In this document: in pieces, positions 1 to 22,731 of the stretch
Numbering within the stretch: position 1 is the first letter of the stretch
Layout of the letters: every line of letters begins with the position of its first letter
Translations under genes and position numbers: made by a program
Virus genome (UHGV): UHGV-1353574
Length of the DNA stretch: 22,731 nt
From: a virus
Direction: 5' to 3' (one strand)
Notes under the pieces: generated by a model
Databases searched by the model: none
Seen by the model: only the letters and a program-made list of their open reading frames with translations
What the model was told of the DNA's origin: nothing

Positions 1-489
1 TGTTCCTACCCAACTGTCTTGCATCGGCCGACGCTGATCTACTGAGCGTGAAGGGTGACATTTATATCCCTGATAATCAGTACCGGAACCCGCAGGTGTG
101 TGACGGTATTCAGAAGAGTACTGCATGTCTGGCACATGAACTGGCATCAGGGACTTGCGGGGTGTGAAGTAGAACAACCCCCACTTTGGTGGTAGGTCTT
201 CAACCCTGATCACTTCCTGAGGGCAGACATAAAAGCGGTATGCGCCCATACCCGTCGTCGGATCCATGCGATGAGGCTTCTTCTTGTCGGTAAGGAAATC
301 AGAGCGAGACACCTTCACTTCCATCAGGATAGAGCAACCGCCGGAACGGAACCCGATGGCATCAGGTGATTCTTTGTTGTCAAACGAATTTGGCTCGATG
401 AAGACAGCGCCGCAGTTCATGCGACCGCGCAGGTAGTTGGCCGCGATCTCACATCCTTCGCGGTGTGACGGGATAAAGATTTTGCTCAT
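1..489 (-). CDS. hypothetical protein, first 163 codons only (gene continues beyond position 1); possible PD-(D/E)XK-type nuclease
   Basis: ATG at 489-487 on the minus strand; frame has no stop through to the window edge. Absent from the ORF track because no stop lies in the window. Translation begins MSKIFIPSHREGCEIAANYLRGRMNCGAVFIEPNSFDNKESPDAIGFRSGGCSILMEVKVSRSDF; the PD-x13-EVK spacing resembles the PD-(D/E)XK nuclease signature. Confidence 0.5.
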   Translation of the reverse strand, partial: MSKIFIPSHREGCEIAANYLRGRMNCGAVFIEPNSFDNKESPDAIGFRSGGCSILMEVKVSRSDFLTDKKKPHRMDPTTGMGAYRFYVCPQEVIRVEDLPPKWGLFYFTPRKSLMPVHVPDMQYSSEYRHTPAGSGTDYQGYKCHPSRSVDQRRPMQDSWVGT

Positions 490-546
490 TGTCCTTTCCT
501 TTTGGTGAATAATGAGCAAAATTATATGCCTTTATTTCGTATTGAC

Positions 547-900
547 TTACGACAGCTGCTTCAGTTTGTAGATCGTCTGATAGCACAGTGTCTTGATATC
601 GTCAAGAGTGCTCTGAAGGTGGGAGTCACACTGCTTGTAGATACCATCGACGTCTATCACCACACTGTTAATATAGGAGATAGGGTCTGGGTTGTACAAT
701 TTGATATTCTCGAATGATGGAACATACTGACCACCCGCACCGATGTATGCTTCGGTAAACGTGTCCAGCAAGTCCTCTAGATCCCCGTAGAACTCCCCGA
801 GTGCCTTGTGCTTGGCATAGGACGTTGTAACGAAGTGCAAGGCATGAGAGTGGGCTATAGCAAGCAGTCCACGGTTGATGAAAATACTCGCATTGACCAT
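547..900 (-). CDS. hypothetical protein (117 aa)
   Basis: Track ORF 547..960 starts with TTG; the first ATG is at 900-898 with GAGGA 8 nt upstream. Stop TAA at 547-549. No recognisable motif. Confidence 0.55.
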   Translation of the reverse strand: MVNASIFINRGLLAIAHSHALHFVTTSYAKHKALGEFYGDLEDLLDTFTEAYIGAGGQYVPSFENIKLYNPDPISYINSVVIDVDGIYKQCDSHLQSTLDDIKTLCYQTIYKLKQLS

Positions 901-910
901 GATGTTGTCC

Positions 911-945
911 TCAGAAAAAGAAATCCCCCGGTATTTAAGGGGGAT
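911..945 (-). terminator. intercistronic stem-loop with U-tract (minus-strand sense), directly upstream of the RBS of the 547..900 gene
   Basis: Stem ATCCCCC (923-929) pairs with GGGGGAT (939-945), 9-nt loop; followed on the minus strand by UUCUUUUUCU (rc of 911-922). Confidence 0.4.
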
Positions 946-994
946 CCAGTTACAGACCAAGTTCTTTCGTCGTGGCGTCGTCTAGTGCAACCTC

Positions 995-1564
995 TTAGAC
1001 AGGCTTAACACCGAGGAACTTGGCAATGTCAGCAGCCAGGTTTTTACCCTTGCTGATATCATGCTCCTTGCCGTTGCAGGTGACGATCACATACGGGTCA
1101 TCTTCACCACCGAAGTTCACGGTGATCGTCTTGCCGATGCCAGGGATGCCAGAGTATTCGAACTCAGTACGACCACTCTTGCGAGACTTGCCAGCACCCA
1201 GTGCTTTGCCGATCATCTTGTCCATGTTCGCCAGTTCCTGAACATAGGATTCGGTCACCTGGCCTTTGTCGGCAGACTTGCCAAAGAAGAATTCGAAGCC
1301 GTCATAGACAGCAACGACTTCCTGACCTTGGGAGATACCGTGAGTCTGATCCGGAGTCAGCTTCACCTTGATGGTGTTGCCATTGGTTAACTCCAGGTTA
1401 TATACATCCGCCTGATTGTCAGGAGTGATCTGGGTCACGGTAGCGCCAGAGCACCACTGGGTGCCGTCAGCTTGCTTGGTGATGGATACGGTCTTACCCT
1501 GGACACCAGCATGGGTCTGAGGTTTAGCGGCTTGTTCTTTAAAATATTCGATAAACGGTTTCAT
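995..1564 (-). CDS. hypothetical protein (189 aa), likely late-expressed
   Basis: ATG at 1564-1562 with GAGGAG 6 nt upstream; TATAAATA box about 25 nt upstream of the ATG (minus strand). Stop TAA at 995-997. Confidence 0.75.
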   Translation of the reverse strand: MKPFIEYFKEQAAKPQTHAGVQGKTVSITKQADGTQWCSGATVTQITPDNQADVYNLELTNGNTIKVKLTPDQTHGISQGQEVVAVYDGFEFFFGKSADKGQVTESYVQELANMDKMIGKALGAGKSRKSGRTEFEYSGIPGIGKTITVNFGGEDDPYVIVTCNGKEHDISKGKNLAADIAKFLGVKPV

Positions 1565-1588
1565 CTTAATCTCCTCGGGGATTTCAGT

Positions 1589-1596
1589 TATTTATA
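1589..1596 (-). promoter_or_regulatory. T4-type late promoter box TATAAATA
   Basis: Plus strand tatttata at 1589-1596 is TATAAATA on the minus strand, correctly placed upstream of the 995..1564 gene. This octamer is the consensus recognised by T4 gp55-RNAP. Confidence 0.5.
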
Positions 1597-1613
1597 AGCC
1601 CCCGAAGGGGCTT
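1596..1613 (-). terminator. stable hairpin with UUCG tetraloop between the 1025-aa gene and the late promoter
   Basis: Minus-strand RNA AAGCCCC-UUCG-GGGGCUU: 7-bp perfect stem, UUCG loop. Sits 8 nt after the stop of the 1621..4698 gene and abuts the TATAAATA box. No long U-tract, so it may be a stability or processing element rather than a terminator. Confidence 0.4.
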
Positions 1614-1620
1614 TCGATGA

Positions 1621-4600
1621 TCAGATCTTAATCTGCATGTTTCCACCCAGGGACTGCTCATACTCGCTGTATGCACTTTCCCCGTTGTCTTGCGACCACT
1701 GGTCAGACTGTTGGGCACGAGCCAGGGTCATCAGGTTTGGTTCAGTCGGGTTGTAGCCCTTGGACTTCGCATCCCGGTACAGAGTCTGCAGGTACTGGTT
1801 GGCGCGGTCAATCTGAGCTTTGAACTCTCGATATGCCCCTTCAGTTGTGTTGCGGCGGAAGGTGATATCCCAGTCCACGTTCAGAGTCTGCCCATCACGG
1901 CTTGCATAGATCTGCCAATCCAGGTCGCGACCTTTTGGTGCGTTGTCTCGGATGGAGTCGGCGTATGCCGCAAGGTCGGCACCAGTCTTCTTCGCAGTAC
2001 TCGACTCTTTCTCCAGTCTCTCGGTTTCTTTGGATAGGATACCCAACATAAAATCATTAGTGCGGCGATCCGCCATGTCGTACCCGCGCCAAAGGACTGA
2101 ACCGTTGTTGTCAACAGAAATGTCGTCCAAAAATACTTGTTTCGGATTATACGACGTGCTTTTCAGAGTTTGCATATTCCGAGATATCATTTCCATATTA
2201 GAAGAAATTTCATCGATCACGGCCTGAACAATATCTTTCTTCAAAGTAAGTTCATATGTCTTCGGATTGTTCAGGGTACGACCTTTATTGGATACCATAG
2301 GCGTGATCGCCACTTTGCCTTTGTCGTAGTAATAGGTCACATTCGTGGTCAATACAGCACCATCATACTTCCCAGTTTTCGGGAAATTGACGCCAGACCA
2401 AGTGATGGACATACCGTTGACAGTCTCACCAAACACCATGGCGTTGCGTGGCATCTTCAGGGTTCCAGAGTTGACCAGATCATCGCCTTGGGCATTCAGG
2501 TCGATAGAACCATAGATGGTCCCGGTGATACGATCTTTCAGCATCAGGGTCTTGTCGCCTTTCTCTGGGATGATTTCCAGTGGGTGCTTGCCACGCGGAG
2601 GCTCTTTGATGAGTTCCAGCAGAGCAGTGTTCCCTGGCTTCACACGATTCAGGACAGCGTCGGACACTGTCAGAGTCCAGTTTGCGGTTTCCACATAACC
2701 CCAGCCCCGAGAACGGCGAATGGCTTTGATAGGATATGGAGCGCTTGTTGGCACTGCGCTAATTTCCCATTTGCCAGTGTACTGGGTCTTGGCAACCTCA
2801 AAGATGGACGCAATTACCGCATTGGCGACGTCACGGGCGCTACCTTTGGCCACGTTCTCCTCTTCAGCAATTTCGCTGAAAACTGAGTATTGAACGAAAC
2901 CAGCGAGGACGTTTGTGAAGTTGACAACGATAACCAACCCGCCTGCCGTCGTGTAACGACCAGCGCCCACACGACGGATGTTCTCACCAGGAAGAATAGA
3001 AGTGTCCAGCCCAACGTTGGTATCAATGATACCCAGAACACGAGCGATGAAACCGCTGTCGCGTAATTGATCAACACTGGTTGCACCCTCGGTCGAATCC
3101 GATGCGGATTTAGACACTTTGTTCAACTTGATAGAGACAAGGGTTTCCCCGTTGACACCGATGATATCCCATTCAGTACCCTGCTCGTTCGAGATGCGGG
3201 CAATCTTGCGCTTTGAATTGATGGCACCTTCGTAACGCCCGTTCTTGACTACAACAGAGGCTGTGGCAGCATCAGTAGCACTTGCTGCATTTGAAAAGTC
3301 TGGGTCAGAAATACTGATATCGACGTCACCGTTTTGAGAACGCATGCGAACACCGTTTTTGAATCGTTCCACGTTTACTTCTCGAGCACCAAGTCGTTTG
3401 GCATCAATAACAGCAGTTCCAGAACCGATAATATTGGCTGGGTTATTTCTGTCTGAACTGTTTTGAGAACCTTTCCAAAATTTTGTGGACGCCGTGGTGA
3501 AATCATTCAGGATACTGATAGGGACTTGTGGTAATTTCAACTGACGAGCAATGAAATCAGCACTTTGCCCACGCACAGGTTTCTCATTCATGTATGCGCC
3601 AACATACACGCCCGGCTCATTGTAGTGGGGAGCGATATTTGCCGTGTTCATGCGGCCTCTCTCCTTACCAGCCCATAACAACATGGGCTGATCCCCGTTT
3701 GAAGTTAATTTCCATCCGTTGGAATTATCAACAGAAGATGAAGAACCAGCCCCGGTTCCCAAGTTTGTTTTTCTGGAATCTTCTACGTTTAGATTGAACA
3801 ATTGTTTCCCAGATGAGTCGGAAGCAATAAATTCATATTTCTTGCCACTGCGGGTACTCGTGCTGTTAACTTTGATGTTTCCAGTGTATCTTCCTGGATT
3901 CGTTTTTTGCATGAAATTGGTAATTGCAGCAGAAGGGGTTTTCATCCCAGAAATGATTCTAGCTGTCTCGGGATCAGTGAAAGACACTACGAGTTTGCGC
4001 CCATCCATCACTGTGATATCATTTCCAGACACCGAAATATCCAAGTCTTCCATTTCAGAACGGAAATCAACACCAACAACAATGGTTTGACCAGTTCCAC
4101 CCACAACGCCATCAACGCTGTTCTGAACCGGAACGTCACCGACCTTGTCTGGATCATCCCAGGTGATACCCTGCATCTTCGGACCGTCGAATACCTGAGC
4201 CGGATCTTTACCCTTGCGGACCAGCCACACATAACCACGGTCAGGGACAGGCGCGTAGGTCAGGTCCATGACATTCAGTTTCTGTTTCAGGCCGGACTGG
4301 CGGATGATCTTAGGAATCAGGGTCATACCGCGATCCAGCGCTTTCTTAGAGAAGTTGACAGCAAAGCCATCGATGGTCTTGCCCAGAGGAGTCGCCATGA
4401 ATTGTTTGGTCGCTTCGATCATGGAAGCGATAACGCGCATTGGGTTCTTGAAGCGAGCGATGGCGTCAGGATAGACGGAGCCGCGCTTCTGGCCGATGAA
4501 AACCTGACGAACGCTCTTGCCCAGCCCCTGAGGGGTATAGAACTGAATACGGTATTCCTTTTCATCTTCGTCGATGAAGGTGAAGAACACATCGCCTGCG

Positions 4601-4698
4601 TTCTTCTTACCCATGGTCAGCTCATACGGAGCGGAGTTGAACGCTTCGTCCAACTGATCTCTTTCCTGCATGAACTGGAGGAAACTTAGCTTTGACAT
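1621..4698 (-). CDS. large hypothetical protein (1025 aa)
   Basis: Long uninterrupted ORF; ATG at 4698-4696 with GGGAGA upstream; stop TGA at 1621-1623. No Walker, polymerase, nuclease or repeat motif recognised by eye. Confidence 0.8.
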   Translation of the reverse strand: MSKLSFLQFMQERDQLDEAFNSAPYELTMGKKNAGDVFFTFIDEDEKEYRIQFYTPQGLGKSVRQVFIGQKRGSVYPDAIARFKNPMRVIASMIEATKQFMATPLGKTIDGFAVNFSKKALDRGMTLIPKIIRQSGLKQKLNVMDLTYAPVPDRGYVWLVRKGKDPAQVFDGPKMQGITWDDPDKVGDVPVQNSVDGVVGGTGQTIVVGVDFRSEMEDLDISVSGNDITVMDGRKLVVSFTDPETARIISGMKTPSAAITNFMQKTNPGRYTGNIKVNSTSTRSGKKYEFIASDSSGKQLFNLNVEDSRKTNLGTGAGSSSSVDNSNGWKLTSNGDQPMLLWAGKERGRMNTANIAPHYNEPGVYVGAYMNEKPVRGQSADFIARQLKLPQVPISILNDFTTASTKFWKGSQNSSDRNNPANIIGSGTAVIDAKRLGAREVNVERFKNGVRMRSQNGDVDISISDPDFSNAASATDAATASVVVKNGRYEGAINSKRKIARISNEQGTEWDIIGVNGETLVSIKLNKVSKSASDSTEGATSVDQLRDSGFIARVLGIIDTNVGLDTSILPGENIRRVGAGRYTTAGGLVIVVNFTNVLAGFVQYSVFSEIAEEENVAKGSARDVANAVIASIFEVAKTQYTGKWEISAVPTSAPYPIKAIRRSRGWGYVETANWTLTVSDAVLNRVKPGNTALLELIKEPPRGKHPLEIIPEKGDKTLMLKDRITGTIYGSIDLNAQGDDLVNSGTLKMPRNAMVFGETVNGMSITWSGVNFPKTGKYDGAVLTTNVTYYYDKGKVAITPMVSNKGRTLNNPKTYELTLKKDIVQAVIDEISSNMEMISRNMQTLKSTSYNPKQVFLDDISVDNNGSVLWRGYDMADRRTNDFMLGILSKETERLEKESSTAKKTGADLAAYADSIRDNAPKGRDLDWQIYASRDGQTLNVDWDITFRRNTTEGAYREFKAQIDRANQYLQTLYRDAKSKGYNPTEPNLMTLARAQQSDQWSQDNGESAYSEYEQSLGGNMQIKI

Positions 4699-4753
4699 TT
4701 TATATCTCCCGATTGAATTAAATGGCGGTTTCTTCTAATTAGCGAAACCAAAA

Positions 4754-4769
4754 GGGAGCGTCAGCCCCC
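4754..4769 (-). terminator. putative rho-independent terminator after the 4775..5110 gene
   Basis: Minus-strand RNA GGGGGC-UGAC-GCUCCC (one G-U pair) followed by UUUUGGUUU. Confidence 0.35.
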
Positions 4770-4774
4770 TTATC

Positions 4775-5110
4775 TTATTTTTGAACTTGGGCTACAGACA
4801 TCGCCCAGATCGGGAGGGTGTGGGAGTCCAGGGCTTCCAGTAGATATTCGACGCGCTCTGACATGATGCCTTCAGGGAAGTTTACTTCTTCCGGCTCGCT
4901 GTTGGCCGTCCAGCCCAGAGACAACCCTTCAGCGTGATGGATGATATAAACGAAGTCGCCAGATTCGTAGTCCTTTTCCATCAGGTCGAAGAAATCTTCC
5001 ATTTCTTCGTCGGAGAAGTAGTAGATGCGAGGTACAGAGCCATCAGCAAAGTGCTCAGCACCCTGGAAGGTAAACATGTCATCAGTGGTGAAGTTCTTGA
5101 GTTGTGTCAT
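4775..5110 (-). CDS. small highly acidic hypothetical protein (111 aa)
   Basis: Track start at 5131 is TTG; first ATG at 5110-5108 with AGGAA upstream. About 24 Asp/Glu in 111 residues and few basic residues. Confidence 0.6.
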   Translation of the reverse strand: MTQLKNFTTDDMFTFQGAEHFADGSVPRIYYFSDEEMEDFFDLMEKDYESGDFVYIIHHAEGLSLGWTANSEPEEVNFPEGIMSERVEYLLEALDSHTLPIWAMSVAQVQK

Positions 5111-5158
5111 GATATAGTTCCTGCTATTCAAGTTGGTGTCGTACTGCTTATGGAATGA

Positions 5159-5187
5159 AGTATAGGGAAGGATATTGAAGAAGTAAA
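5159..5187 (-). promoter_or_regulatory. candidate sigma70-like (T4 early-type) promoter for the 4775..5110 gene
   Basis: Minus-strand TTTACT (rc of 5182-5187), 17-nt spacer, TATACT (rc of 5159-5164). The -35 overlaps the adjacent stem-loop. Confidence 0.3.
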
Positions 5188-5205
5188 GGGGCGTTTGCCC
5201 CTTTT
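5185..5205 (-). terminator. putative terminator hairpin after the 5217..5852 gene
   Basis: AAAGGGGC (5185-5192), loop GTTT, GCCCCTTTT (5197-5205): 8-bp perfect stem, T-rich on both sides, so possibly bidirectional. Confidence 0.45.
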
Positions 5206-5216
5206 ATTGAATTATT

Positions 5217-5852
5217 TTACGGCGTTGTAACCACCGGGATATGAGACCGGATTCCAGCGATGATGTCCTTCAGCTGAGGCTTCCATCCATCCACCAAACG
5301 GGGTAGAGCGATAGCACCAGGCTGAACTAAAATGATGTCGCTGCCTGTGATATTGTGCTGAGGGAACTGGGCAAGGTACTGCTCCATGGTGACACCCTCA
5401 TCAATCAGAACCGCACCGACGTCAGACGATGCGTAGGTTGCACCCAGACCGTCAACACCCCATGCCAAGATGCCCCAGTCAGGGATGTTGGCTTCGGATG
5501 TGATGGTGAATCCAAACACGGTGTTCAGGGAGGTGAAGGAATAGACATCGTGAGTTATGTCATACACCAGATACCCCTTGGCCAGCATATCGGCAAAGAT
5601 CGCGTCCGTATCGCCAGCAGCCGGAGTCGGTACAGTAAACAACAGCTCGCCATCAGGAGGAGCAGGATACGTGCCGAGGGCATAGAGGCACCACGCATCT
5701 ATGCACTTCTTAATGAACGCCTCGGGCGCGACATAATCAGCAAGGCGAACCGTACCTGAGTACTCGGATACGATGATGCCTTCCTTCGCACCCTGTAGAG
5801 CAATGAAGACCAAGATATGTTCATATCCGGCCTGAGATGGAGTGATGTTCAT
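5217..5852 (-). CDS. hypothetical protein (211 aa), translationally coupled to the upstream transglycosylase-like gene
   Basis: Track ORF 5217..5948 would overlap the upstream gene by 96 nt. An internal ATG at 5852-5850 with GAGGA 9 nt upstream forms a TAATG stop/start overlap with the upstream gene, so that start is preferred. Confidence 0.65.
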   Translation of the reverse strand: MNITPSQAGYEHILVFIALQGAKEGIIVSEYSGTVRLADYVAPEAFIKKCIDAWCLYALGTYPAPPDGELLFTVPTPAAGDTDAIFADMLAKGYLVYDITHDVYSFTSLNTVFGFTITSEANIPDWGILAWGVDGLGATYASSDVGAVLIDEGVTMEQYLAQFPQHNITGSDIILVQPGAIALPRLVDGWKPQLKDIIAGIRSHIPVVTTP

Positions 5853-6466
5853 TATCTTGTCCTCTTCAGTTTCTCTATTGTGTGCTTGTTCATGGCGATC
5901 ACCTGAGGATCTACCTCGGAGATGGTCCGGCCTTCGAAGGACACACATTTCTGAAGATATTTAGCTTTCTTCACGACGTCGGCAGCATAAGCGTTCGATG
6001 CGGGATTACGGGCGAAGCCAGCATTGTAAGAGGAGAGGGATTTGCGGATATTCTGATTGTGATAGGTCAGCCAGAACTGCATCTCATCGAGGGCGGCTTG
6101 CGCGGCATATTCTTGGTCGGTCAGCAACTTTATGGCGACATTGGCATAGCACTTGCGATTCTTACAACCTTCGCGATCACCAACTGTCTTCACCTTGTTC
6201 TGAAAGGCTCCCATGTTGGCCGCCTTGAGGCCGTATCGCATTGACACTACATCTTCGCCAGCGCGGCTCTCACGCCAAGATATGGCGGCCAGAGTGTAGC
6301 CAAGATCTTGTGTCTTGCCCACGTGATAGGCGGTTGCCATCGTATTAAGTTGTTGCTCGGAGAAATTATAAACACATTGACTTGTATTTTGGGAAGCGTG
6401 CACATTCCCGCTGGCAATGGTAAAGGTCACGGACAAGGCCATGGCCTTCAACGTTGTCATCGTCAT
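5852..6466 (-). CDS. exported lytic-transglycosylase-like protein (Slt-domain-like), 204 aa
   Basis: N-terminal signal-peptide-like MTMTTLKAMALSVTFTIASGNVHA; motifs ...SWRESR..., ...MGAFQ... and ...SYNAG... resemble the ES / GLMQ / AYNAG motifs of family-1 lytic transglycosylases. ATG at 6466 with AAGGAA upstream. Confidence 0.6.
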   Translation of the reverse strand: MTMTTLKAMALSVTFTIASGNVHASQNTSQCVYNFSEQQLNTMATAYHVGKTQDLGYTLAAISWRESRAGEDVVSMRYGLKAANMGAFQNKVKTVGDREGCKNRKCYANVAIKLLTDQEYAAQAALDEMQFWLTYHNQNIRKSLSSYNAGFARNPASNAYAADVVKKAKYLQKCVSFEGRTISEVDPQVIAMNKHTIEKLKRTR

Positions 6467-6532
6467 GATGGCGTTCCTTATGTTTTGTCGACTTGCAGCT
6501 CGCTTGAGCCTCCTGACAGGGGTTAAAAGATA

Positions 6533-6558
6533 AAGGGCACGTGGTATTTAGTGCCCTT
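6533..6558 (-). terminator. putative terminator hairpin after the 6564..6848 gene
   Basis: AAGGGCAC (6533-6540) pairs with GTGCCCTT (6551-6558), 10-nt loop; followed on the minus strand by UAUCUUUUAAC. Confidence 0.4.
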
Positions 6559-6563
6559 CAGCC

Positions 6564-6848
6564 TCATTCGTAGATGAGGTGGTAGGATTCCTCGATACAC
6601 TCCAGCCAGCCGTAGACGAACTGTAGAGGGTCATCCCATGCCGTCTTGGTCGCGACGGTAAAGTTGCCGTCCAGGATCTGCATATCTTGGTACTTGTTGA
6701 AAGCGAGTACAGCATCAACCACAATCAGACCGCCCTGCTCAAGATAACGATTCGGAGTGACGGTCACTTGGTAATGAGGATTCCTGCGATTCCATATCTC
6801 CACAGCAATATCACAGGATTCCTGAATTTCATCTTTGTTTTCTGACAT
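6564..6848 (-). CDS. hypothetical protein (94 aa)
   Basis: ATG at 6848-6846; stop TGA at 6564-6566; overlaps the upstream gene by 20 nt. Confidence 0.55.
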   Translation of the reverse strand: MSENKDEIQESCDIAVEIWNRRNPHYQVTVTPNRYLEQGGLIVVDAVLAFNKYQDMQILDGNFTVATKTAWDDPLQFVYGWLECIEESYHLIYE

Positions 6849-7158
6849 ACGTTTGTCTCAGATGTTCAGTAAAGGATTTACCCAGCTTGCGGAATAGTTT
6901 AATACGACCAATGACTTTGACGTAAACATCTCCGTGACAGGGGCGCGGCTTACACCAGCACCCCAATACCTTCCCGTCAAGATCAAGGAGTTCATCCTCA
7001 GTGATATCCCCTTCAATCAGGCGCACATACAGGTCGTCCTCAAACAGTTCGATACAGACGCCTCGTCCATGGTCTTTGACCTCAAATGGGTTCCCCCATT
7101 TACCGGGACGACCGATGTAGACGTCGTATGGCTCCTTCTTGAAGTGGACGACTTTCAT
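6829..7158 (-). CDS. small Cys/His-motif protein, DUF4326-like (109 aa)
   Basis: ATG at 7158-7156. Motifs GRPGKWGNPF and LGCWCKPRPCHGDV match my recollection of the DUF4326 family signature (not verified by search). Confidence 0.6.
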   Translation of the reverse strand: MKVVHFKKEPYDVYIGRPGKWGNPFEVKDHGRGVCIELFEDDLYVRLIEGDITEDELLDLDGKVLGCWCKPRPCHGDVYVKVIGRIKLFRKLGKSFTEHLRQTYVRKQR

Positions 7159-7319
7159 TTCAGGATTTGACCTGCAAGTAGATAACAGAAACAGACAGAG
7201 AACCCGAGATACCCCAGTGATTTCAGGTAGTTTTTCCTTTCGACTTCACGAGAAAATGCAACGATGTCAATGATGCATGCAAAGATCAGTATTGCGAGTT
7301 TAATTTGTTCGTAGTTCAT
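7155..7319 (-). CDS. small two-helix membrane protein (54 aa), absent from the ORF track
   Basis: ATG at 7319-7317 with AAGGA 8 nt upstream, 2 nt after the gp46 stop (TGA-TC-ATG). Its TGA overlaps the next gene's start (ATGA). Translation MNYEQIKLAILIFACIIDIVAFSREVERKNYLKSLGYLGFSVCFCYLLAGQILK has two hydrophobic segments. Confidence 0.5.
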   Translation of the reverse strand: MNYEQIKLAILIFACIIDIVAFSREVERKNYLKSLGYLGFSVCFCYLLAGQILK

Positions 7320-7321
7320 GA

Positions 7322-9667
7322 TCAATCCTTCTTGATAACTTCAGTCAGGCCGTTTCGCAGGCCGTAGCGAATGTTGTGTTGGAAATATTCCTGGAACTCC
7401 TGTTCGCGCTGGCTAATAACAAACAGGTTGTTCCCACCGAACTTATGCTTCAACATCTCAACCGATTCCTGCACCCCGCGCTCGCTCATGTTCTCAAGGA
7501 TCTCGTCCAACACGAACAGGTTACATTGTACAGACGCCTTGAGGTTAGCCACATCGCGCAGAGCTAATGTCACAGCCAGGTTCAGACGACTGCGCTGACC
7601 AGTAGACAGGGAGAAGATGCTCTGTCCTTTGCGGCCTGCTGCGCTCATGGTGATCTCAAAGGTATCGTCAACAACGATGTCCAAGAACATGTTGAGGGCT
7701 TCAAGATACTCGTTGATCTTGCTATTGAGGAATGGCAGATACAGAGCGATGATACGCGCCTTGGTCTGGTCATCTTTCAAGAAGAACAGCAGGTGTTGTA
7801 AGTCCTGGAGTTCCTCATCTGCATCTTCACGGAGTTCATACAGAGCCTCCAGTTCACCTTCCAACGCAGCGATAGAGTTCTCCAGGTCGGTGGTAGGTGT
7901 TGGCTGTACAGCCAGTTTACGCTCCAGATCGGCAATAGACGCCACGAGAGGAGCACGACGGGCTTTCAGCTCGGCGATCTTATCATCGACGGCTTTAATC
8001 CCGCTGACGGCATTCTCTCGCGTCTGTTGCAGCGACGCAGTGATGTCTTCAAAACGAACGTTCAGTGCCTTACGGATGTCAAGGATCTTCTGTTGGCATT
8101 CACGGTTCAGCGAATTACACTCAATCGTGGCGGCATCATGAAAACCTTGAATATCACGGCGCAGCTGCTTGATGTTGTCGACGATTTCGTCGGCCTGCTT
8201 GCGCATTGCATCCAGTTCAGCATCCAACATAGCAATGTCAGCAACCAGCTTGTCGTCCTGAGCCTTGTGGTCATCGATCAGGACATTGATATCGGCGGTA
8301 ACTTTGTCCAGTTGATCTAACTTCGACTGTAGTTCCTGGATCTGAGGATTGTACTCGCTTTCAATACGCGCCTTGGTATCGTCGGACACCAGTTGGGTAC
8401 ATGTTGGGCAAGTCCCCATATCGTGGAAGCGCTTGATGGCCGACTGGTGGCCATCCATTTCGGTCTGGAACTTGATGCGGAAGTTCTCACCCTGTTGGCG
8501 ACGCTGAATAGCAGCGTTCAGGGCATCCAGGTTTGCATTGCGCTCGGTGAGCAGGGTGTTCTTGCGTTCGGCCACTGTAAAGGCGCGGTCACGCAAGACC
8601 TGAAGATCATGCTCCGCAGTAGACACTTCGATGCGCTCATAATCGTCAGCCTTGTCCTGCGCGGCGTCCTTCACCGCCTGGACCTTGGTATCAAAGTCTT
8701 TCTTGACAGCCTCGATCTCTACCATGGATTCATCATGCAGGCGGCTTTCCACCGTCTTCATTTCCTGGGTGGCTTCAAACTCCACAGCCGTGAGGCGGGT
8801 GCGCTCTTCATTCTGGGCGGCGATGTCAGCATCCAAGGAATTCAGGGCTTCCTGTTGCTGTACAAGGATATCGGCCGACCGCTGTTGGATCAGGGCGTTG
8901 GATTGCTCGATCTGCTGAAGCTGCGTCTTCTTGTTGGTGTGGTCAACAACCTTCAACGCACATTCATTCGCGATCGTGTCCAGCTTTTCGTTCGCTTTCT
9001 TGATGGATGCCTTGACATCTTCGTTCATCAGGCTGAAGAAGCCCAAGTCCCAGATAGTCTCCACCATGGCGCGGCGGTCGGCTGTGTACATCTCCGTGAA
9101 CGGAATGAACTTCTCTTTGCCCAGCACCAGAGAGTTCTCAAACATCTTCTGGTCCACGCCGATGAGGTTCACGATGTACTTGTTCATGTCGGCTTTGGCT
9201 GCTTCGTTATCGATCTGCAACCACTTGCCGTCCACCATCTGGTAGACTTCAACAAAGTCAGGTTTAATGCCACGGCGAACCTTCCATTCGCTACCACGGC
9301 AGGCAAACTCTACCTCGCCCACACATTCCTTGCGGCTTTGTGAGTTAACCAGGCCTGCCTTCTTCTCCTTCTTACTGTACGTGTCGTTGTACAGTACGAA
9401 AAACAGCAGCCATACCAGCATCGTGGATTTACCCGCGCCGTTGTCATCAGACGTGACGAGGGTAGCCGGGTTGCGCTGATAATCAATCTCCATGAATTGA
9501 TTGCCGATGGAGCGGAAGTTCTTGGCGCGGCCTTTGCGGAAGGTCAGTTTGTGCGTAACGTTGTTACGCACTTCAAATGGGACTTCAACCTCGACCGGGG
9601 CGTCGGCTTCCTTCAAAAGATTACCAAATTTGGTCAAGATATCTGTGCTCTGAGTCATGTTATGCAT
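7322..9667 (-). CDS. 46: recombination/repair ATPase, Rad50/SbcC-like (T4 gp46 homolog), 781 aa
   Basis: Walker A DDNGAGKSTM; long coiled-coil-like central region; zinc-hook CPTC; ABC signature LSTGQRSRL; Walker B FVLDEILE. Lies immediately downstream of the Mre11-like gene as in T4. Start could be ATG 9667 or the in-frame ATG 9658. Confidence 0.9.
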   Translation of the reverse strand: MHNMTQSTDILTKFGNLLKEADAPVEVEVPFEVRNNVTHKLTFRKGRAKNFRSIGNQFMEIDYQRNPATLVTSDDNGAGKSTMLVWLLFFVLYNDTYSKKEKKAGLVNSQSRKECVGEVEFACRGSEWKVRRGIKPDFVEVYQMVDGKWLQIDNEAAKADMNKYIVNLIGVDQKMFENSLVLGKEKFIPFTEMYTADRRAMVETIWDLGFFSLMNEDVKASIKKANEKLDTIANECALKVVDHTNKKTQLQQIEQSNALIQQRSADILVQQQEALNSLDADIAAQNEERTRLTAVEFEATQEMKTVESRLHDESMVEIEAVKKDFDTKVQAVKDAAQDKADDYERIEVSTAEHDLQVLRDRAFTVAERKNTLLTERNANLDALNAAIQRRQQGENFRIKFQTEMDGHQSAIKRFHDMGTCPTCTQLVSDDTKARIESEYNPQIQELQSKLDQLDKVTADINVLIDDHKAQDDKLVADIAMLDAELDAMRKQADEIVDNIKQLRRDIQGFHDAATIECNSLNRECQQKILDIRKALNVRFEDITASLQQTRENAVSGIKAVDDKIAELKARRAPLVASIADLERKLAVQPTPTTDLENSIAALEGELEALYELREDADEELQDLQHLLFFLKDDQTKARIIALYLPFLNSKINEYLEALNMFLDIVVDDTFEITMSAAGRKGQSIFSLSTGQRSRLNLAVTLALRDVANLKASVQCNLFVLDEILENMSERGVQESVEMLKHKFGGNNLFVISQREQEFQEYFQHNIRYGLRNGLTEVIKKD

Positions 9668-10775
9668 CCAGTTTGTTCAGGCGTTGTTGGGCAGCATTAT
9701 AGAAGTGCTCTGCTAGTTTACAGACATTGTCGGGGCGCTGAATGTTGTTCCCGGCGCGGATATCCTTCTTCAGGACTTCCACCGCATCGGTCGCCACCAT
9801 CTCTTCGGTGACCTCAACCTTCTCGGCAGCAACAGTAATCGTCCGGTCGATGAAGTTATAGTCAATACACTTGCATCGCTTCATCGCATCACAGAACTTT
9901 TCATAATGCTTAGCATTGTCGCGGTTCTGTACAATAACCTTAACGATTTGCCCTTCAATACCCAAGCCTGTGTTCAACCATTCCGGGTCGATCCAATTGC
10001 CTTCTTCATCAGAGGACAACTTGGTGTAATCATATTCCACATAGCGGAACAGCGTCTGATTCTCGGCGTTTGGGATAAAGATCTCACCACCACGCATGTC
10101 GTCCACATAGAAGCCACGGTTGGTGCCGTCTTTGTAGTCTTCCCAGTTCAGGTGATACGGAGTCCCAATATATTGAATGTTACCTTCCATCGAACGGGTA
10201 TGGAAATGGCCCGTGTCGACCCTGGTAAACTTGGAAAGCAGCGCAACGTCGATCTGACCGTGATCACAAGTAGAAGACTGGTACATTTTGAACCCCGCCA
10301 GCTCCAGATGCGCAAAACAGTACTCGGCGTCTGTATCTTGTATCGCTTTAATAGACGCATCATAGTTCTCCTTGTTGATCCAAGGCAGCAGCAGAGTCTT
10401 GACACCCTCGATCATCACTTCGGTTGGTTCGCTGTAATAGCAGTACACATCCGGGTCGAGTTCGTTCAGGTAGGATGGCCAGTTGATGCGGTTGGACTCT
10501 TCCAGGGTGATGTCATGGTTGCCCACGATGCCATTCCACTTGATACCAGCCGCTTTCAGCGCTGGAGTTAATTCATCCTTCAGCCAGTCTTTGTCGCGCC
10601 CGTACATGAATTTGCGGACATCAAACATATCACCGAACTGCCAGACCTCTTTGATATCAGAGTCGGCAAGTTCAGGAATGAAATAATTGATGAGATAGTT
10701 CTTGATGAAGTCGCGAACGTATCGAGAACCATTACGGCTCCCGATATGCAGATCACCAATTTTAGCAATCGCCAT
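9660..10775 (-). CDS. 47: Mre11/SbcD-like nuclease (T4 gp47 homolog), 371 aa
   Basis: Calcineurin-like phosphoesterase motifs GDLHIG, GDMFD and GNHD. AAGGAG RBS; its start forms a TAATG overlap with the stop of the gp55-like gene. Confidence 0.9.
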   Translation of the reverse strand: MAIAKIGDLHIGSRNGSRYVRDFIKNYLINYFIPELADSDIKEVWQFGDMFDVRKFMYGRDKDWLKDELTPALKAAGIKWNGIVGNHDITLEESNRINWPSYLNELDPDVYCYYSEPTEVMIEGVKTLLLPWINKENYDASIKAIQDTDAEYCFAHLELAGFKMYQSSTCDHGQIDVALLSKFTRVDTGHFHTRSMEGNIQYIGTPYHLNWEDYKDGTNRGFYVDDMRGGEIFIPNAENQTLFRYVEYDYTKLSSDEEGNWIDPEWLNTGLGIEGQIVKVIVQNRDNAKHYEKFCDAMKRCKCIDYNFIDRTITVAAEKVEVTEEMVATDAVEVLKKDIRAGNNIQRPDNVCKLAEHFYNAAQQRLNKLDA

Positions 10776-11503
10776 TATTCTGTTTCTCCTTCGGTTTCAT
10801 CTAGTCCGAATTGGGTTTTGCCGAAGTCCTGATCTGAATTGTCTTCGGCCTGCGCTGTTACCGTATTCTTAGCCTGCGCCATGTATTGAAGTATGCCTTT
10901 CGCAATCTTTTTATTCGATTCTGCGAGACGAGCTGCCTCCACCTTCTCTCGCTCCTTCTGCCTTTGAGCGTCCTTTTTGTTCTCAAAGTTGCCGATACGT
11001 TCACGGAAGTCCATGCCAATTCCTGTAGCATCAACAAAGACCTCTTGTTGGAAGTCGGGATCGTCTGCCAGGCCTGCGAACCCACCCGCCTCTTCAAATG
11101 AGCGCAATTTAATGTACGTGTGCTCTTCTTCGATGTTCAGTTTACGAGCAAATGATCGATCAGCACACATGGTCACCCAAGAGAAGAAGTTGATCTTCCC
11201 TTTCTTTCCAATGTGTTCGACGTCAAATGTGTGGAGGTAGCGCAGGATATTGACTATTGCTTCAGAGACCATGTCTTCACGGAAGGGATAGTCGCGATAG
11301 TTGTAGCGGGTGCTCATCTTGGTGATGATGCGCTGGACCTGTAGAGCAACATAGTTGGGGATCTTTGGAAGCCTGGTGCCTTCAGCCAGAGCCTTCTTAC
11401 GAGCAGGGATCCAATCACGAAGGATACTGATGACACGCTCGTTATCTTCGTCTGTGAAATATTTGACGACATTCTCCCCTCTGTCCACGAAGTTCATTCC
11501 CAT
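10775..11503 (-). CDS. 55: late-transcription sigma factor, T4 gp55-like (242 aa)
   Basis: Position directly upstream of 47/46 as in T4. The segment YNYRDYPFREDMVSEAIVNILRYLHTFDVEH...FFSWVTMCADRSFARK resembles, from memory, the T4 gp55 core. Has a C-terminal charged extension. TATAAATA boxes in the window imply a gp55-type factor is encoded by this phage. Confidence 0.6.
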   Translation of the reverse strand: MGMNFVDRGENVVKYFTDEDNERVISILRDWIPARKKALAEGTRLPKIPNYVALQVQRIITKMSTRYNYRDYPFREDMVSEAIVNILRYLHTFDVEHIGKKGKINFFSWVTMCADRSFARKLNIEEEHTYIKLRSFEEAGGFAGLADDPDFQQEVFVDATGIGMDFRERIGNFENKKDAQRQKEREKVEAARLAESNKKIAKGILQYMAQAKNTVTAQAEDNSDQDFGKTQFGLDETEGETE

Positions 11504-11514
11504 TATGAAATCCC

Positions 11515-12042
11515 TCAGATACCGATAAATTCATCAAAAGATCCAACAACCTTCTTCACCGAGATATTGTCATTCTCAATCAGGAAGTTGCTGTCGTTTT
11601 TGGCTGCTGTAGCCCAGTCATCGGCAAGTTCGTTGCCTTCGTGTCCCGCATGACCCTTAACCCATTTTAGTTCAACTTCACAGATTGAACAAACGAGATC
11701 ATAGATTCTGAACAGATCTTTGATGAGTTCAACGTTCTTTTCTGGGAAACCCTGATACTCCCACTTCGTTCGCCATTCGGTGACACTCTTGATGGCATAT
11801 TGGCTGTCAGACCAAATTGTTGCCTTTGGTATTCTGCGCTCACCCTTTCCTGAGAATGCCCACAGTAGCTTCAATGCGTTGGTCACGCCCAACAACTCGG
11901 CGATATTGTTAGTGGACGGGGGAGGTAGATGGCCGAAGAACACCTTCCATTGCATACCCGTTATTGGCCTGATAACAAATGCCCAGCCTGCGGCCTGGTT
12001 GGTCTTCGGGTTAGAACCCCCGTCAGAATAAATTTCTATCAT
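11515..12042 (-). CDS. rnhA: ribonuclease HI (175 aa)
   Basis: Motifs IYSDGG, ELLGV, SDSQY and KGHAGHEGNELADDWA match the RNase HI DEDD catalytic residues. Track start at 12138 is TTG; the first ATG at 12042 gives an N-terminus aligning with E. coli RNase HI. Confidence 0.85.
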   Translation of the reverse strand: MIEIYSDGGSNPKTNQAAGWAFVIRPITGMQWKVFFGHLPPPSTNNIAELLGVTNALKLLWAFSGKGERRIPKATIWSDSQYAIKSVTEWRTKWEYQGFPEKNVELIKDLFRIYDLVCSICEVELKWVKGHAGHEGNELADDWATAAKNDSNFLIENDNISVKKVVGSFDEFIGI

Positions 12043-12044
12043 GA

Positions 12045-12052
12045 TATAAATA
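12045..12052 (+). promoter_or_regulatory. T4-type late promoter box TATAAATA for the plus-strand gene
   Basis: Exact TATAAATA at 12045-12052, 36 nt upstream of the ATG at 12088, in the 45-bp divergent gap between rnhA and the plus-strand gene. Confidence 0.5.
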
Positions 12053-12087
12053 TCCCAAACTGGTTTTATAGAAAGAGGAATGAAACT

Positions 12088-12855
12088 ATGGCACCCCGCG
12101 CATATCGTTTCAGTCTCACCGCCCCGCAGATTGAGCAATTGCTCCTCTCTATCTATGATGCTATCAAGTCAGAAGATATCATCTATGATTATGCTGCAGG
12201 TGGGACTGCTGGACAAGTCGCAGCAGCGTCTGCTGTCAAGAACATGTGGTTGAAGCTCAACGAGATGGTGACAGGCCAAGGTCTCAAAGATGCCATCAAC
12301 GATGCAGAAGACAGCAACGTGTTCACCGACTATTATAAGTCTTTACTGGATCGCGAAGGTTGGAAATTTATTGGATCTCCAGCAGATGAACTTCAGCGAG
12401 GCGACATCGATACCTCGAACTTCAAAGGTGGTGAGGTCATTCTACTTCAGAAGAACGCTTCGGGCAACCCAGAATTCCAATACTGGAAGCGAACCCCTGT
12501 TGCTGGGGGTGATCCTACCTTTGCATGGGCTTCGGTCTATGAAGGGAACTCTAATGATTCCAGCATAGAGATTCCCGTGGTTGGCACCAGCGTACTCAAG
12601 GACATCCCCAAGGCACTCTTCCATATGATCGAGTTCAGAGTGCATGTCTACGATGAGACACTGGGTCATTGGCAAGACACCGACGGGAAGGTGGGGTATC
12701 GTGGCGAGGATCTGATCTACAGTGTATACAACCATATTCAGACCAAACCTCTCGCCACCATTGACTTCAGCCAAGATACGGACAATATGACGGTTTCTGT
12801 GACGTCGTTGGAACCGAATGTCAAGTGCCATCTGTCCTTCGTTGCGGGTTACTAA
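12088..12855 (+). CDS. hypothetical late protein (255 aa); only convincing plus-strand gene in the window
   Basis: ATG at 12088 with AGAGGAA RBS and a late promoter upstream; stop TAA 12853-12855. The track's longer ORF from 11929 would run antisense through the rnhA start and lie upstream of the promoter, so it was rejected. Confidence 0.7.
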   Translation: MAPRAYRFSLTAPQIEQLLLSIYDAIKSEDIIYDYAAGGTAGQVAAASAVKNMWLKLNEMVTGQGLKDAINDAEDSNVFTDYYKSLLDREGWKFIGSPADELQRGDIDTSNFKGGEVILLQKNASGNPEFQYWKRTPVAGGDPTFAWASVYEGNSNDSSIEIPVVGTSVLKDIPKALFHMIEFRVHVYDETLGHWQDTDGKVGYRGEDLIYSVYNHIQTKPLATIDFSQDTDNMTVSVTSLEPNVKCHLSFVAGY

Positions 12856-14570
12856 ACCTCAAACACGGCATCAGTGAACCAAGCGGGGAAGAACTCTGGG
12901 TTGCGCATCATAAGTGATTCAAAAGAAGAATCAAGGATGTACGTCGCAGCCCAGTCATTCACGCCCCTGACCGAACGCCCACACATCTGAACGATACGCA
13001 GTACCGCCATCCTGAAGTACGCCGATGGGTCCACACTGTTGACGTGGGCCACCAGAGGATCACCAAGGTAATCGTATGGCACCTTGATCAAGATCTGAAA
13101 TCTGCTATAATCGCCTTTGAAGTCATACCCCTCTTCCATGGCCGGACTGGCGATGACACAAGGCGTCTTCGTCCTGAACGCGTGTTCCATGATGTCCATC
13201 AGAGCCTTACGAGTACGAGGAACGTGAATCATATTCCGGTACTTACTGAACTTTTGTAGAGCCAGGGCGCGGTCATAACTGACTGTGTGAATGATGCCAG
13301 ACTGCCCAGGGTGGAACGCGATAATTTCATCCACGTATTCAGCCAGCTTCTTCATCTCGTAGTCACCCATGTTCGCTGTCATCTTCATGATGGGCATGTA
13401 GTTGACTTTCCGGTTCTCAATCGGGATAGGGTTGCCGATCTGTATCTTGTGGTACTCACCCTCGGGGATACCCAGTGACCGGGCGTACGAGTCAATCCCA
13501 CAAATGGTAGCCGACATGTGAACGTGGTAGTCACCCTTGCGGAACAGGCCGAACTGGGATACATCAGAGGCGATGACAGGCTTGAACTGAATCATACCCT
13601 TGTCCTTCTCCTGTACGATGAAAGTGCTGGCGTTGGTCTGCCCCATGATACCACAGTAGTCGCTGAGGTTGTGAAGAGTATCAATAATATCAGACAGCTT
13701 CATCACCTGGGCTTCAGTCAGGCGCTCGTCCTCTACCAGTTCCTCAAGAGTTTCCAACAGGGCTTCAACCTTGCCGTGCAGTTCATCAAATATCGCATGC
13801 ATCTCACCAGACAGGGAATACAGCTTGCCCAATTCATAGTTCTCTGTGCGGATGATGATATCCTTGATGGTCTCCACGATAGGCACTCCCTCAGGGATCG
13901 TAAGCAACCCTTCCACAGCCTTTATGTTGTATTCCATGATAGTATGCTCTAGGAGCGTAGAGGGCATTTTATGACACTCGTCAAGGATCAGCATATCGGC
14001 ACGGTTTTCCGGCTTCATACAAATCGTCGTACACATCTCCACCATCATGGCGGCGTTGGTGCAGCGCAGGGAGGAGACGTCGGTCCACTGTCGACGCGCC
14101 TGAACATATGGACAACGATTCTTACTACAGTGGCCATCACGGCATGCCATACGGCACTGAATGGCGTTGTAGTATAGGTCGGGGCTGATGTGGCAACGGT
14201 AGTTCTTCTTGCCCTTCAGGATGTCTATCGCCACGGCTTTCTCTGCTGCATACTGATCCTGTAAACCTTTGGTCGGCGTCGTGATAGACGTGCGGAACTG
14301 ACCATACGGGTTGTGCTCAAGAACCAAATGGCGAAGCACGTTATGGATGGTAGTGCCGATGAGGGATTTACCTACACCAGTCGGAGCCTCGATGATCACG
14401 TGTTTGAATTTCTTATTCACAAGGGCATCAATGGCTTCAACGATGCATTCCATCTGGCCGGGGTTGGCGGTGTCATACGGGAAGAACTCAGTGGCAAGAG
14501 ACTTGATGCGGTCTATGCTGACTGGTCCGACGCCGTCAAGCGCCTTGGTATATTGGTTGAATGCTGTCAC
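12852..14570 (-). CDS. dinG: SF2 helicase of the Rad3/XPD/DinG family with a putative Fe-S Cys cluster (572 aa)
   Basis: Walker A EAPTGVGKSL; DEAH-type box LILDECHK; Cys-rich insert CHISPDLYYNAIQCRMACRDGHCSKNRCPY between them, as in Fe-S XPD/DinG helicases. GTG start at 14570 supported by AGGAGG 7 nt upstream; no in-frame ATG until residue 40. Confidence 0.8.
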   Translation of the reverse strand: MTAFNQYTKALDGVGPVSIDRIKSLATEFFPYDTANPGQMECIVEAIDALVNKKFKHVIIEAPTGVGKSLIGTTIHNVLRHLVLEHNPYGQFRTSITTPTKGLQDQYAAEKAVAIDILKGKKNYRCHISPDLYYNAIQCRMACRDGHCSKNRCPYVQARRQWTDVSSLRCTNAAMMVEMCTTICMKPENRADMLILDECHKMPSTLLEHTIMEYNIKAVEGLLTIPEGVPIVETIKDIIIRTENYELGKLYSLSGEMHAIFDELHGKVEALLETLEELVEDERLTEAQVMKLSDIIDTLHNLSDYCGIMGQTNASTFIVQEKDKGMIQFKPVIASDVSQFGLFRKGDYHVHMSATICGIDSYARSLGIPEGEYHKIQIGNPIPIENRKVNYMPIMKMTANMGDYEMKKLAEYVDEIIAFHPGQSGIIHTVSYDRALALQKFSKYRNMIHVPRTRKALMDIMEHAFRTKTPCVIASPAMEEGYDFKGDYSRFQILIKVPYDYLGDPLVAHVNSVDPSAYFRMAVLRIVQMCGRSVRGVNDWAATYILDSSFESLMMRNPEFFPAWFTDAVFEV

Positions 14571-14622
14571 TTTCTTCCTCCTATGGGATTCGCCTTTAGT
14601 TTAACCGATTCCCAGGAACGAA

Positions 14623-14649
14623 AAAGCCGGAGTACAATGCTCCGGCTTT
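14623..14649 (-). terminator. rho-independent terminator after the HU-like gene
   Basis: Perfect 10-bp stem AAAGCCGGAG / CTCCGGCTTT with 7-nt loop; minus-strand RNA followed by UUUUUCGUU. Plus strand also T-rich, so possibly bidirectional. Confidence 0.55.
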
Positions 14650-14698
14650 CTCTTTTGCCATGCCCTGATTGCAGAGCCTGGCCGCGCGTCAGATAGAA

Positions 14699-14977
14699 TT
14701 ACTTGCCGTTGGCAGCGTTCTTCAGACCTTCGCCCACTTTGAATTTCACAACGTTTTTCGCCGCGATCTGAATGGTCTGGCCGTTCAGAGGGTTGCGACC
14801 TTCACGCGCTTCTTGGTGTTTCACTTCGAACGCACCGAAGCCGACCAGCTGTACAGATGCGCCTGCAGCAACTGCAGTTTTAACACCGTCGATAAAGGAT
14901 GCCACTACTTTCTCCGCTTCGCCTTTGGTGATATTCTGGGTCGAAGCAATGTGGGCAACAAATTCAGTACGATTCAT
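14699..14977 (-). CDS. hup: HU/IHF-family DNA-binding protein (92 aa)
   Basis: MNRTEF...GFGAFEVKHQEAREGRNPLNGQTIQIAAKNVVKFKVGEGLK matches the HU fold signature (N-terminal helix, GRNP arm). ATG 14977 with GGAGA RBS. Confidence 0.85.
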   Translation of the reverse strand: MNRTEFVAHIASTQNITKGEAEKVVASFIDGVKTAVAAGASVQLVGFGAFEVKHQEAREGRNPLNGQTIQIAAKNVVKFKVGEGLKNAANGK

Positions 14978-15102
14978 CTGGATTTCTCCGTTGGGTTAAT
15001 GTTTACTTTCATGTTCACTACAAGAGGGCTACAGTTTAACTAACAAATTTTATTGAATAAAGCGGAATTAATAGCCTTTCACCACGATTACAGTCTTTGT
15101 GC

Positions 15103-15543
15103 TCATATTTGCTCCGTTTGTTTCTCAACGCCCAGTGCGGCGGCATAGATACCACGAGCCATGCGATCATCACAAAATCCATACGTGAATAATCCAGCAA
15201 TGGCATCAAGGCGTTCCTGTGTTGGTGTGACAGGCACAGACACCGTTTGAACTTCAGTCTTTTCGGTGCCTTCCGGTTTCATCAAGACCTCCATTTCTTG
15301 ACGACTAACAACAATGGTTTCTACCTTATCTTCATCGATCAACATTTCGTTCAGAAGATCGTATCCCAACACTTGTGTATCGCCGATATATGTCTTCGCG
15401 TTCAGTTGTGCTTCGATACTTAACACCCTCTGAGCTGTAAGGCCACCAGAGGAGAACGGTACTGGATAGAAGGCGGAACGCACTTGGGCACACCCATTTA
15501 CGCTGTAACGAACCAGCAAGACATCACACCATACGCCAGCCAT
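15103..15543 (-). CDS. hypothetical protein (147 aa)
   Basis: Track start 15561 would overlap the upstream gene by 17 nt. The ATG at 15543 has GGAGGT 5 nt upstream and sits 1 nt after the upstream stop (TAATATG), so it is preferred. Confidence 0.6.
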   Translation of the reverse strand: MAGVWCDVLLVRYSVNGCAQVRSAFYPVPFSSGGLTAQRVLSIEAQLNAKTYIGDTQVLGYDLLNEMLIDEDKVETIVVSRQEMEVLMKPEGTEKTEVQTVSVPVTPTQERLDAIAGLFTYGFCDDRMARGIYAAALGVEKQTEQI

Positions 15544-15544
15544 A

Positions 15545-16207
15545 TTACACCTCCACCGCATGAGACTTCAGGAGTTCATCAATCTCTTTCTGCCCCATGT
15601 ATGAGAACGGGGTGCGCTGGTAGAACGCCCAGAGTACTAACTGGACAACAGCACGGGAACGGGTTTCGGCCGTCATCACCAGGCCACTGAAATGAGGAGA
15701 CTCAGCTGTCCATTGTATCTCTTCGCCCAGGTCTTGATTACAGGTCACCGAGATGCGGAACTTGTTGCACAGATTGTCGACTTCTTTGTACGCATCGGTA
15801 GACACACGAAGTTGTTCCGCATGTGCCCACGGAGTTGTGACGATTCTTTCACCCAACGTCTTTTCTGAAACGAACCAATCAATAGATTGGGTAAACTCGC
15901 TAAAATGGTCGATACGATAAATACAGTCTCCCCCTTCCATAGAACGCATGGCATGATAGCGAGCGTCAATTTCATTGTTGTGCATAGCGTTGAAGTCGAT
16001 GAACACGCGACGCGCCAGCACAACATCTTCTGGTTGAAGTGCCAGGAAATCGTTCAGGCGGCTATAATGGAGGATATTGGAACCGTCGTGGCCACGTGTG
16101 CAATATGCGTAATAGCTACCGATACGGGTGTGGGTAATATAAGACAACGGGGCGAAGAATAATCCGTCAGGATCAGGACCGACGATAATAGAATAAAGTT
16201 TTTCCAT
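15545..16207 (-). CDS. hypothetical protein (220 aa)
   Basis: Track ORF from 16306 would overlap the upstream gene and a hairpin; the ATG at 16207 is preceded by the recurrent CTATATC-ATG context. No recognisable motif. Confidence 0.55.
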   Translation of the reverse strand: MEKLYSIIVGPDPDGLFFAPLSYITHTRIGSYYAYCTRGHDGSNILHYSRLNDFLALQPEDVVLARRVFIDFNAMHNNEIDARYHAMRSMEGGDCIYRIDHFSEFTQSIDWFVSEKTLGERIVTTPWAHAEQLRVSTDAYKEVDNLCNKFRISVTCNQDLGEEIQWTAESPHFSGLVMTAETRSRAVVQLVLWAFYQRTPFSYMGQKEIDELLKSHAVEV

Positions 16208-16228
16208 GATATAGTCACTCAAATGAAA

Positions 16229-16252
16229 GGGCAGCTTTATGATAAGCCGCCC
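16229..16252 (-). terminator. putative terminator after the 16264..17130 gene
   Basis: Minus-strand RNA GGGCGGCUU-AUCAUA-AAGCUGCCC (9-bp stem with one G-U) followed by UUUCAUUU. Confidence 0.45.
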
Positions 16253-16263
16253 GAGGTTATTGA

Positions 16264-17130
16264 TTATTGGAAATCGCCAACATACATGTTCAGCTTGTCG
16301 TCCCAATTCAGAACGACACGGATCGTTCCAGTATCTTCTGGGAAGGTCAGTTTGTCACACATGGCGCGATTAACATAAGTCCCGCTCTGGTTGACGTTGT
16401 AGTCCTTGCCTTGCATGATACCAAAACGCTTGAAGTCGCGAGTGACCATCATGTTCAGAGTTGTCCAAGGGATTGTATCGCGCAGGGCTTTGCACAGGAC
16501 GATCTTGCCATCCGACCTGAACGACACAAACAGCTCGTTGGCGACACGACGGCGAGTAGGCGGTTCAAGTTCACGCAGGGAAATGAATTGTGAATTCTTT
16601 ACCTTTTCTGCCAGCGCCTGTACTTCTGCTGGATCCGGCTTGAACGGCTCCACTGAAGAGTCAGACTTCATCACAACGTCACCCTTGCGCTTCTCAACCA
16701 ATTGCTCCACAGCCTTTTGACTCACGGGAGGGAGGTATTTGGACTTAGGAACAACCGCTGGCTTGATGACAGGGCTTGCATCTGGTTTCGCCTTTGGAGT
16801 ACTCCGAGCCGCACGCAGCTTTTCCTGGGCTTGTAGAATGCGCTCTTGACGAGAAAGCGGAGCCTTTGGGGTGATCTTCGTACTGAAGTCAGAAACGCCG
16901 ACCCAGTCACCCTGGTCGTTGCGCTTGGCGACCAGGGTCAGTTTGTGGATGATACCCTGAAGTTTGCTCTCACGTAAGTTGTCGGCATACCAGAACTTCG
17001 CGCCCATCTCGAACTTCTCGGCGAAGATCACGCGAGCGTCTTCGTGTACCAACATAACTTTGGCTGCGTTGGGGGCAAAAGCCTTATTCTTTTCGATAAT
17101 CGCCGCAGCGATTGTTTTGGTCAGGAGCAT
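16264..17130 (-). CDS. hypothetical protein (288 aa) with a Pro/Lys/Ala-rich central linker
   Basis: Track start 17133 is GTG; the adjacent ATG at 17130 has GAAGGAA upstream. Central segment KAKPDASPVIKPAVVPKSKYLPPVSQK looks like a disordered linker between two domains. Confidence 0.6.
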   Translation of the reverse strand: MLLTKTIAAAIIEKNKAFAPNAAKVMLVHEDARVIFAEKFEMGAKFWYADNLRESKLQGIIHKLTLVAKRNDQGDWVGVSDFSTKITPKAPLSRQERILQAQEKLRAARSTPKAKPDASPVIKPAVVPKSKYLPPVSQKAVEQLVEKRKGDVVMKSDSSVEPFKPDPAEVQALAEKVKNSQFISLRELEPPTRRRVANELFVSFRSDGKIVLCKALRDTIPWTTLNMMVTRDFKRFGIMQGKDYNVNQSGTYVNRAMCDKLTFPEDTGTIRVVLNWDDKLNMYVGDFQ

Positions 17131-17169
17131 CACAGTGTATTCCTTCAGTTCACAATGTAGGGCTAAATT

Positions 17170-17496
17170 TTAACCCGAAACTTTATTTTGAAATCCGACA
17201 AAGTCCTGGGCAATCCCCCGACAATACATCAGGTCTTTCTTCGTTTGTGGACTGTTATCAGCCGCAGTCAGCATCATGGGAAGATCCAGCGCATTCTCTA
17301 TCTGATCAACACTGAACAGATCAAGGCGCTTCAGCTCCCCCTCGAAGTCGGACAGGAGGATAGATGTGTCTTTGTCATCTGGGTGGAACTGCTGATACGT
17401 CTCCATCCATGCCACACATGTGTTCAGTTTGGACGGTGGCGCGGCGTTTACACACCCGGCTATCAGTACCAACAAGAGCAGGATTTTACATTTCAT
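17170..17496 (-). CDS. putative lipoprotein (108 aa)
   Basis: ATG at 17496 with AAGGAG 8 nt upstream, overlapping the upstream stop (ATGA). N-terminus MKCKILLLLVLIAGC carries a lipobox (LIAG-C) after a hydrophobic signal peptide. Confidence 0.65.
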   Translation of the reverse strand: MKCKILLLLVLIAGCVNAAPPSKLNTCVAWMETYQQFHPDDKDTSILLSDFEGELKRLDLFSVDQIENALDLPMMLTAADNSPQTKKDLMYCRGIAQDFVGFQNKVSG

Positions 17497-18710
17497 CACT
17501 CGTTCTCCTTCATCATATTGTCGCAGTCAACACGAGTCTGCTGGAGTTCGCGCGACATGCGGGGATCATCAAGGTTCACGCTCAGATTCGTGGCCAGGTC
17601 TTTCAGACCGTTCTGAACACGATCCTCAAAATAATAATCGTTCTCAACCAGCCAGGCTCTGAGACCAAGAGCGCGGGTGCGCCATTCCTTCTTCAGGACG
17701 CGATCAGAGGTCTGCGTGGCGCTGTATTCGAATACTTTGACGCACTGGTTGCCATCGTTGATGAGGTTCAGGTGGCGGCGACCAACCTGCACACCCTTCT
17801 GTAATGCCGGAGAAGGGAGCGAACGGCACTGTCTGACTGTCATTCGGCCTTGGGTGCCCATTCGGCCAGTCATGATTAAATCGCCAGCCTCCATGCCTCC
17901 ACGGTTAAATTCGTCGTCATTGAGGTAGCCTTTGAGGTTATAGGCTCCCTGTTTGTAACGGTTGAACTCAATTCCGGCATTGACGACAGCAGTGGAGACG
18001 TTGCCTGTGTTCCAGAGTTCAGCGAAGTTCTCTATGGAACCAGACTTGTCGATGGCAACCGCCTGGGAGAACCCAGCACAATAGGAAAGGTCGGACCACA
18101 GTTTATCACCTGTGGAGTTCAGCTTGGCAGCGGCGGGTAATGCCAGACCAGCCAGCACAACCCCGAGGATTAAACGTTTCATGGCGATTCTCCTTATTTC
18201 ATTGGATGAAATGATAGGCGGCTCACCATGTTGAGTAAAGGGATTCAATAAACTATCGTATTCAGAAACGGGTATCACTGACCGTTCTGTATCGCACACC
18301 CTGAAACTGTTTAGCGAGTTTAACAATTCCATCGCTGGCAAATCAACTTTGTAGACCTTCATGCGCTGTTTGCCGTCCATGTTCAACGCAGCGACAAATC
18401 GGTGAGAACCGTCAACAACGTAATTGTCAGAAGACACCCAAACTCGACCCATAGGTTTCTTATTTCTGATCTGCTTCATAATCTTCCAGACCTTCATTTT
18501 ATTGATTTCGTTCTGGGTAAGACGAAGCATTTTGATGGGCACTTGCACAGCATCTATGGACACGCCGTTGTCTTCAAGATATTTGTGAAAATCTTCTTGT
18601 TTGTCGGCATCGATTTGCGGCATAGAAGAACGAGAAAGCCCGAGGTTCCCAACAGGAATCCTCAGGCCGTTAATGATGTTCAACCAGTCAATAAAAGATG
18701 TAAGGAACAT
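17496..18710 (-). CDS. ParB-like N-terminal domain fused in frame to a signal-peptide-led C-terminal domain (404 aa); possible internal second start at 18182
   Basis: ATG 18710 with GAGGTG RBS. N-terminal 176 aa carry a ParB/Srx-like motif (YVVDGSHRFVAA). At 18182 an in-frame ATG with AAGGAG 8 nt upstream begins MKRLILGVVLAGLALPAAAK, a signal-peptide-like segment. No stop separates the two parts. Confidence 0.6.
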   Translation of the reverse strand: MFLTSFIDWLNIINGLRIPVGNLGLSRSSMPQIDADKQEDFHKYLEDNGVSIDAVQVPIKMLRLTQNEINKMKVWKIMKQIRNKKPMGRVWVSSDNYVVDGSHRFVAALNMDGKQRMKVYKVDLPAMELLNSLNSFRVCDTERSVIPVSEYDSLLNPFTQHGEPPIISSNEIRRIAMKRLILGVVLAGLALPAAAKLNSTGDKLWSDLSYCAGFSQAVAIDKSGSIENFAELWNTGNVSTAVVNAGIEFNRYKQGAYNLKGYLNDDEFNRGGMEAGDLIMTGRMGTQGRMTVRQCRSLPSPALQKGVQVGRRHLNLINDGNQCVKVFEYSATQTSDRVLKKEWRTRALGLRAWLVENDYYFEDRVQNGLKDLATNLSVNLDDPRMSRELQQTRVDCDNMMKENE

Positions 18711-18718
18711 GACACACC

Positions 18719-18738
18719 TCGGGATATAGGGTTATCCC
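18719..18738 (-). other. perfect 6-bp hairpin directly upstream of the RBS of the 17496..18710 gene
   Basis: GGGATA-TAGGGT-TATCCC; no U-tract; abuts the GAGGTG Shine-Dalgarno, so possibly a translational or processing element. Confidence 0.3.
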
Positions 18739-18742
18739 TTAG

Positions 18743-18901
18743 TTAGCGCATCCATCGATCCTTTCTCTCTTTCTCCTTGCGTTCGCGACGTTTCTGATCG
18801 GATCGGAATAACCAATAGAAGAAGTTCCCACCCAAGATGAAAACCACCGCGATTATTACTAGGACACCCTTCACAATTTCCCAAACCAATTCTTTATCCA
18901 A
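18743..18901 (-). CDS. possible small single-pass membrane protein with a strongly basic tail (about 43-52 aa); start uncertain, no ATG
   Basis: Track ORF 18743..18934 starts with TTG inside the upstream gene. In-frame TTG at 18901 (GAGG 6 nt upstream) or GTG at 18874. Hydrophobic segment VKGVLVIIAVVFILGGNFFYWLF followed by RSDQKRRERKEKERKDRWMR. Lies in a 192-bp gap between genes. Confidence 0.3.
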   Translation of the reverse strand: MDKELVWEIVKGVLVIIAVVFILGGNFFYWLFRSDQKRRERKEKERKDRWMR

Positions 18902-18902
18902 A

Positions 18903-19562
18903 TTATACCTCGTCTTCTTCAGGTCCACCGTCAATCAGGATACGAGCGGTGTCGAAAGTTTCCCCGCCCGTGTTCAACAGCTTGGTTAGATCATCAAGAG
19001 TACCGACAGGACCAAGATCAGCCTGGCGGAGAACGAACTCGAGAAGCCCGTAGAGCGCTGATTGGAATCGGCTGTTGTCGATATCGTTCTTTATTACCAT
19101 CAGGCGTAAGATGTTCTCTGACTGAGTATGGCCAACACACGCCTTGTCTCTGATCATCTCCTTGATAGAACTTCTCTCGGATGGTGTCATAACGTACCCC
19201 CGACAGAGATCAAGAACTCTTCTTGCATGGTCTTGACCGGGTGGTGGTTGCGGGTTTTCGAACATGAAGCCCCAGCCACCGTCGGCGACGTTGCCAAAGG
19301 TCTTGACGCCAAAGGACTTCGTCCCGTTGGAGCAGGAATAGATGTCCAGGACGTATGGGCTACCCTGATTGTCGATCCCACGATTCACGTCGTCTGATAC
19401 GCAGCGCTCAATCATCTTCCCGTTCTTATACAGAACGAGGTCTTGGCCATACGCCTTGAAAGCATAAACACCGTTGGTAGACACTCCGGTGATGACAGGA
19501 GGGGCGGAAACAGCAGCAAAGGAAGCGCCCAGCAGGGCAACAGCGAGGATTAACTTTTTCAT
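18903..19562 (-). CDS. exported hypothetical protein (219 aa)
   Basis: Track start 19583 is TTG; ATG at 19562 gives N-terminus MKKLILAVALLGASFAAVSA, a typical Sec signal peptide resembling the internal MKRLILGVVLAGLALPAAA of the preceding gene. Mature part contains several Cys. Confidence 0.65.
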   Translation of the reverse strand: MKKLILAVALLGASFAAVSAPPVITGVSTNGVYAFKAYGQDLVLYKNGKMIERCVSDDVNRGIDNQGSPYVLDIYSCSNGTKSFGVKTFGNVADGGWGFMFENPQPPPGQDHARRVLDLCRGYVMTPSERSSIKEMIRDKACVGHTQSENILRLMVIKNDIDNSRFQSALYGLLEFVLRQADLGPVGTLDDLTKLLNTGGETFDTARILIDGGPEEDEV

Positions 19563-19586
19563 GATATAGTCTCTTGGTTTCAAATG

Positions 19587-19608
19587 GGCGGGGTATGATT
19601 ACCCCGCC
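19587..19608 (-). repeat. stem-loop repeat copy A (GGCGGGGTA-loop-TACCCCGCC)
   Basis: Perfect 9-bp stem with 4-nt loop (TGAT on plus strand), between the 19615..20121 gene stop and the 19562 start. A near-identical 22-nt element occurs at 20146-20167. Confidence 0.5.
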
Positions 19609-19614
19609 GTGGGT

Positions 19615-20121
19615 TTATAGGGTAACAAGTGATACGGTAAAAACCATCGTCCCGTCTGTTGCCATTTTTCTTGAAACTGGTATGACGCGAGGCTGGCAGA
19701 ATATCCATTCTTTCTCCATGGACGCCAAGTCCAGCATATCCATTTCTGATTCATCGCCTTTGTTCACAAATTTTTCTAGAGAACCATAGACATTAAGCCC
19801 CTCCGGGATTCTGTTTCGATGTTTGTAACAAATGCGGGCAACAGCTTGGGTTCCGTACGATTTAGAAAATTTTTTGGCCACATGCTTCAGTTCACTGAAG
19901 CTAAGGCAAGAATCCCATGTCTGGAACATGTCGCCTCGTTCAAACATCATCCCTAAACGCGCAACGTCCTCTTTAGGCAACCCGCGATAAAGTGTGGTCG
20001 TCTGTGGTTCGCGCAATTCTTGCACCAGATCACGGACGGCAGGGGAAACAGTACCGGGGCGCATGATGTGGGACTTATCATGGACGAGGTAAAATAAATC
20101 TTGAATTTGTTGATCGGTCAT
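19615..20121 (-). CDS. hypothetical protein (168 aa)
   Basis: Track start 20142 is TTG; ATG at 20121 with AGGAA RBS and the recurrent ACTATACC-ATG context. Contains LYRG ... S-x-S ... ESE residues that could be read as an R-S-E ADP-ribosyltransferase-like pattern, but this is weak. Confidence 0.6.
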   Translation of the reverse strand: MTDQQIQDLFYLVHDKSHIMRPGTVSPAVRDLVQELREPQTTTLYRGLPKEDVARLGMMFERGDMFQTWDSCLSFSELKHVAKKFSKSYGTQAVARICYKHRNRIPEGLNVYGSLEKFVNKGDESEMDMLDLASMEKEWIFCQPRVIPVSRKMATDGTMVFTVSLVTL

Positions 20122-20145
20122 GGTATAGTTCCTGCATTTCAAATA

Positions 20146-20167
20146 GACGGGGTAATCATACCCCGCC
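20146..20167 (-). repeat. stem-loop repeat copy B
   Basis: CGGGGTA-ATCA-TACCCCG on the plus strand; its reverse complement TGGGCGGGGTATGATTACCCCG matches copy A (19585-19606) over about 22 nt. Lies between the 20181..20420 gene stop and the 20121 start. Confidence 0.5.
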
Positions 20168-20180
20168 CAAAGTTATAGAA

Positions 20181-20420
20181 TTAACTGATGTGCTTCAGAA
20201 GAGCGAAGAGGATCACGGCCTTGGCCTTTACCTTTCCTACGATGCCTGTCTCGACATCAACTTCTTCAGCAACCCACTCTTTGCCTTTCTTGCTGATGAT
20301 CACGTCACGGCGCTGTGCGTAGACTTCTTTGGTCGCATACACACGACGGAACCCTTTAGCGCGGAGCAATCCCCAATTACGATCAATTTCTACTGAGGTT
20401 TCTACCATTTTGTTCTTCAT
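20181..20420 (-). CDS. hypothetical protein (79 aa)
   Basis: ATG 20420-20418 preceded by TTGAAA-N8-TATATC; stop TAA 20181-20183. Confidence 0.55.
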   Translation of the reverse strand: MKNKMVETSVEIDRNWGLLRAKGFRRVYATKEVYAQRRDVIISKKGKEWVAEEVDVETGIVGKVKAKAVILFALLKHIS

Positions 20421-20471
20421 GATATAATCTTACCTTTCAACCCGGTGAACCCATCGTTCGCCAGTTATTGA

Positions 20472-20501
20472 ATAATAGGACATTCCTTAGAGGAAGTAAA
20501 C
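20472..20501 (-). promoter_or_regulatory. candidate sigma70-like (T4 early-type) promoter for the 20181..20420 gene
   Basis: Minus-strand GTTTAC (rc of 20496-20501), 18-nt spacer, TATTAT (rc of 20472-20477); lies just downstream of the terminator at 20517-20536. Confidence 0.3.
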
Positions 20502-20516
20502 CCCTAAAAGTAAAAA

Positions 20517-20536
20517 TCCCCAACGTTTGTTGGGGA
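20517..20536 (-). terminator. rho-independent terminator after the ACP-like gene
   Basis: Perfect 8-bp stem TCCCCAAC / GTTGGGGA with 4-nt loop; minus-strand RNA followed by UUUUUACUUUUAG. Confidence 0.55.
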
Positions 20537-20542
20537 CTTCTG

Positions 20543-20866
20543 TTATTTGCGCAGGGCAACCACGAGTTCAGCGAGTTCACCCATGGTCGGGTCATCACCT
20601 TTACTACCCAGCCAACCGTCGTCGATTTCGACCTGAAACTCTTCTTCTAGTTCCATTACGATTTCGATGGCATCCAGTTCGTCACCGCCGAGGTCTTTCT
20701 TGGTACGGAGACCAGCCAGCTTGTCCAGGGCGTCCTCGTTCTGAGATGCCACGTCGTCCAGCAATTTGCGCTTGTCATCGTCACGCCACAGATCCATATT
20801 CAGATTGTCAGTGGCGTACTGAGCCAGATGACGCATGACTTCAACATATGTTGGTTTACTGCTCAT
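20543..20866 (-). CDS. acyl-carrier-protein homolog lacking the phosphopantetheine-attachment serine (Ser->Glu), 107 aa
   Basis: ...KDLGGDELDAIEIVMELEEEFQVEIDD... aligns by eye with E. coli AcpP ...[24 protein letters not shown]...; the conserved Ser is Glu (GAA, rc of 20678-20680). ATG 20866 with GGGAGAAG RBS, 1 nt after the upstream stop (TAG-C-ATG). Confidence 0.7.
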   Translation of the reverse strand: MSSKPTYVEVMRHLAQYATDNLNMDLWRDDDKRKLLDDVASQNEDALDKLAGLRTKKDLGGDELDAIEIVMELEEEFQVEIDDGWLGSKGDDPTMGELAELVVALRK

Positions 20867-20867
20867 G

Positions 20868-21473
20868 CTACTTCTCCCAAAGAAAGGCGGGTTGCCCCGC
20901 CCGTTGGATTAGATTTTGATTTTCTTTCTCTGTCAGTTCGGCAGTGACCTTGTACTTCACGCCATCCACTTCAACTTCCATGGTGGACTCTTCCAGGTCG
21001 AGGTCGGTGAACCAGCCGTGGCCAGCAACGATACCATACACCACTTTAGACAGTGTCTTGTTCAGGGCACGGACTTCGGTGATGGCCGCCTTGGCAGCAG
21101 CGTCGATCCAGTTTTCGATCAGCTGTTTCTGTAAGGCTTCAGGCACGGCAGTGATCATAGGAGACTTCACGAATGCTTCGTACTCTTTCAGAGCATTGGC
21201 GATGAACAAGTCACCAGCATTGAGTTTCTTGTTCTCTGCGATCTTCTTCTGTACTGCCGCGATGCTCGGTAGTGAAGACGCCCCGGCGATCTTCACGTTC
21301 AGCTCACGGCTCATGTAGAAGTCGGTAGACTCTTTGGTCTCAGTCTTCGGTGAGAAGCCGTAATCGCGGATGCCGTAGGAGGACAGGAACTCGGCCGCCT
21401 CAGCGCCGTACTGTACTGCCAGGCCTTTGGCGTTACCCTTACCAACCAGGGCGTCTCGATAGAACTTCAGCAC
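20868..21473 (-). CDS. C-terminal segment (about 201 codons) of a large gene that appears split by a +1 frame change; alternatively a separate gene with a GTG start
   Basis: Track ORF starts with GTG at 21473; the first ATG is at residue 54. The upstream ORF ends 35 nt into this frame, and the two frames can be joined at an A-run (minus strand CTGAAAAGG, plus strand tttt at 21487-21490). Confidence 0.5.
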   Translation of the reverse strand: MLKFYRDALVGKGNAKGLAVQYGAEAAEFLSSYGIRDYGFSPKTETKESTDFYMSRELNVKIAGASSLPSIAAVQKKIAENKKLNAGDLFIANALKEYEAFVKSPMITAVPEALQKQLIENWIDAAAKAAITEVRALNKTLSKVVYGIVAGHGWFTDLDLEESTMEVEVDGVKYKVTAELTEKENQNLIQRAGQPAFLWEK

Positions 21474-22731
21474 CTTCTGCTTGCCTTTTCAGGGCTTCCA
21501 GACGGACATTATCCGCAAAGAACTGAGCAGCACTGATGTTCTTGACCATGGCGCGGTTGACCAGCGGTACGCTTTCCAGGTTCAGGACAAACACTTCTGG
21601 ACCACCAAACACGTGGACGCCCATTTCGATCAGCTTATGCACGACTTCGATATCAGCCTTGAACGGCAGAGTCTTCACGTTAATGATACCGTCTTTGACG
21701 ATGGTGTAGTTGCGCCACTGGAAAGTATCCAGTTCTTCAGGCAGGCCAAACTTCTTCTGTGCGAATTCAGGCACAGCCACAGTACCGTGTTGAATTGTAC
21801 GCACACTGATGTTCGGGCGCTCGGAGTTATAGACCAAATCACTGATTGGCACAACACCCAGATCGTTGGTAGGTTCGAACGTCGGGTTCCACTCTTCGTG
21901 CTCTGCCAGCTTGAGAGCCAGGGCTTTACGCTCTTCTTTGGACTGAGCATTCGCGATCTGTTCTGCCAGCTTGTCTTCGGTGTCGTCGGTTTTCTGCACA
22001 GTACCGCGCCCGATGCTCTTGTAGGAGAACATCGGATGCTTGGTAGCAACAGGCACACCAGCTTCAGCCAGGTACGTCAGCACATCAACGACGGTGGTCG
22101 CATCTTCAGCTGGAACCAGGTCATAGTCAATACCGTCAACGCCGCGCAGCTGGTCGTCAACAATCGCCTGTACCAGATCGTTCTTGATGTTGGAGTAGTC
22201 CTGCTTGGTGAAGCAGTTGCTGTACTGTTTGATGAAGCGAACGTCGCCCGTCTTCTTCAGCGCAGCCCAAACCAGATCTGCGTCCATAGTGTGTACACCG
22301 TAGAACGCCAGCACATATGCCGCCTGGATGTCCGTCAGGCTATCCATCTGGTCGATCATGTTAGGGTTTACAACCCACAGCTTGGTGACGCTCTCAGGGA
22401 TGCTCACGTGGCCGATAGGATGGTCTTCATCCGGCTGTACCGCCAGAACAGTTGCTACGCCGTTTTCAACATAGATGGCGTGGGTGTATAGCAGAGGCAC
22501 ATCAACAACCACCTTCGGCACTGATGACTTCAGCACGTTTTCCAGTTCGGTCTGGTATTCGGTCTGACCTTCGGCAAACACGTGAGTAGCACCAGAGAGT
22601 TCGGCCATCTGCGCCAGCAGTTCTCGGTTACAGTACCAGCCATATTCGATGAAAGTAATGTTATCGAAAGCAAATGGCAGGGTCTCAGCAACCAGTAGAA
22701 TTTCGTTGGTACGCCAGCAGTTGTCATACCC
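21439..22731 (-). CDS. hypothetical protein, internal/3' part (5' end beyond window end); upstream part of the split large gene
   Basis: Track ORF 21439..22608 starts at the first ATG, but the same frame stays open to position 22731 (...GYDNCWRTNEILLVAETLPFAFDNITFIEYGWYCNRELLAQ-MAELSG...), so the gene begins outside the window. Stop TAA 21439-21441. No motif recognised. Confidence 0.6.
   Translation of the reverse strand, partial: GYDNCWRTNEILLVAETLPFAFDNITFIEYGWYCNRELLAQMAELSGATHVFAEGQTEYQTELENVLKSSVPKVVVDVPLLYTHAIYVENGVATVLAVQPDEDHPIGHVSIPESVTKLWVVNPNMIDQMDSLTDIQAAYVLAFYGVHTMDADLVWAALKKTGDVRFIKQYSNCFTKQDYSNIKNDLVQAIVDDQLRGVDGIDYDLVPAEDATTVVDVLTYLAEAGVPVATKHPMFSYKSIGRGTVQKTDDTEDKLAEQIANAQSKEERKALALKLAEHEEWNPTFEPTNDLGVVPISDLVYNSERPNISVRTIQHGTVAVPEFAQKKFGLPEELDTFQWRNYTIVKDGIINVKTLPFKADIEVVHKLIEMGVHVFGGPEVFVLNLESVPLVNRAMVKNISAAQFFADNVRLEALKRQAEGAEVLSRRPGW

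Follow-up and report, generated by a model that had tools for sequence, protein, structure and literature searches.

Organisation of the locus

The interval studied here belongs to a 22,731-nucleotide stretch of the virus genome UHGV-1353574, the whole of which is called the window. The interval contains four genes, those of an HU protein, a DinG/XPD-type helicase, a late structural protein on the opposite strand and an RNase HI, which are listed here with the neighbouring features.

7322-9667: gp46, after gp47
9660-10775: gp47, after gp55
10775-11503: gp55, late sigma factor, directly following the RNase HI gene
11515-12042, minus strand: RNase HI (type 1, RnhA-like), 175 aa, from Pfam, PHROG and alignment with E. 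coli RNase HI
12045-12052, plus strand: TATAAATA, candidate T4-type late promoter, 36 nt upstream of the late ORF
12088-12855, plus strand: late structural gene, 255 aa, probably T4 gp9-like, between the RNase HI and helicase genes
12852-14570, minus strand: DinG/XPD-family SF2 helicase, 572 aa, from profile, alignment and fold evidence
14571-14587, minus strand: translation start of the helicase, with AGGAGG and a 6-nt spacer before the GTG codon, read from the sequence
14623-14649, minus strand: hairpin resembling an intrinsic terminator, GCCGGAG...CUCCGGC with UUUUUCGUU after it, downstream of HU
14699-14977, minus strand: HU/IHF-family DNA-binding protein, 92 aa, from Pfam and PDB sequence matches

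Identity of the window with the published Ackermannviridae phages A221 (98.7% at the DNA level) and AV101, both Escherichia phages, is 98-99%, and in 248 related records the annotated features under the match are the same gene products. The interval is a conserved piece of the Ackermannviridae replication, recombination and late-transcription gene block, close to that of A221 and AV101. In a published comparison of Vi01-like phages, the genes given as conserved immediately after gp46, gp47 and gp55 are those of a ribonuclease, an ATP-dependent helicase and a DNA binding protein (PMC10892097). The three genes are conserved and already annotated core genes of the Ackermannviridae, and their presence is an already known and ordinary finding.

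An earlier note on this DNA had placed RNase HI, the helicase and HU correctly, with all the sequence features that it described, and was right that T4 carries different genes upstream of its late sigma factor gene, where 55.1-55.8, nrdH, nrdG and nrdD are found. Its gene identities stand, but the unusual investment, the shared module and the anti-defence role that it built on them do not, as discussed below. It did not mention the late gene, though this occupies about 22% of the interval.

The late gene and its promoter

The octamer TATAAATA is the consensus of T4-type late promoters. With 0.31 copies expected in the 22.7-kb window, just two are present, each a short way upstream of an ORF start. 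By analogy with T4 the copy preceding the late gene may act as a late promoter, and the window does encode the late sigma factor gp55. This copy stands 3 nt beyond the start codon of the oppositely oriented RNase HI gene. At its other end the late gene meets the convergent helicase gene, with an overlap of their stop codons.

The late protein matches phrog_3833, whose function is not annotated, at 4.2e-160, and its family comprises 38 clusters, all at least 52% identical and confined to Ackermannviridae-like sequences. The AF2 model has a mean pLDDT of 63 and is confident only for a C-terminal beta domain. In Foldseek, T4 gp9 leads the PDB matches (2.7e-07), ahead of a Klebsiella phage KP1 baseplate/tail entry and of phage tail-fibre and tailspike proteins. 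The names given to the protein in some GenBank records are virion structural protein, putative structural protein and baseplate wedge protein. The gene product is probably an adaptor of the baseplate or tail fibres that resembles T4 gp9.

RNase HI and HU

The mechanically called RNase HI ORF extends to a TTG at 12138, and the ATG at 12042 was used as the start, in agreement with the length of the AV101 annotation, which names the product ribonuclease HI. The bacterial type proposed in the earlier note is borne out by Pfam RNase_H (PF00075, 5e-25) and phrog_531 'Rnase H' (4.7e-59), by E. coli RNase HI as the best PDB match (5e-12) and by an alignment in which all catalytic residues of the E. 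coli enzyme are kept. The motifs holding D10, E48, D70, H124 and D134 align as SDGG/TDGS, NNxxEL, SDSQY/TDSQY and KGHAGHxxNExAD, so that the DEDD carboxylates and the histidine of a type 1 RNase H (RnhA) are present in their conserved motifs. The score of 77 bits stays below the RnhA equivalog cut-off of 160. Such a gene is present in 589 phage records.

The HU gene product matches Pfam Bac_DNA_binding (PF00216) over positions 1-90 of 90 at 6.1e-30, and its beta-arm carries the canonical RNPLNGQ (EGRNPLNGQ in the translation); a full-length domain with the R-N-P motif of the beta-arm places it in the HU/IHF family. The protein is found in 416 phage records, and its orthologue goes by the name 'transcription factor 1' in some GenBank entries. 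That the HU gene has a terminator of its own, as had been noted, is upheld by the hairpin and U-run at 14623-14649 (MFE -25.4 kcal/mol, z = -3.2). The hairpin is also detected on the plus strand because it is palindromic. Between this terminator and the helicase ribosome-binding site no helicase promoter was identified.

A DinG/XPD-family helicase

The initiation region of the helicase reads as previously described, with a GTG start and a strong AGGAGG 6 nt upstream, and homologues of 572-573 aa cover 100% of the protein. Its principal elements are as follows.

Residues 62-69: Walker A, APTGVGKS, with K68
Residues 126-184: cysteine-rich stretch
Residues 197-200: DECH motif, with D197 and E198
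Residues ~216-335: predicted Arch insertion, with boundaries drawn from secondary structure only
Residues 528-535: motif VI, QxxGRxxR, with R532 and R535

Pfam Helicase_C_2 matches at 4.8e-12, DEAD and ResIII match as well, and DEAD_2 is matched by 10 of 56 members of the family. PDLC01439, a generic DinG profile for which E. coli DinG served as positive control, covers residues 23-552 at 1.5e-51, and hhalign aligns residues 34-556 with E. coli DinG (EcDinG) over 510 columns at 99% probability. With the AF2 model (pLDDT 89, pTM 0.88) the best PDB match in Foldseek is again E. coli DinG (1.8e-26), and the top 44 PDB matches all belong to the DinG/XPD/CasDinG/Hna family. Even among homologues of only 24-28% identity, K68, D197, E198, R532 and R535 vary hardly or not at all. 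Profile and fold evidence together, namely the motor-domain motifs and an overall fold with FeS and Arch insertions, identify the protein as a member of the DinG/XPD (Rad3) family of SF2, as the earlier note had it.

Three other assignments were rejected. The NCBIfam DinG (1.3e-18) and YoaA (4.8e-15) models both match below their equivalog cut-offs, at 66.8 versus 598 bits and 55.3 versus 680 bits respectively, which argues against an orthologue of bacterial DinG or YoaA. A type IV CasDinG (Csf4) is not indicated either, with TIGR03117 at E = 0.053, Csf4_0_IVA at 25 bits and the matching model PDLC01439 being generic. A replicative helicase of the DnaB/gp41 type is at odds with the SF2 fold and with the separate gp41-like primase/helicase, gp59 loader and gp61-like primase of AV101. 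The helicase belongs to a clade of its own, with members in phage records, viral contigs and metagenomes. The literature searched contained neither experimental work on this helicase nor a biochemical study of any phage DinG, and the current DinG classification has no phage DinG class (PMC11981726).

Distribution and gene neighbourhood

The view that an Fe-S helicase is an unusual investment for a phage is contradicted by its match to phrog_2488 (3.5e-259), by 498 matching phage records and by 1141 cluster representatives at E < 1e-30. The possibility that it matches a widespread phage replicative helicase family is right as to its spread in phages and wrong as to a replicative function, given the gp41-like protein of AV101.

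RNase HI, helicase and HU keep a fixed synteny across ~250-300 Ackermannviridae genomes, and the earlier note had read them as a module. One may imagine a dedicated R-loop or stalled-fork module in which the helicase unwinds hybrids, RNase HI degrades the RNA and HU is a third partner. E. coli DinG does unwind R-loops and D-loops (PMC11981726), the genes for helicase and RNase HI are no more than 1.5 kb apart throughout the Ackermannviridae, and in Ackermann-like Vibrio phages (46% helicase identity) an RNase H is again close by, in the order helicase, two unknown genes, RNase H and gp55. However, of the 80 IMG/VR loci that encode a homologous helicase, only two, both Ackermannviridae, also encode RNase HI or HU at a distance of up to 6 kb, and none of the other 78 viral loci does. 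The helicases of the Ackermannviridae Aeromonas phage phiA8-29 and Rhizobium phage N34 have no adjacent RNase H, and no annotated HU adjoins that of the Vibrio phage. In the window itself the late gene separates helicase and RNase HI on the opposite strand, and the phage has, in UvsW, the T4-type helicase for R-loops and branches. The three genes are thus not found together wherever the helicase family occurs; the trio is a fixed Ackermannviridae synteny and not a portable module, and a dedicated R-loop function is unlikely.

The four-cysteine element

Four cysteines, spaced C126-x12-C139-x8-C148-x4-C153 over 28 residues, are found unchanged in 118 of 118 homologues. Their place is between Walker A and DECH (motif Ia and motif II), the insertion point of the FeS domain, where DinG/XPD enzymes have four conserved cysteines. 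In a wider alignment of 79 distant viral homologues and the query they are retained in 67-77 of the 80 sequences. The residue roles established for EcDinG (PMC11981726) allow a direct comparison: ligands C120, C199 and C205 align with C126, C148 and C153, and the DNA-contacting R211 aligns with the nearly invariant R159. The fourth ligand, C194, aligns with the non-conserved C143, the invariant C139 standing four residues upstream. The earlier claim of a cysteine cluster typical of Fe-S XPD/DinG enzymes is thereby sustained, with three of the ligands in register and the second offset by four residues. The AF2 model reaches a pLDDT of only 71-80 in the block of residues 121-150. The compact domain is a putative [4Fe-4S] site.

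The element could instead bind structural zinc or no metal, as in a DinG-like helicase lacking the cluster such as CasDinG, sDinG or Hna. Its compact C-x12-C-x8-C-x4-C spacing resembles a zinc ribbon, a review of DinG cautions that CCCC and CCHC motifs may bind zinc (PMC11981726), and several structurally related proteins are devoid of the cluster. Furthermore, S, L or H replaces cysteine at three of the four positions in some 10 of the 80 aligned sequences, and the cluster would therefore be dispensable in some lineages. Against this stand the location of the element exactly at the FeS-domain insertion point, the three cysteines in register with EcDinG ligands, the conservation of the adjoining CPY-x3-R motif with its DNA-contacting arginine, and an invariance that is expected of cluster ligands. 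We consider the zinc or metal-free alternative quite unlikely.

A role in countering host nucleic-acid-based defence, with the helicase or the whole trio stripping CRISPR or Argonaute complexes off DNA or HU masking the DNA, is highly improbable: the involvement of DinG-like helicases (CasDinG, Hna) in phage-host conflict, on the host side, and PADLOC matches to 'typeIV_DinG' models speak for it circumstantially, but the strongest PADLOC match is to the generic DinG model, to which the housekeeping E. coli DinG scores 515 bits and the phage helicase 174, the residues for ATP hydrolysis and DNA binding are as in a working translocase, and the neighbours are gp55, gp47, gp46, HU and RNase HI with no cas or other defence genes. 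Anti-defence genes typically lie in variable accessory regions, whereas this helicase gene occupies the same place in the core replication block throughout the family.

A proposed role in replication

We favour an accessory function of the DinG-like helicase in DNA replication. As membership of its family would predict, 5'→3' movement along single-stranded DNA is most likely, and the cysteine-bound cluster domain and the Arch domain would form a strand-separating pore. It would most likely be an accessory helicase for fork progression, repair or recombination beside the gp41-like replicative helicase and UvsW. The relative AV101 carries genes for both of these and for gp59, UvsX, UvsY, gp32 and DexA. 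An unassigned PD-(D/E)XK nuclease adjoins UvsW in AV101.

T4 Dda and T4 rnh found no match in AV101 by tblastn or phmmer (E at least 0.6), a result that applies to sequence searches of this one relative, in which a very divergent analogue could escape detection. Database-wide searches with Dda and rnh were not dominated by Ackermannviridae hosts. With no detectable Dda or FEN-type RNase H in AV101, the DinG-like helicase and RNase HI plausibly fill both roles, the former clearing obstacles ahead of forks as Dda does and the latter, like T4 RNase H, removing RNA primers or the RNA of R-loops. This pattern of presence and absence suggests a substitution. Because RNase HI by itself leaves the last ribonucleotide of a primer in place, host Pol I or another nuclease would still be needed. 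A mere 3 nt lie between the RNase HI start codon and the divergent late promoter, so that transcription of RNase HI would have to begin further upstream, probably by read-through from the helicase gene and antisense across the late gene.

Taken as a whole, this explanation, which combines an Ackermannviridae core block, the four gene identities, an accessory-helicase role, the substitution for Dda and T4 RNase H and the transcript structure, appears to us moderately probable. Of this, the gene identities, family membership, conserved cysteines, synteny and distribution are shown, whereas the metal, polarity, substrates, substitution and transcript structure are inferred. A more far-reaching version is possible but rather doubtful, namely that Ackermannviridae and many mostly uncultured phages share a phage-specific, minimal DinG-like clade with a 28-residue four-cysteine [4Fe-4S] site, and that in the T4-like replication system Dda and the FEN-type RNase H have given way to this helicase and an RnhA-type RNase HI. 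If true, phage DNA replication would depend on the Fe-S assembly machinery of the host.

Comparison with known systems

The phage HU shares the full-length HU fold signature with bacterial HU/IHF, of which the PDB sequences match at 1e-21 to 1e-15. The phage homologue SPO1 TF1 is more distant (4e-11), and its extra length is missing here. With E. coli RNase HI (RnhA) the phage enzyme has the full set of aligned catalytic motifs and the Pfam RNase_H match in common, and differs from it by a C-terminal tail of ~25 aa. Neither T4 Dda, an SF1B 5'→3' accessory helicase, nor T4 RNase H, of the FEN family, is related in sequence or fold to the phage helicase or RNase HI.

CasDinG (Csf4) of type IV CRISPR systems and Hna belong to the same structural family as the phage helicase. 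The FeS domain of CasDinG is only vestigial (PMC10450177), and Hna is without a canonical cluster (PMC13381803). Unlike these systems, the phage helicase has no cas genes nearby and no nuclease domain. Archaeal and eukaryotic XPD/Rad3 have the same four-domain architecture, with Foldseek matches of 1e-24 to 1e-17 and matches to Helicase_C_2 and DEAD_2, but sequence similarity is weaker (rad3 TIGR00604, 2e-5), the cysteine spacing is another and the phage has no TFIIH partners.

The closest known system is E. coli DinG (PDB 6FWR/6FWS), a [4Fe-4S] SF2 5'→3' helicase that is both the best fold match (TM 0.65-0.67) and the best PDB sequence match. Identity is only 16-21% over proteins of 716 and 572 aa, and the cysteines span 28 residues in the phage helicase against 86 in DinG (C120...C194-C199-C205), with the second ligand shifted to C139 from the column of C143. 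The helicase gene is phage-borne and, unlike that of E. coli DinG, no SOS gene. Nevertheless, both proteins have the same domain order, HD1 with its cysteine-rich and Arch insertions followed by HD2, and Walker A, DExH and motif VI are conserved between them along with the three aligned cluster ligands and R211.

Gene content and lineage of the locus

The region upstream of the gp55/gp47/gp46 core carries RNase HI, helicase and HU genes on the minus strand and a fourth gene on the plus strand. The earlier note had placed the open reading frames (ORFs) correctly and its three genes stand, while the 255-aa plus-strand gene at 12088-12855, between RNase HI and helicase, had been overlooked.

Features of the helicase locus (window positions)
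11515-12042, minus strand: RNase HI (Pfam RNase_H, 5e-25; phrog_531, 4.7e-59)
12045-12052, plus strand: TATAAATA, T4 late-promoter consensus, upstream of the plus-strand ORF
12088-12855, plus strand: candidate late structural gene, 255 aa (GAGGA ribosome-binding site 8 nt upstream)
12852-14570, minus strand: helicase, 572 aa (GTG start; AGGAGG and a 6-nt spacer upstream)
14623-14649: palindromic hairpin and U-run after the HU gene (27 nt; MFE -25.4 kcal/mol, z = -3.2)
14699-14977, minus strand: HU (Pfam Bac_DNA_binding over the whole domain, 6e-30)

Of the 248 phage records that megablast of 11000-15500 matched, Escherichia phage A221 came first, aligning along 100% of the query at 98.7% identity. 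The best matches also included Escherichia phage AV101 (98.5%) and Enterobacter phage fGh-Ecl02, and phages of Salmonella, Klebsiella, Dickeya and Shigella were more distant. AV101 is classified in the Ackermannviridae, subfamily Aglimvirinae. The annotated genes of its matching stretch are Gp46, a mislabelled gene whose product is gp47/SbcD-like, the late sigma factor Gp55, ribonuclease HI, an opposite-strand hypothetical protein, a DNA helicase and DNA-binding protein HU-beta, and the locus thus sits in an already sequenced and annotated phage lineage. T4 does carry different genes upstream of its late sigma factor gene 55, as had been claimed, namely 55.1-55.8, nrdH, nrdG and nrdD. A comparison of Vi01-like phages found a ribonuclease, an ATP-dependent helicase and a DNA binding protein conserved directly after the gp46, gp47 and gp55 homologues (PMC10892097). 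The identities, order and conservation of these genes are therefore already known from public records and that comparison, and carry little weight as a discovery, since the names and order stand in hundreds of GenBank records.

RNase HI and HU are both common in phages, with 589 and 416 phage records, respectively. Alignment with E. coli RNase HI shows that the motifs bearing D10, E48, D70, H124 and D134 are kept. The proposal of an HU-like protein with its own terminator is borne out by the Pfam match and by the hairpin and U-run. An analogy with TF1 of SPO1 found no support in the sequence, bacterial HU/IHF being closer than TF1. The protein may serve an architectural role, or one in replication, late transcription or packaging. 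Besides HU, the AV101 annotation has a 166-aa "putative histone-like protein" without a Pfam match (24960-25460 of one segment of that genome, outside the window), and AV101 may thus encode two nucleoid-type proteins. The gene directly upstream of HU (15103-15561, minus strand) matches Pfam DUF7425 (8e-46) and is kept beside HU in Ackermannviridae loci. The AV101 orthologue of the SbcD/Mre11-like gp47 gene at 9660-10775 (minus strand) is labelled "cell division trigger factor", an evident misannotation. An Rfam scan of 10500-16500 returned no RNA families.

A DinG/XPD-family helicase with a four-cysteine site

Domain, profile and fold evidence place the helicase in the DinG/XPD family, and four of its cysteines form a conserved site. 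The GTG start and its AGGAGG site, noted earlier from the sequence, are supported by homologues of 572-573 aa that cover 100% of the protein. Pfam assigns Helicase_C_2, the C-terminal domain typical of the DinG/XPD family, in addition to DEAD and ResIII. DinG (1.3e-18), YoaA (4.8e-15) and DinG-related models head the NCBIfam matches, with scores that in every case fall far short of the equivalog cut-off. E. coli DinG was the top match in a PDB sequence search, and a profile of the helicase recovered its sequence with 99% probability (E = 1.9e-18, 510 columns); identity between the two is only 16-21%. A confident AlphaFold2 model built from 56 homologues (pLDDT 89.3, pTM 0.88) was compared with the PDB by Foldseek, and the top 44 matches were all DinG, XPD, CasDinG or Hna, headed by E. 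coli DinG (1.8e-26).

Across 118 aligned full-length homologues C126, C139, C148 and C153 are invariant, while C143, C170, C180 and C184 vary. The four invariant cysteines are flanked by motif Ia and the DECH box, the interval into which the FeS domain is inserted in DinG and XPD. Three of them, C126, C148 and C153, occupy the columns of C120, C199 and C205 of E. coli DinG, which together with C194 are its published Fe-S ligands. The earlier note's recognition of a cysteine cluster of the DinG/XPD Fe-S type is upheld by this alignment. The column of C194, in contrast, holds C143, which varies; the fourth invariant cysteine, C139, is placed one helical turn before it. A review of DinG describes only a "CCCC motif" and reports that R211 of E. 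coli DinG contacts DNA (PMC11981726); the corresponding R159 of the helicase is nearly invariant. When 79 much more distant viral homologues, mostly 24-28% identical, were aligned with the query, the four positions were cysteine in 67-77 of the 80 sequences, and a minority subclade had three of the four replaced.

A putative Fe-S site is the best inference from these alignments. Zinc binding by the same four residues is a real alternative, for which the compact C-x12-C-x8-C-x4-C spacing leaves room; the three columns shared with DinG ligands favour the Fe-S site. Pinning the cysteines to the ligand positions of DinG is of modest value.

Distribution and gene neighbourhood of the helicase

The earlier note considered an Fe-S helicase an unusual investment for a phage, a view that the distribution contradicts. 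The helicase matches phrog_2488 (3.5e-259), and tblastn matched 498 phage records. These include Ackermannviridae infecting Salmonella, Klebsiella, Escherichia, Dickeya, Serratia, Erwinia and Aeromonas, as well as phages of Vibrio, Rhizobium, Ralstonia, Prevotella and others; in haloarchaeal tailed viruses the match is limited to the C-terminal part. Bacillus and Pseudomonas fall outside the ten commonest name groups among the matches. An exhaustive HMMER scan gave 1141 clusters (50% identity) with E < 1e-30; at the looser limit of E < 1e-10 there were 4443, a set expected to include cellular DinG and XPD. Delftia phage PhiW-14 is among the homologues, and a link to thymidine-hypermodifying phages was considered and dropped, since members of the family are likewise present in viruses of Vibrio, Rhizobium, Ralstonia, Prevotella and haloarchaea.

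The label "bacterial-type" given to the helicase holds at family level only. A scan of 185,579 prokaryotic species genomes (one per species) with family-specific peptide patterns, which tests this helicase clade only, found just 7 loci, all on MAG contigs. Together with the low identity to E. coli DinG, this points to an old phage-borne clade and argues against a recent bacterial origin. Some GenBank records already call the protein dinG or "ATP-dependent DNA helicase DinG".

The idea that RNase HI, helicase and HU form a module did not survive comparison. We searched 80 IMG/VR loci with helicase homologues and their 6-kb flanks, using six-frame ORFs, for the RNase HI, HU, gp55, gp47 and gp46 of the window; any of these was present in only 2 of the 80, both Ackermannviridae. 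Ackermann-like Vibrio phages have the order helicase, two genes without assigned function, RNase H, gp55, gp47 and gp46, with no HU annotated beside the helicase. The helicase adjoins clamp and clamp-loader genes, without RNase H, in Aeromonas phage phiA8-29 (Ackermannviridae, Tedavirus), and lies near endonuclease V, an exonuclease and UvsY in Rhizobium phage N34. What these placements have in common is a setting of replication and repair genes; a three-gene unit is not shared.

A convergent, probably late gene and the layout of transcription

The late-promoter motif TATAAATA occurs twice in the window (0.31 expected), each time just upstream of an ORF. The second copy (1589-1596, minus strand) lies 25 nt upstream of ORF 995-1564 (189 aa, phrog_4048), which is probably another late gene. 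The 255-aa protein belongs to a family confined to Ackermannviridae-like sequences and is named structural in several GenBank records. Its AlphaFold2 model, reliable for the C-terminal beta domain only, has the T4 baseplate protein gp9 as top PDB match (2.7e-07), followed by a baseplate/tail entry from Klebsiella phage KP1 and by tail-fibre and tailspike proteins of phages. With moderate confidence we count it among the late proteins, as a baseplate or adaptor protein resembling gp9.

The TAA stop of this gene (12853-12855) overlaps the TAG stop of the helicase (12852-12854), and no terminator was found between the two convergent genes, so that late transcripts started at TATAAATA would continue in antisense through the helicase gene. 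Only 3 nt separate the start codon of RNase HI (12040-12042) from the late promoter, which implies that RNase HI is transcribed from further upstream, across the late-gene antisense strand; most simply its mRNA would be a read-through product of helicase transcription. The helicase itself comes after the HU terminator, and a sigma-70 promoter scan turned up no convincing candidate ahead of either the helicase or the HU gene. The convergent layout could provide temporal antisense regulation; a literature search returned nothing relevant on Ackermannviridae transcription timing.

Other genes in the window

In the region 20868-22731 two overlapping minus-strand ORFs (20868-21473 and 21439-22608) both match phrog_2426 and align to one 733-aa AV101 protein (aa 128-542 in frame -1, aa 542-730 in frame -2). 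The frame switch at about 21487, a frameshift relative to AV101, could reflect a pseudogene or split gene, a programmed shift or an assembly error. A 175-aa ORF (19615-20142, minus strand) matches the C-terminal part of phrog_832, "RNA polymerase ADP-ribosylase" (2.3e-15), and may encode an Alt/Mod-like host-takeover enzyme. The mechanically called 404-aa ORF at 17496-18710 (minus strand) matches two separate PHROG families where AV101 annotates two genes, and near residue 177 it contains a start that resembles a signal peptide, MKRLILGVVLAGLALPAAA. A "DGSHR" motif of the ParB-N-like kind is present in its N-terminal part; virion mass spectrometry of a Vi01-like phage detected a protein with a ParB N-terminal domain (PMC10892097).

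Likely function and comparison with T4

Annotated genes of the full AV101 genome include those for a gp41-like primase/helicase, gp59 loader, primase, gp43, gp45/44/62, gp32, UvsX, UvsY, UvsW, DexA, ligase and topoisomerase. A role of the helicase in R-loop processing with RNase HI, suggested in the earlier note, is compatible with this gene set; nothing specifically supports it, and UvsW, the T4-type R-loop and branch helicase, is itself present. The suggested anti-defence role, and with it a CRISPR relationship, is unsupported, since the strongest PADLOC match (typeIV_DinG, 1.5e-51) is to a generic model on which E. coli DinG scores 515 bits.

What remains new is a phage clade of the well-known DinG/XPD family with a compact four-cysteine site. 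This large clade lies outside reviews of DinG-like proteins, one of which treats bacterial subgroups and no phage class (PMC11981726), and our literature search returned no functional or biochemical study of a phage DinG/XPD helicase. A testable dependency, bearing on Ackermannviridae phages considered for therapy and biocontrol, would follow if a viral replication helicase truly needs a host-assembled Fe-S cluster.

Searches of AV101 by tblastn and phmmer found no homologue of T4 Dda or of the FEN-family T4 RNase H (best E 0.64 and 0.82), and database-wide searches with these two proteins were dominated by Straboviridae-type hosts. Salmonella phage records numbered 49 for Dda versus 165 for the DinG-like helicase. 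By such homology searches, Ackermannviridae phages appear to be without Dda and FEN-type RNase H. A hypothetical protein encoded between UvsW and UvsY in AV101 (112090-112836) matches the PD-(D/E)XK nucleases (Pfam PDDEXK_1, 2.3e-07) and is a candidate for nuclease roles that other enzymes hold in T4. Should both Fe-S dependence and the substitution of Dda and RNase H prove true, the upside would be modest. On presence and absence and on family biochemistry, the simplest account would make the DinG-like helicase the accessory 5'->3' helicase of this lineage, in the niche of Dda in T4, and RNase HI its RNA-primer or hybrid nuclease, in that of T4 RNase H.

What the first reader, a model, noticed from the sequence alone, without database searches (positions are those of the whole stretch)
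17496..18710. ParB-like domain fused in frame to a signal-peptide-led domain, with an internal RBS and ATG
The 404-codon ORF starts with a cytoplasmic-looking ParB/Srx-like domain (VDGSHRFVAA motif). At codon 177 it contains a textbook signal peptide (MKRLILGVVLAGLALPAAA-K) preceded by AAGGAG at ideal spacing, as if a second gene started there, but there is no stop codon between the parts. Either the locus makes two products (full-length membrane-anchored and a shorter exported form), or two genes fused by loss of a stop, or the hydrophobic segment is a signal anchor tethering a ParB-like nuclease domain to the membrane. The signal peptide and its 5' nucleotide context (GAGGATTAA..TTTCAT on the plus strand at 18165-18182 and 19545-19562) are near-duplicated at the start of the next exported gene (18903..19562), suggesting a duplicated export cassette.
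Basis: partly seen in the sequence, partly recalled or inferred. Interest (0 to 1): 0.7.

Follow-up and report, generated by a model that had tools for sequence, protein, structure and literature searches.

The report
Two phage genes joined by frameshift
The apparent fusion of a ParB-like domain to an exported domain is really two ordinary neighbouring phage genes, run together in this one sequence by a single missing base that is most likely a sequencing error.

Summary
The 404-codon ORF (17496..18710, minus strand) is real. So are its VDGSHRFVAA motif, the internal AAGGAG-N7-ATG and the signal peptide at codon 177. It is not a natural fusion.

The window comes from an Ackermannviridae (ViI-like) phage. 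Every relative examined has two genes here:
- a 149-aa ParB/Sulfiredoxin-fold protein that ends in a stop codon;
- after an ~80-nt spacer with a conserved promoter-like site and RBS, a 228-aa signal-peptide protein whose stop overlaps the start of a 108-aa lipoprotein gene.

The window lacks one base of a homopolymer (TT instead of TTT on the coding strand, 18325-18326). This shifts the first gene into the frame of the second and skips its stop. About 104 homologues of the first protein are 117-219 aa and about 30 of the second are 162-230 aa; none is fused.

Three more private homopolymer indels lie within 3.2 kb. One fuses the "next exported gene" from two genes, and two break a conserved vWFA gene. 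That pattern points to sequencing or assembly error.

The ParB/Srx call holds at fold level. The "duplicated export cassette" is only signal-peptide similarity. The public "i-spanin" label for the second gene is untested and questionable.

The parts
18262..18710 (-). Gene 1: ParB/Sulfiredoxin-fold protein, 149 aa in relatives. In this window a 1-nt deletion disrupts its frame, so the ORF runs past its own stop (TGA, 18264..18262, now out of frame).
   Evidence: The orthologous 450-nt CDS is annotated in all relatives. tblastn places aa 1-~128 in one frame and aa 130-149 at 18324..18265 in another at 100% identity. The AF2 model has pLDDT 83.9. The top 43 Foldseek PDB hits are all ParB/Srx fold. 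DGSHR and LTQ-E are invariant in 33 homologues.
18325..18326 (-). Frameshift site: a homopolymer of 2 (TT on the coding strand, AA on +) where all close relatives have 3. This single missing base creates the 404-codon ORF.
   Evidence: Alignments. Site-by-site check in 8 close relatives: AAA in all, AA in the window. The window-variant 30-mer is absent from the viral, genome and metagenome collections, while the wild-type 30-mer is found in 5 IMG/VR contigs.
18183..18261 (-). Intergenic spacer, read as codons ~150-176 of the false fusion. It holds a sigma-70-like site, TTTACT (18239..18234) - 17 nt - TATCAT (18216..18211), and the Shine-Dalgarno AAGGAG (18195..18190).
   Evidence: This is the only minus-strand promoter-like hit in 17000-20300. 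The block is near-identical in phages whose flanking coding DNA is ~80% identical. The hexamers are kept in 6 of 7 phages, including Klebsiella phage May where the spacer has diverged. The block stays attached to gene 2 in CBA120 and A221, where an extra gene is inserted upstream of it.
17496..18182 (-). Gene 2: 228-aa exported all-alpha protein of unknown function, labelled 'putative i-spanin' in some public annotations. The signal peptide is codons 1-19 (18182..18126), with a conserved A-x-A before K20.
   Evidence: A separate 687-nt CDS in all relatives. phrog_4260, unknown function, E 6e-155. 29 of 30 homologues are 224-230 aa, one is 162. Only 10 representatives were found among 1.84 billion proteins. 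A17 (>=90% of sequences)/A19 (invariant) and Cys35 and Cys220 invariant, Cys119 and Cys147 in >=90% of sequences. AF2 pLDDT 80.7, nine helices. No PDB fold match. In BFVD it matches only its own family.
17170..17496 (-). Gene 3: 108-aa lipoprotein (lipobox LIAGC, Cys15). Its ATG overlaps the stop of gene 2 by one base (TGATG). Labelled 'Rz-like spanin / o-spanin' in public annotations.
   Evidence: ORF and sequence. phrog_3843 'Rz-like spanin', E 1.5e-54. Annotated adjacent to gene 2 in all relatives.
18903..19562 (-). The 'next exported gene' is a second false fusion. In relatives it is a 124-aa signal-peptide protein (phrog_5474) plus an overlapping 95-aa protein (phrog_4458, start 19190). 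Here they are joined by an extra base in the run at 19255-19258 (TTTT on + against TTT).

Best explanation
The 404-codon ORF is two adjacent, independently expressed phage genes read as one. This window lacks one base of a three-base homopolymer near the 3' end of the first gene.

Gene 1 encodes a 149-aa cytoplasmic ParB/Sulfiredoxin-fold protein. Its LIMEstone1 orthologue is recorded as a confirmed virion protein.

Gene 2 has its own promoter-like site, Shine-Dalgarno sequence and ATG. It encodes a 228-aa pre-protein with a Sec-type signal peptide, so its helical, cysteine-containing body goes to the periplasm. It is translationally coupled to the next gene, which encodes an outer-membrane-type lipoprotein.

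The deletion moves ribosomes from frame 1 into the frame of gene 2 about 22 codons before gene 1's stop. By chance that frame is open across the 80-nt spacer.

Three more private one-base homopolymer changes within 3.2 kb also break conserved ORFs. The most likely cause is therefore sequencing or assembly error, not biology.

Shown: the deletion, its uniqueness, the two-gene state of all relatives, and the ParB/Srx fold. Inferred: error rather than mutation, signal-peptide cleavage, promoter activity, and the gene 2-lipoprotein partnership.
For: (1) Alignment with 11 relatives at 80-99% identity shows TTT, TTC or CTG where the window has TT, and a stop after ...RTVSDxR(F/Y/H) in every one.
(2) The C-terminal 20 aa of gene 1 are still encoded at 100% identity out of frame. 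The invariant or near-invariant R142, T143 and S145 are lost from the window's frame.
(3) 50 sequence hits and 104 profile hits to gene 1 are 117-219 aa. 30 hits to gene 2 are 162-230 aa. None is fused. PHROGs hold the two as separate families.
(4) Public annotations of spread-sampled records among 284 matching phages list two CDSs.
(5) CBA120 and A221 carry an extra gene between the two. In A221 it is a 290-aa ORF that I judge, by eye only, to look like a homing endonuclease; in CBA120 it is a 53-aa remnant.
(6) The spacer carries a conserved TTTACT-17-TATCAT site and AAGGAG.
(7) The window has four private, frame-breaking homopolymer indels at 18325, 19255, 20920 and 21486. All 8 closest relatives agree with each other against the window. 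The last two split a conserved 2202-nt vWFA gene.
(8) Private substitutions are not enriched in that region.
(9) The window-variant 30-mer is absent from three public collections, and the 404-aa product is not on record.
Against: No reads are available, so error cannot be told apart from a genuine recent mutation. Runs of only 3-4 bases are not the worst context for homopolymer errors. All four indels lie in 3.2 kb of a 22.7-kb window, which could also reflect a dispensable region decaying in a laboratory stock. Signal-peptide cleavage and promoter activity rest on sequence rules and conservation only.
Confidence: 0.8

Rival explanations
1. The single-base deletion and the three other indels are genuine recent mutations in this phage isolate. 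Gene 1 is then a fresh pseudogene or altered protein: ParB/Srx core, then 49 unrelated residues, then the signal peptide acting as an internal anchor. Gene 2 is still made normally from its own promoter and RBS.
For: Homopolymer slippage is also the commonest natural frameshift. The sequence is otherwise a bona fide distinct genome, with private substitutions spread evenly. The downstream start signals are intact.
Against: Four independent frame-breaking changes within 3.2 kb, two of them in a conserved 733-aa vWFA protein, are unlikely in a viable phage. There is no decay after the shift, since the downstream reading is 100% identical. No other public sequence shares the variant.
Confidence: 0.16
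2. One reading: a natural, selected fusion or dual-product locus. It would make a full-length membrane-anchored ParB-like nuclease plus a shorter exported form from the internal start.
For: The open frame, internal RBS and ATG, and hydrophobic segment exist in this sequence.
Against: No homologue of either half is fused. All relatives have a stop and a spacer. The linker is out-of-frame gene 1 plus non-coding DNA conserved as a promoter-like block. The conserved C-terminal motif of the ParB/Srx protein is destroyed. Other genes are inserted between the two halves in CBA120 and A221.
Confidence: 0.02
3. Programmed ribosomal frameshifting or recoding links the two genes in the family, and the window shows the 'fused' product directly.
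For: In Maynard-, CECAV_050- and LIMEstone1-type phages the two genes share a frame and are separated by a single stop. The spacer is open in the frame of gene 2.
Against: There is no slippery heptamer at the site (GGAATTTGTT). In the closest relatives the two genes are in different frames with several stops between them. An open 26-codon spacer is expected by chance about 30% of the time (my own estimate). The spacer is conserved as a nucleotide block with promoter-like hexamers, not codon-wise.
Confidence: 0.01

Closest known systems
ParB/Sulfiredoxin superfamily, stand-alone N-terminal-domain proteins (ParB N-domain of pNOB8 5k5d, Noc, Srx, SbnI/SerK, Atu1540); orthologue LIMEstone1 ORF101
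   Same: Gene 1 has the same fold over ~90 residues (Foldseek probability 1.0, TM ~0.45). It has the invariant DGSHR motif at the position I recall as the phosphate-binding GxxR/DGxHR motif, plus an invariant LTQ-E strand. Sources name its homologues 'ParB/Sulfiredoxin domain-containing' or 'ParB N-terminal domain-containing'.
   Different: It is only 149 aa, with no helix-turn-helix or dimerisation domain, so it is not a partition ParB. There is no Pfam ParBc hit and no sequence-level PDB hit. It has an extra N-terminal ~55 residues and a conserved C-terminal RTVSD motif. Its activity is unknown. The LIMEstone1 orthologue is recorded as a confirmed structural protein.
Two-component spanins (lambda Rz/Rz1; the Marshall pair listed by Kongari et al. 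2018, PMC6139136)
   Same: Gene 2 has an N-terminal hydrophobic segment and is followed, with overlapping stop and start, by a lipoprotein gene with a good lipobox. The orthologous pair in phage Marshall was counted as an i-/o-spanin pair, a singleton family with the longest periplasmic length. The lipoprotein falls in phrog_3843, 'Rz-like spanin'.
   Different: The same paper lists CBA120, Vi01, SFP10, Maynard, AG3, SJ2 and SJ3 as spanin-less. The hydrophobic segment is 16 residues with a conserved A-x-A. Its 19-residue Kyte-Doolittle mean is 1.84 against 2.63 for Rz, so it looks cleavable rather than an anchor. The predicted fold is nine short helices, not long coiled coils. There is no similarity to any other spanin family. 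The lipoprotein is 4.6% Pro against 18.3% in Rz1. No holin or endolysin is annotated nearby.
Frameshift artefacts that create false gene fusions in phage assemblies
   Same: A one-base homopolymer length change relative to all near-identical genomes. Several such changes occur close together, and each breaks or merges conserved ORFs. Kongari et al. name sequencing errors as one reason spanin genes could not be identified in some phage genomes.
   Different: Nothing distinguishes this case from that class, except that error as against mutation cannot be proved without reads.

Membership tests
ParB/Sulfiredoxin fold superfamily | ParB/Srx alpha/beta fold | tested here: met
   AF2 model pLDDT 83.9, pTM 0.77. 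The top 43 Foldseek PDB hits are all ParB/Srx-fold proteins, best 5k5d at E 1.4e-3 and probability 1.0.
ParB/Sulfiredoxin fold superfamily | Conserved phosphate-binding motif (GxxR / DGxHR type) after the central strand | tested here: met
   D100-G101-S102-H103-R104 are invariant in 33 homologues down to 39% identity. That this position is equivalent to the ParB/Srx motif rests on my knowledge of the family. I did not superpose the residues.
ParB/Sulfiredoxin fold superfamily | Hit to the curated profile (Pfam PF02195 ParBc) above threshold | tested here: not met
   No Pfam hit even at E <= 10. There are only weak PHROG ParB-like hits, phrog_1033 at E 1.5e-3 and phrog_26754 at E 9.7e-3. One of 104 homologues carries a precomputed PF02195 hit.
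ParB/Sulfiredoxin fold superfamily | Nucleotide binding or hydrolysis, or nuclease activity | not testable with these tools
   Needs biochemistry.
ParABS partition ParB | Helix-turn-helix DNA-binding domain and C-terminal dimerisation domain | tested here: not met
   The protein is 149 aa. Foldseek alignments cover only ~90 columns of the N-terminal domain of 190-270-aa ParB and Noc chains.
Two-component spanin (i-spanin) | Uncleaved N-terminal transmembrane anchor (type II) | tested here: inconclusive
   The apolar run is 16 residues with Pro at -6, and A-x-A at -3/-1 is conserved in the 13 homologues. The 19-residue Kyte-Doolittle mean is 1.84 against 2.63 for lambda Rz. This looks like a cleavable signal peptide. 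No dedicated predictor was available.
Two-component spanin (i-spanin) | Periplasmic domain dominated by long coiled-coil helices | tested here: not met
   AF2 predicts nine helices of 5-32 residues. The LIMEstone1 record notes a 'coiled coil' prediction, so this is model-dependent.
Two-component spanin (i-spanin) | Adjacent, overlapping or embedded outer-membrane lipoprotein gene (o-spanin) | tested here: met
   The 108-aa ORF at 17170..17496 has the lipobox LIAGC and its start overlaps the stop of gene 2. This is conserved in relatives.
Two-component spanin (i-spanin) | Homology to an experimentally validated spanin, or a lysis-defect phenotype | tested here: not met
   phrog_4260 is 'unknown function'. 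There are no Pfam or NCBIfam hits. BFVD matches only its own family. Kongari et al. list most ViI-like phages as spanin-less. The phenotype is not testable here.
Natural multidomain fusion protein | The continuous ORF is conserved in orthologues | tested here: not met
   None of ~104 + 30 homologues is fused. A stop and a spacer are present in all 11 aligned relatives.

The most novel reading that the evidence does not exclude
The one-base deletion is genuine. This phage then makes, alongside the normal exported 228-aa protein from the internal promoter and RBS, a chimeric protein in which a C-terminally damaged ParB/Srx domain is tethered to the inner membrane by the downstream gene's signal peptide acting as an internal anchor.

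Separately, and independent of the fusion, the conserved pair of a secreted helical protein and a lipoprotein could be a non-canonical outer-membrane-acting module. It might act in lysis or in superinfection exclusion. The family it belongs to is listed by the reference spanin survey as mostly spanin-less.
Probability: 0.12. Interest if true: 0.3.

Novelty: not a real feature. Interest (0 to 1): 0.07.

Why it matters
Mainly as a caution. A textbook "gene start inside an ORF" was in this case the signature of a frameshifted assembly, not of a new domain architecture. The same window holds three more such breaks, so ORF-based readings of 18.3-21.5 kb should not be trusted without read support.

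The underlying genes are known but uncharacterised members of a well-sampled phage family. Two questions remain modestly open:
- What does a small, virion-associated ParB/Srx-fold protein do? It is shared by ViI-like phages, several Vibrio phages and Delftia phage PhiW-14.
- Is the exported protein plus lipoprotein pair really a spanin?

Tried and rejected
- Pfam, NCBIfam and PDB sequence searches gave nothing usable for gene 1, gene 2, the lipoprotein or the neighbouring genes.
- Fold searches for the 228-aa model found no meaningful PDB match (best E 0.94, TM ~0.2). In BFVD it matched only its own family. The afdb50 library was not available.
- I tried to trace the window's source. The 404-aa product is not on record. 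The window-variant 30-mer is absent from the viral, genome and metagenome collections. There is no match in E. coli complete genomes.
- I considered a low-quality or recombinant patch as the cause of the indel cluster. Private substitutions are not enriched at 18-22 kb, so the region is not generally aberrant.
- I considered a programmed frameshift. There is no slippery site, and frame relations differ among relatives.
- I considered a duplicated export cassette. The only similarity is in the signal peptide. The shuffled-DNA null is not the right null for two signal peptides that both start MK(R/K)LIL.
- I could not compute the model's shape, because coordinates are not exposed. 'Not coiled-coil' therefore rests on helix lengths only.

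Full report
**What is in the sequence**

The window is a segment of an Ackermannviridae (ViI-like; Agtrevirus/Kuttervirus-type) phage genome. Its best matches are Enterobacter phage fGh-Ecl02 and Escherichia phages AV101, ZQ1, YX22, A221, RPN242, PC3 and LHE287, at 97-99% identity. About 280 related records exist in the phage collection.

The VVDGSHRFVAAL motif is there too. So is the internal AAGGAG (18195..18190), 7 nt upstream of an ATG at 18182, which opens MKRLILGVVLAGLALPAAA-K at codon 177.

**Why there is no stop codon**

In every relative examined the same DNA carries two annotated genes:
- a 450-nt gene (149 aa);
- after a spacer of about 80 nt, a 687-nt gene (228 aa). Its stop overlaps the start of a 327-nt lipoprotein gene.

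This holds in fGh-Ecl02, Maynard, CECAV_050, AV101, LIMEstone1, CBA120, May, phiMAM1, ZQ1, YX22, RPN242, PC3, LHE287 and AG3.

Alignment shows that the window lacks one base of a three-base homopolymer. It reads GGAA-TT-GTT where the relatives have GGAA-TTT-GTT, or an equivalent full codon (TTC or CTG), on the coding strand. The run is at 18325-18326. A site-by-site check gives AAA (+ strand) in all eight close relatives and AA in the window.

The deletion shifts translation about 22 codons before gene 1's stop (TGA, 18264..18262) into the frame of gene 2. That frame happens to be open across the spacer. The last 20 residues of the 149-aa protein are still encoded at 100% identity in the abandoned frame (18324..18265). 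Residues ~128-176 of the "fusion" are therefore out-of-frame and non-coding sequence, not a linker.

**Orthologue test**

- A sequence search with the restored 149-aa protein returned 50 homologues of 149-163 aa.
- A profile search returned 104 homologues of 117-219 aa.
- A search with the 228-aa protein returned 30 homologues. All are 224-230 aa except one truncated at 162.
- None is fused.
- PHROGs hold the two as separate families, phrog_2859 and phrog_4260.
- The conserved residues R142, T143 and S145 at the end of the first protein (R142 and S145 invariant, T143 in >=90% of sequences) are lost in the window's frame.
- In CBA120 a small gene (orf136) sits between the two genes. In A221 a 290-aa ORF occupies the same place, and the CBA120 gene is a remnant of it. 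I judged the A221 ORF to look like a homing endonuclease by eye only and did not test it.

**The spacer is regulatory DNA**

The ~85 nt upstream of the second ATG are almost identical in phages whose flanking coding DNA is only ~80% identical.

The block contains TTTACT-17 nt-TATCAT (18239..18211). This is the only minus-strand sigma-70-like hit in 3.3 kb. Both hexamers and the spacing are kept in 6 of 7 phages. That includes Klebsiella phage May, where the 17-nt spacer has diverged, and CBA120, where the block has stayed with the downstream gene.

Promoter activity is inferred, not shown. It does explain why a "second gene seems to start there": one does.

**Error or mutation?**

Against both AV101 and fGh-Ecl02, the window has five private one-base homopolymer changes:
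- 937, which lies between genes;
- 18325;
- 19255;
- 20920;
- 21486.

The last four fall within 3.2 kb, and each alters a conserved ORF.
- The changes at 21486 and 20920 split the conserved 2202-nt vWFA-domain gene and alter its end.

All eight close relatives agree with one another against the window at all four sites. Private substitutions are not enriched in this stretch. The window-variant 30-mer is absent from the IMG/VR, GTDB-genome and JGI-metagenome collections, while the wild-type version is present. The 404-aa product is not on record.

Four fresh frame-breaking changes in a viable lytic phage are unlikely, so I rate sequencing or assembly error at about 0.8 and genuine recent mutation at about 0.16. 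Only the reads can decide. Either way the fused architecture is not a conserved biological feature.

**What the genes are**

*Gene 1.* The AlphaFold2 model, built from a 33-sequence alignment, has pLDDT 83.9. Its top 43 Foldseek PDB matches are all ParB/Sulfiredoxin-fold proteins: pNOB8 ParB-N, Noc, Srx, ParB CTPase domains, Atu1540, SbnI/SerK and PadC. The best has E 1.4e-3, probability 1.0 and TM ~0.45 over ~90 columns.

DGSHR and an LTQ-E strand are invariant. Weak PHROG ParB-like hits and the sources' own names agree. Pfam ParBc does not hit, and there is no sequence-level PDB hit.

The protein is too short to be a partition ParB, and its activity is unknown. The LIMEstone1 orthologue (ORF101) is recorded as a confirmed structural protein.

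*Gene 2.* This family is very small: 10 representatives among 1.84 billion proteins. Its features are:
- an N-terminal segment with two positive charges, a 16-residue apolar run with Pro at -6, and an A-x-A motif (A19 invariant, A17 in >=90%) before residue 20;
- four conserved cysteines: C35 and C220 invariant, C119 and C147 in >=90%;
- a predicted all-alpha body of nine helices;
- no fold match outside its own family.

My reading is a Sec-exported, probably cleaved, disulfide-bonded periplasmic protein, made together with the downstream lipoprotein (lipobox LIAGC). This is inference.

**The "i-spanin / Rz-like spanin" labels**

These labels appear in some records and in PMC10892097, and they rest on gene arrangement only. 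Kongari et al. (PMC6139136) accepted the Marshall pair as a singleton spanin family. The same paper lists CBA120, Vi01, SFP10, Maynard, AG3, SJ2 and SJ3 as spanin-less.

Compared with lambda Rz and Rz1, the hydrophobic segment is shorter and weaker, and the lipoprotein is proline-poor. I therefore treat "spanin" as an untested label. An arrangement like a spanin is not the same as membership of the family.

**The "duplicated export cassette"**

The two signal peptides share 9 of 19 residues and nothing beyond them. At DNA level the identity is ATGAAA plus TTAATCCTC, which encodes MK-LIL. The lipoprotein start shows the same ATGAAA...AATCCT pattern. This is what similar signal peptides written in the same codon dialect look like. 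It is not evidence for a duplicated module.

**Verdict**

The interpretation as a fusion or dual-product locus is not supported. The feature comes from a private single-base homopolymer deletion, probably an error, that joins two known but uncharacterised genes. Interest is low.

Noticed in passing
window 19255-19258 (ORF 18903..19583, minus strand): This is a second false fusion. An extra base (TTTT against TTT on +) joins a 124-aa signal-peptide protein (phrog_5474) to the overlapping 95-aa protein (phrog_4458). They are separate genes in all relatives.
   Followed up: yes
window 20920-20923 and 21486-21489: Two more private +1 homopolymer changes break the conserved 2202-nt vWFA-domain gene. 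It appears here as ORFs 21439..22608 and 20868..21473, with a frame switch at ~21487. One further private extra A lies between genes at 937.
   Followed up: yes
window 18183-18261 and the same block in L001, L002, L006, L007, L008: The intergenic block upstream of the 228-aa gene is more conserved than the flanking coding DNA. It keeps TTTACT-17-TATCAT even where the spacer diverges, so it is a candidate promoter.
   Followed up: partly
L018 (phage A221) 3278-4150; L007 (CBA120) 1728-1889: A 290-aa ORF is inserted between the ParB-like gene and the exported-protein gene in A221. CBA120 orf136 is a 53-aa remnant matching its two ends. I thought the A221 ORF looked like a homing endonuclease (repeated NPMYGKK/HHSYGNK-type motifs), but that is by eye only and no profile search was run.
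   Followed up: partly
Homologues of window 18262..18710 (P0129, P0103, P0106, P0110): The small ParB/Srx-fold protein is shared with Delftia phage PhiW-14 and several ~150-kb Vibrio phages. From memory, ViI-like phages and PhiW-14 both carry hypermodified thymidine in their DNA. A link between the protein and that DNA chemistry is only a lead. The LIMEstone1 orthologue is recorded as a confirmed virion protein.
   Followed up: no
window 17170..18182; PMC6139136: The reference spanin survey counts the Marshall orthologues of this pair as a spanin but lists CBA120, Vi01, SFP10, Maynard and AG3, which have the same pair, as spanin-less. The conserved A-x-A suggests the 'i-spanin' is a cleaved periplasmic protein.
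   Followed up: partly
window 18744..18902 (minus strand): A 52-aa single-transmembrane protein with a highly charged C-terminal tail (phrog_14464 'membrane protein'). It has a sub-threshold Pfam hit to a holin family (Phage_holin_2_4, E 0.04).
   Followed up: no
window ~3748-4110, inside ORF 1621..4698 (1025 aa): The window carries 357 extra bases (272 + 85 nt, 119 codons, in frame) in a large hypothetical protein, relative to AV101 and fGh-Ecl02 (906-913 aa).
   Followed up: no
window 10775..11503 (minus strand): The gp55-like late sigma factor is 242 aa, against 263 aa in relatives. It has a shorter, divergent C-terminal tail (50 nt fewer) that ends right at the gp47-like start.
   Followed up: partly
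window 1-113: The first ~113 bases do not align with the closest relatives, which match from position 113/114 onward. This may be a mosaic boundary.
   Followed up: no

Follow-up and report, generated by a model that had tools for sequence, protein, structure and literature searches.

The closest described systems to the gene pair treated here are the two-component spanins, such as Rz/Rz1 of lambda and PseT.3/PseT.2 of T4. In these systems, of which the T4 pair has the 'separated' architecture, an i-spanin in the inner membrane and an o-spanin in the outer one bridge the periplasm, and lysis ends when they fuse the membranes. The two genes are adjacent with the larger one first, their start and stop codons overlap, and both products are targeted to the envelope and carry periplasmic cysteines. 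The i-spanin is held by an anchor of ~20 residues, and for lambda Rz an extended helical or coiled-coil periplasmic domain has been proposed as what drives its function; the o-spanin is a short Pro-rich or beta-rich chain, and spanins are hypervariable. A different type of system is found in Spackle (Sp) and RI of the large virulent myovirus T4, which are small Sec-exported periplasmic proteins binding the phage lysozyme domain and the periplasmic domain of the holin, respectively. The lysozyme inhibitors MliC/PliC, which are beta-barrels, belong to a single family whose members are either lipoproteins or soluble in the periplasm.

The DNA analyzed here (the window) is a stretch of 22,731 nucleotides from the virus genome UHGV-1353574. 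The phage belongs to the Vi01-like Ackermannviridae and shows 97-99% identity with Escherichia phage AV101 and Enterobacter phage fGh-Ecl02. Every gene of the region 17170-19562 is carried on the minus strand, and as read from the sequence the true genes code for a 124-aa secreted protein, a 95-aa protein, a 52-aa single-pass membrane protein, a 149-aa ParB-like protein, a 228-aa exported protein and a 108-aa lipobox protein (Table 1). The initial annotation postulated three consecutive genes for envelope-targeted proteins. The targeting was borne out, because the three N-terminal export signals are kept in the orthologues of other phages and are thus not due to chance. The genes are not consecutive, since the 95-aa, 52-aa and 149-aa genes intervene.

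Table 1. Features of the region and of its upstream border (positions in the window).
Feature	Position	Strand	Basis and remarks
Small exported protein, 108 aa	17170..17496	-	ORF and translation; phrog_3843 match
Large exported protein, 228 aa (mature 209 aa)	17496..18182	-	Own start and Shine-Dalgarno; phrog_4260 match (no assigned function)
AAGGAG Shine-Dalgarno of large exported gene	18190..18195	-	Sequence reading; 7 nt 5' of ATG
Sigma-70-like match TTTACT, 17 nt, TATCAT	18211..18239	-	Consensus scan; in ~80-nt spacer upstream of large exported gene
ParB/Srx-like gene, 149 aa in relatives	18262..18710	-	Weak ParB-like PHROG hits; broken by 1-nt deletion here
Small single-pass membrane protein, 52 aa, TTG start	18743..18901	-	phrog_14464 'membrane protein'; annotated in relatives
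95-aa protein	18903..19190	-	phrog_4458 match, family without assigned function
Secreted protein, 124 aa in relatives, signal MKKLILAVALLGASFAAVSA/PP	19187..19562	-	phrog_5474 match, family without assigned function
GC-rich 9-bp hairpin	19587..19608	-	-18.3 kcal/mol, z-score -3.8; upstream of cluster, after Alt-like gene

The exported domain of 210 aa had been described as the C-terminal part of a ParB-like fusion. A signal-led domain does start at 18182, opening with MKRLILGVVLAGLALPAAA/K (the slash marks the predicted cleavage site) and continuing for 209 residues, but it belongs to an independent gene with its own Shine-Dalgarno sequence and ATG; the same AAGGAG site is recorded in the SpaninDB entry for phage Marshall. 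The 404-aa fusion ORF depends on a TT at 18325-18326, where 23 of 23 aligned relatives carry one more base. In all 23 related loci the ParB-like ORF is separate (149-155 aa) and ends ~80 nt before the exported gene, and in two of them (L009 and L020) homing-endonuclease-like ORFs are inserted between the two genes. The second exported, Cys-containing protein likewise begins as described, from 19562, but its 226-aa ORF is two genes. It is made by an extra A, giving AAAA at 19255-19258 (minus strand) where six of six relatives have AAA, and in the relatives the 124-aa and the 95-aa protein are encoded by two genes joined by an ATGA overlap. The two changes, one base each and both in homopolymers, are unique to the window. 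Since other isolated homopolymer indels split further genes in the window, with suspect homopolymer lengths at 6483, 7008, 20920 and 21486, the changes are likely to come from an error in sequencing or assembly, and both fusion ORFs are very probably single-base frameshift artefacts.

It should be noted that the presence of the 124-aa secreted protein varies among the relatives; it is absent from many Kuttervirus loci. The 95-aa protein lacks an export signal. The 52-aa protein has a very basic C-terminal tail and gave just weak, sub-threshold holin and YajC hits against Pfam and NCBIfam. The hairpin that precedes the cluster may mark the border of a transcript, and the sigma-70-like match is weak, as the number of such matches found in the region by the consensus scan is not above that in shuffles. 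A search of the window against Rfam gave no RNA families.

The two remaining genes, for the large and the small exported protein, form a translationally coupled pair which together with the upstream ParB-like gene is conserved across all sampled Ackermannviridae. The two are adjacent in all 23 related loci (21 from IMG/VR and two distant metagenomic ones) and overlap by 1 or 4 nt. The start of the lipoprotein gene had been reported to overlap the stop before it as ATGA; an overlap exists, but its sequence is TGATG (1 nt), or else GTGA when GTG serves as start codon. The coupling extends into the coding sequence, where the conserved C-terminus of the large protein, KENE, encodes the Shine-Dalgarno sequence of the small gene. 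The large protein was found in 271 phage records and the small one in 282, all Ackermannviridae-like, and PMC10892097 counts both genes among the 114 that make up the core of Vi01-like phages. When 1.84 billion representatives were searched by HMM, and in a profile word search as well, no members outside the two families came up; the large protein gave 10 hits, all from the same family, and every hit with a source name or traced to a contig comes from a phage of the Ackermannviridae type. The two families were also considered as paralogues, which was rejected at a profile-profile probability of 11%. The exported proteins gave nothing significant against Pfam, NCBIfam or PDB sequences, and these and the fold searches gave no match to anything characterized, in agreement with the initial annotation, which had left the function open.

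The small protein of the window opens with MKCKILLLLVLIAG/C, a rule-based reading of which gives the canonical lipobox LIAG/C at residues 11-15 with Val and no Asp at position +2; in the window lineage the protein is thus predicted to be an outer-membrane lipoprotein. That the gene codes for a lipobox lipoprotein had been claimed before, and the claim is right for the window but describes a trait of one shallow lineage and not of the family. A lipobox-like motif is present in seven of 47 small-protein clusters (51 of 223 member sequences), while 39 of the 46 full-length clusters have none and carry AxA/AP-type sites at the end of the signal instead. Vi01 itself is among the latter (Vi01_115c reads VMA/TP), the small protein of the Limestonevirus-like locus L008 has no lipobox either, and in P0037, which is 93% identical to the window protein, a Ser replaces the lipid-accepting Cys. 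The mature domain is nevertheless strongly conserved in spite of the absence of a lipobox from most clusters. MliC/PliC offer a parallel, as the same family is lipid-anchored in some lineages and soluble in others, so that the anchor can be optional for a periplasmic binder; the small protein differs from them in being all-helical and has no homology to them.

An outer-membrane lipoprotein of a phage might mask a receptor in the manner of Cor or Llp and so hinder other phages in adsorption or DNA entry, and the lipobox with its outer-membrane sorting signal would fit such a role in the window. The restriction of the lipoprotein character to one shallow lineage weakens this and other outer-membrane readings. 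We have rejected receptor masking because the anchor is not conserved; in addition the small protein always comes together with a larger exported partner, and the Pfam and PDB searches showed it to resemble neither Cor nor Llp in sequence or fold. It is extremely unlikely to be the function of the protein.

The AF2 model of the small protein (pLDDT 77, core 80-92) is a compact bundle of five helices, with a mature domain of ~90 aa. The mature protein has 93-94 residues, five of them Pro (~5%), and SpaninDB lists 56% helix for the Marshall orthologue. Cys27 and Cys92 are invariant, and helix 1 carries an invariant C-x2-W-x3-Y-x3-H pattern which suggests a binding surface. A fold search with the model gave generic hits only, with no likeness to Spackle, RI, Cor or Llp. 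A unimolecular spanin of the T1 gp11 type was considered and rejected, as the protein ends with the polar sequence ...DFVGFQNKVSG and has no hydrophobic segment or transmembrane domain at its C-terminus.

Residues P16, A17 and A19 of the large protein are invariant throughout alignment A1, in contrast to a variable h-region, and make up a predicted Pro-Ala-x-Ala signal-peptidase site; the signals of distant homologues end with ASA/A, AWS/E and ANA/G. Before Pro16 there is a hydrophobic core of just 12 residues, and the uncharged run measures 16 aa, compared to 17-26 aa in six i-spanins from SpaninDB. The Gly/Ala-rich N-terminus could nevertheless work as a signal-anchor-release segment instead of being cleaved off. 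Four cysteines (35, 119, 147 and 220) are invariant.

The public databases present these proteins as spanins. GenBank, RefSeq, PHROGs and SpaninDB use the labels i-spanin, o-spanin or 'Rz-like spanin', the last being the name of phrog_3843, which the small protein matches at E 1e-54. The labels go back to a single annotation of phage Marshall made by a student, and the curators of SpaninDB took it over while stating their doubt; the pair was filed as 'separated', with the largest combined periplasmic length in the database, and both proteins are singleton families there. According to the labels the 228-aa protein would be an inner-membrane i-spanin and the 108-aa protein an outer-membrane o-spanin, and the order of the genes with the large one upstream, the 1-nt overlap, the periplasmic cysteines in both products and the perfect lipobox of the window protein all fit such an architecture. 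Furthermore, the Ackermannviridae have no other known spanin.

Our comparison nevertheless agrees with the initial annotation, where the lack of a canonical spanin look had been judged by eye. An i-spanin has an uncleaved N-terminal transmembrane segment, and by sequence rules the large protein has a short core followed by the invariant P-A-x-A in its place. For an o-spanin the lipobox should be conserved, and it is missing in most orthologues of the small protein. No coiled coil is predicted in the Marshall large protein (99% identical to that of the window; 35% helix, 12% strand in SpaninDB), a feature which is also lacking in >120 i-spanins of SpaninDB. The folded helical bundle is unlike the short, Pro-rich and mostly unstructured periplasmic part of the prototype, lambda Rz1, although SpaninDB admits more structured o-spanins. 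The high conservation of the pair is at variance with the hypervariability of spanins, and neither Pfam, NCBIfam and PDB nor the HMM search revealed homology to any tested spanin. Ten other Vi01-like phages were listed as spanin-less by the authors who included Marshall (Kongari et al., 2018), and the searched literature yielded no experimental test of the label. Judged from its sequences the pair does not qualify as a canonical spanin of the two-component type: the label falls short at both of the anchors that define the class, and we consider that reading very unlikely.

A related hypothesis is that the spanins are replaced by a periplasmic complex, either soluble or with a single tether, which would destabilize the outer membrane or the connections between it and the cell wall but would not reach across both membranes. 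Because the family has no recognized system for outer-membrane disruption and the gene order is like that of 'separated' spanins, such a lysis effector keeps some probability. The pair belongs to the core genes in all sampled Ackermannviridae, and the small protein tolerates tethering to the outer membrane in one lineage. The family is listed as spanin-less, a scan of Vi01 showed two annotated lipobox genes only, neither of them preceded by an i-spanin-like gene, and lysis genes are not mentioned in a 2024 review of the Ackermannviridae. However, the proteins have no cationic or amphipathic character of the membrane-active kind and no likeness to known membrane-active proteins, the endolysin gene (Vi01_086c) is ~20 kb away in Vi01, the late-type promoter motif TATAAATA does not occur in 15000-22731, and the idea is built on the absence of alternatives. 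We find this hypothesis unlikely, and a bolder reading, in which the Ackermannviridae lack canonical spanins and the soluble pair would be an anchor-independent third route to outer-membrane disruption or lysis control, unlike both spanins and the cationic 'disruptin' peptides, rather improbable.

Conservation of the large protein is 80-95% across genera, as strong as that of core enzymes, and its conserved polar motifs GGMxAxDLIMTG and NDGNQC could belong to a periplasmic enzyme. With the small protein as accessory subunit it might modify peptidoglycan, LPS/O-antigen or capsule and thereby alter receptors or condition the envelope; polysaccharide receptors are used by these phages (PMC11721090). 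Against this stand the lack of a sequence match to any enzyme family and the existence in phiMAM1-like phages of a 126-aa version without the C-terminal half. The AF2 model of the large protein, made from 23 close homologues, had a pLDDT of 37 and was unusable for a fold search. An enzyme with a subunit is improbable.

The pair is most likely a soluble, disulfide-bonded periplasmic complex, as far as this can be read from sequence. The model proposes that Sec signal peptides, whose cleavage we infer from sequence rules and conservation, direct both products to the periplasm. The even numbers of invariant cysteines (four and two) are consistent with internal disulfides, so that the large product would be a mature protein of 209 aa with two predicted disulfides and the small product a helical bundle of ~90 aa with one. 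In most family members both would be cut by signal peptidase I and be soluble. In the shallow lineage which includes the window a single Ser/Gly-to-Cys change would have made the lipobox, and there the small subunit probably carries a lipid that holds it at the outer membrane. Formation of a complex is something we infer from the gene coupling alone. As a whole, this explanation of a coupled, exported periplasmic pair which is not a spanin is the one we favour, with somewhat less than even confidence.

What the complex would do can only be proposed tentatively: it may bind a conserved target and block it. The most plausible one would be a muralytic or lysis component encoded by the phage, such as the tail lysozyme (Vi01_076 in Vi01) or a partner of the holin/endolysin, and the complex would then act like T4 Spackle or RI, protecting the envelope of the infected cell or timing its breakdown. 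Like these the small protein is a small exported helical protein of a large virulent myovirus, with the AxA sites in the family (by sequence rules) giving the same kind of Sec export. The pair is also located among replication-type genes and not in a lysis cassette, and its conservation fits a phage-encoded target. It differs from Spackle and RI in showing no sequence or fold similarity to them, in being a two-protein module, and in being core to its family. Core genes at 80-95% identity are unusual for superinfection exclusion, which counts against the favoured explanation. The searched literature on lysis genes of the Ackermannviridae contained annotation-level mentions only, with no data found on transcript timing or gene essentiality.

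The two frameshift artefacts are a caution for any reading which is based on sequence only, since each of the two 'fusion' proteins came from a single-base change. The 'Rz-like spanin' and 'i-spanin' labels are spread by automatic annotation over the Ackermannviridae, a family widely proposed for phage therapy and biocontrol, and several of those sampled among the 271 and 282 records already carry them. The exported pair is a testable candidate for lysis control or envelope protection in this family.

The two genes for the large exported protein and the small lipobox protein are already catalogued and their label as a spanin pair is widespread; the object itself is not new. What is new here is comparative sequence evidence indicating that the spanin label fails its own defining tests. 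The GenBank record of Salmonella phage Marshall names these two genes i-spanin and o-spanin, and the small protein is an "Rz-like spanin" in RefSeq and PHROGs (phrog_3843). The label originates from Marshall, which was annotated in an undergraduate course and then entered in SpaninDB (Kongari et al., 2018), whose curators noted a doubt on the entry. In SpaninDB the Marshall pair stands apart: no other pair is as long (300 periplasmic residues), each member is a singleton family, and coiled coils are predicted in neither. The same study lists CBA120, ECML-4, PhaxI, RC-2014, SJ2, SJ3, Maynard, Vi01, SFP10 and phiSboM-AG3 as spanin-less, and all ten are Vi01-like. Both genes belong to the 114 core genes of Vi01-like phages (2024 comparative paper, PMC10892097). 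The literature searched contained no experiment testing the pair.

The 2.7-kb region matched 275 phage records, and the best matches are all Ackermannviridae, among them Enterobacter phage fGh-Ecl02 (98.8%), Escherichia phages ZQ1 and AV101 (97-98%) and Salmonella phages Maynard and Marshall (92-93%). AV101 and fGh-Ecl02 are 97% identical to the window over its whole length. Every gene of the region is on the minus strand. The initial annotation described three consecutive genes for envelope-targeted proteins. The three N-terminal export signals are present (MKCKILLLLVLIAG/C at 17496, MKRLILGVVLAGLALPAAA/K at 18182 and MKKLILAVALLGASFAAVSA/PP at 19562, all on the minus strand; a slash marks the site), but the genes are not consecutive. 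The true order along transcription is 124-aa secreted, 95-aa, 52-aa single-TM, 149-aa ParB-like, 228-aa exported and 108-aa lipobox protein. The window was aligned with fGh-Ecl02, Marshall and CECAV_050 and then compared with all fetched loci by local BLAST, which revealed two differences private to the window. At 18325-18326 it has TT where 23/23 aligned relatives have one more base, and with this change the 149-aa ParB-like frame runs on into that of the exported gene, giving a 404-aa ORF, the supposed ParB-like fusion. At 19255-19258 it has AAAA on the minus strand where 6/6 aligned relatives have AAA, and the supposed second exported protein of 226 aa is the 124-aa secreted protein fused to the 95-aa protein. 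These genes are separate in every related locus, and the 228-aa gene has its own AAGGAG and ATG. Compared to AV101, isolated single-base indels are found at 6483, 7008, 14668, 18325, 19255, 20920 and 21486; most change homopolymer length (e.g., TTT vs. TTTT, CCCCC vs. CCCC) and several break frames. At 20868-22608 two ORFs match phrog_2426, a profile of 736 positions, whose counterpart in the relatives is a single gene of ~740 aa annotated as a VWA-domain or tail protein; the two ORFs are therefore one gene split by frameshifts. Because of these further homopolymer indels and the split gene, both fusion ORFs are most likely sequencing or assembly errors, and the indel pattern as a whole looks like error rather than biology. 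Two related loci (L009 2387-3220 and L020 2339-3214) carry an ORF of 277-291 aa between the ParB-like and the large exported gene; this spacer tolerates inserts. By its HHILP motif alone the ORF looks like an HNH-type homing endonuclease.

Features of the region in window coordinates
Feature	Position	Strand	Remarks
Small lipobox protein, 108 aa	17170-17496	-	
Large exported protein, 228 aa	17496-18182	-	
Single-pass membrane protein, 52 aa	18743-18901	-	TTG start; conserved; very basic tail RSDQKRRERKEKERKDRWMR; matches phrog_14464
GC-rich hairpin, 9 bp	19587-19608	-	after Alt-like gene; -18.3 kcal/mol, z -3.8
Alt-like ADP-ribosyltransferase fragment, 175 aa	19615-20142	-	phrog_832
Split ORFs	20868-21473 and 21439-22608	-	match consecutive parts (170-548, 553-733) of phrog_2426

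A two-component spanin requires an outer-membrane lipoprotein and a partner anchored in the inner membrane. When the homologues of the small protein were grouped at 90% identity, a lipobox-like motif was found in only 7 of 47 clusters, six of these being within 96-99% of the window protein. In the remaining 39 full-length clusters the signal peptides end AYA/AP, VQA/AP, ALA/VP, AQA/AG or similar. One relative, at 93% identity over the aligned part, shows LMAGS in place of LIAGC, and Vi01, the type phage of the family, has the site VMA/TP. Conservation of the mature domain is strong throughout: C27, W30, Y34, H38, E52, K56, D71 and C92 stay invariant down to 29% identity. It follows that the function of the small protein cannot depend on the lipid anchor; that it is a receptor-masking lipoprotein is very improbable. 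The large protein has an uncharged N-terminal stretch of 16 residues, 12 of them before Pro16, compared to 17-26 residues in six i-spanins from the same SpaninDB sheet as Marshall. P16, A17 and A19 never vary, unlike the hydrophobic residues, and distant homologues have the sites ASA/A, AWS/E and ANA/G. Such an N-terminus points to a cleaved signal peptide rather than to a membrane anchor; signal-anchor-release behaviour may be an alternative. The rarity of the lipobox and this short run with its invariant residues speak against a true spanin, which we find improbable in spite of the records, and the comparative anchor tests across the family agree with the initial impression by eye that the proteins are not canonical spanins.

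Both families are narrow. The large-protein profile gave 10 hits in an HMM search of 1.84 billion representatives, all from the same family; the small-protein profile gave the 47 clusters, the traceable ones all from Ackermannviridae-type contigs. By tblastn, 271 phage records carry the large protein and 282 the small. Two divergent metagenomic phages keep the ParB-like, large and small genes together as a triad, with the pair only 30-40% identical. The invariant cysteines number four in the large and two in the small protein, even counts that fit internal disulfides formed in the periplasm. In the phiMAM1-like Serratia phages the large protein is only 126 aa long and lacks the C-terminal half, which must then be dispensable or supplied elsewhere; at L021 and L022, two related loci (3624-4004), this form is the N-terminal domain with two cysteines. 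The codons of the invariant C-terminus of the large protein, ending MMKENE (17499-17515, minus strand), contain the small gene's Shine-Dalgarno sequence AAGGAG, and part of the conservation of this C-terminus may be a constraint of translational coupling rather than of the protein. We consider it likely that the genes encode a core, translationally coupled, Sec-exported and disulfide-bonded periplasmic pair, soluble in most of the family, with the small subunit probably tethered to the outer membrane in the window lineage, and not a canonical spanin. More tentatively, a fold that is compact and locked by disulfides, an invariant pattern of residues in helix 1, the conservation independent of host genus and the optional anchor suggest a periplasmic complex which would bind or inhibit a conserved target, following the logic of T4 Spackle or RI. 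The target would probably be phage-encoded, e.g., the tail lysozyme or a holin/endolysin partner. It is unlikely that the pair is instead a periplasmic enzyme together with its accessory subunit.

The cluster is surrounded by replication and host-takeover genes (helicase, HU-like protein, Alt-like ADP-ribosyltransferase, acyl carrier protein), and in Vi01 the endolysin is about 20 kb from the pair. No T4-type late-promoter motif was found in 15000-22731; a sigma-70-like match lies in the spacer ahead of the large gene, such matches not being enriched compared to shuffles. That the pair is a non-canonical lysis effector is doubtful. A six-frame scan of Vi01 gave ten ORFs with a lipobox-like motif. 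Only two of them correspond to annotated genes, those for a Band-7-like protein and for Vi01_193, and no i-spanin-like gene precedes either. The 52-aa membrane protein is a fourth envelope-targeted product, which had not been listed, and gives only sub-threshold hits to holin and YajC. The slot upstream of the 124-aa gene is variable: the window has the 175-aa Alt-like fragment in it, other relatives a denV-like glycosylase or nothing. The hairpin has a 4-nt loop, ATCA; in fGh-Ecl02, Marshall and CECAV_050 the loop reads TGAT, its reverse complement, which looks like an inversion of the loop. Vi01 has a block a few genes downstream of the pair (74021-75920; 24021-25920 in the fetched stretch L029) which is absent from the window. 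It contains a Band-7-like lipoprotein (LLSG/C), a small two-TM protein, a LysM-like protein of 102 aa annotated as "endolysin" and a gene annotated as "superinfection exclusion"; accessory genes related to the envelope seem to gather in this neighbourhood.

We would class the pair with the phage-encoded periplasmic accessory proteins, a broad class of which it is an uncharacterised member. The spanin label spreads automatically, and the comparative evidence corrects an annotation which is still propagating. It also singles out a candidate that can be tested, in a family ten of whose Vi01-like members are listed as spanin-less.

Follow-up and report, generated by a model that had tools for sequence, protein, structure and literature searches.

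A predicted leader and ribosome-binding site, joined to hairpin and promoter modules, recurs before small early genes of an Ackermannviridae phage

The repeated motif TTTGAAA-N8-CTATAYC-ATG in the window (the whole stretch of 22,731 nt that was analysed) is, by all appearance, a leader with its ribosome-binding site that small early genes have in common and that is joined to hairpin and promoter modules. These predicted elements would form a three-layer expression cassette which recurs before unrelated genes and allows ORFs to be swapped by crossover from cassette to cassette, and we gave this reading a probability of roughly 0.75. Relatives of the phage showed gene loss, replacement or tandem gain with the junctions inside the cassette. 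The motif statistics, the anatomy of the cassettes and the breakpoints inside them were read directly from the genomes compared.

The window belonged to an Ackermannviridae phage and showed 98.5% identity to Enterobacter phage fGh-Ecl02 over a compared stretch of 2.1 kb. This 2.1-kb region was matched by 222 records, mostly Ackermannviridae, with at least 80% of it covered in only 8 of them. Genome-wide counts were made in a relative genome of 192 CDS. In the window, TATAYCATG occurred six times, always on the minus strand and at an ORF start, compared with 0.16 expected from 100 dinucleotide shuffles, none of which reached six. TTGAAA-N9-TATAYCATG with two mismatches or fewer occurred four times (0.06 expected) and three of these were cassette sites, while the cassette was the top direct-repeat family within the window. 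The start context TATAYC-ATG reported on minus-strand genes in the first-pass annotation was thus recovered at all six of its positions, and the proposed comparison with base composition showed the motif to be enriched at starts; chance or base composition as its source was ruled out by the shuffles. The relative genome had 12 TATAYCATG, of which 10 were at annotated start codons. A census of 13-mer repeats in that genome did not rise above noise (1008 observed, 700 expected) and was redone with 16-mers. Overall, the relative genome carried 10-11 copies of the initiation region, approximately 21 predicted TTCAAT-type promoters and 9 predicted TTTACT-type promoters, most of them ahead of ORFs whose function is unknown; exceptions to this placement were RNase H and some genes of DNA metabolism. 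The features of the window are as follows.

20175..20180, minus strand: cassette 1, predicted upstream box TTCTAT (family motif TTCAAT), after the stop codon of the 79-aa gene, from the TTCAAT-N14-TATAAT scan
20144..20169, minus strand: cassette 1, predicted GC-rich hairpin TGGGCGGGGTATGATTACCCCGTCTA (-19.4 kcal/mol), whose apex holds the -10-like TATGAT (20155-20160)
20122..20143, minus strand: cassette 1, predicted leader and initiation region TTTGAAATGCAGGAACTATACC, with a U/A-rich tract, the Shine-Dalgarno AGGA and the spacer ACTATACC
19615..20121, minus strand: variable 168-aa gene, ADP-ribosyltransferase-like (phrog_832 'RNA polymerase ADP-ribosylase', E 1.3e-14)
19587..19608, minus strand: cassette 2, predicted hairpin GGCGGGGTAATCATACCCCGCC, with the stem of cassette 1 and the inverted loop ATCA (TATGAT becomes TAATCA)
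19563..19586, minus strand: cassette 2, predicted leader and initiation region CATTTGAAACCAAGAGACTATATC, adjoined by the hairpin, before the lipoprotein-like gene (ATG 19560-19562)
16229..16264, minus strand: cassette 3, predicted promoter, ATCAAT (16259-16264), N14, -10 TATCAT (16239-16244)
16229-16252, minus strand: cassette 3, predicted hairpin GGGCGGCTTATCATAAAGCTGCCC (-18.2 kcal/mol), centred on the -10 TATCAT and followed by TTTCATTTGA
16208..16228, minus strand: cassette 3, predicted leader and initiation region TTTCATTTGAGTGACTATATC, adjoined by the hairpin (ATG 16205-16207)
20517..20536, minus strand: cassette 4, predicted terminator hairpin TCCCCAACAAACGTTGGGGA with TTTTT directly after it, ahead of the 79-aa gene
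20472..20500, minus strand: cassette 4, predicted sigma70-like early promoter TTTACT-N17-TATTAT (consensus scan, 9/12)
20421..20440, minus strand: cassette 4, predicted initiation region TTGAAAGGTAAGATTATATC before the 79-aa gene (ATG 20418-20420)
5185-5205, minus strand: cassette 5 (5159..5205), predicted hairpin AAAAGGGGCAAACGCCCCTTT, running into the TTTACT promoter
5182-5187 and 5159-5164, minus strand: cassette 5, predicted promoter TTTACT, N17, TATACT (consensus scan, 9/12)
5111..5131, minus strand: cassette 5, predicted initiation region TTGAATAGCAGGAACTATATC before the 111-aa gene 4775-5110 (ATG 5108-5110)
12043..12059, minus strand: partial initiation motif TTTGGGATATTTATATC before the RNase H gene (ATG 12040-12042), with no hairpin

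Each motif site would lie at the 3' end of a compact, three-layered expression cassette. The first layer would be a promoter of one of two kinds, either TTCAAT-N14-TATAAT with a GC-rich inverted repeat centred on the -10 (at 20121 and 16207, degenerate at 19562) or, at 5110 and 20420, TTTACT-N17-TATAYT behind a hairpin. The second would be a hairpin of about -18 to -19 kcal/mol, formed in read-through RNA from the upstream gene and acting as a leaky terminator or attenuator, and then a short U-containing tail which takes in the TTTGA of the motif. The third would be a short leader (about 25 nt, given a transcription start about 7 nt past the -10) in which an A/U-rich TTGAAA tract, an AGGA-type Shine-Dalgarno (-12 to -9) and a G-poor CTATAYC spacer abutting the ATG would produce an open and efficient ribosome-binding site. 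Crossover between cassettes by the recombination system of the phage, which would delete, insert or replace the intervening ORF, seems possible because identical stretches of 16-44 nt recur before unrelated genes. The activities in this scheme (promoter, terminator and translation), the point where transcription starts and the way recombination proceeds are predictions here. The first-pass annotation had treated the cassette as one unit; the repeat is real but merges three elements with different distributions, namely the ATC/TAYATC context found genome-wide, TTGAA at -21 in approximately seven genes, and the particular hairpin, which has a single copy in each of the 13 related contigs carrying it.

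The site downstream of the hairpin of the 79-aa gene (slot A) held different genes among the relatives. The lipoprotein gene followed directly after the hairpin and initiation region in A221, pertopsoe, Maynard and others, while the 168-aa ADP-ribosyltransferase-like gene was present in the window, ZQ1, L017 and L024, denV in P46FS4, L012, L021 and L027, a 92-aa gene in L015 and L019, and yet another sequence in L023. Versions of the cassette 1 leader with 1-3 nt different preceded four to five different ORFs in relatives. In the window a copy of the hairpin and initiation region stood on each side of the gene 19615..20121, as the first-pass annotation had noted. The deletion junction fell within the common ATTTGAAA, and in genomes without the 168-aa gene it consisted of the hairpin and TCTATTTGAAA joined to CCAAGAGACTATATCATG. 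For denV, the 3' junction was TGA joined to AGAGACTATATCATG. In ZQ1, an extra gene was bracketed by a 44-nt direct repeat which included the cassette 4 hairpin and -35 box and ran through TTTACTTC.

At the second site (slot B, gene start 5110), three unrelated ORFs were found after a common promoter and leader in the window (111 aa), Vi01 (91 aa) and P46FS4 (123 aa), with initiation regions that differed at 2-4 positions. AG3 carried the Vi01 and P46FS4 genes in tandem, the gap between them being TAA-TTTGAACCGAAGGAACTATATC-ATG only, and the initiation region of the window looked chimeric between the two copies in AG3. Against Kuttervirus records, BLAST matches stopped at approximately 5097-5108 of the window. 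The cassette 5 promoter and leader were also found in the relative genome at another locus, before an unrelated protein. The synteny comparison therefore bore out that the presence of genes flanked by cassettes varies and that the breakpoints fall within the cassette. The wider proposal that the motif genes are exchangeable modules was right for slots A and B but not for the genes at 16207 and 12042. No cassette-mediated exchange was seen for the 16207 gene in comparison with LIMEstone1, where the cassette and both protein ends were kept and the difference was an internal in-frame indel (approximately 170 internal residues absent in LIMEstone1), and no cassette-mediated swap was seen for the RNase H gene at 12042 (RNase_H PF00075, E 5e-25). 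The conserved initiation regions at the junctions could also result from selection on each gene after illegitimate insertion, and not from repeat-mediated recombination.

As judged from sequence, the motif is a translation-initiation region of about 24 nt, made of TTGAA(A), an AGGA-type Shine-Dalgarno, the CTATAYC spacer and ATG, and is not a promoter; the predicted promoter sits upstream of it. A Shine-Dalgarno-like sequence (AGGA, GAG or GGTAAG) was found 8-10 nt ahead of the ATG at all six sites, and the stretch written as N8 in the first-pass annotation is not arbitrary but contains it. TTGAA peaked at -21/-20 in seven genes of the relative genome, and G made up 56-63% at -11 to -9, marking the Shine-Dalgarno. 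The start regions of motif genes (-25..+25) were less structured than others, with a median of -3.1 compared with -5.5 kcal/mol (Mann-Whitney p = 2e-4). The translation-initiation role that had been suggested for the motif was supported by the correct Shine-Dalgarno spacing, the position of the motif against the start codon and these less structured initiation regions. Part of the motif is a general start-codon context and not specific to the cassette, since ATC preceded ATG in 34 of the 192 genes of the relative genome, including the capsid and portal genes. A sigma70 promoter made of TTGAAA and TATATC was rejected, in agreement with the first-pass annotation, because the spacer is 8-9 nt and the start site would fall inside the ORF. 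A coding extension from the in-frame TTG of TTGAAA (ORF-list starts 5131, 19583 and 20142) was dropped because the TTG is out of frame at 20420 and a Shine-Dalgarno lies between TTG and ATG. Pairing of the AUC-containing spacer with the 3' end of 16S rRNA, inspected by hand, did not fit in register.

The AUG-proximal ACUAUAUCAUGA might instead, or in addition, be the operator of a RegA-type translational repressor which shuts off an early-mRNA regulon at the start codon, a reading that is compatible with the expression cassette and that we regard as unlikely. RegA of T4 binds AU-rich sites that take in the initiator AUG, and the motif resembles its operators as a short AU-rich stretch over the initiator AUG common to several early mRNAs. 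A clear RegA homologue is present in the closest relative (PF01818 Translat_reg, E 2e-34; phrog_242), with none in the window, and the full motif is mostly on promoter-proximal early genes, namely five of the nine genes with TTTACT promoters and the genes with hairpin promoters. However, the ATC/TAYATC context is also on late structural genes (capsid, portal, scaffold and tailspike), the motif has no known sequence similarity to the T4/RB69 RegA consensus sites, and homologues of the T4 RegA targets gp44, gp45, gp62, regA, rIIB and dexA do not carry the motif, with only a weak variant at rIIA.

The first-pass annotation had described the cassette without promoters and had overlooked the predicted ones, which lie within the hairpin at 20121 and 16207 and after a separate hairpin at 5110 and 20420. 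A scan for TTCAAT-N14-TATAAT allowing one mismatch in each hexamer gave the predicted cassette 1 promoter. Sites 20180-20155 and 16264-16239 both had one mismatch per hexamer and exactly N14, at 33 and 31 nt from the ATG, and were among nine sites with two mismatches or fewer in the window (1.2 in shuffles). TTC(T/A)ATAA was kept in the related loci examined, while the next approximately 5 nt were variable. The relative genome had 21 TTCAAT-type sites upstream of genes, 15 of them with the -10 at 28-43 nt from the ATG, and a hairpin of -10 kcal/mol or lower was centred on the -10 in 8 of the 21 compared with 11.6% of all TATNAT sites. TTTACT-N16-18-TAnnnT was present upstream of nine genes, eight at 43-73 nt and the ninth at 28 nt. 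The TATATC start context was found in five of these nine genes, four of the five with TTGAA at -21/-20. In the window, the predicted TTTACT promoters at 5110 and 20420 were preceded by AATAATTCAATAAA-type AT-rich DNA.

In the TTCAAT-N14 class a 14-nt spacer is too short for ordinary sigma70 contact with the -35, and the class may need an activator. The hairpin at 19562 cannot be a promoter in the window because its flipped loop destroys the -10. T4 middle promoters have the geometry Mot box-N12-TAnnnT, and TTCAATAA-N12-TATAAT is identical in geometry. It is conceivable, though doubtful, that the -10-centred inverted repeat with the TTCAATAA box 12 nt upstream marks activator-dependent middle-type promoters with a loop-inversion switch, or that GGAACUAUAUCAUGA is the operator of a regulon; either would take the cassettes beyond passive PeSL-like linkers. 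For the promoter-class part, this could be a candidate activator-dependent class in a phage family without recognisable MotA/AsiA. If true, the 4-nt loop inversion (TATGAT to TAATCA, seen between near-identical phages) would be a heritable on/off switch for single genes; on the second of these readings, the shared leader ending in GGAACUAUAUCAUGA would be a post-transcriptional regulon operator (RegA or antisense RNA) governing host-takeover genes.

Of the six sites, only three had a hairpin adjoining the motif; for 5110 and 20420, a hairpin and a predicted promoter were 50-90 nt upstream. RNA folding of the three adjoining hairpins gave -18.7, -19.4 and -18.2 kcal/mol with z of -4.0, -2.4 and -3.0 against shuffles, the first value of each set being that of cassette 2. 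The 22-mer TGGGCGGGGTATGATTACCCCG occurred exactly twice in the window, at 19585-19606 (plus) and 20148-20169 (minus), the copies being 100% complementary and flanking the 168-aa gene. The first-pass annotation had placed the first copy correctly and the second 2 nt off, at 20146-20167. Its opposite orientation of the hairpins reduces to inversion of the 4-nt loop (TGAT and ATCA) within a palindromic stem; in the closest relative, fGh-Ecl02, the loop was TGAT in both copies, which makes them a direct repeat. The 18-mer core of the hairpin was found once in each of the 13 IMG/VR Ackermannviridae contigs carrying it, always at the same locus, and the hairpin was duplicated only where the 168-aa gene was present. 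For this survey an exact-pattern scan with the core was more productive than a search with the lipoprotein N-terminus, which gave five loci only. The cassette 3 hairpin was kept in LIMEstone1, where all nine stem pairs are possible allowing G-T (G-U). In the terminator scan of the window, neither 22-mer hairpin was flagged and no canonical U-tract was found for them; only the hairpin at 16252-16229 was flagged.

Stable hairpins directly upstream of an A/U-rich single-stranded tract would also suit an RNA processing or stability element, in which the hairpin and the AUUUGAAA tract cut polycistronic early RNA into monocistronic units by letting in RNase E or RNase III, or serve as a 3'-end stabiliser. 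The hairpin with (C/T)ATTTGAA was upstream of five genes in the relative, with gp44 and a gene of 672 aa among them. Stem changes between phages leave all pairs possible with G-U allowed, which fits a structure at the RNA level. We nevertheless consider such an element improbable. Half of the motif sites have no adjoining hairpin, and a promoter plus terminator already accounts for the TTC(A/T)ATAA box and the apex TATNAT. The RNA-processing role offered in the first-pass annotation found no support. No RNase cleavage consensus was identified, and a known RNA family as the identity of the cassette was rejected after an Rfam search of the window gave no match.

It is very improbable that the opposite strand is the active one, with CATGRTATAGT as an extended -10 promoter (TGnTATAgT) producing a short antisense RNA over the ribosome-binding site. 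The consensus scan did show TTGAAT-N17-TATAGT with an upstream TG on the plus strand at 20101-20129, and TGnTAnAnT was antisense exactly over start codons 11 times in the relative compared with approximately 0.2 expected. However, this enrichment and the sense-strand motif are one signal, and the enrichment therefore adds nothing independent. Genome-wide, TGnTAnAnT was not enriched (86 compared with approximately 75 expected), with only nine non-start sites outside coding DNA, which shows no general use of extended -10 promoters by the phage; the hairpins also lack a U-tract in the antisense direction. Finally, autonomous spread of the hairpin unit through the genome as a mobile repeat (MITE- or REP-like) is barely credible and a dispersed mobile hairpin was ruled out, as the two apparently opposite 22-mers around one gene are outweighed by the single core copy in all 13 carrying contigs, the lack of target-site duplications and of terminal inverted repeats beyond the stem, and the different sequences of the other hairpins of the genome.

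Gene regulation in the Ackermannviridae is almost unexplored. Phages of this family find wide use in biocontrol and in the detection of Salmonella, E. coli O157 and Dickeya, and its regulatory motifs were probably first defined in the Viunalikevirus paper. Identification of early promoters was reported as not possible in the 2011 CBA120 paper, the words 'promoter', 'transcription', 'regulatory' and 'terminator' never occur in a 2024 review of the family, and a literature search found no transcript-mapping study of Ackermannviridae. The cassettes would place predicted early transcription units, promoters and ribosome-binding sites on a concrete map. They would explain the swapping of accessory genes, such as the ADP-ribosyltransferase-like gene and the DNA-repair glycosylase denV, at fixed slots of otherwise syntenic genomes, and may serve as natural 'landing pads' with their own predicted promoter and ribosome-binding site for payload genes.

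The likeness to the promoter-early stem-loop (PeSL) cassettes that T4-type phages carry (Arbiol et al. 2010, PMC2839356; Comeau et al. 2014, PMC4122927), proposed in the first-pass annotation, matched feature by feature at the level of sequence. The order was the same: a stop codon upstream within AT-rich DNA, a predicted promoter, a polyG/polyC stem-loop, and the Shine-Dalgarno with the start codon 3'. The predicted stem-loop was directly upstream of the -35 at 5110 and 20420 and centred on the -10 at 20121 and 16207, and a stem-loop ahead of the promoter or over the -10 box is among the commonest PeSL arrangements (PMC2839356, PMC4122927). Both kinds of cassette precede small genes of unknown function, and in both the indel or replacement junctions between close relatives fall in cassettes, 16207 being the exception here. 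In contrast, the host family here is Ackermannviridae while PeSLs are in Straboviridae, half of the cassettes have TTCAAT-N14-TATAAT and not the PeSL consensus TTGACA-N17-TATAAT, and the most shared segment is the leader with the ribosome-binding site (TTGAA..GGAACTATATC-ATG), where several junctions fall, and not the promoter or hairpin. PeSLs of phi1/RB49 have promoter and terminator activity and mini-circles by experiment, whereas the present cassettes are predicted from sequence. The cassette is best described as a PeSL-type cassette in a phage family different from the T4-type phages, which would extend the PeSL shuffling model beyond Straboviridae.

The cassettes also resemble the PmSL of phage nt-1 (Comeau et al. 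2014, PMC4122927) in having a box near -30, approximately 12 nt, a -10, a stem-loop and SD/ATG, but the MotA box has a sequence unrelated to this box, and no MotA/AsiA homologue has been reported for Ackermannviridae (PMC3184105). A paper on an Ackermannviridae genome (PMC7283392) lists TTCAAT[N14]TATAAT among regulatory motifs, and the second motif quoted there was found upstream of late genes in the relative genome. Unlike that listing, the cassettes described here add the overlapping hairpin, the common leader and ribosome-binding site and the link to gene shuffling. The predicted promoters at 20121 and 16207 were 2-mismatch versions of the first listed motif.

The region 18800-20900 of the window (2.1 kb) showed 98.5% identity to Enterobacter phage fGh-Ecl02 (ON212266) and matched 222 phage records; except for a few, these were from Ackermannviridae infecting Salmonella, Escherichia, Dickeya or Shigella. 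The genes of the window were nearly all on the minus strand and included those for late sigma factor gp55, gp46/gp47, a helicase and RNase H. No Rfam family matched anywhere in the window. Reading of the sense strand confirmed that the motif TTGAAA...CTATAYC-ATG lies at six gene starts (5110, 12042, 16207, 19562, 20121 and 20420, that at 12042 being partial). TATAYCATG was present six times in the window, always on the minus strand and at an ORF start, against 0.16 expected and with none of 100 shuffles reaching six, while the longer pattern with TTGAAA gave 3 true matches against 0.06 expected. A repeat search showed the cassette to be the largest direct-repeat family in the window. The 22-mer TGGGCGGGGTATGATTACCCCG was found in two copies as the first-pass annotation had claimed, at 19585-19606 (+) and 20148-20169 (-), the second placed 2 nt away from the position it had been given. 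Folding produced three hairpins of -18.2 to -19.4 kcal/mol, well under the shuffled controls. Overall, the motif and its cassette are a real and statistically solid feature.

Start contexts were compared over all gene starts of the assembled fGh-Ecl02 genome, the closest complete one (153,282 bp, 192 annotated CDS). TATAYCATG was found 12 times, 10 of them at annotated start codons. G made up 56-63% of bases at -11 to -9, which indicated the Shine-Dalgarno (SD) position, and the bases preferred after it were A(-8), T(-6), A(-5), T(-4), A(-3), T(-2) and C(-1). ATC at -3 to -1 preceded 34 of the 192 genes (approximately 3 expected), early and late alike, the late ones including capsid, portal and scaffold genes. 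The 3' half of the motif (TAYATC) is the general start-codon context of the phage, and the full 24-nt motif was confined to approximately 10 promoter-proximal early genes. TTGAA showed a sharp peak at -21/-20 (7 genes). The commonest hexamers before the start codon were TATATC, TACATC, ATTATC and TGTATC, an unusual context. Since the eight variable nucleotides of the motif contained AGGA, GAG or GGTAAG at SD distance in every case, the unit is predicted to be an extended ribosome-binding site composed of an A/U-rich tract, SD, G-poor spacer and ATG. In keeping with this, motif genes had weaker structure around the start (-25 to +25; median -3.1 kcal/mol) than the remaining genes (median -5.5 kcal/mol; p = 2e-4). 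An additional level of control, with phage RegA binding the motif RNA GGAACUAUAUCAUGAC as a translational operator, would be plausible in view of the clear RegA homologue (PF01818, E 2e-34) encoded by the relative, but it is unlikely, as the ATC context is common to late genes and homologues of T4 RegA targets lack the motif. The RegA gene was located at ON212266 70146-70610 (L007 20146-20610), beside the clamp-loader genes. The cassette had earlier been proposed as a translation-initiation or RNA-processing signal; the first part is supported by the SD, the ATG end and the low structure, while evidence for an RNA-processing element was only circumstantial and we regard it as improbable. Read from the opposite strand, the motif gives CATGRTATAGT, which fits the consensus of an extended -10 promoter; in the relative, 11 sites of this kind overlie start codons. 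However, these are the sense motif signal viewed from the other strand and TGnTAnAnT was not otherwise enriched (86 vs approximately 75 expected), which makes an antisense promoter very improbable next to an extended ribosome-binding site.

Alignment of intergenic TATNAT hexamers showed a conserved TTCAATAA box 12 nt 5' of the hexamer. Box and hexamer together form TTCAAT[N14]TATAAT, one of two regulatory motifs reported for the genome of the Ackermannviridae phage EspM4VN (PMC7283392). At ≤2 mismatches, the window contained 9 sites compared to 1.2 in shuffles. Two predicted promoters from this TTCAAT[N14]TATAAT scan belong to cassettes:

20180-20155, minus strand, predicted promoter TTCTAT-N14-TATGAT
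16264-16239, minus strand, predicted promoter ATCAAT-N14-TATCAT

In both, the -10 hexamer occupies the apex of the hairpin, with TA as the last two stem bases and TNAT as the loop. In fGh-Ecl02, a hairpin of ≤ -10 kcal/mol was centred on the -10 in 8 of 21 TTCAAT-type sites, compared to 11.6% among all TATNAT sites, and the distance from -10 to ATG was 28-43 nt in 15 of the 21. Conservation across the related loci that were compared covered TTC(T/A)ATAA and the hairpin but not the approximately 5 nt between them, which varied. At 5110 and 20420, the hairpin stands apart and the predicted promoter, TTTACT-N17-TATACT/TATTAT, comes after it. This promoter class was found 28-73 nt 5' of nine fGh-Ecl02 genes (eight at 43-73 nt), five of which had the TATATC start context. 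The first-pass annotation had missed the promoter, which is predicted to lie upstream and, in half of the cases, to be embedded in the hairpin. Hairpin plus (C/T)ATTTGA was found at five genes, and the TTTGA after the hairpins may also provide a weak terminator with its short, U-containing tail. In the window, inversion of the loop in the second hairpin copy (19587-19608) turns TATGAT into TAATCA, so this copy cannot be a promoter. The 4-nt loop (within 19594-19601) reads ATCA in the window, phage ZQ1, L013 and L024, and TGAT in fGh-Ecl02 (ON212266 80459-80510). Such a 4-nt flip, which makes or destroys a -10-like TATGAT, is what template switching in a palindrome would be expected to produce.

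Gene content after the hairpin 3' of the 79-aa gene (slot A) was compared in 13 IMG/VR contigs found by the hairpin core and in GenBank relatives. What followed this hairpin and its leader was a lipoprotein-like gene directly, the 168-aa gene of the window (ADP-ribosyltransferase-like, phrog_832, E 1e-14), denV, a 92-aa gene or, in L023, yet another sequence whose first sizeable ORF has 95 aa. In insert-free genomes the junction was hairpin-TCTATTTGAAA|CCAAGAGACTATATCATG, which places the breakpoint within the shared ATTTGAAA. At its 3' end, denV had the junction ...TGA|AGAGACTATAT(C/T)ATG before two different downstream genes. The 168-aa gene was always between two cassette copies, also in L024, where the 92-aa gene comes next. 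An autonomous mobile hairpin is excluded, since all 13 related contigs with this hairpin had only one copy of it each. Downstream, the lipoprotein-like gene and the next 95-aa gene form a single 219-aa ORF in the window (18903-19562, minus strand), and A221 and other relatives have two genes (124 aa and 95 aa) with an ATGA overlap. The frame shift is a 1-nt difference after ...GFMFE and represents either a true fusion or a sequencing error.

At 5110 (slot B), hairpin, promoter and leader were conserved from Agtrevirus to Kuttervirus with the ribosome-binding site differing at only 2-4 positions. The ORF that began at the ATG was of 111 aa in the window, whereas Vi01 had an unrelated one of 91 aa and P46FS4 another unrelated one of 123 aa. 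In AG3 the 91-aa gene and the 111-aa gene stood in tandem with nothing but TAA-TTTGAACCGAAGGAACTATATC-ATG between them, and the ribosome-binding site of the window resembles a chimera formed from both AG3 copies. In phage ZQ1, an extra gene 5' of the 79-aa gene was bracketed by a 44-nt direct repeat (terminator hairpin and -35 box). The proposed gene shuffling by PeSL-like cassettes was supported by synteny at slots A and B and by this third insertion. In addition, a single promoter/leader cassette type preceded two proteins without detectable similarity at two loci of fGh-Ecl02. The earlier suggestion that the motif marks exchangeable genes held at both slots but not for two other genes. In Dickeya phage LIMEstone1 the cassette of the 16207 gene is retained, and the difference is an in-frame indel of approximately 170 residues within the gene; for the gene at 12042, with a clear RNase H domain, no swap was seen. 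The 16207 product is a 220-aa 'ImpD-like' protein (15545-16207, minus strand) with a 50-aa counterpart in LIMEstone1 (L031 761-913); the first 9 and last approximately 40 residues align, which indicates the in-frame insertion or deletion. Identity to Salmonella phage Maynard (Kuttervirus) reached 99.1% in segment 16157-16500 and was only approximately 91% around 18800-20900; the 99.1% match stops approximately 50 nt within the 16207 ORF and looks like a recent mosaic exchange. Outside the window, a 76-aa gene is flanked on both sides by the 27-nt direct repeat GGGTGAGAGGTATTATTGCCCCGTCTA (ON212266 59777-59803 and 60038-60064), a hairpin whose apex carries TATTAT; this is a second case of a gene between two hairpin-promoter copies.

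PeSLs, the promoter-early stem-loop cassettes of T4-type phages, were defined by Arbiol et al. 2010 (PMC2839356) and Comeau et al. 2014 (PMC4122927). They comprise the stop codon of the upstream gene within AT-rich DNA and a sigma70-like promoter, are concentrated 5' of ORFans in hyperplastic regions and bound indels between close relatives; mini-circles delimited by the cassettes have been demonstrated for them. At sequence level the cassettes here share the other features, with predicted sigma70-like promoters at 5110 and 20420 and predicted promoters of non-canonical 14-nt spacing at 20121 and 16207. However, they occur in another family, Ackermannviridae; half use the N14 promoter type, with a geometry like T4 middle promoters (TTCAATAA-N12-TATAAT shares it) and the middle-promoter PmSL variant; and no other segment is as well conserved or as often recombined as the leader with ribosome-binding site. 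The literature search found no mention of PeSLs together with Ackermannviridae, and a 2024 review of the family was without the words promoter, transcription, regulatory and terminator. The cassettes would thus be a further PeSL-type case, with putative promoter, terminator and translation activities.

Other regulatory elements were also observed. Relatives annotate a 92-aa gene (14699-14977, minus strand) as 'transcription factor' or 'DNA binding protein'; a TTCAAT-N13-TAAACT site of its own lies in the upstream region 15033-15057. A small protein of this kind would be a candidate activator for TTCAATAA-N12-TATAAT promoters, given their T4 middle-promoter geometry. The gene of the window that starts at 1564 is preceded by a T4-like TATAAATA-type box (cttATAAATAa). 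Two tailspike genes and uvsW have the published late-type motif CTAAATACCCC immediately 5', within repeats of 17-40 nt (ON212266 30819-30858, 32999-33038 and 65695-65711). A 672-aa protein (ON212266 72906-74924), annotated as similar to 'putative DNA-directed RNA polymerase', had no Pfam match and hit only PHROG families of unknown function; its gene is preceded by a hairpin and ACATTTGAAC, then by a ...GACTACATC-ATG ribosome-binding site. Finally, two long inverted intergenic repeats of ON212266, 28 nt (23778-23805 / 110669-110696) and 20 nt (67770-67789 / 110646-110665), join three distant intergenic regions.

Follow-up and report, generated by a model that had tools for sequence, protein, structure and literature searches.

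An acyl carrier protein homolog of Ackermannviridae phages with an acidic residue in place of the phosphopantetheine-attachment Ser, a possible mimic of host ACP

A 107-aa ORF on the minus strand of the analyzed window (UHGV virus genome UHGV-1353574; the window is the whole stretch of 22,731 nt) is, by its profile matches and its predicted fold, a true homolog of acyl carrier proteins (ACPs), in which the Ser that carries phosphopantetheine is replaced by Glu. Comparison of homologs indicates that the loss of Ser is a fixed, selected trait of the family, which is present in essentially all Ackermannviridae genomes searched. With Glu or Asp in place of the attachment Ser, a holo form is impossible, and a protein of this sequence is unable to become holo-ACP by the canonical reaction. 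The best explanation, which we put forward tentatively, is that this protein is a mimic of host ACP which cannot be acylated, is possibly phosphomimetic, and engages host proteins that bind ACP.

Identity and fold of the ACP-like protein

The features of the ORF are as follows.

20543..20866, minus strand: ACP-like CDS, ATG to TAA, 107 aa; ACP four-helix core with an insertion of about 27 residues between helix I and helix II
20629..20695, minus strand: helix-II region DLGGDELDAIEIVMELEEEFQV (residues 58-79), by which ACPs recognize their partners; best-conserved segment of the protein
20678..20680, minus strand: codon GAA, encoding Glu63 where E. coli AcpP has Ser36 (the phosphopantetheine-attachment Ser); Glu or Asp in all family members aligned

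The protein matches the Pfam PP-binding profile PF00550 with 26.0 bits (gathering cut-off 20.8, E=1.1e-5), the match spanning residues 58-101 and profile positions 26-66 of 67; a match to PP-binding_2 is sub-threshold. The match to phrog_4154, 'acyl carrier protein', is full-length (E=2.4e-57, residues 1-107 on profile positions 1-108 of 108), and the window protein is a full-length member of this Ackermannviridae family (UniProt E1XTD1, phage ViI), with no structural difference from it. A profile built from 29 family members retrieves only acyl carrier proteins from PDB (1hy8 from B. subtilis, E=3e-8; E. coli AcpP, about 7e-7). In the HMMER alignment to PDB ACPs the helix-II region reads 'dlGGdeLDaieivmeleeef', with 'dlGGdeLD' placed onto 'DLGADSLD'.

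The AF2 model is all-helical, with a mean pLDDT of 75. The top Foldseek matches of this model in PDB are all ACPs, the best being E. coli AcpP complexes (6n3p and 6u0j, the FabZ and FabD complexes; TM 0.65-0.70 normalised on AcpP). The E-values of these matches are weak (0.4-1), as is expected because the ACP domain is small (75 residues). In BFVD the best match is the 'Acyl carrier protein' E1XTD1 of phage ViI (TM 0.86). Thus, both checks suggested in the initial annotation, the PF00550 search and the structure prediction, support the ACP homology that it claimed: the Pfam match is above the gathering cut-off, the PDB profile matches are ACPs, and the predicted fold has AcpP as its closest PDB structure.

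Compared with E. coli AcpP and other ACPs of type II FAS, the protein has the same four-helix fold and similar acidity (pI 4.26, net charge about -14), and its helix II, DLGGDELDAIEIVMELEEEF, matches that of AcpP at 14 of 20 positions. It differs in the residue at the attachment site and in the insertion between helices I and II, while R54-x-K56 and W85..G87..DDPT are specific for the phage family. Moreover, it reaches only half of the NCBIfam equivalog cut-off for AcpP (TIGR00517, 34.6 bits vs 70.45), and the other NCBIfam AcpP models (NF002149-51) give 25-33 bits vs cut-offs of 66-106.

Glu and Asp at the attachment site

HMMER places Glu63 on the attachment Ser, and MAFFT alignment with E. 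coli AcpP gives the identical register. Among 28 non-redundant homologs (55-97% identity) this position is occupied by Glu in 26 and by Asp in two, with no Ser. In full-length relatives at 33-50% identity, found when 1.8 billion representatives were searched exhaustively with a profile (P0042-P0047, P0049, P0062), again only Glu or Asp is seen. The codons at this site are GAA, GAT or GAC throughout the family, which rules out a sequencing error at the Ser codon. The initial annotation had read GAA at the conserved Ser position, had argued that it is no single-base error, and had named Ser in related phages as the observation that would speak against it. The reading holds in both alignments, and no family member has Ser. 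Repeated interchange of Glu and Asp, with nothing else at site 63, speaks for a requirement for the negative charge as such.

The gene evolves under constraint (dN/dS 0.11-0.24 in unsaturated pairs), and the alignment of 29 sequences, down to 56% identity, contains 29 invariant columns. In helix II these are L59, G60, G61, D62, L64, D65, I67, E68, E74 and E76. The acidic recognition helix, which was said to be retained, is indeed the best-conserved part of the protein, D62, L64, D65, E68, E74 and E76 being among its invariant residues. Outside helix II, the invariant motifs are family-specific, namely R54-x-K56, W85-x-G87 and D91-D92-P93-T94.

Residues about 24-45 of the insertion (about 20732..20797 in the window) are hypervariable among otherwise near-identical proteins. 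For example, the proteins of the window and of phage ChubbyThor differ at most of these positions and are nearly identical elsewhere. Recombination or diversifying selection could be the cause.

Distribution and relatives

The window comes from an Ackermannviridae (Vi1-like) phage: the region shows 90-98% identity to phages of this group that infect Enterobacteriaceae (Enterobacter phage fGh-Ecl02, E. coli phages AV101 and ZQ1), and the ACP-like protein is 100% identical to that of E. coli phage vB_EcoM-ZQ1. A tblastn search finds it in 277 phage records, essentially all from Ackermannviridae, including Vi01, CBA120 relatives, Dickeya LIMEstone-type phages and Klebsiella Taipeivirus phages. 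Of these 277 records, 271 contain the ORF intact and at full length, and many of the 277 annotate the protein as 'acyl carrier protein'.

The nearest outsiders with the 'DD-PT' loop motif (P0058, P0061, P0063, P0065) keep the DSL Ser, and the two that were looked up, P0058 and P0065, come from phage or mobile-element contexts. Ser-bearing phage ACPs in general (phrog_5934-type proteins, the carrier protein of Caulobacter phage phiCbK, P0058, P0065) share with the Ackermannviridae family the ACP fold and the phage or mobile-element origin. P0058 and P0065 also share the loop motif between helices II/III and IV, while they differ in the retained Ser, in the lack of the long N-terminal insertion and in the lack of a vWA neighbor. 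The existence of such proteins makes descent from a Ser-bearing ancestor plausible. Judged by these similarities, the most plausible ancestor of the Ackermannviridae protein is a genuine ACP of a phage, with subsequent loss of Ser and gain of the insertion of about 27 residues between helices I and II.

A protein of the Glu type is also encoded by an unrelated phage contig (P0057, L016 5001-5297). It is nearest to phrog_5934, has no long insertion and has no vWA neighbor, so the Glu trait is not tied to the vWA gene. Other ACP-like proteins with Glu or Asp for Ser occur sporadically outside the family (P0052, P0054, P0057, P0130 and others), one Ser-less acidic example being the 'acyl carrier protein' WP_165956069.1 of Streptomyces hainanensis. 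Cluster look-ups of other matches of this type gave mostly metagenomic singletons. Acidic pseudo-ACPs that lack the Ser may be a recurring phenomenon.

The upstream vWA-domain gene and the spacer

The surroundings of the ACP-like gene contain the following features.

20909..22731, minus strand: gene of a vWA/MIDAS-domain protein (733 aa in relatives), cut by the window end; frame broken by two private 1-nt A insertions
20885..20902, minus strand: GC-rich hairpin GGGCGGGG-CAAC-CCGCC followed by TTTCTTT, terminator-like, between the vWA and ACP-like genes
20871..20878, minus strand: Shine-Dalgarno-like GGGAGAAG, 4 nt upstream of the ACP-like ATG, read from the sequence
20517..20536, minus strand: hairpin TCCCCAAC-AAAC-GTTGGGGA followed by TTTTTACTTTT, terminator-like, just past the ACP-like stop codon; conserved in relatives

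The upstream gene, described in the initial annotation as uncharacterised, in fact encodes a protein with an N-terminal vWA domain (PF00092, residues 20-184 of the 733-aa protein of relatives). Its N-terminal part of about 127 codons, with most of the vWA domain, lies beyond the window end. The MIDAS motif is complete and near-invariant (D24-x-S26-x-S28, T97, D128). The AF2 model is confident (pLDDT 85.6), and still no function could be assigned to this family past the vWA domain.

The vWA gene precedes the ACP-like gene in every Ackermannviridae-like locus examined, including those with only 33-39% ACP identity (L004, L005, L015). The vWA family is represented in 465 phage records, and of these about 190 are more distant (below 60% identity), being mostly from phages of about 175 kb like T4-like RB43, plus Shewanella phage Thanatos-1. 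In four distant loci inspected (RB43, Thanatos-1, L013, L014) no ACP-like ORF was found within 3 kb of the vWA homolog. The pair is thus obligatory in neither direction, the gene for P0057 being the converse case. The conserved adjacency is weak evidence for the two-component module that had been suggested, because the genomes are collinear across the region, and the four distant loci and P0057 speak against such a module being obligatory. The family is also found at loci L012 and L018, and some records name its members 'tail protein' or 'minor tail protein', for which support is not apparent.

The two genes had also been described as coupled through a TAG-C-ATG junction. This junction is literally present in the window, where an extra A in the A-run 20920..20923 shifts the upstream frame past the true stop TAA at 20909..20911 (…TEKEIKI-TAA) into the spacer and on to the TAG beside the ACP ATG. 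A second 1-nt A insertion, at about 21486-21489, splits the upstream gene into ORFs of 389 aa and 201 aa. Neither is seen in relatives: the first extra A is absent from 27/27 matching phage records and the second from 30/30, and both are probably homopolymer sequencing or assembly errors. In relatives the spacer is 42 nt long and holds the terminator-like hairpin and a separate GGGAGAAG Shine-Dalgarno sequence. Translational coupling is therefore rejected, the junction being private to the window and produced by the frameshift.

The 20885..20902 hairpin is annotated as 'terminator' in phages Maynard and Marshall. In the loci with 33-39% ACP identity its position is kept with entirely different stem sequences (L004 5150-5204, L005 5942-6007, L015 4951-5007), which points to a conserved attenuator or an element of RNA stability. 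Between the vWA and ACP-like genes we found no promoter-like site. The two genes are therefore likely to be co-transcribed, and the ACP-like cistron is probably transcribed from the vWA gene onward, through the hairpin. The next gene has a promoter-like site, located downstream of the 20517..20536 hairpin. Terminator-like hairpins on both sides, together with its own ribosome-binding site, indicate that the ACP-like cistron is not translationally coupled to the vWA gene.

Several other features of the neighborhood were observed. Three ORFs on the minus strand (17496..18710, 18903..19583 and 15103..15561) each match two different PHROG families end to end, examples being a phrog_2859 fragment with phrog_4260 (annotated as i-spanin in relatives) and phrog_5474 with phrog_4458. 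Further frameshift-type fusions in the window are possible. A 175-aa ORF two genes downstream of the ACP-like gene (19615..20142, minus strand) matches only C-terminal positions 1265-1425 of 1480 of phrog_832, 'RNA polymerase ADP-ribosylase' (Alt-like), and may be a stand-alone ADP-ribosyltransferase-related domain. In relatives, NAD salvage genes (nicotinamide phosphoribosyltransferase and ribose-phosphate pyrophosphokinase) are located a few genes upstream of the vWA/ACP-like pair (L001 11682-14197, L005 987-3502).

Possible function and alternative explanations

As a mimic of host ACP, the protein would be a soluble, very acidic pseudo-ACP in which the ACP fold is retained along with the helix-II surface through which host AcpP docks. 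Glu or Asp in position 63 would imitate the negatively charged phosphodiester at Ser36 of holo-ACP, i.e. act as a phosphomimetic substitution; such a role is plausible because only Glu and Asp are tolerated at this site. During infection the protein would fill ACP-binding sites on host proteins, neither delivering nor accepting an acyl group. The candidate targets are glycerol-3-phosphate acyltransferase (PlsB) and MukB, possibly also AcpS, Lpx and Fab enzymes, and the outcome would be that host lipid metabolism or another ACP-dependent process is redirected or shut down. We infer the binding to a host partner, the choice of partner and the effect on the host, which may be inhibition, activation or recruitment.

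Among known partners, PlsB is inhibited by apo-ACP, as is growth (PMC3896788), and MukB is bound and stimulated by apo-AcpP as well as by holo-AcpP (PMC8602292), while certain other AcpP partners, e.g. SpoT, do not bind apo-ACP (PMC3896788). The decoy or inhibitor role proposed in the initial annotation would agree with the inhibition by apo-ACP. No phosphopantetheinyl transferase, synthase, acyltransferase or adenylating enzyme was found among the window ORFs scanned, nor within 3-8 kb in three annotated relatives. Several observations speak against a mimic. In particular, the insertion of about 27 residues and the family-specific R54, K56, W85, G87 and DDPT 91-94 could define a different, phage-specific partner. 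Moreover, the score is far below the AcpP equivalog cut-offs, and the fixed position downstream of the vWA gene fits a ligand of the vWA protein equally well. The literature search found no usable Ackermannviridae transcriptome for expression timing.

In integrin I-domains, acidic ligand residues complete the metal coordination of MIDAS. The ACP-like protein may be a dedicated ligand or regulatory subunit of the neighboring vWA protein, with Glu/Asp63, exposed at the start of helix II, completing MIDAS coordination and the ACP fold serving only as a scaffold. This seems to us unlikely, if less so than the other alternatives, and it is not mutually exclusive with the mimicry of host ACP. It is consistent with the constant gene order in Ackermannviridae-like loci, with the intact MIDAS motif and confident model of the vWA protein, and with the likely co-transcription of two genes having no promoter-like site between them, and the restriction to Glu and Asp suits a metal ligand as well as a phosphomimetic residue. 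Still, the loci of RB43, Thanatos-1, L013 and L014 have no ACP-like gene near the vWA gene, the Glu-type protein of L016 has no vWA neighbor, and region-wide collinearity weakens the argument from adjacency. The genes are separated by a terminator-like hairpin with no translational coupling, and the closeness of helix II to that of host AcpP is left unexplained. A generic acidic early protein, i.e. a DNA mimic or another anti-defence decoy for which the ACP ancestry is irrelevant, is an improbable alternative. The low pI and strong negative charge fit it, as does the setting among small genes of unknown function, next to the Alt-like ADP-ribosyltransferase fragment and, in relatives, near NAD-salvage genes; phage DNA mimics targeting SMC complexes are documented (PMC7617805). 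However, AcpP is equally acidic, so that charge does not discriminate, the top fold matches are all ACPs, and conservation is strongest precisely on the ACP recognition helix. The defence and anti-defence profile libraries gave no significant match to the protein (best PADLOC match, E=0.023), and no DNA-mimic anti-restriction protein of the Ocr or ArdA type is among the Foldseek PDB or BFVD matches, acidity being the only common feature.

Retention of the ACP fold and the invariance of T94 would also agree with a protein that is still a carrier and receives its modification at a different residue or in a non-canonical way. This is very hard to credit, as T94 corresponds to the usual Thr that caps helix IV of AcpP at its N-terminus, the 29-sequence alignment has no other invariant Ser, Cys or Lys, and no transferase or acyl-handling gene is located nearby. 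Equally poor is the case for a decaying, functionless relic of an ancestral phage ACP, for which the Ser-bearing phage ACPs with the 'DDPT' loop motif (P0058, P0061, P0063, P0065) could be cited. It is effectively refuted by conservation, namely the low dN/dS, the 29 invariant columns in 29 sequences, the intact ORF in nearly all of the 277 records, and the occurrence of Glu or Asp only at the Ser site.

The mimicry of host ACP can be compared with the T7 DNA mimic that inhibits MukBEF, which is likewise a small acidic phage protein in the binding site of a host ligand (PMC7617805). The T7 protein mimics DNA, while the ACP-like protein, known here from its sequence and a model, would mimic the protein cofactor ACP. 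A broader version of the same explanation is that an Ackermannviridae-wide, phosphomimetic, non-acylatable mimic of the hub protein ACP jams or re-routes the host ACP interactome, with PlsB, lipid A synthesis, AcpS or MukBEF as targets, possibly delivered or regulated via the MIDAS protein. We regard this version as more doubtful than mimicry as such.

Naming and significance

In the literature searched, the Ackermannviridae 'acyl carrier protein' appears as annotation-table entries only (PMC3220722, PMC10892097), and neither a remark on the lost Ser nor a functional study came to light. In one table of virion proteomics the ACP-like and vWA proteins are represented by one peptide apiece, which does not suffice to regard either as structural. 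In databases the family already goes by 'acyl carrier protein', a name suggesting that its members act as carriers, which they cannot do. The Ser and the association with synthase or transferase genes are missing and the score is below the equivalog thresholds, so the protein should not be filed under this name; an accurate label is 'ACP-like pseudo-carrier'.

Hundreds of Ackermannviridae genomes carry the gene as 'acyl carrier protein', implying an auxiliary role in lipid metabolism that the protein cannot perform, and many of these phages are candidates for therapy or biocontrol directed at Salmonella, E. coli O157, Klebsiella and Dickeya. If the protein is indeed a mimic of host ACP, it would represent a host-takeover strategy for which we found no report in the literature searched and, as far as our searches show, the first viral mimic of a protein cofactor. 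It would then be a natural, stable 'permanent apo/holo-mimic' ACP, useful as a tool for studying ACP-partner recognition, and would indicate an ACP-dependent step that is worth blocking in Gram-negative cells, which bears on antibiotic targets.

Follow-up and report, generated by a model that had tools for sequence, protein, structure and literature searches.

The locus studied here raises a simple question. A large minus-strand gene lying upstream of an ACP-like gene is divided between two reading frames, and this division may belong to the phage, as a recent mutation, a programmed ribosomal frameshift or a pair of overlapping genes, or it may belong only to the sequence as assembled. The window, by which we mean the whole stretch of viral DNA that was analysed (UHGV virus genome UHGV-1353574, 22,731 nt), is a piece of an Ackermannviridae (Aglimvirinae-like) phage. 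Our data indicate that the split is, in all probability, a homopolymer-length error in a draft virome contig, that a single gene is present and that the division does not represent a biological feature.

The two ORFs are readily seen in the ORF list and in the sequence. The first is open at the window edge and stops at the TAA at 21441-21439, while the second (21473..20868, 201 aa) begins with GTG, overlaps the first by 35 nt and, by a count on its translation, has its earliest ATG at codon 54. When one A of CTGAAAAGG is deleted, the two merge into one ORF of 620 codons that extends inward from the window edge and reads ...VRLEALKGKQKVLKFYRDALVGKGN.... A sequence-only reading of this DNA had described the overlap, the GTG as the sole start ahead of codon 54 and a joined ORF of about 600 codons, all of which we could reproduce. 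It had placed the plus-strand T-run at 21487-21490, one base to the right of where it actually lies, and had overlooked a second extra base of the same gene, in the T-run at 20920-20923. The pair of ORFs is not a chance overlap because in a profile search both pieces matched PHROG 2426, one at positions 129-548 and the other, next in order, at 553-733 of this 736-position profile. The features discussed below are collected in Table 1.

Table 1. Positions of the split gene, its neighbours and the single-base differences in the window.
Feature	Position	Strand	Remarks
5' fragment of the gene for the vWA-domain protein, truncated at the window edge	21442..22731	-	codons 128 to ~542 of the 733-codon ortholog
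Frameshift site	21486..21489	-	plus strand TTTT = coding AAAA, CTG AAA AGG; relatives have three bases, CTG AAA GGC
3' part of the vWA gene, codons ~542-733, +1 frame	20909..21488	-	native stop TAA 20911-20909 after removal of the second extra base
Second extra base of the vWA gene	20920..20923	-	TTTT vs TTT; TTT in 18/18 relatives
Intrinsic-terminator-like hairpin	20885..20902	-	GGGCGGG GCAA CCCGCC then TTCTTT; terminator scan; RNA fold -18.3 kcal/mol
ACP-like gene, 107 aa, intact	20543..20866	-	Pfam PP-binding 26.0 bits (cut-off 20.8); PHROG 4154
Extra T in the 124-aa signal-peptide gene (PHROG 5474)	19255..19258	-	private; TTT in relatives and in the same-strain NCBI contig
Missing base in the 149-aa gene (PHROG 2859; 18265-18710)	18325..18326	-	plus strand AA vs AAA; private

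The gene in related phages

The two ORFs are parts of one 733-codon gene that is widely conserved in phages and encodes a protein with a von Willebrand factor A (vWA) domain, and the window contains the last 606 codons of this 733-residue Ackermannviridae protein (PHROG 2426). When the 733-aa proteins of AV101 and fGh-Ecl02 were aligned to the window by tblastn, residues 128-542 mapped to 22731-21487 in frame -1 and residues 542-730 to 21488-20922 in frame -2, the latter stretch being 100% identical to AV101. After codon ~542 the edge ORF runs on for 15 out-of-frame codons (RQAEGAEVLSRRPGW) before it stops. With both extra bases removed, the 606-aa product aligns to AV101 residues 128-733 without a gap and with 97.9% identity, and the AV101 ortholog in turn matches PHROG 2426 over its full length (residues 1-733 against positions 2-736, 1227 bits). 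The N-terminal part is a von Willebrand factor A / MIDAS domain (Pfam PF00092), the vWA fold with its DxSxS metal-site motif being present, and members of PHROG 2426 are annotated as 'vWFA domain containing protein' in phages Maynard, LIMEstone1 and RC-2014. The junction, at about residue 542, falls within a predicted continuous helix (528-556; the model is a confident one, pLDDT 86.6) and in a conserved motif in which L538 and K546 are nearly invariant and V547 is invariant.

Every relative at approximately 97-99% DNA identity reads CTG-AAA-GGC at the junction and has a single 2202-nt CDS, and in all annotated relatives the gene is one CDS of 2202-2220 nt. The run at the frameshift site has three bases in 4/4 relatives examined by direct alignment and in 18/18 distinct DNA loci. 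In some 30 additional independent contigs of metagenome or SRA origin, taken from ENA, Logan and NCBI, the gene is called whole, as 733 aa in all but one, the exception being a call of 705 aa from a later start. A tblastn search with an 89-aa junction-spanning peptide gave at least 80% coverage in 464 of the 464 matching phage records, and all 60 rows sampled across the ranking were single-piece matches, including those from Straboviridae at 55-58% identity. When the corrected product was compared with ~5.8 billion proteins, almost all of the 120 cluster representatives listed were 676-789 aa long, and nearly all of them covered the whole corrected query, at identities down to 28%. An exact-pattern scan for the four-A junction allele found no copy in IMG/VR, JGI metagenomes or GTDB genomes; the three-A allele was found by the same scan in one IMG/VR contig and had zero hits in JGI metagenomes and GTDB genomes. 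INPHARED contained no genome at least 99% identical over the full window.

These comparisons bear directly on the reading in which two separate overlapping genes are present, the second starting from the GTG at 21473. This GTG is indeed in frame, and the mechanical ORF list does give an ORF of 201 aa. Nevertheless, in all the relatives the same GTG encodes a Val inside a single ORF, the sole Shine-Dalgarno-like bases (GAAGG) abut it with zero spacer, the two pieces follow one another along a single profile, and the ORF end at 20868 is itself created by the second indel; moreover, a division at this point would cut what is predicted to be one helix. We thus consider two genes to be wholly improbable. 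The sequence-only reading had also suggested a comparison with orthologs, in which a pair of genes overlapping in the same way, with the GTG start conserved, would speak against a split gene. We observed the opposite, one ORF throughout, so its central claim, that one large gene is divided by a single extra base in an A-run, holds, while its option of two overlapping genes has to be abandoned.

Two groups of homologs deserve separate mention. In Klebsiella phage Matisse (L052, 2465-4681) the vWA homolog is one 2217-nt CDS encoding 738 aa. The homologs of Slopekvirus-type Straboviridae, which have 55-58% identity around the junction, are not accompanied by an adjacent ACP-like gene, and the vWA-ACP gene pairing therefore appears to be specific to Ackermannviridae. 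A 482-aa match with 99% identity (P0014) was considered as a copy from the same strain and rejected: it comes from a different strain, in which the gene is split elsewhere by a nonsense substitution. In an E. coli draft assembly carrying a related phage (L047; NCBI GCA_022664555.1, JAKSXQ010000082.1, 3876-6077) the gene calls divide the vWA gene into products of 195 and 482 aa. Since this sequence aligns to AV101 without indels, its split is due to a nonsense substitution at a different place, and the disruption is independent of that in the window.

In the real phage the vWA gene would be translated as one chain ending in ...TEKEIKI, followed by the terminator and then by the ACP-like gene. 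The hairpin (20902-20885) sits six bases past the native stop TAA, and phage Maynard has an annotated terminator at the corresponding position. The second extra base shifts the last three codons, changing the C-terminus from ...EKEIKI* to ...EKENQNLIQRAGQPAFLWEK*, and with the native stop lost the ORF is carried past 20911-20909 and through the hairpin to 20868. Identical copies of the ACP-like protein are found on many contigs. In the E. coli acyl carrier protein AcpP the phosphopantetheine attachment motif is DLGADSLD; in the ACP-like protein the Ser of this DSL motif is replaced by Glu (DLGGDELD), an exchange common to the window and to each of the 16 distinct variants obtained from the fetched relatives. 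With Glu at the attachment site this protein, as judged from its sequence, cannot serve as an acyl carrier of the conventional kind. Like the vWA gene, the neighbouring gene for this Ser-less protein is a conserved phage gene.

Single-base indels and same-strain assemblies

The extra base at the junction is not a solitary event. We regarded an indel as private if it was seen against all of the six close genomes compared with the window, and four such indels were found, at 18325 (A missing) and at 19255, 20920 and 21486 (an extra T each). All of them are 1-nt changes in 3-base A/T runs, uncompensated and located in coding sequence, and all lie within 3.2 kb; together they break three conserved genes, two of the four falling in the vWA gene. 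At each of the four sites the 3-base run is intact in all 16-18 distinct relatives. The extra T at 19255 fuses the 124-aa gene to the downstream 95-aa gene, creating a spurious 226-aa ORF (18903..19583), and the base missing at 18325 frameshifts the last ~20 codons of the 149-aa gene, which is intact in the same-strain NCBI contig described below. When the same test was applied to the six relatives, their private indels were intergenic or compensated, except for one change in a C-run in AV101. At ~8044 AV101 (L005) has a private extra C (CCCCC vs CCCC) that shortens its NrdA.1-like gene to 53 aa, the length in the window and in fGh-Ecl02 being 109 aa; this extra C is likely to be another homopolymer artefact, here in a deposited genome.

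Exact-product look-ups revealed two further assemblies of evidently the same strain. The Logan contig ERR975170_46 is 100.000% identical to window positions 1243-15110. The NCBI contig CYGL01000374.1 (GCA_001292545.1) has 0 mismatches and three 1-nt indels against window positions 5544-19389 (13.8 kb), the latter being the point where this contig ends. Its runs at 18326 and 19258 are intact, as in all the relatives, and two of the window's four private indels are therefore not a property of the strain. At 14618 one A present in the window as well as in the Logan contig is missing from the NCBI contig. Further to the left, one SNP (1242) and a 2-nt T-run deletion (2764-5) set the NCBI contig apart from the window; the deletion splits a 1025-aa gene, whole in the window and in the Logan contig, into pieces of 645 and 377 aa. 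The same-strain assemblies thus differ almost only by the length of A/T runs, each having its own spurious frameshifts. Counting together the same-strain assembly differences and the window-private indels, all six events (2764-2765, 14618, 18325, 19255, 20920 and 21486) are in A/T runs, which make up 53-56% of the runs in the window. In the relatives a gene for 5-hmdU DNA kinase (PF18723) lies past the vWA gene, a few kb outside the window as measured from its edge at 22731; it may be speculated that thymidine hypermodification might bias sequencing at T runs.

For window positions 19390-22731, which include the indels at 20920 and 21486, the exact-product look-ups found no same-strain sequence. 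Look-ups with the 168-aa, 79-aa and ACP proteins gave no same-strain contig over 19.4-22.7 kb, these queries being absent from the contigs of that sample or too common to reach short contigs, and the exact products of the window's frameshifted ORFs (201, 219 and 430 aa) were present on no record. The two indels of the vWA gene were for this reason judged by analogy, and they probably share their origin with the two that could be checked.

Homopolymer-length miscalls are typical of flow-based sequencers (454, Ion Torrent) and of nanopore reads, and they create spurious frameshifts. In the present case a run of AAA would have been miscalled as AAAA at 21486-21489 during sequencing or assembly of a draft contig that apparently comes from a human gut virome data set. 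The CYGL01 (HumMal) set of the NCBI contig is, we assume, that of the Malawian-twin gut virome project, in which multiple displacement amplification was reportedly followed by pyrosequencing. Flow-based sequencing would explain the homopolymer errors. Another CYGL01 record is listed as 'Assembly HumMal, Ma_F259_Contig_623' (PMC10888812), a label from which it follows that the source is a metagenome or virome assembly and not an isolate.

Not every unusual feature of the window is of this kind. Positions 1-117 are an inverted copy of a segment of the DNA primase gene that lies ~1 kb further left in the relatives (100% identity to 15991-16107 of the Logan contig L048); the piece is joined at ~114-117 and truncates a 203-aa gene after residue 125. 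This left end looks like a chimeric join, made by amplification or in assembly, or a 1.4-kb inversion, and amplification chimeras would explain it. The large minus-strand gene at 1621-4698 encodes 1025 aa, compared with 906-913 aa in AV101 and fGh-Ecl02, as a result of a 357-nt in-frame insertion at 3748-4104. The same length of 1025 aa is found in other contigs, among them the complete-genome-sized Logan contigs L048 and L049, so the insertion is a natural length variant and was rejected as a further error. Similarly, the gp55-like late sigma factor gene (10775-11503, minus strand), with 18 nt in the window where AV101 has 68 nt, encodes a 242-aa C-terminal variant (...GLDETEGETE) in place of the 263 aa of AV101; this variant is common to ZQ1 and several metagenome contigs and is for that reason taken as natural, not as another error.

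Mutation, slippage and recoding

If the frameshift belongs to the phage, it has to be very recent. An old pseudogene was rejected, as there is no decay after the break: the 189 residues that follow it are 100% identical to AV101, and a comparison of the 192 corrected downstream codons with the relatives gave 0-12 synonymous differences and 0-2 nonsynonymous ones. A real, very recent frameshift, giving a knockout or a minority allele of the vWA gene that may be partly rescued by +1 slippage, appears unlikely to us, although several observations speak in its favour. The extra base stands in the sequence as given. The loss of the vWA gene might be tolerated, because in another draft assembly it is split by a nonsense substitution. 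The reads, furthermore, may be mixed. One end of the Logan contig lies at 1243, beside the SNP at 1242, and the other at ~18322 (assuming that its unseen last 3.2 kb have no indels), within ~4 nt of the 18325 indel; as both ends adjoin sites where the same-strain assemblies differ (1242 and 18325-6), the read set is heterogeneous there, suggesting that the reads contain both variants at these positions. Recurrent miscalls could produce this pattern, and a mixed population could do likewise.

The insertion creates CTG AAA AGG, in which AAA can re-pair with AAA in the +1 frame, and AGG is a rare Arg codon in enterobacteria. A +1 slip of the Lys tRNA at AAA AGG would, as far as can be read from the codons, restore the exact wild-type protein sequence. 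There is a precedent for such a rescue in E. coli rpoB, where a +1-nt insertion is suppressed at the ~5% level at CCC AGG (PMC10861913); intrinsic +1 suppression of the frameshift mutation at the slippery CCC followed by the rare AGG is described in PMC7022156, in so far as that work is relayed by PMC10861913. Against a real mutation stand the four independent indels that break the frame of three conserved genes over 3.2 kb with no other decay, a pattern unexpected in a viable lineage, and the absence of two of the four from a same-strain assembly that has different indels of its own, which points to data quality. The second +1 insertion of the same gene, moreover, lies beyond rescue by the same slip. 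That the four-A allele circulates in the gut phage population and is partly functional through its self-made AAA AGG slippage, with an efficiency of a few per cent, seems to us very improbable. If true, it would give the rpoB 'saviour' frameshift a naturally occurring counterpart in a phage.

A programmed +1 ribosomal frameshift as the normal mode of expression of the vWA gene would require still more. From its codons, AAA AGG may be said to resemble a +1-prone site in both its P-site and its A-site (PMC2790909 and general knowledge), and a weak GGAAG can be found by eye a few nt upstream of the shift site. In the FSscan study (PMC2790909) the E. coli sequences assayed for +1 frameshifting with a reporter included an AAA AGG cassette from pspD, which is not named there among the top-ranked candidates or the significant shifters. 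Every ortholog, however, has the in-frame CTG AAA GGC, neither the two-frame arrangement nor the shift site is conserved, and the site owes its existence to the extra base alone. Programmed frameshifting is excluded for practical purposes because no ortholog needs it. Among the four options put forward by the sequence-only reading, it is the first, a sequencing indel at a homopolymer, that the evidence favours, and the option of a programmed frameshift falls with the finding of one ORF in all the orthologs.

Implications and comparison with known systems

A homopolymer-length error being the preferred explanation, the split itself brings no new biology; its value is that of a quality flag. The last 4.4 kb of the window contain at least four single-base errors, which yield false gene splits, a false fusion (the 226-aa ORF mentioned above) and a false C-terminal extension. 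Gene calls and unusual ORFs at 18.3-22.7 kb should therefore be read against intact orthologs.

Among the known systems with which this locus may be compared, the suppression in rpoB is similar in that the extra base of the window makes AAA AGG, as rpoB has CCC AGG, and a +1 slip would restore the wild type; it is dissimilar in that AAA AGG is here unique to the window and is known from sequence alone. The +1 shift of prfB, the gene for release factor 2, shows conservation across the bacteria, and a Shine-Dalgarno-like stimulator precedes it. With prfB the window shares a P-site codon able to re-pair in the +1 frame and a slowly decoded A-site codon, but in the vWA gene there is no shift in any ortholog and no convincing stimulator. 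The resemblance to homopolymer miscalls of draft assemblies extends to the single-base gain or loss in a short mononucleotide run, to several such events per contig, to each same-strain assembly having its own set while the protein is otherwise intact, and to the fragmented contigs; the differences are that the runs in the window are short (3 bases) and that all six events are in A/T runs. Finally, in comparison with the vWA-domain proteins of Ackermannviridae and Slopekvirus-type Straboviridae (PHROG 2426), the gene of the window differs only by its two extra bases.
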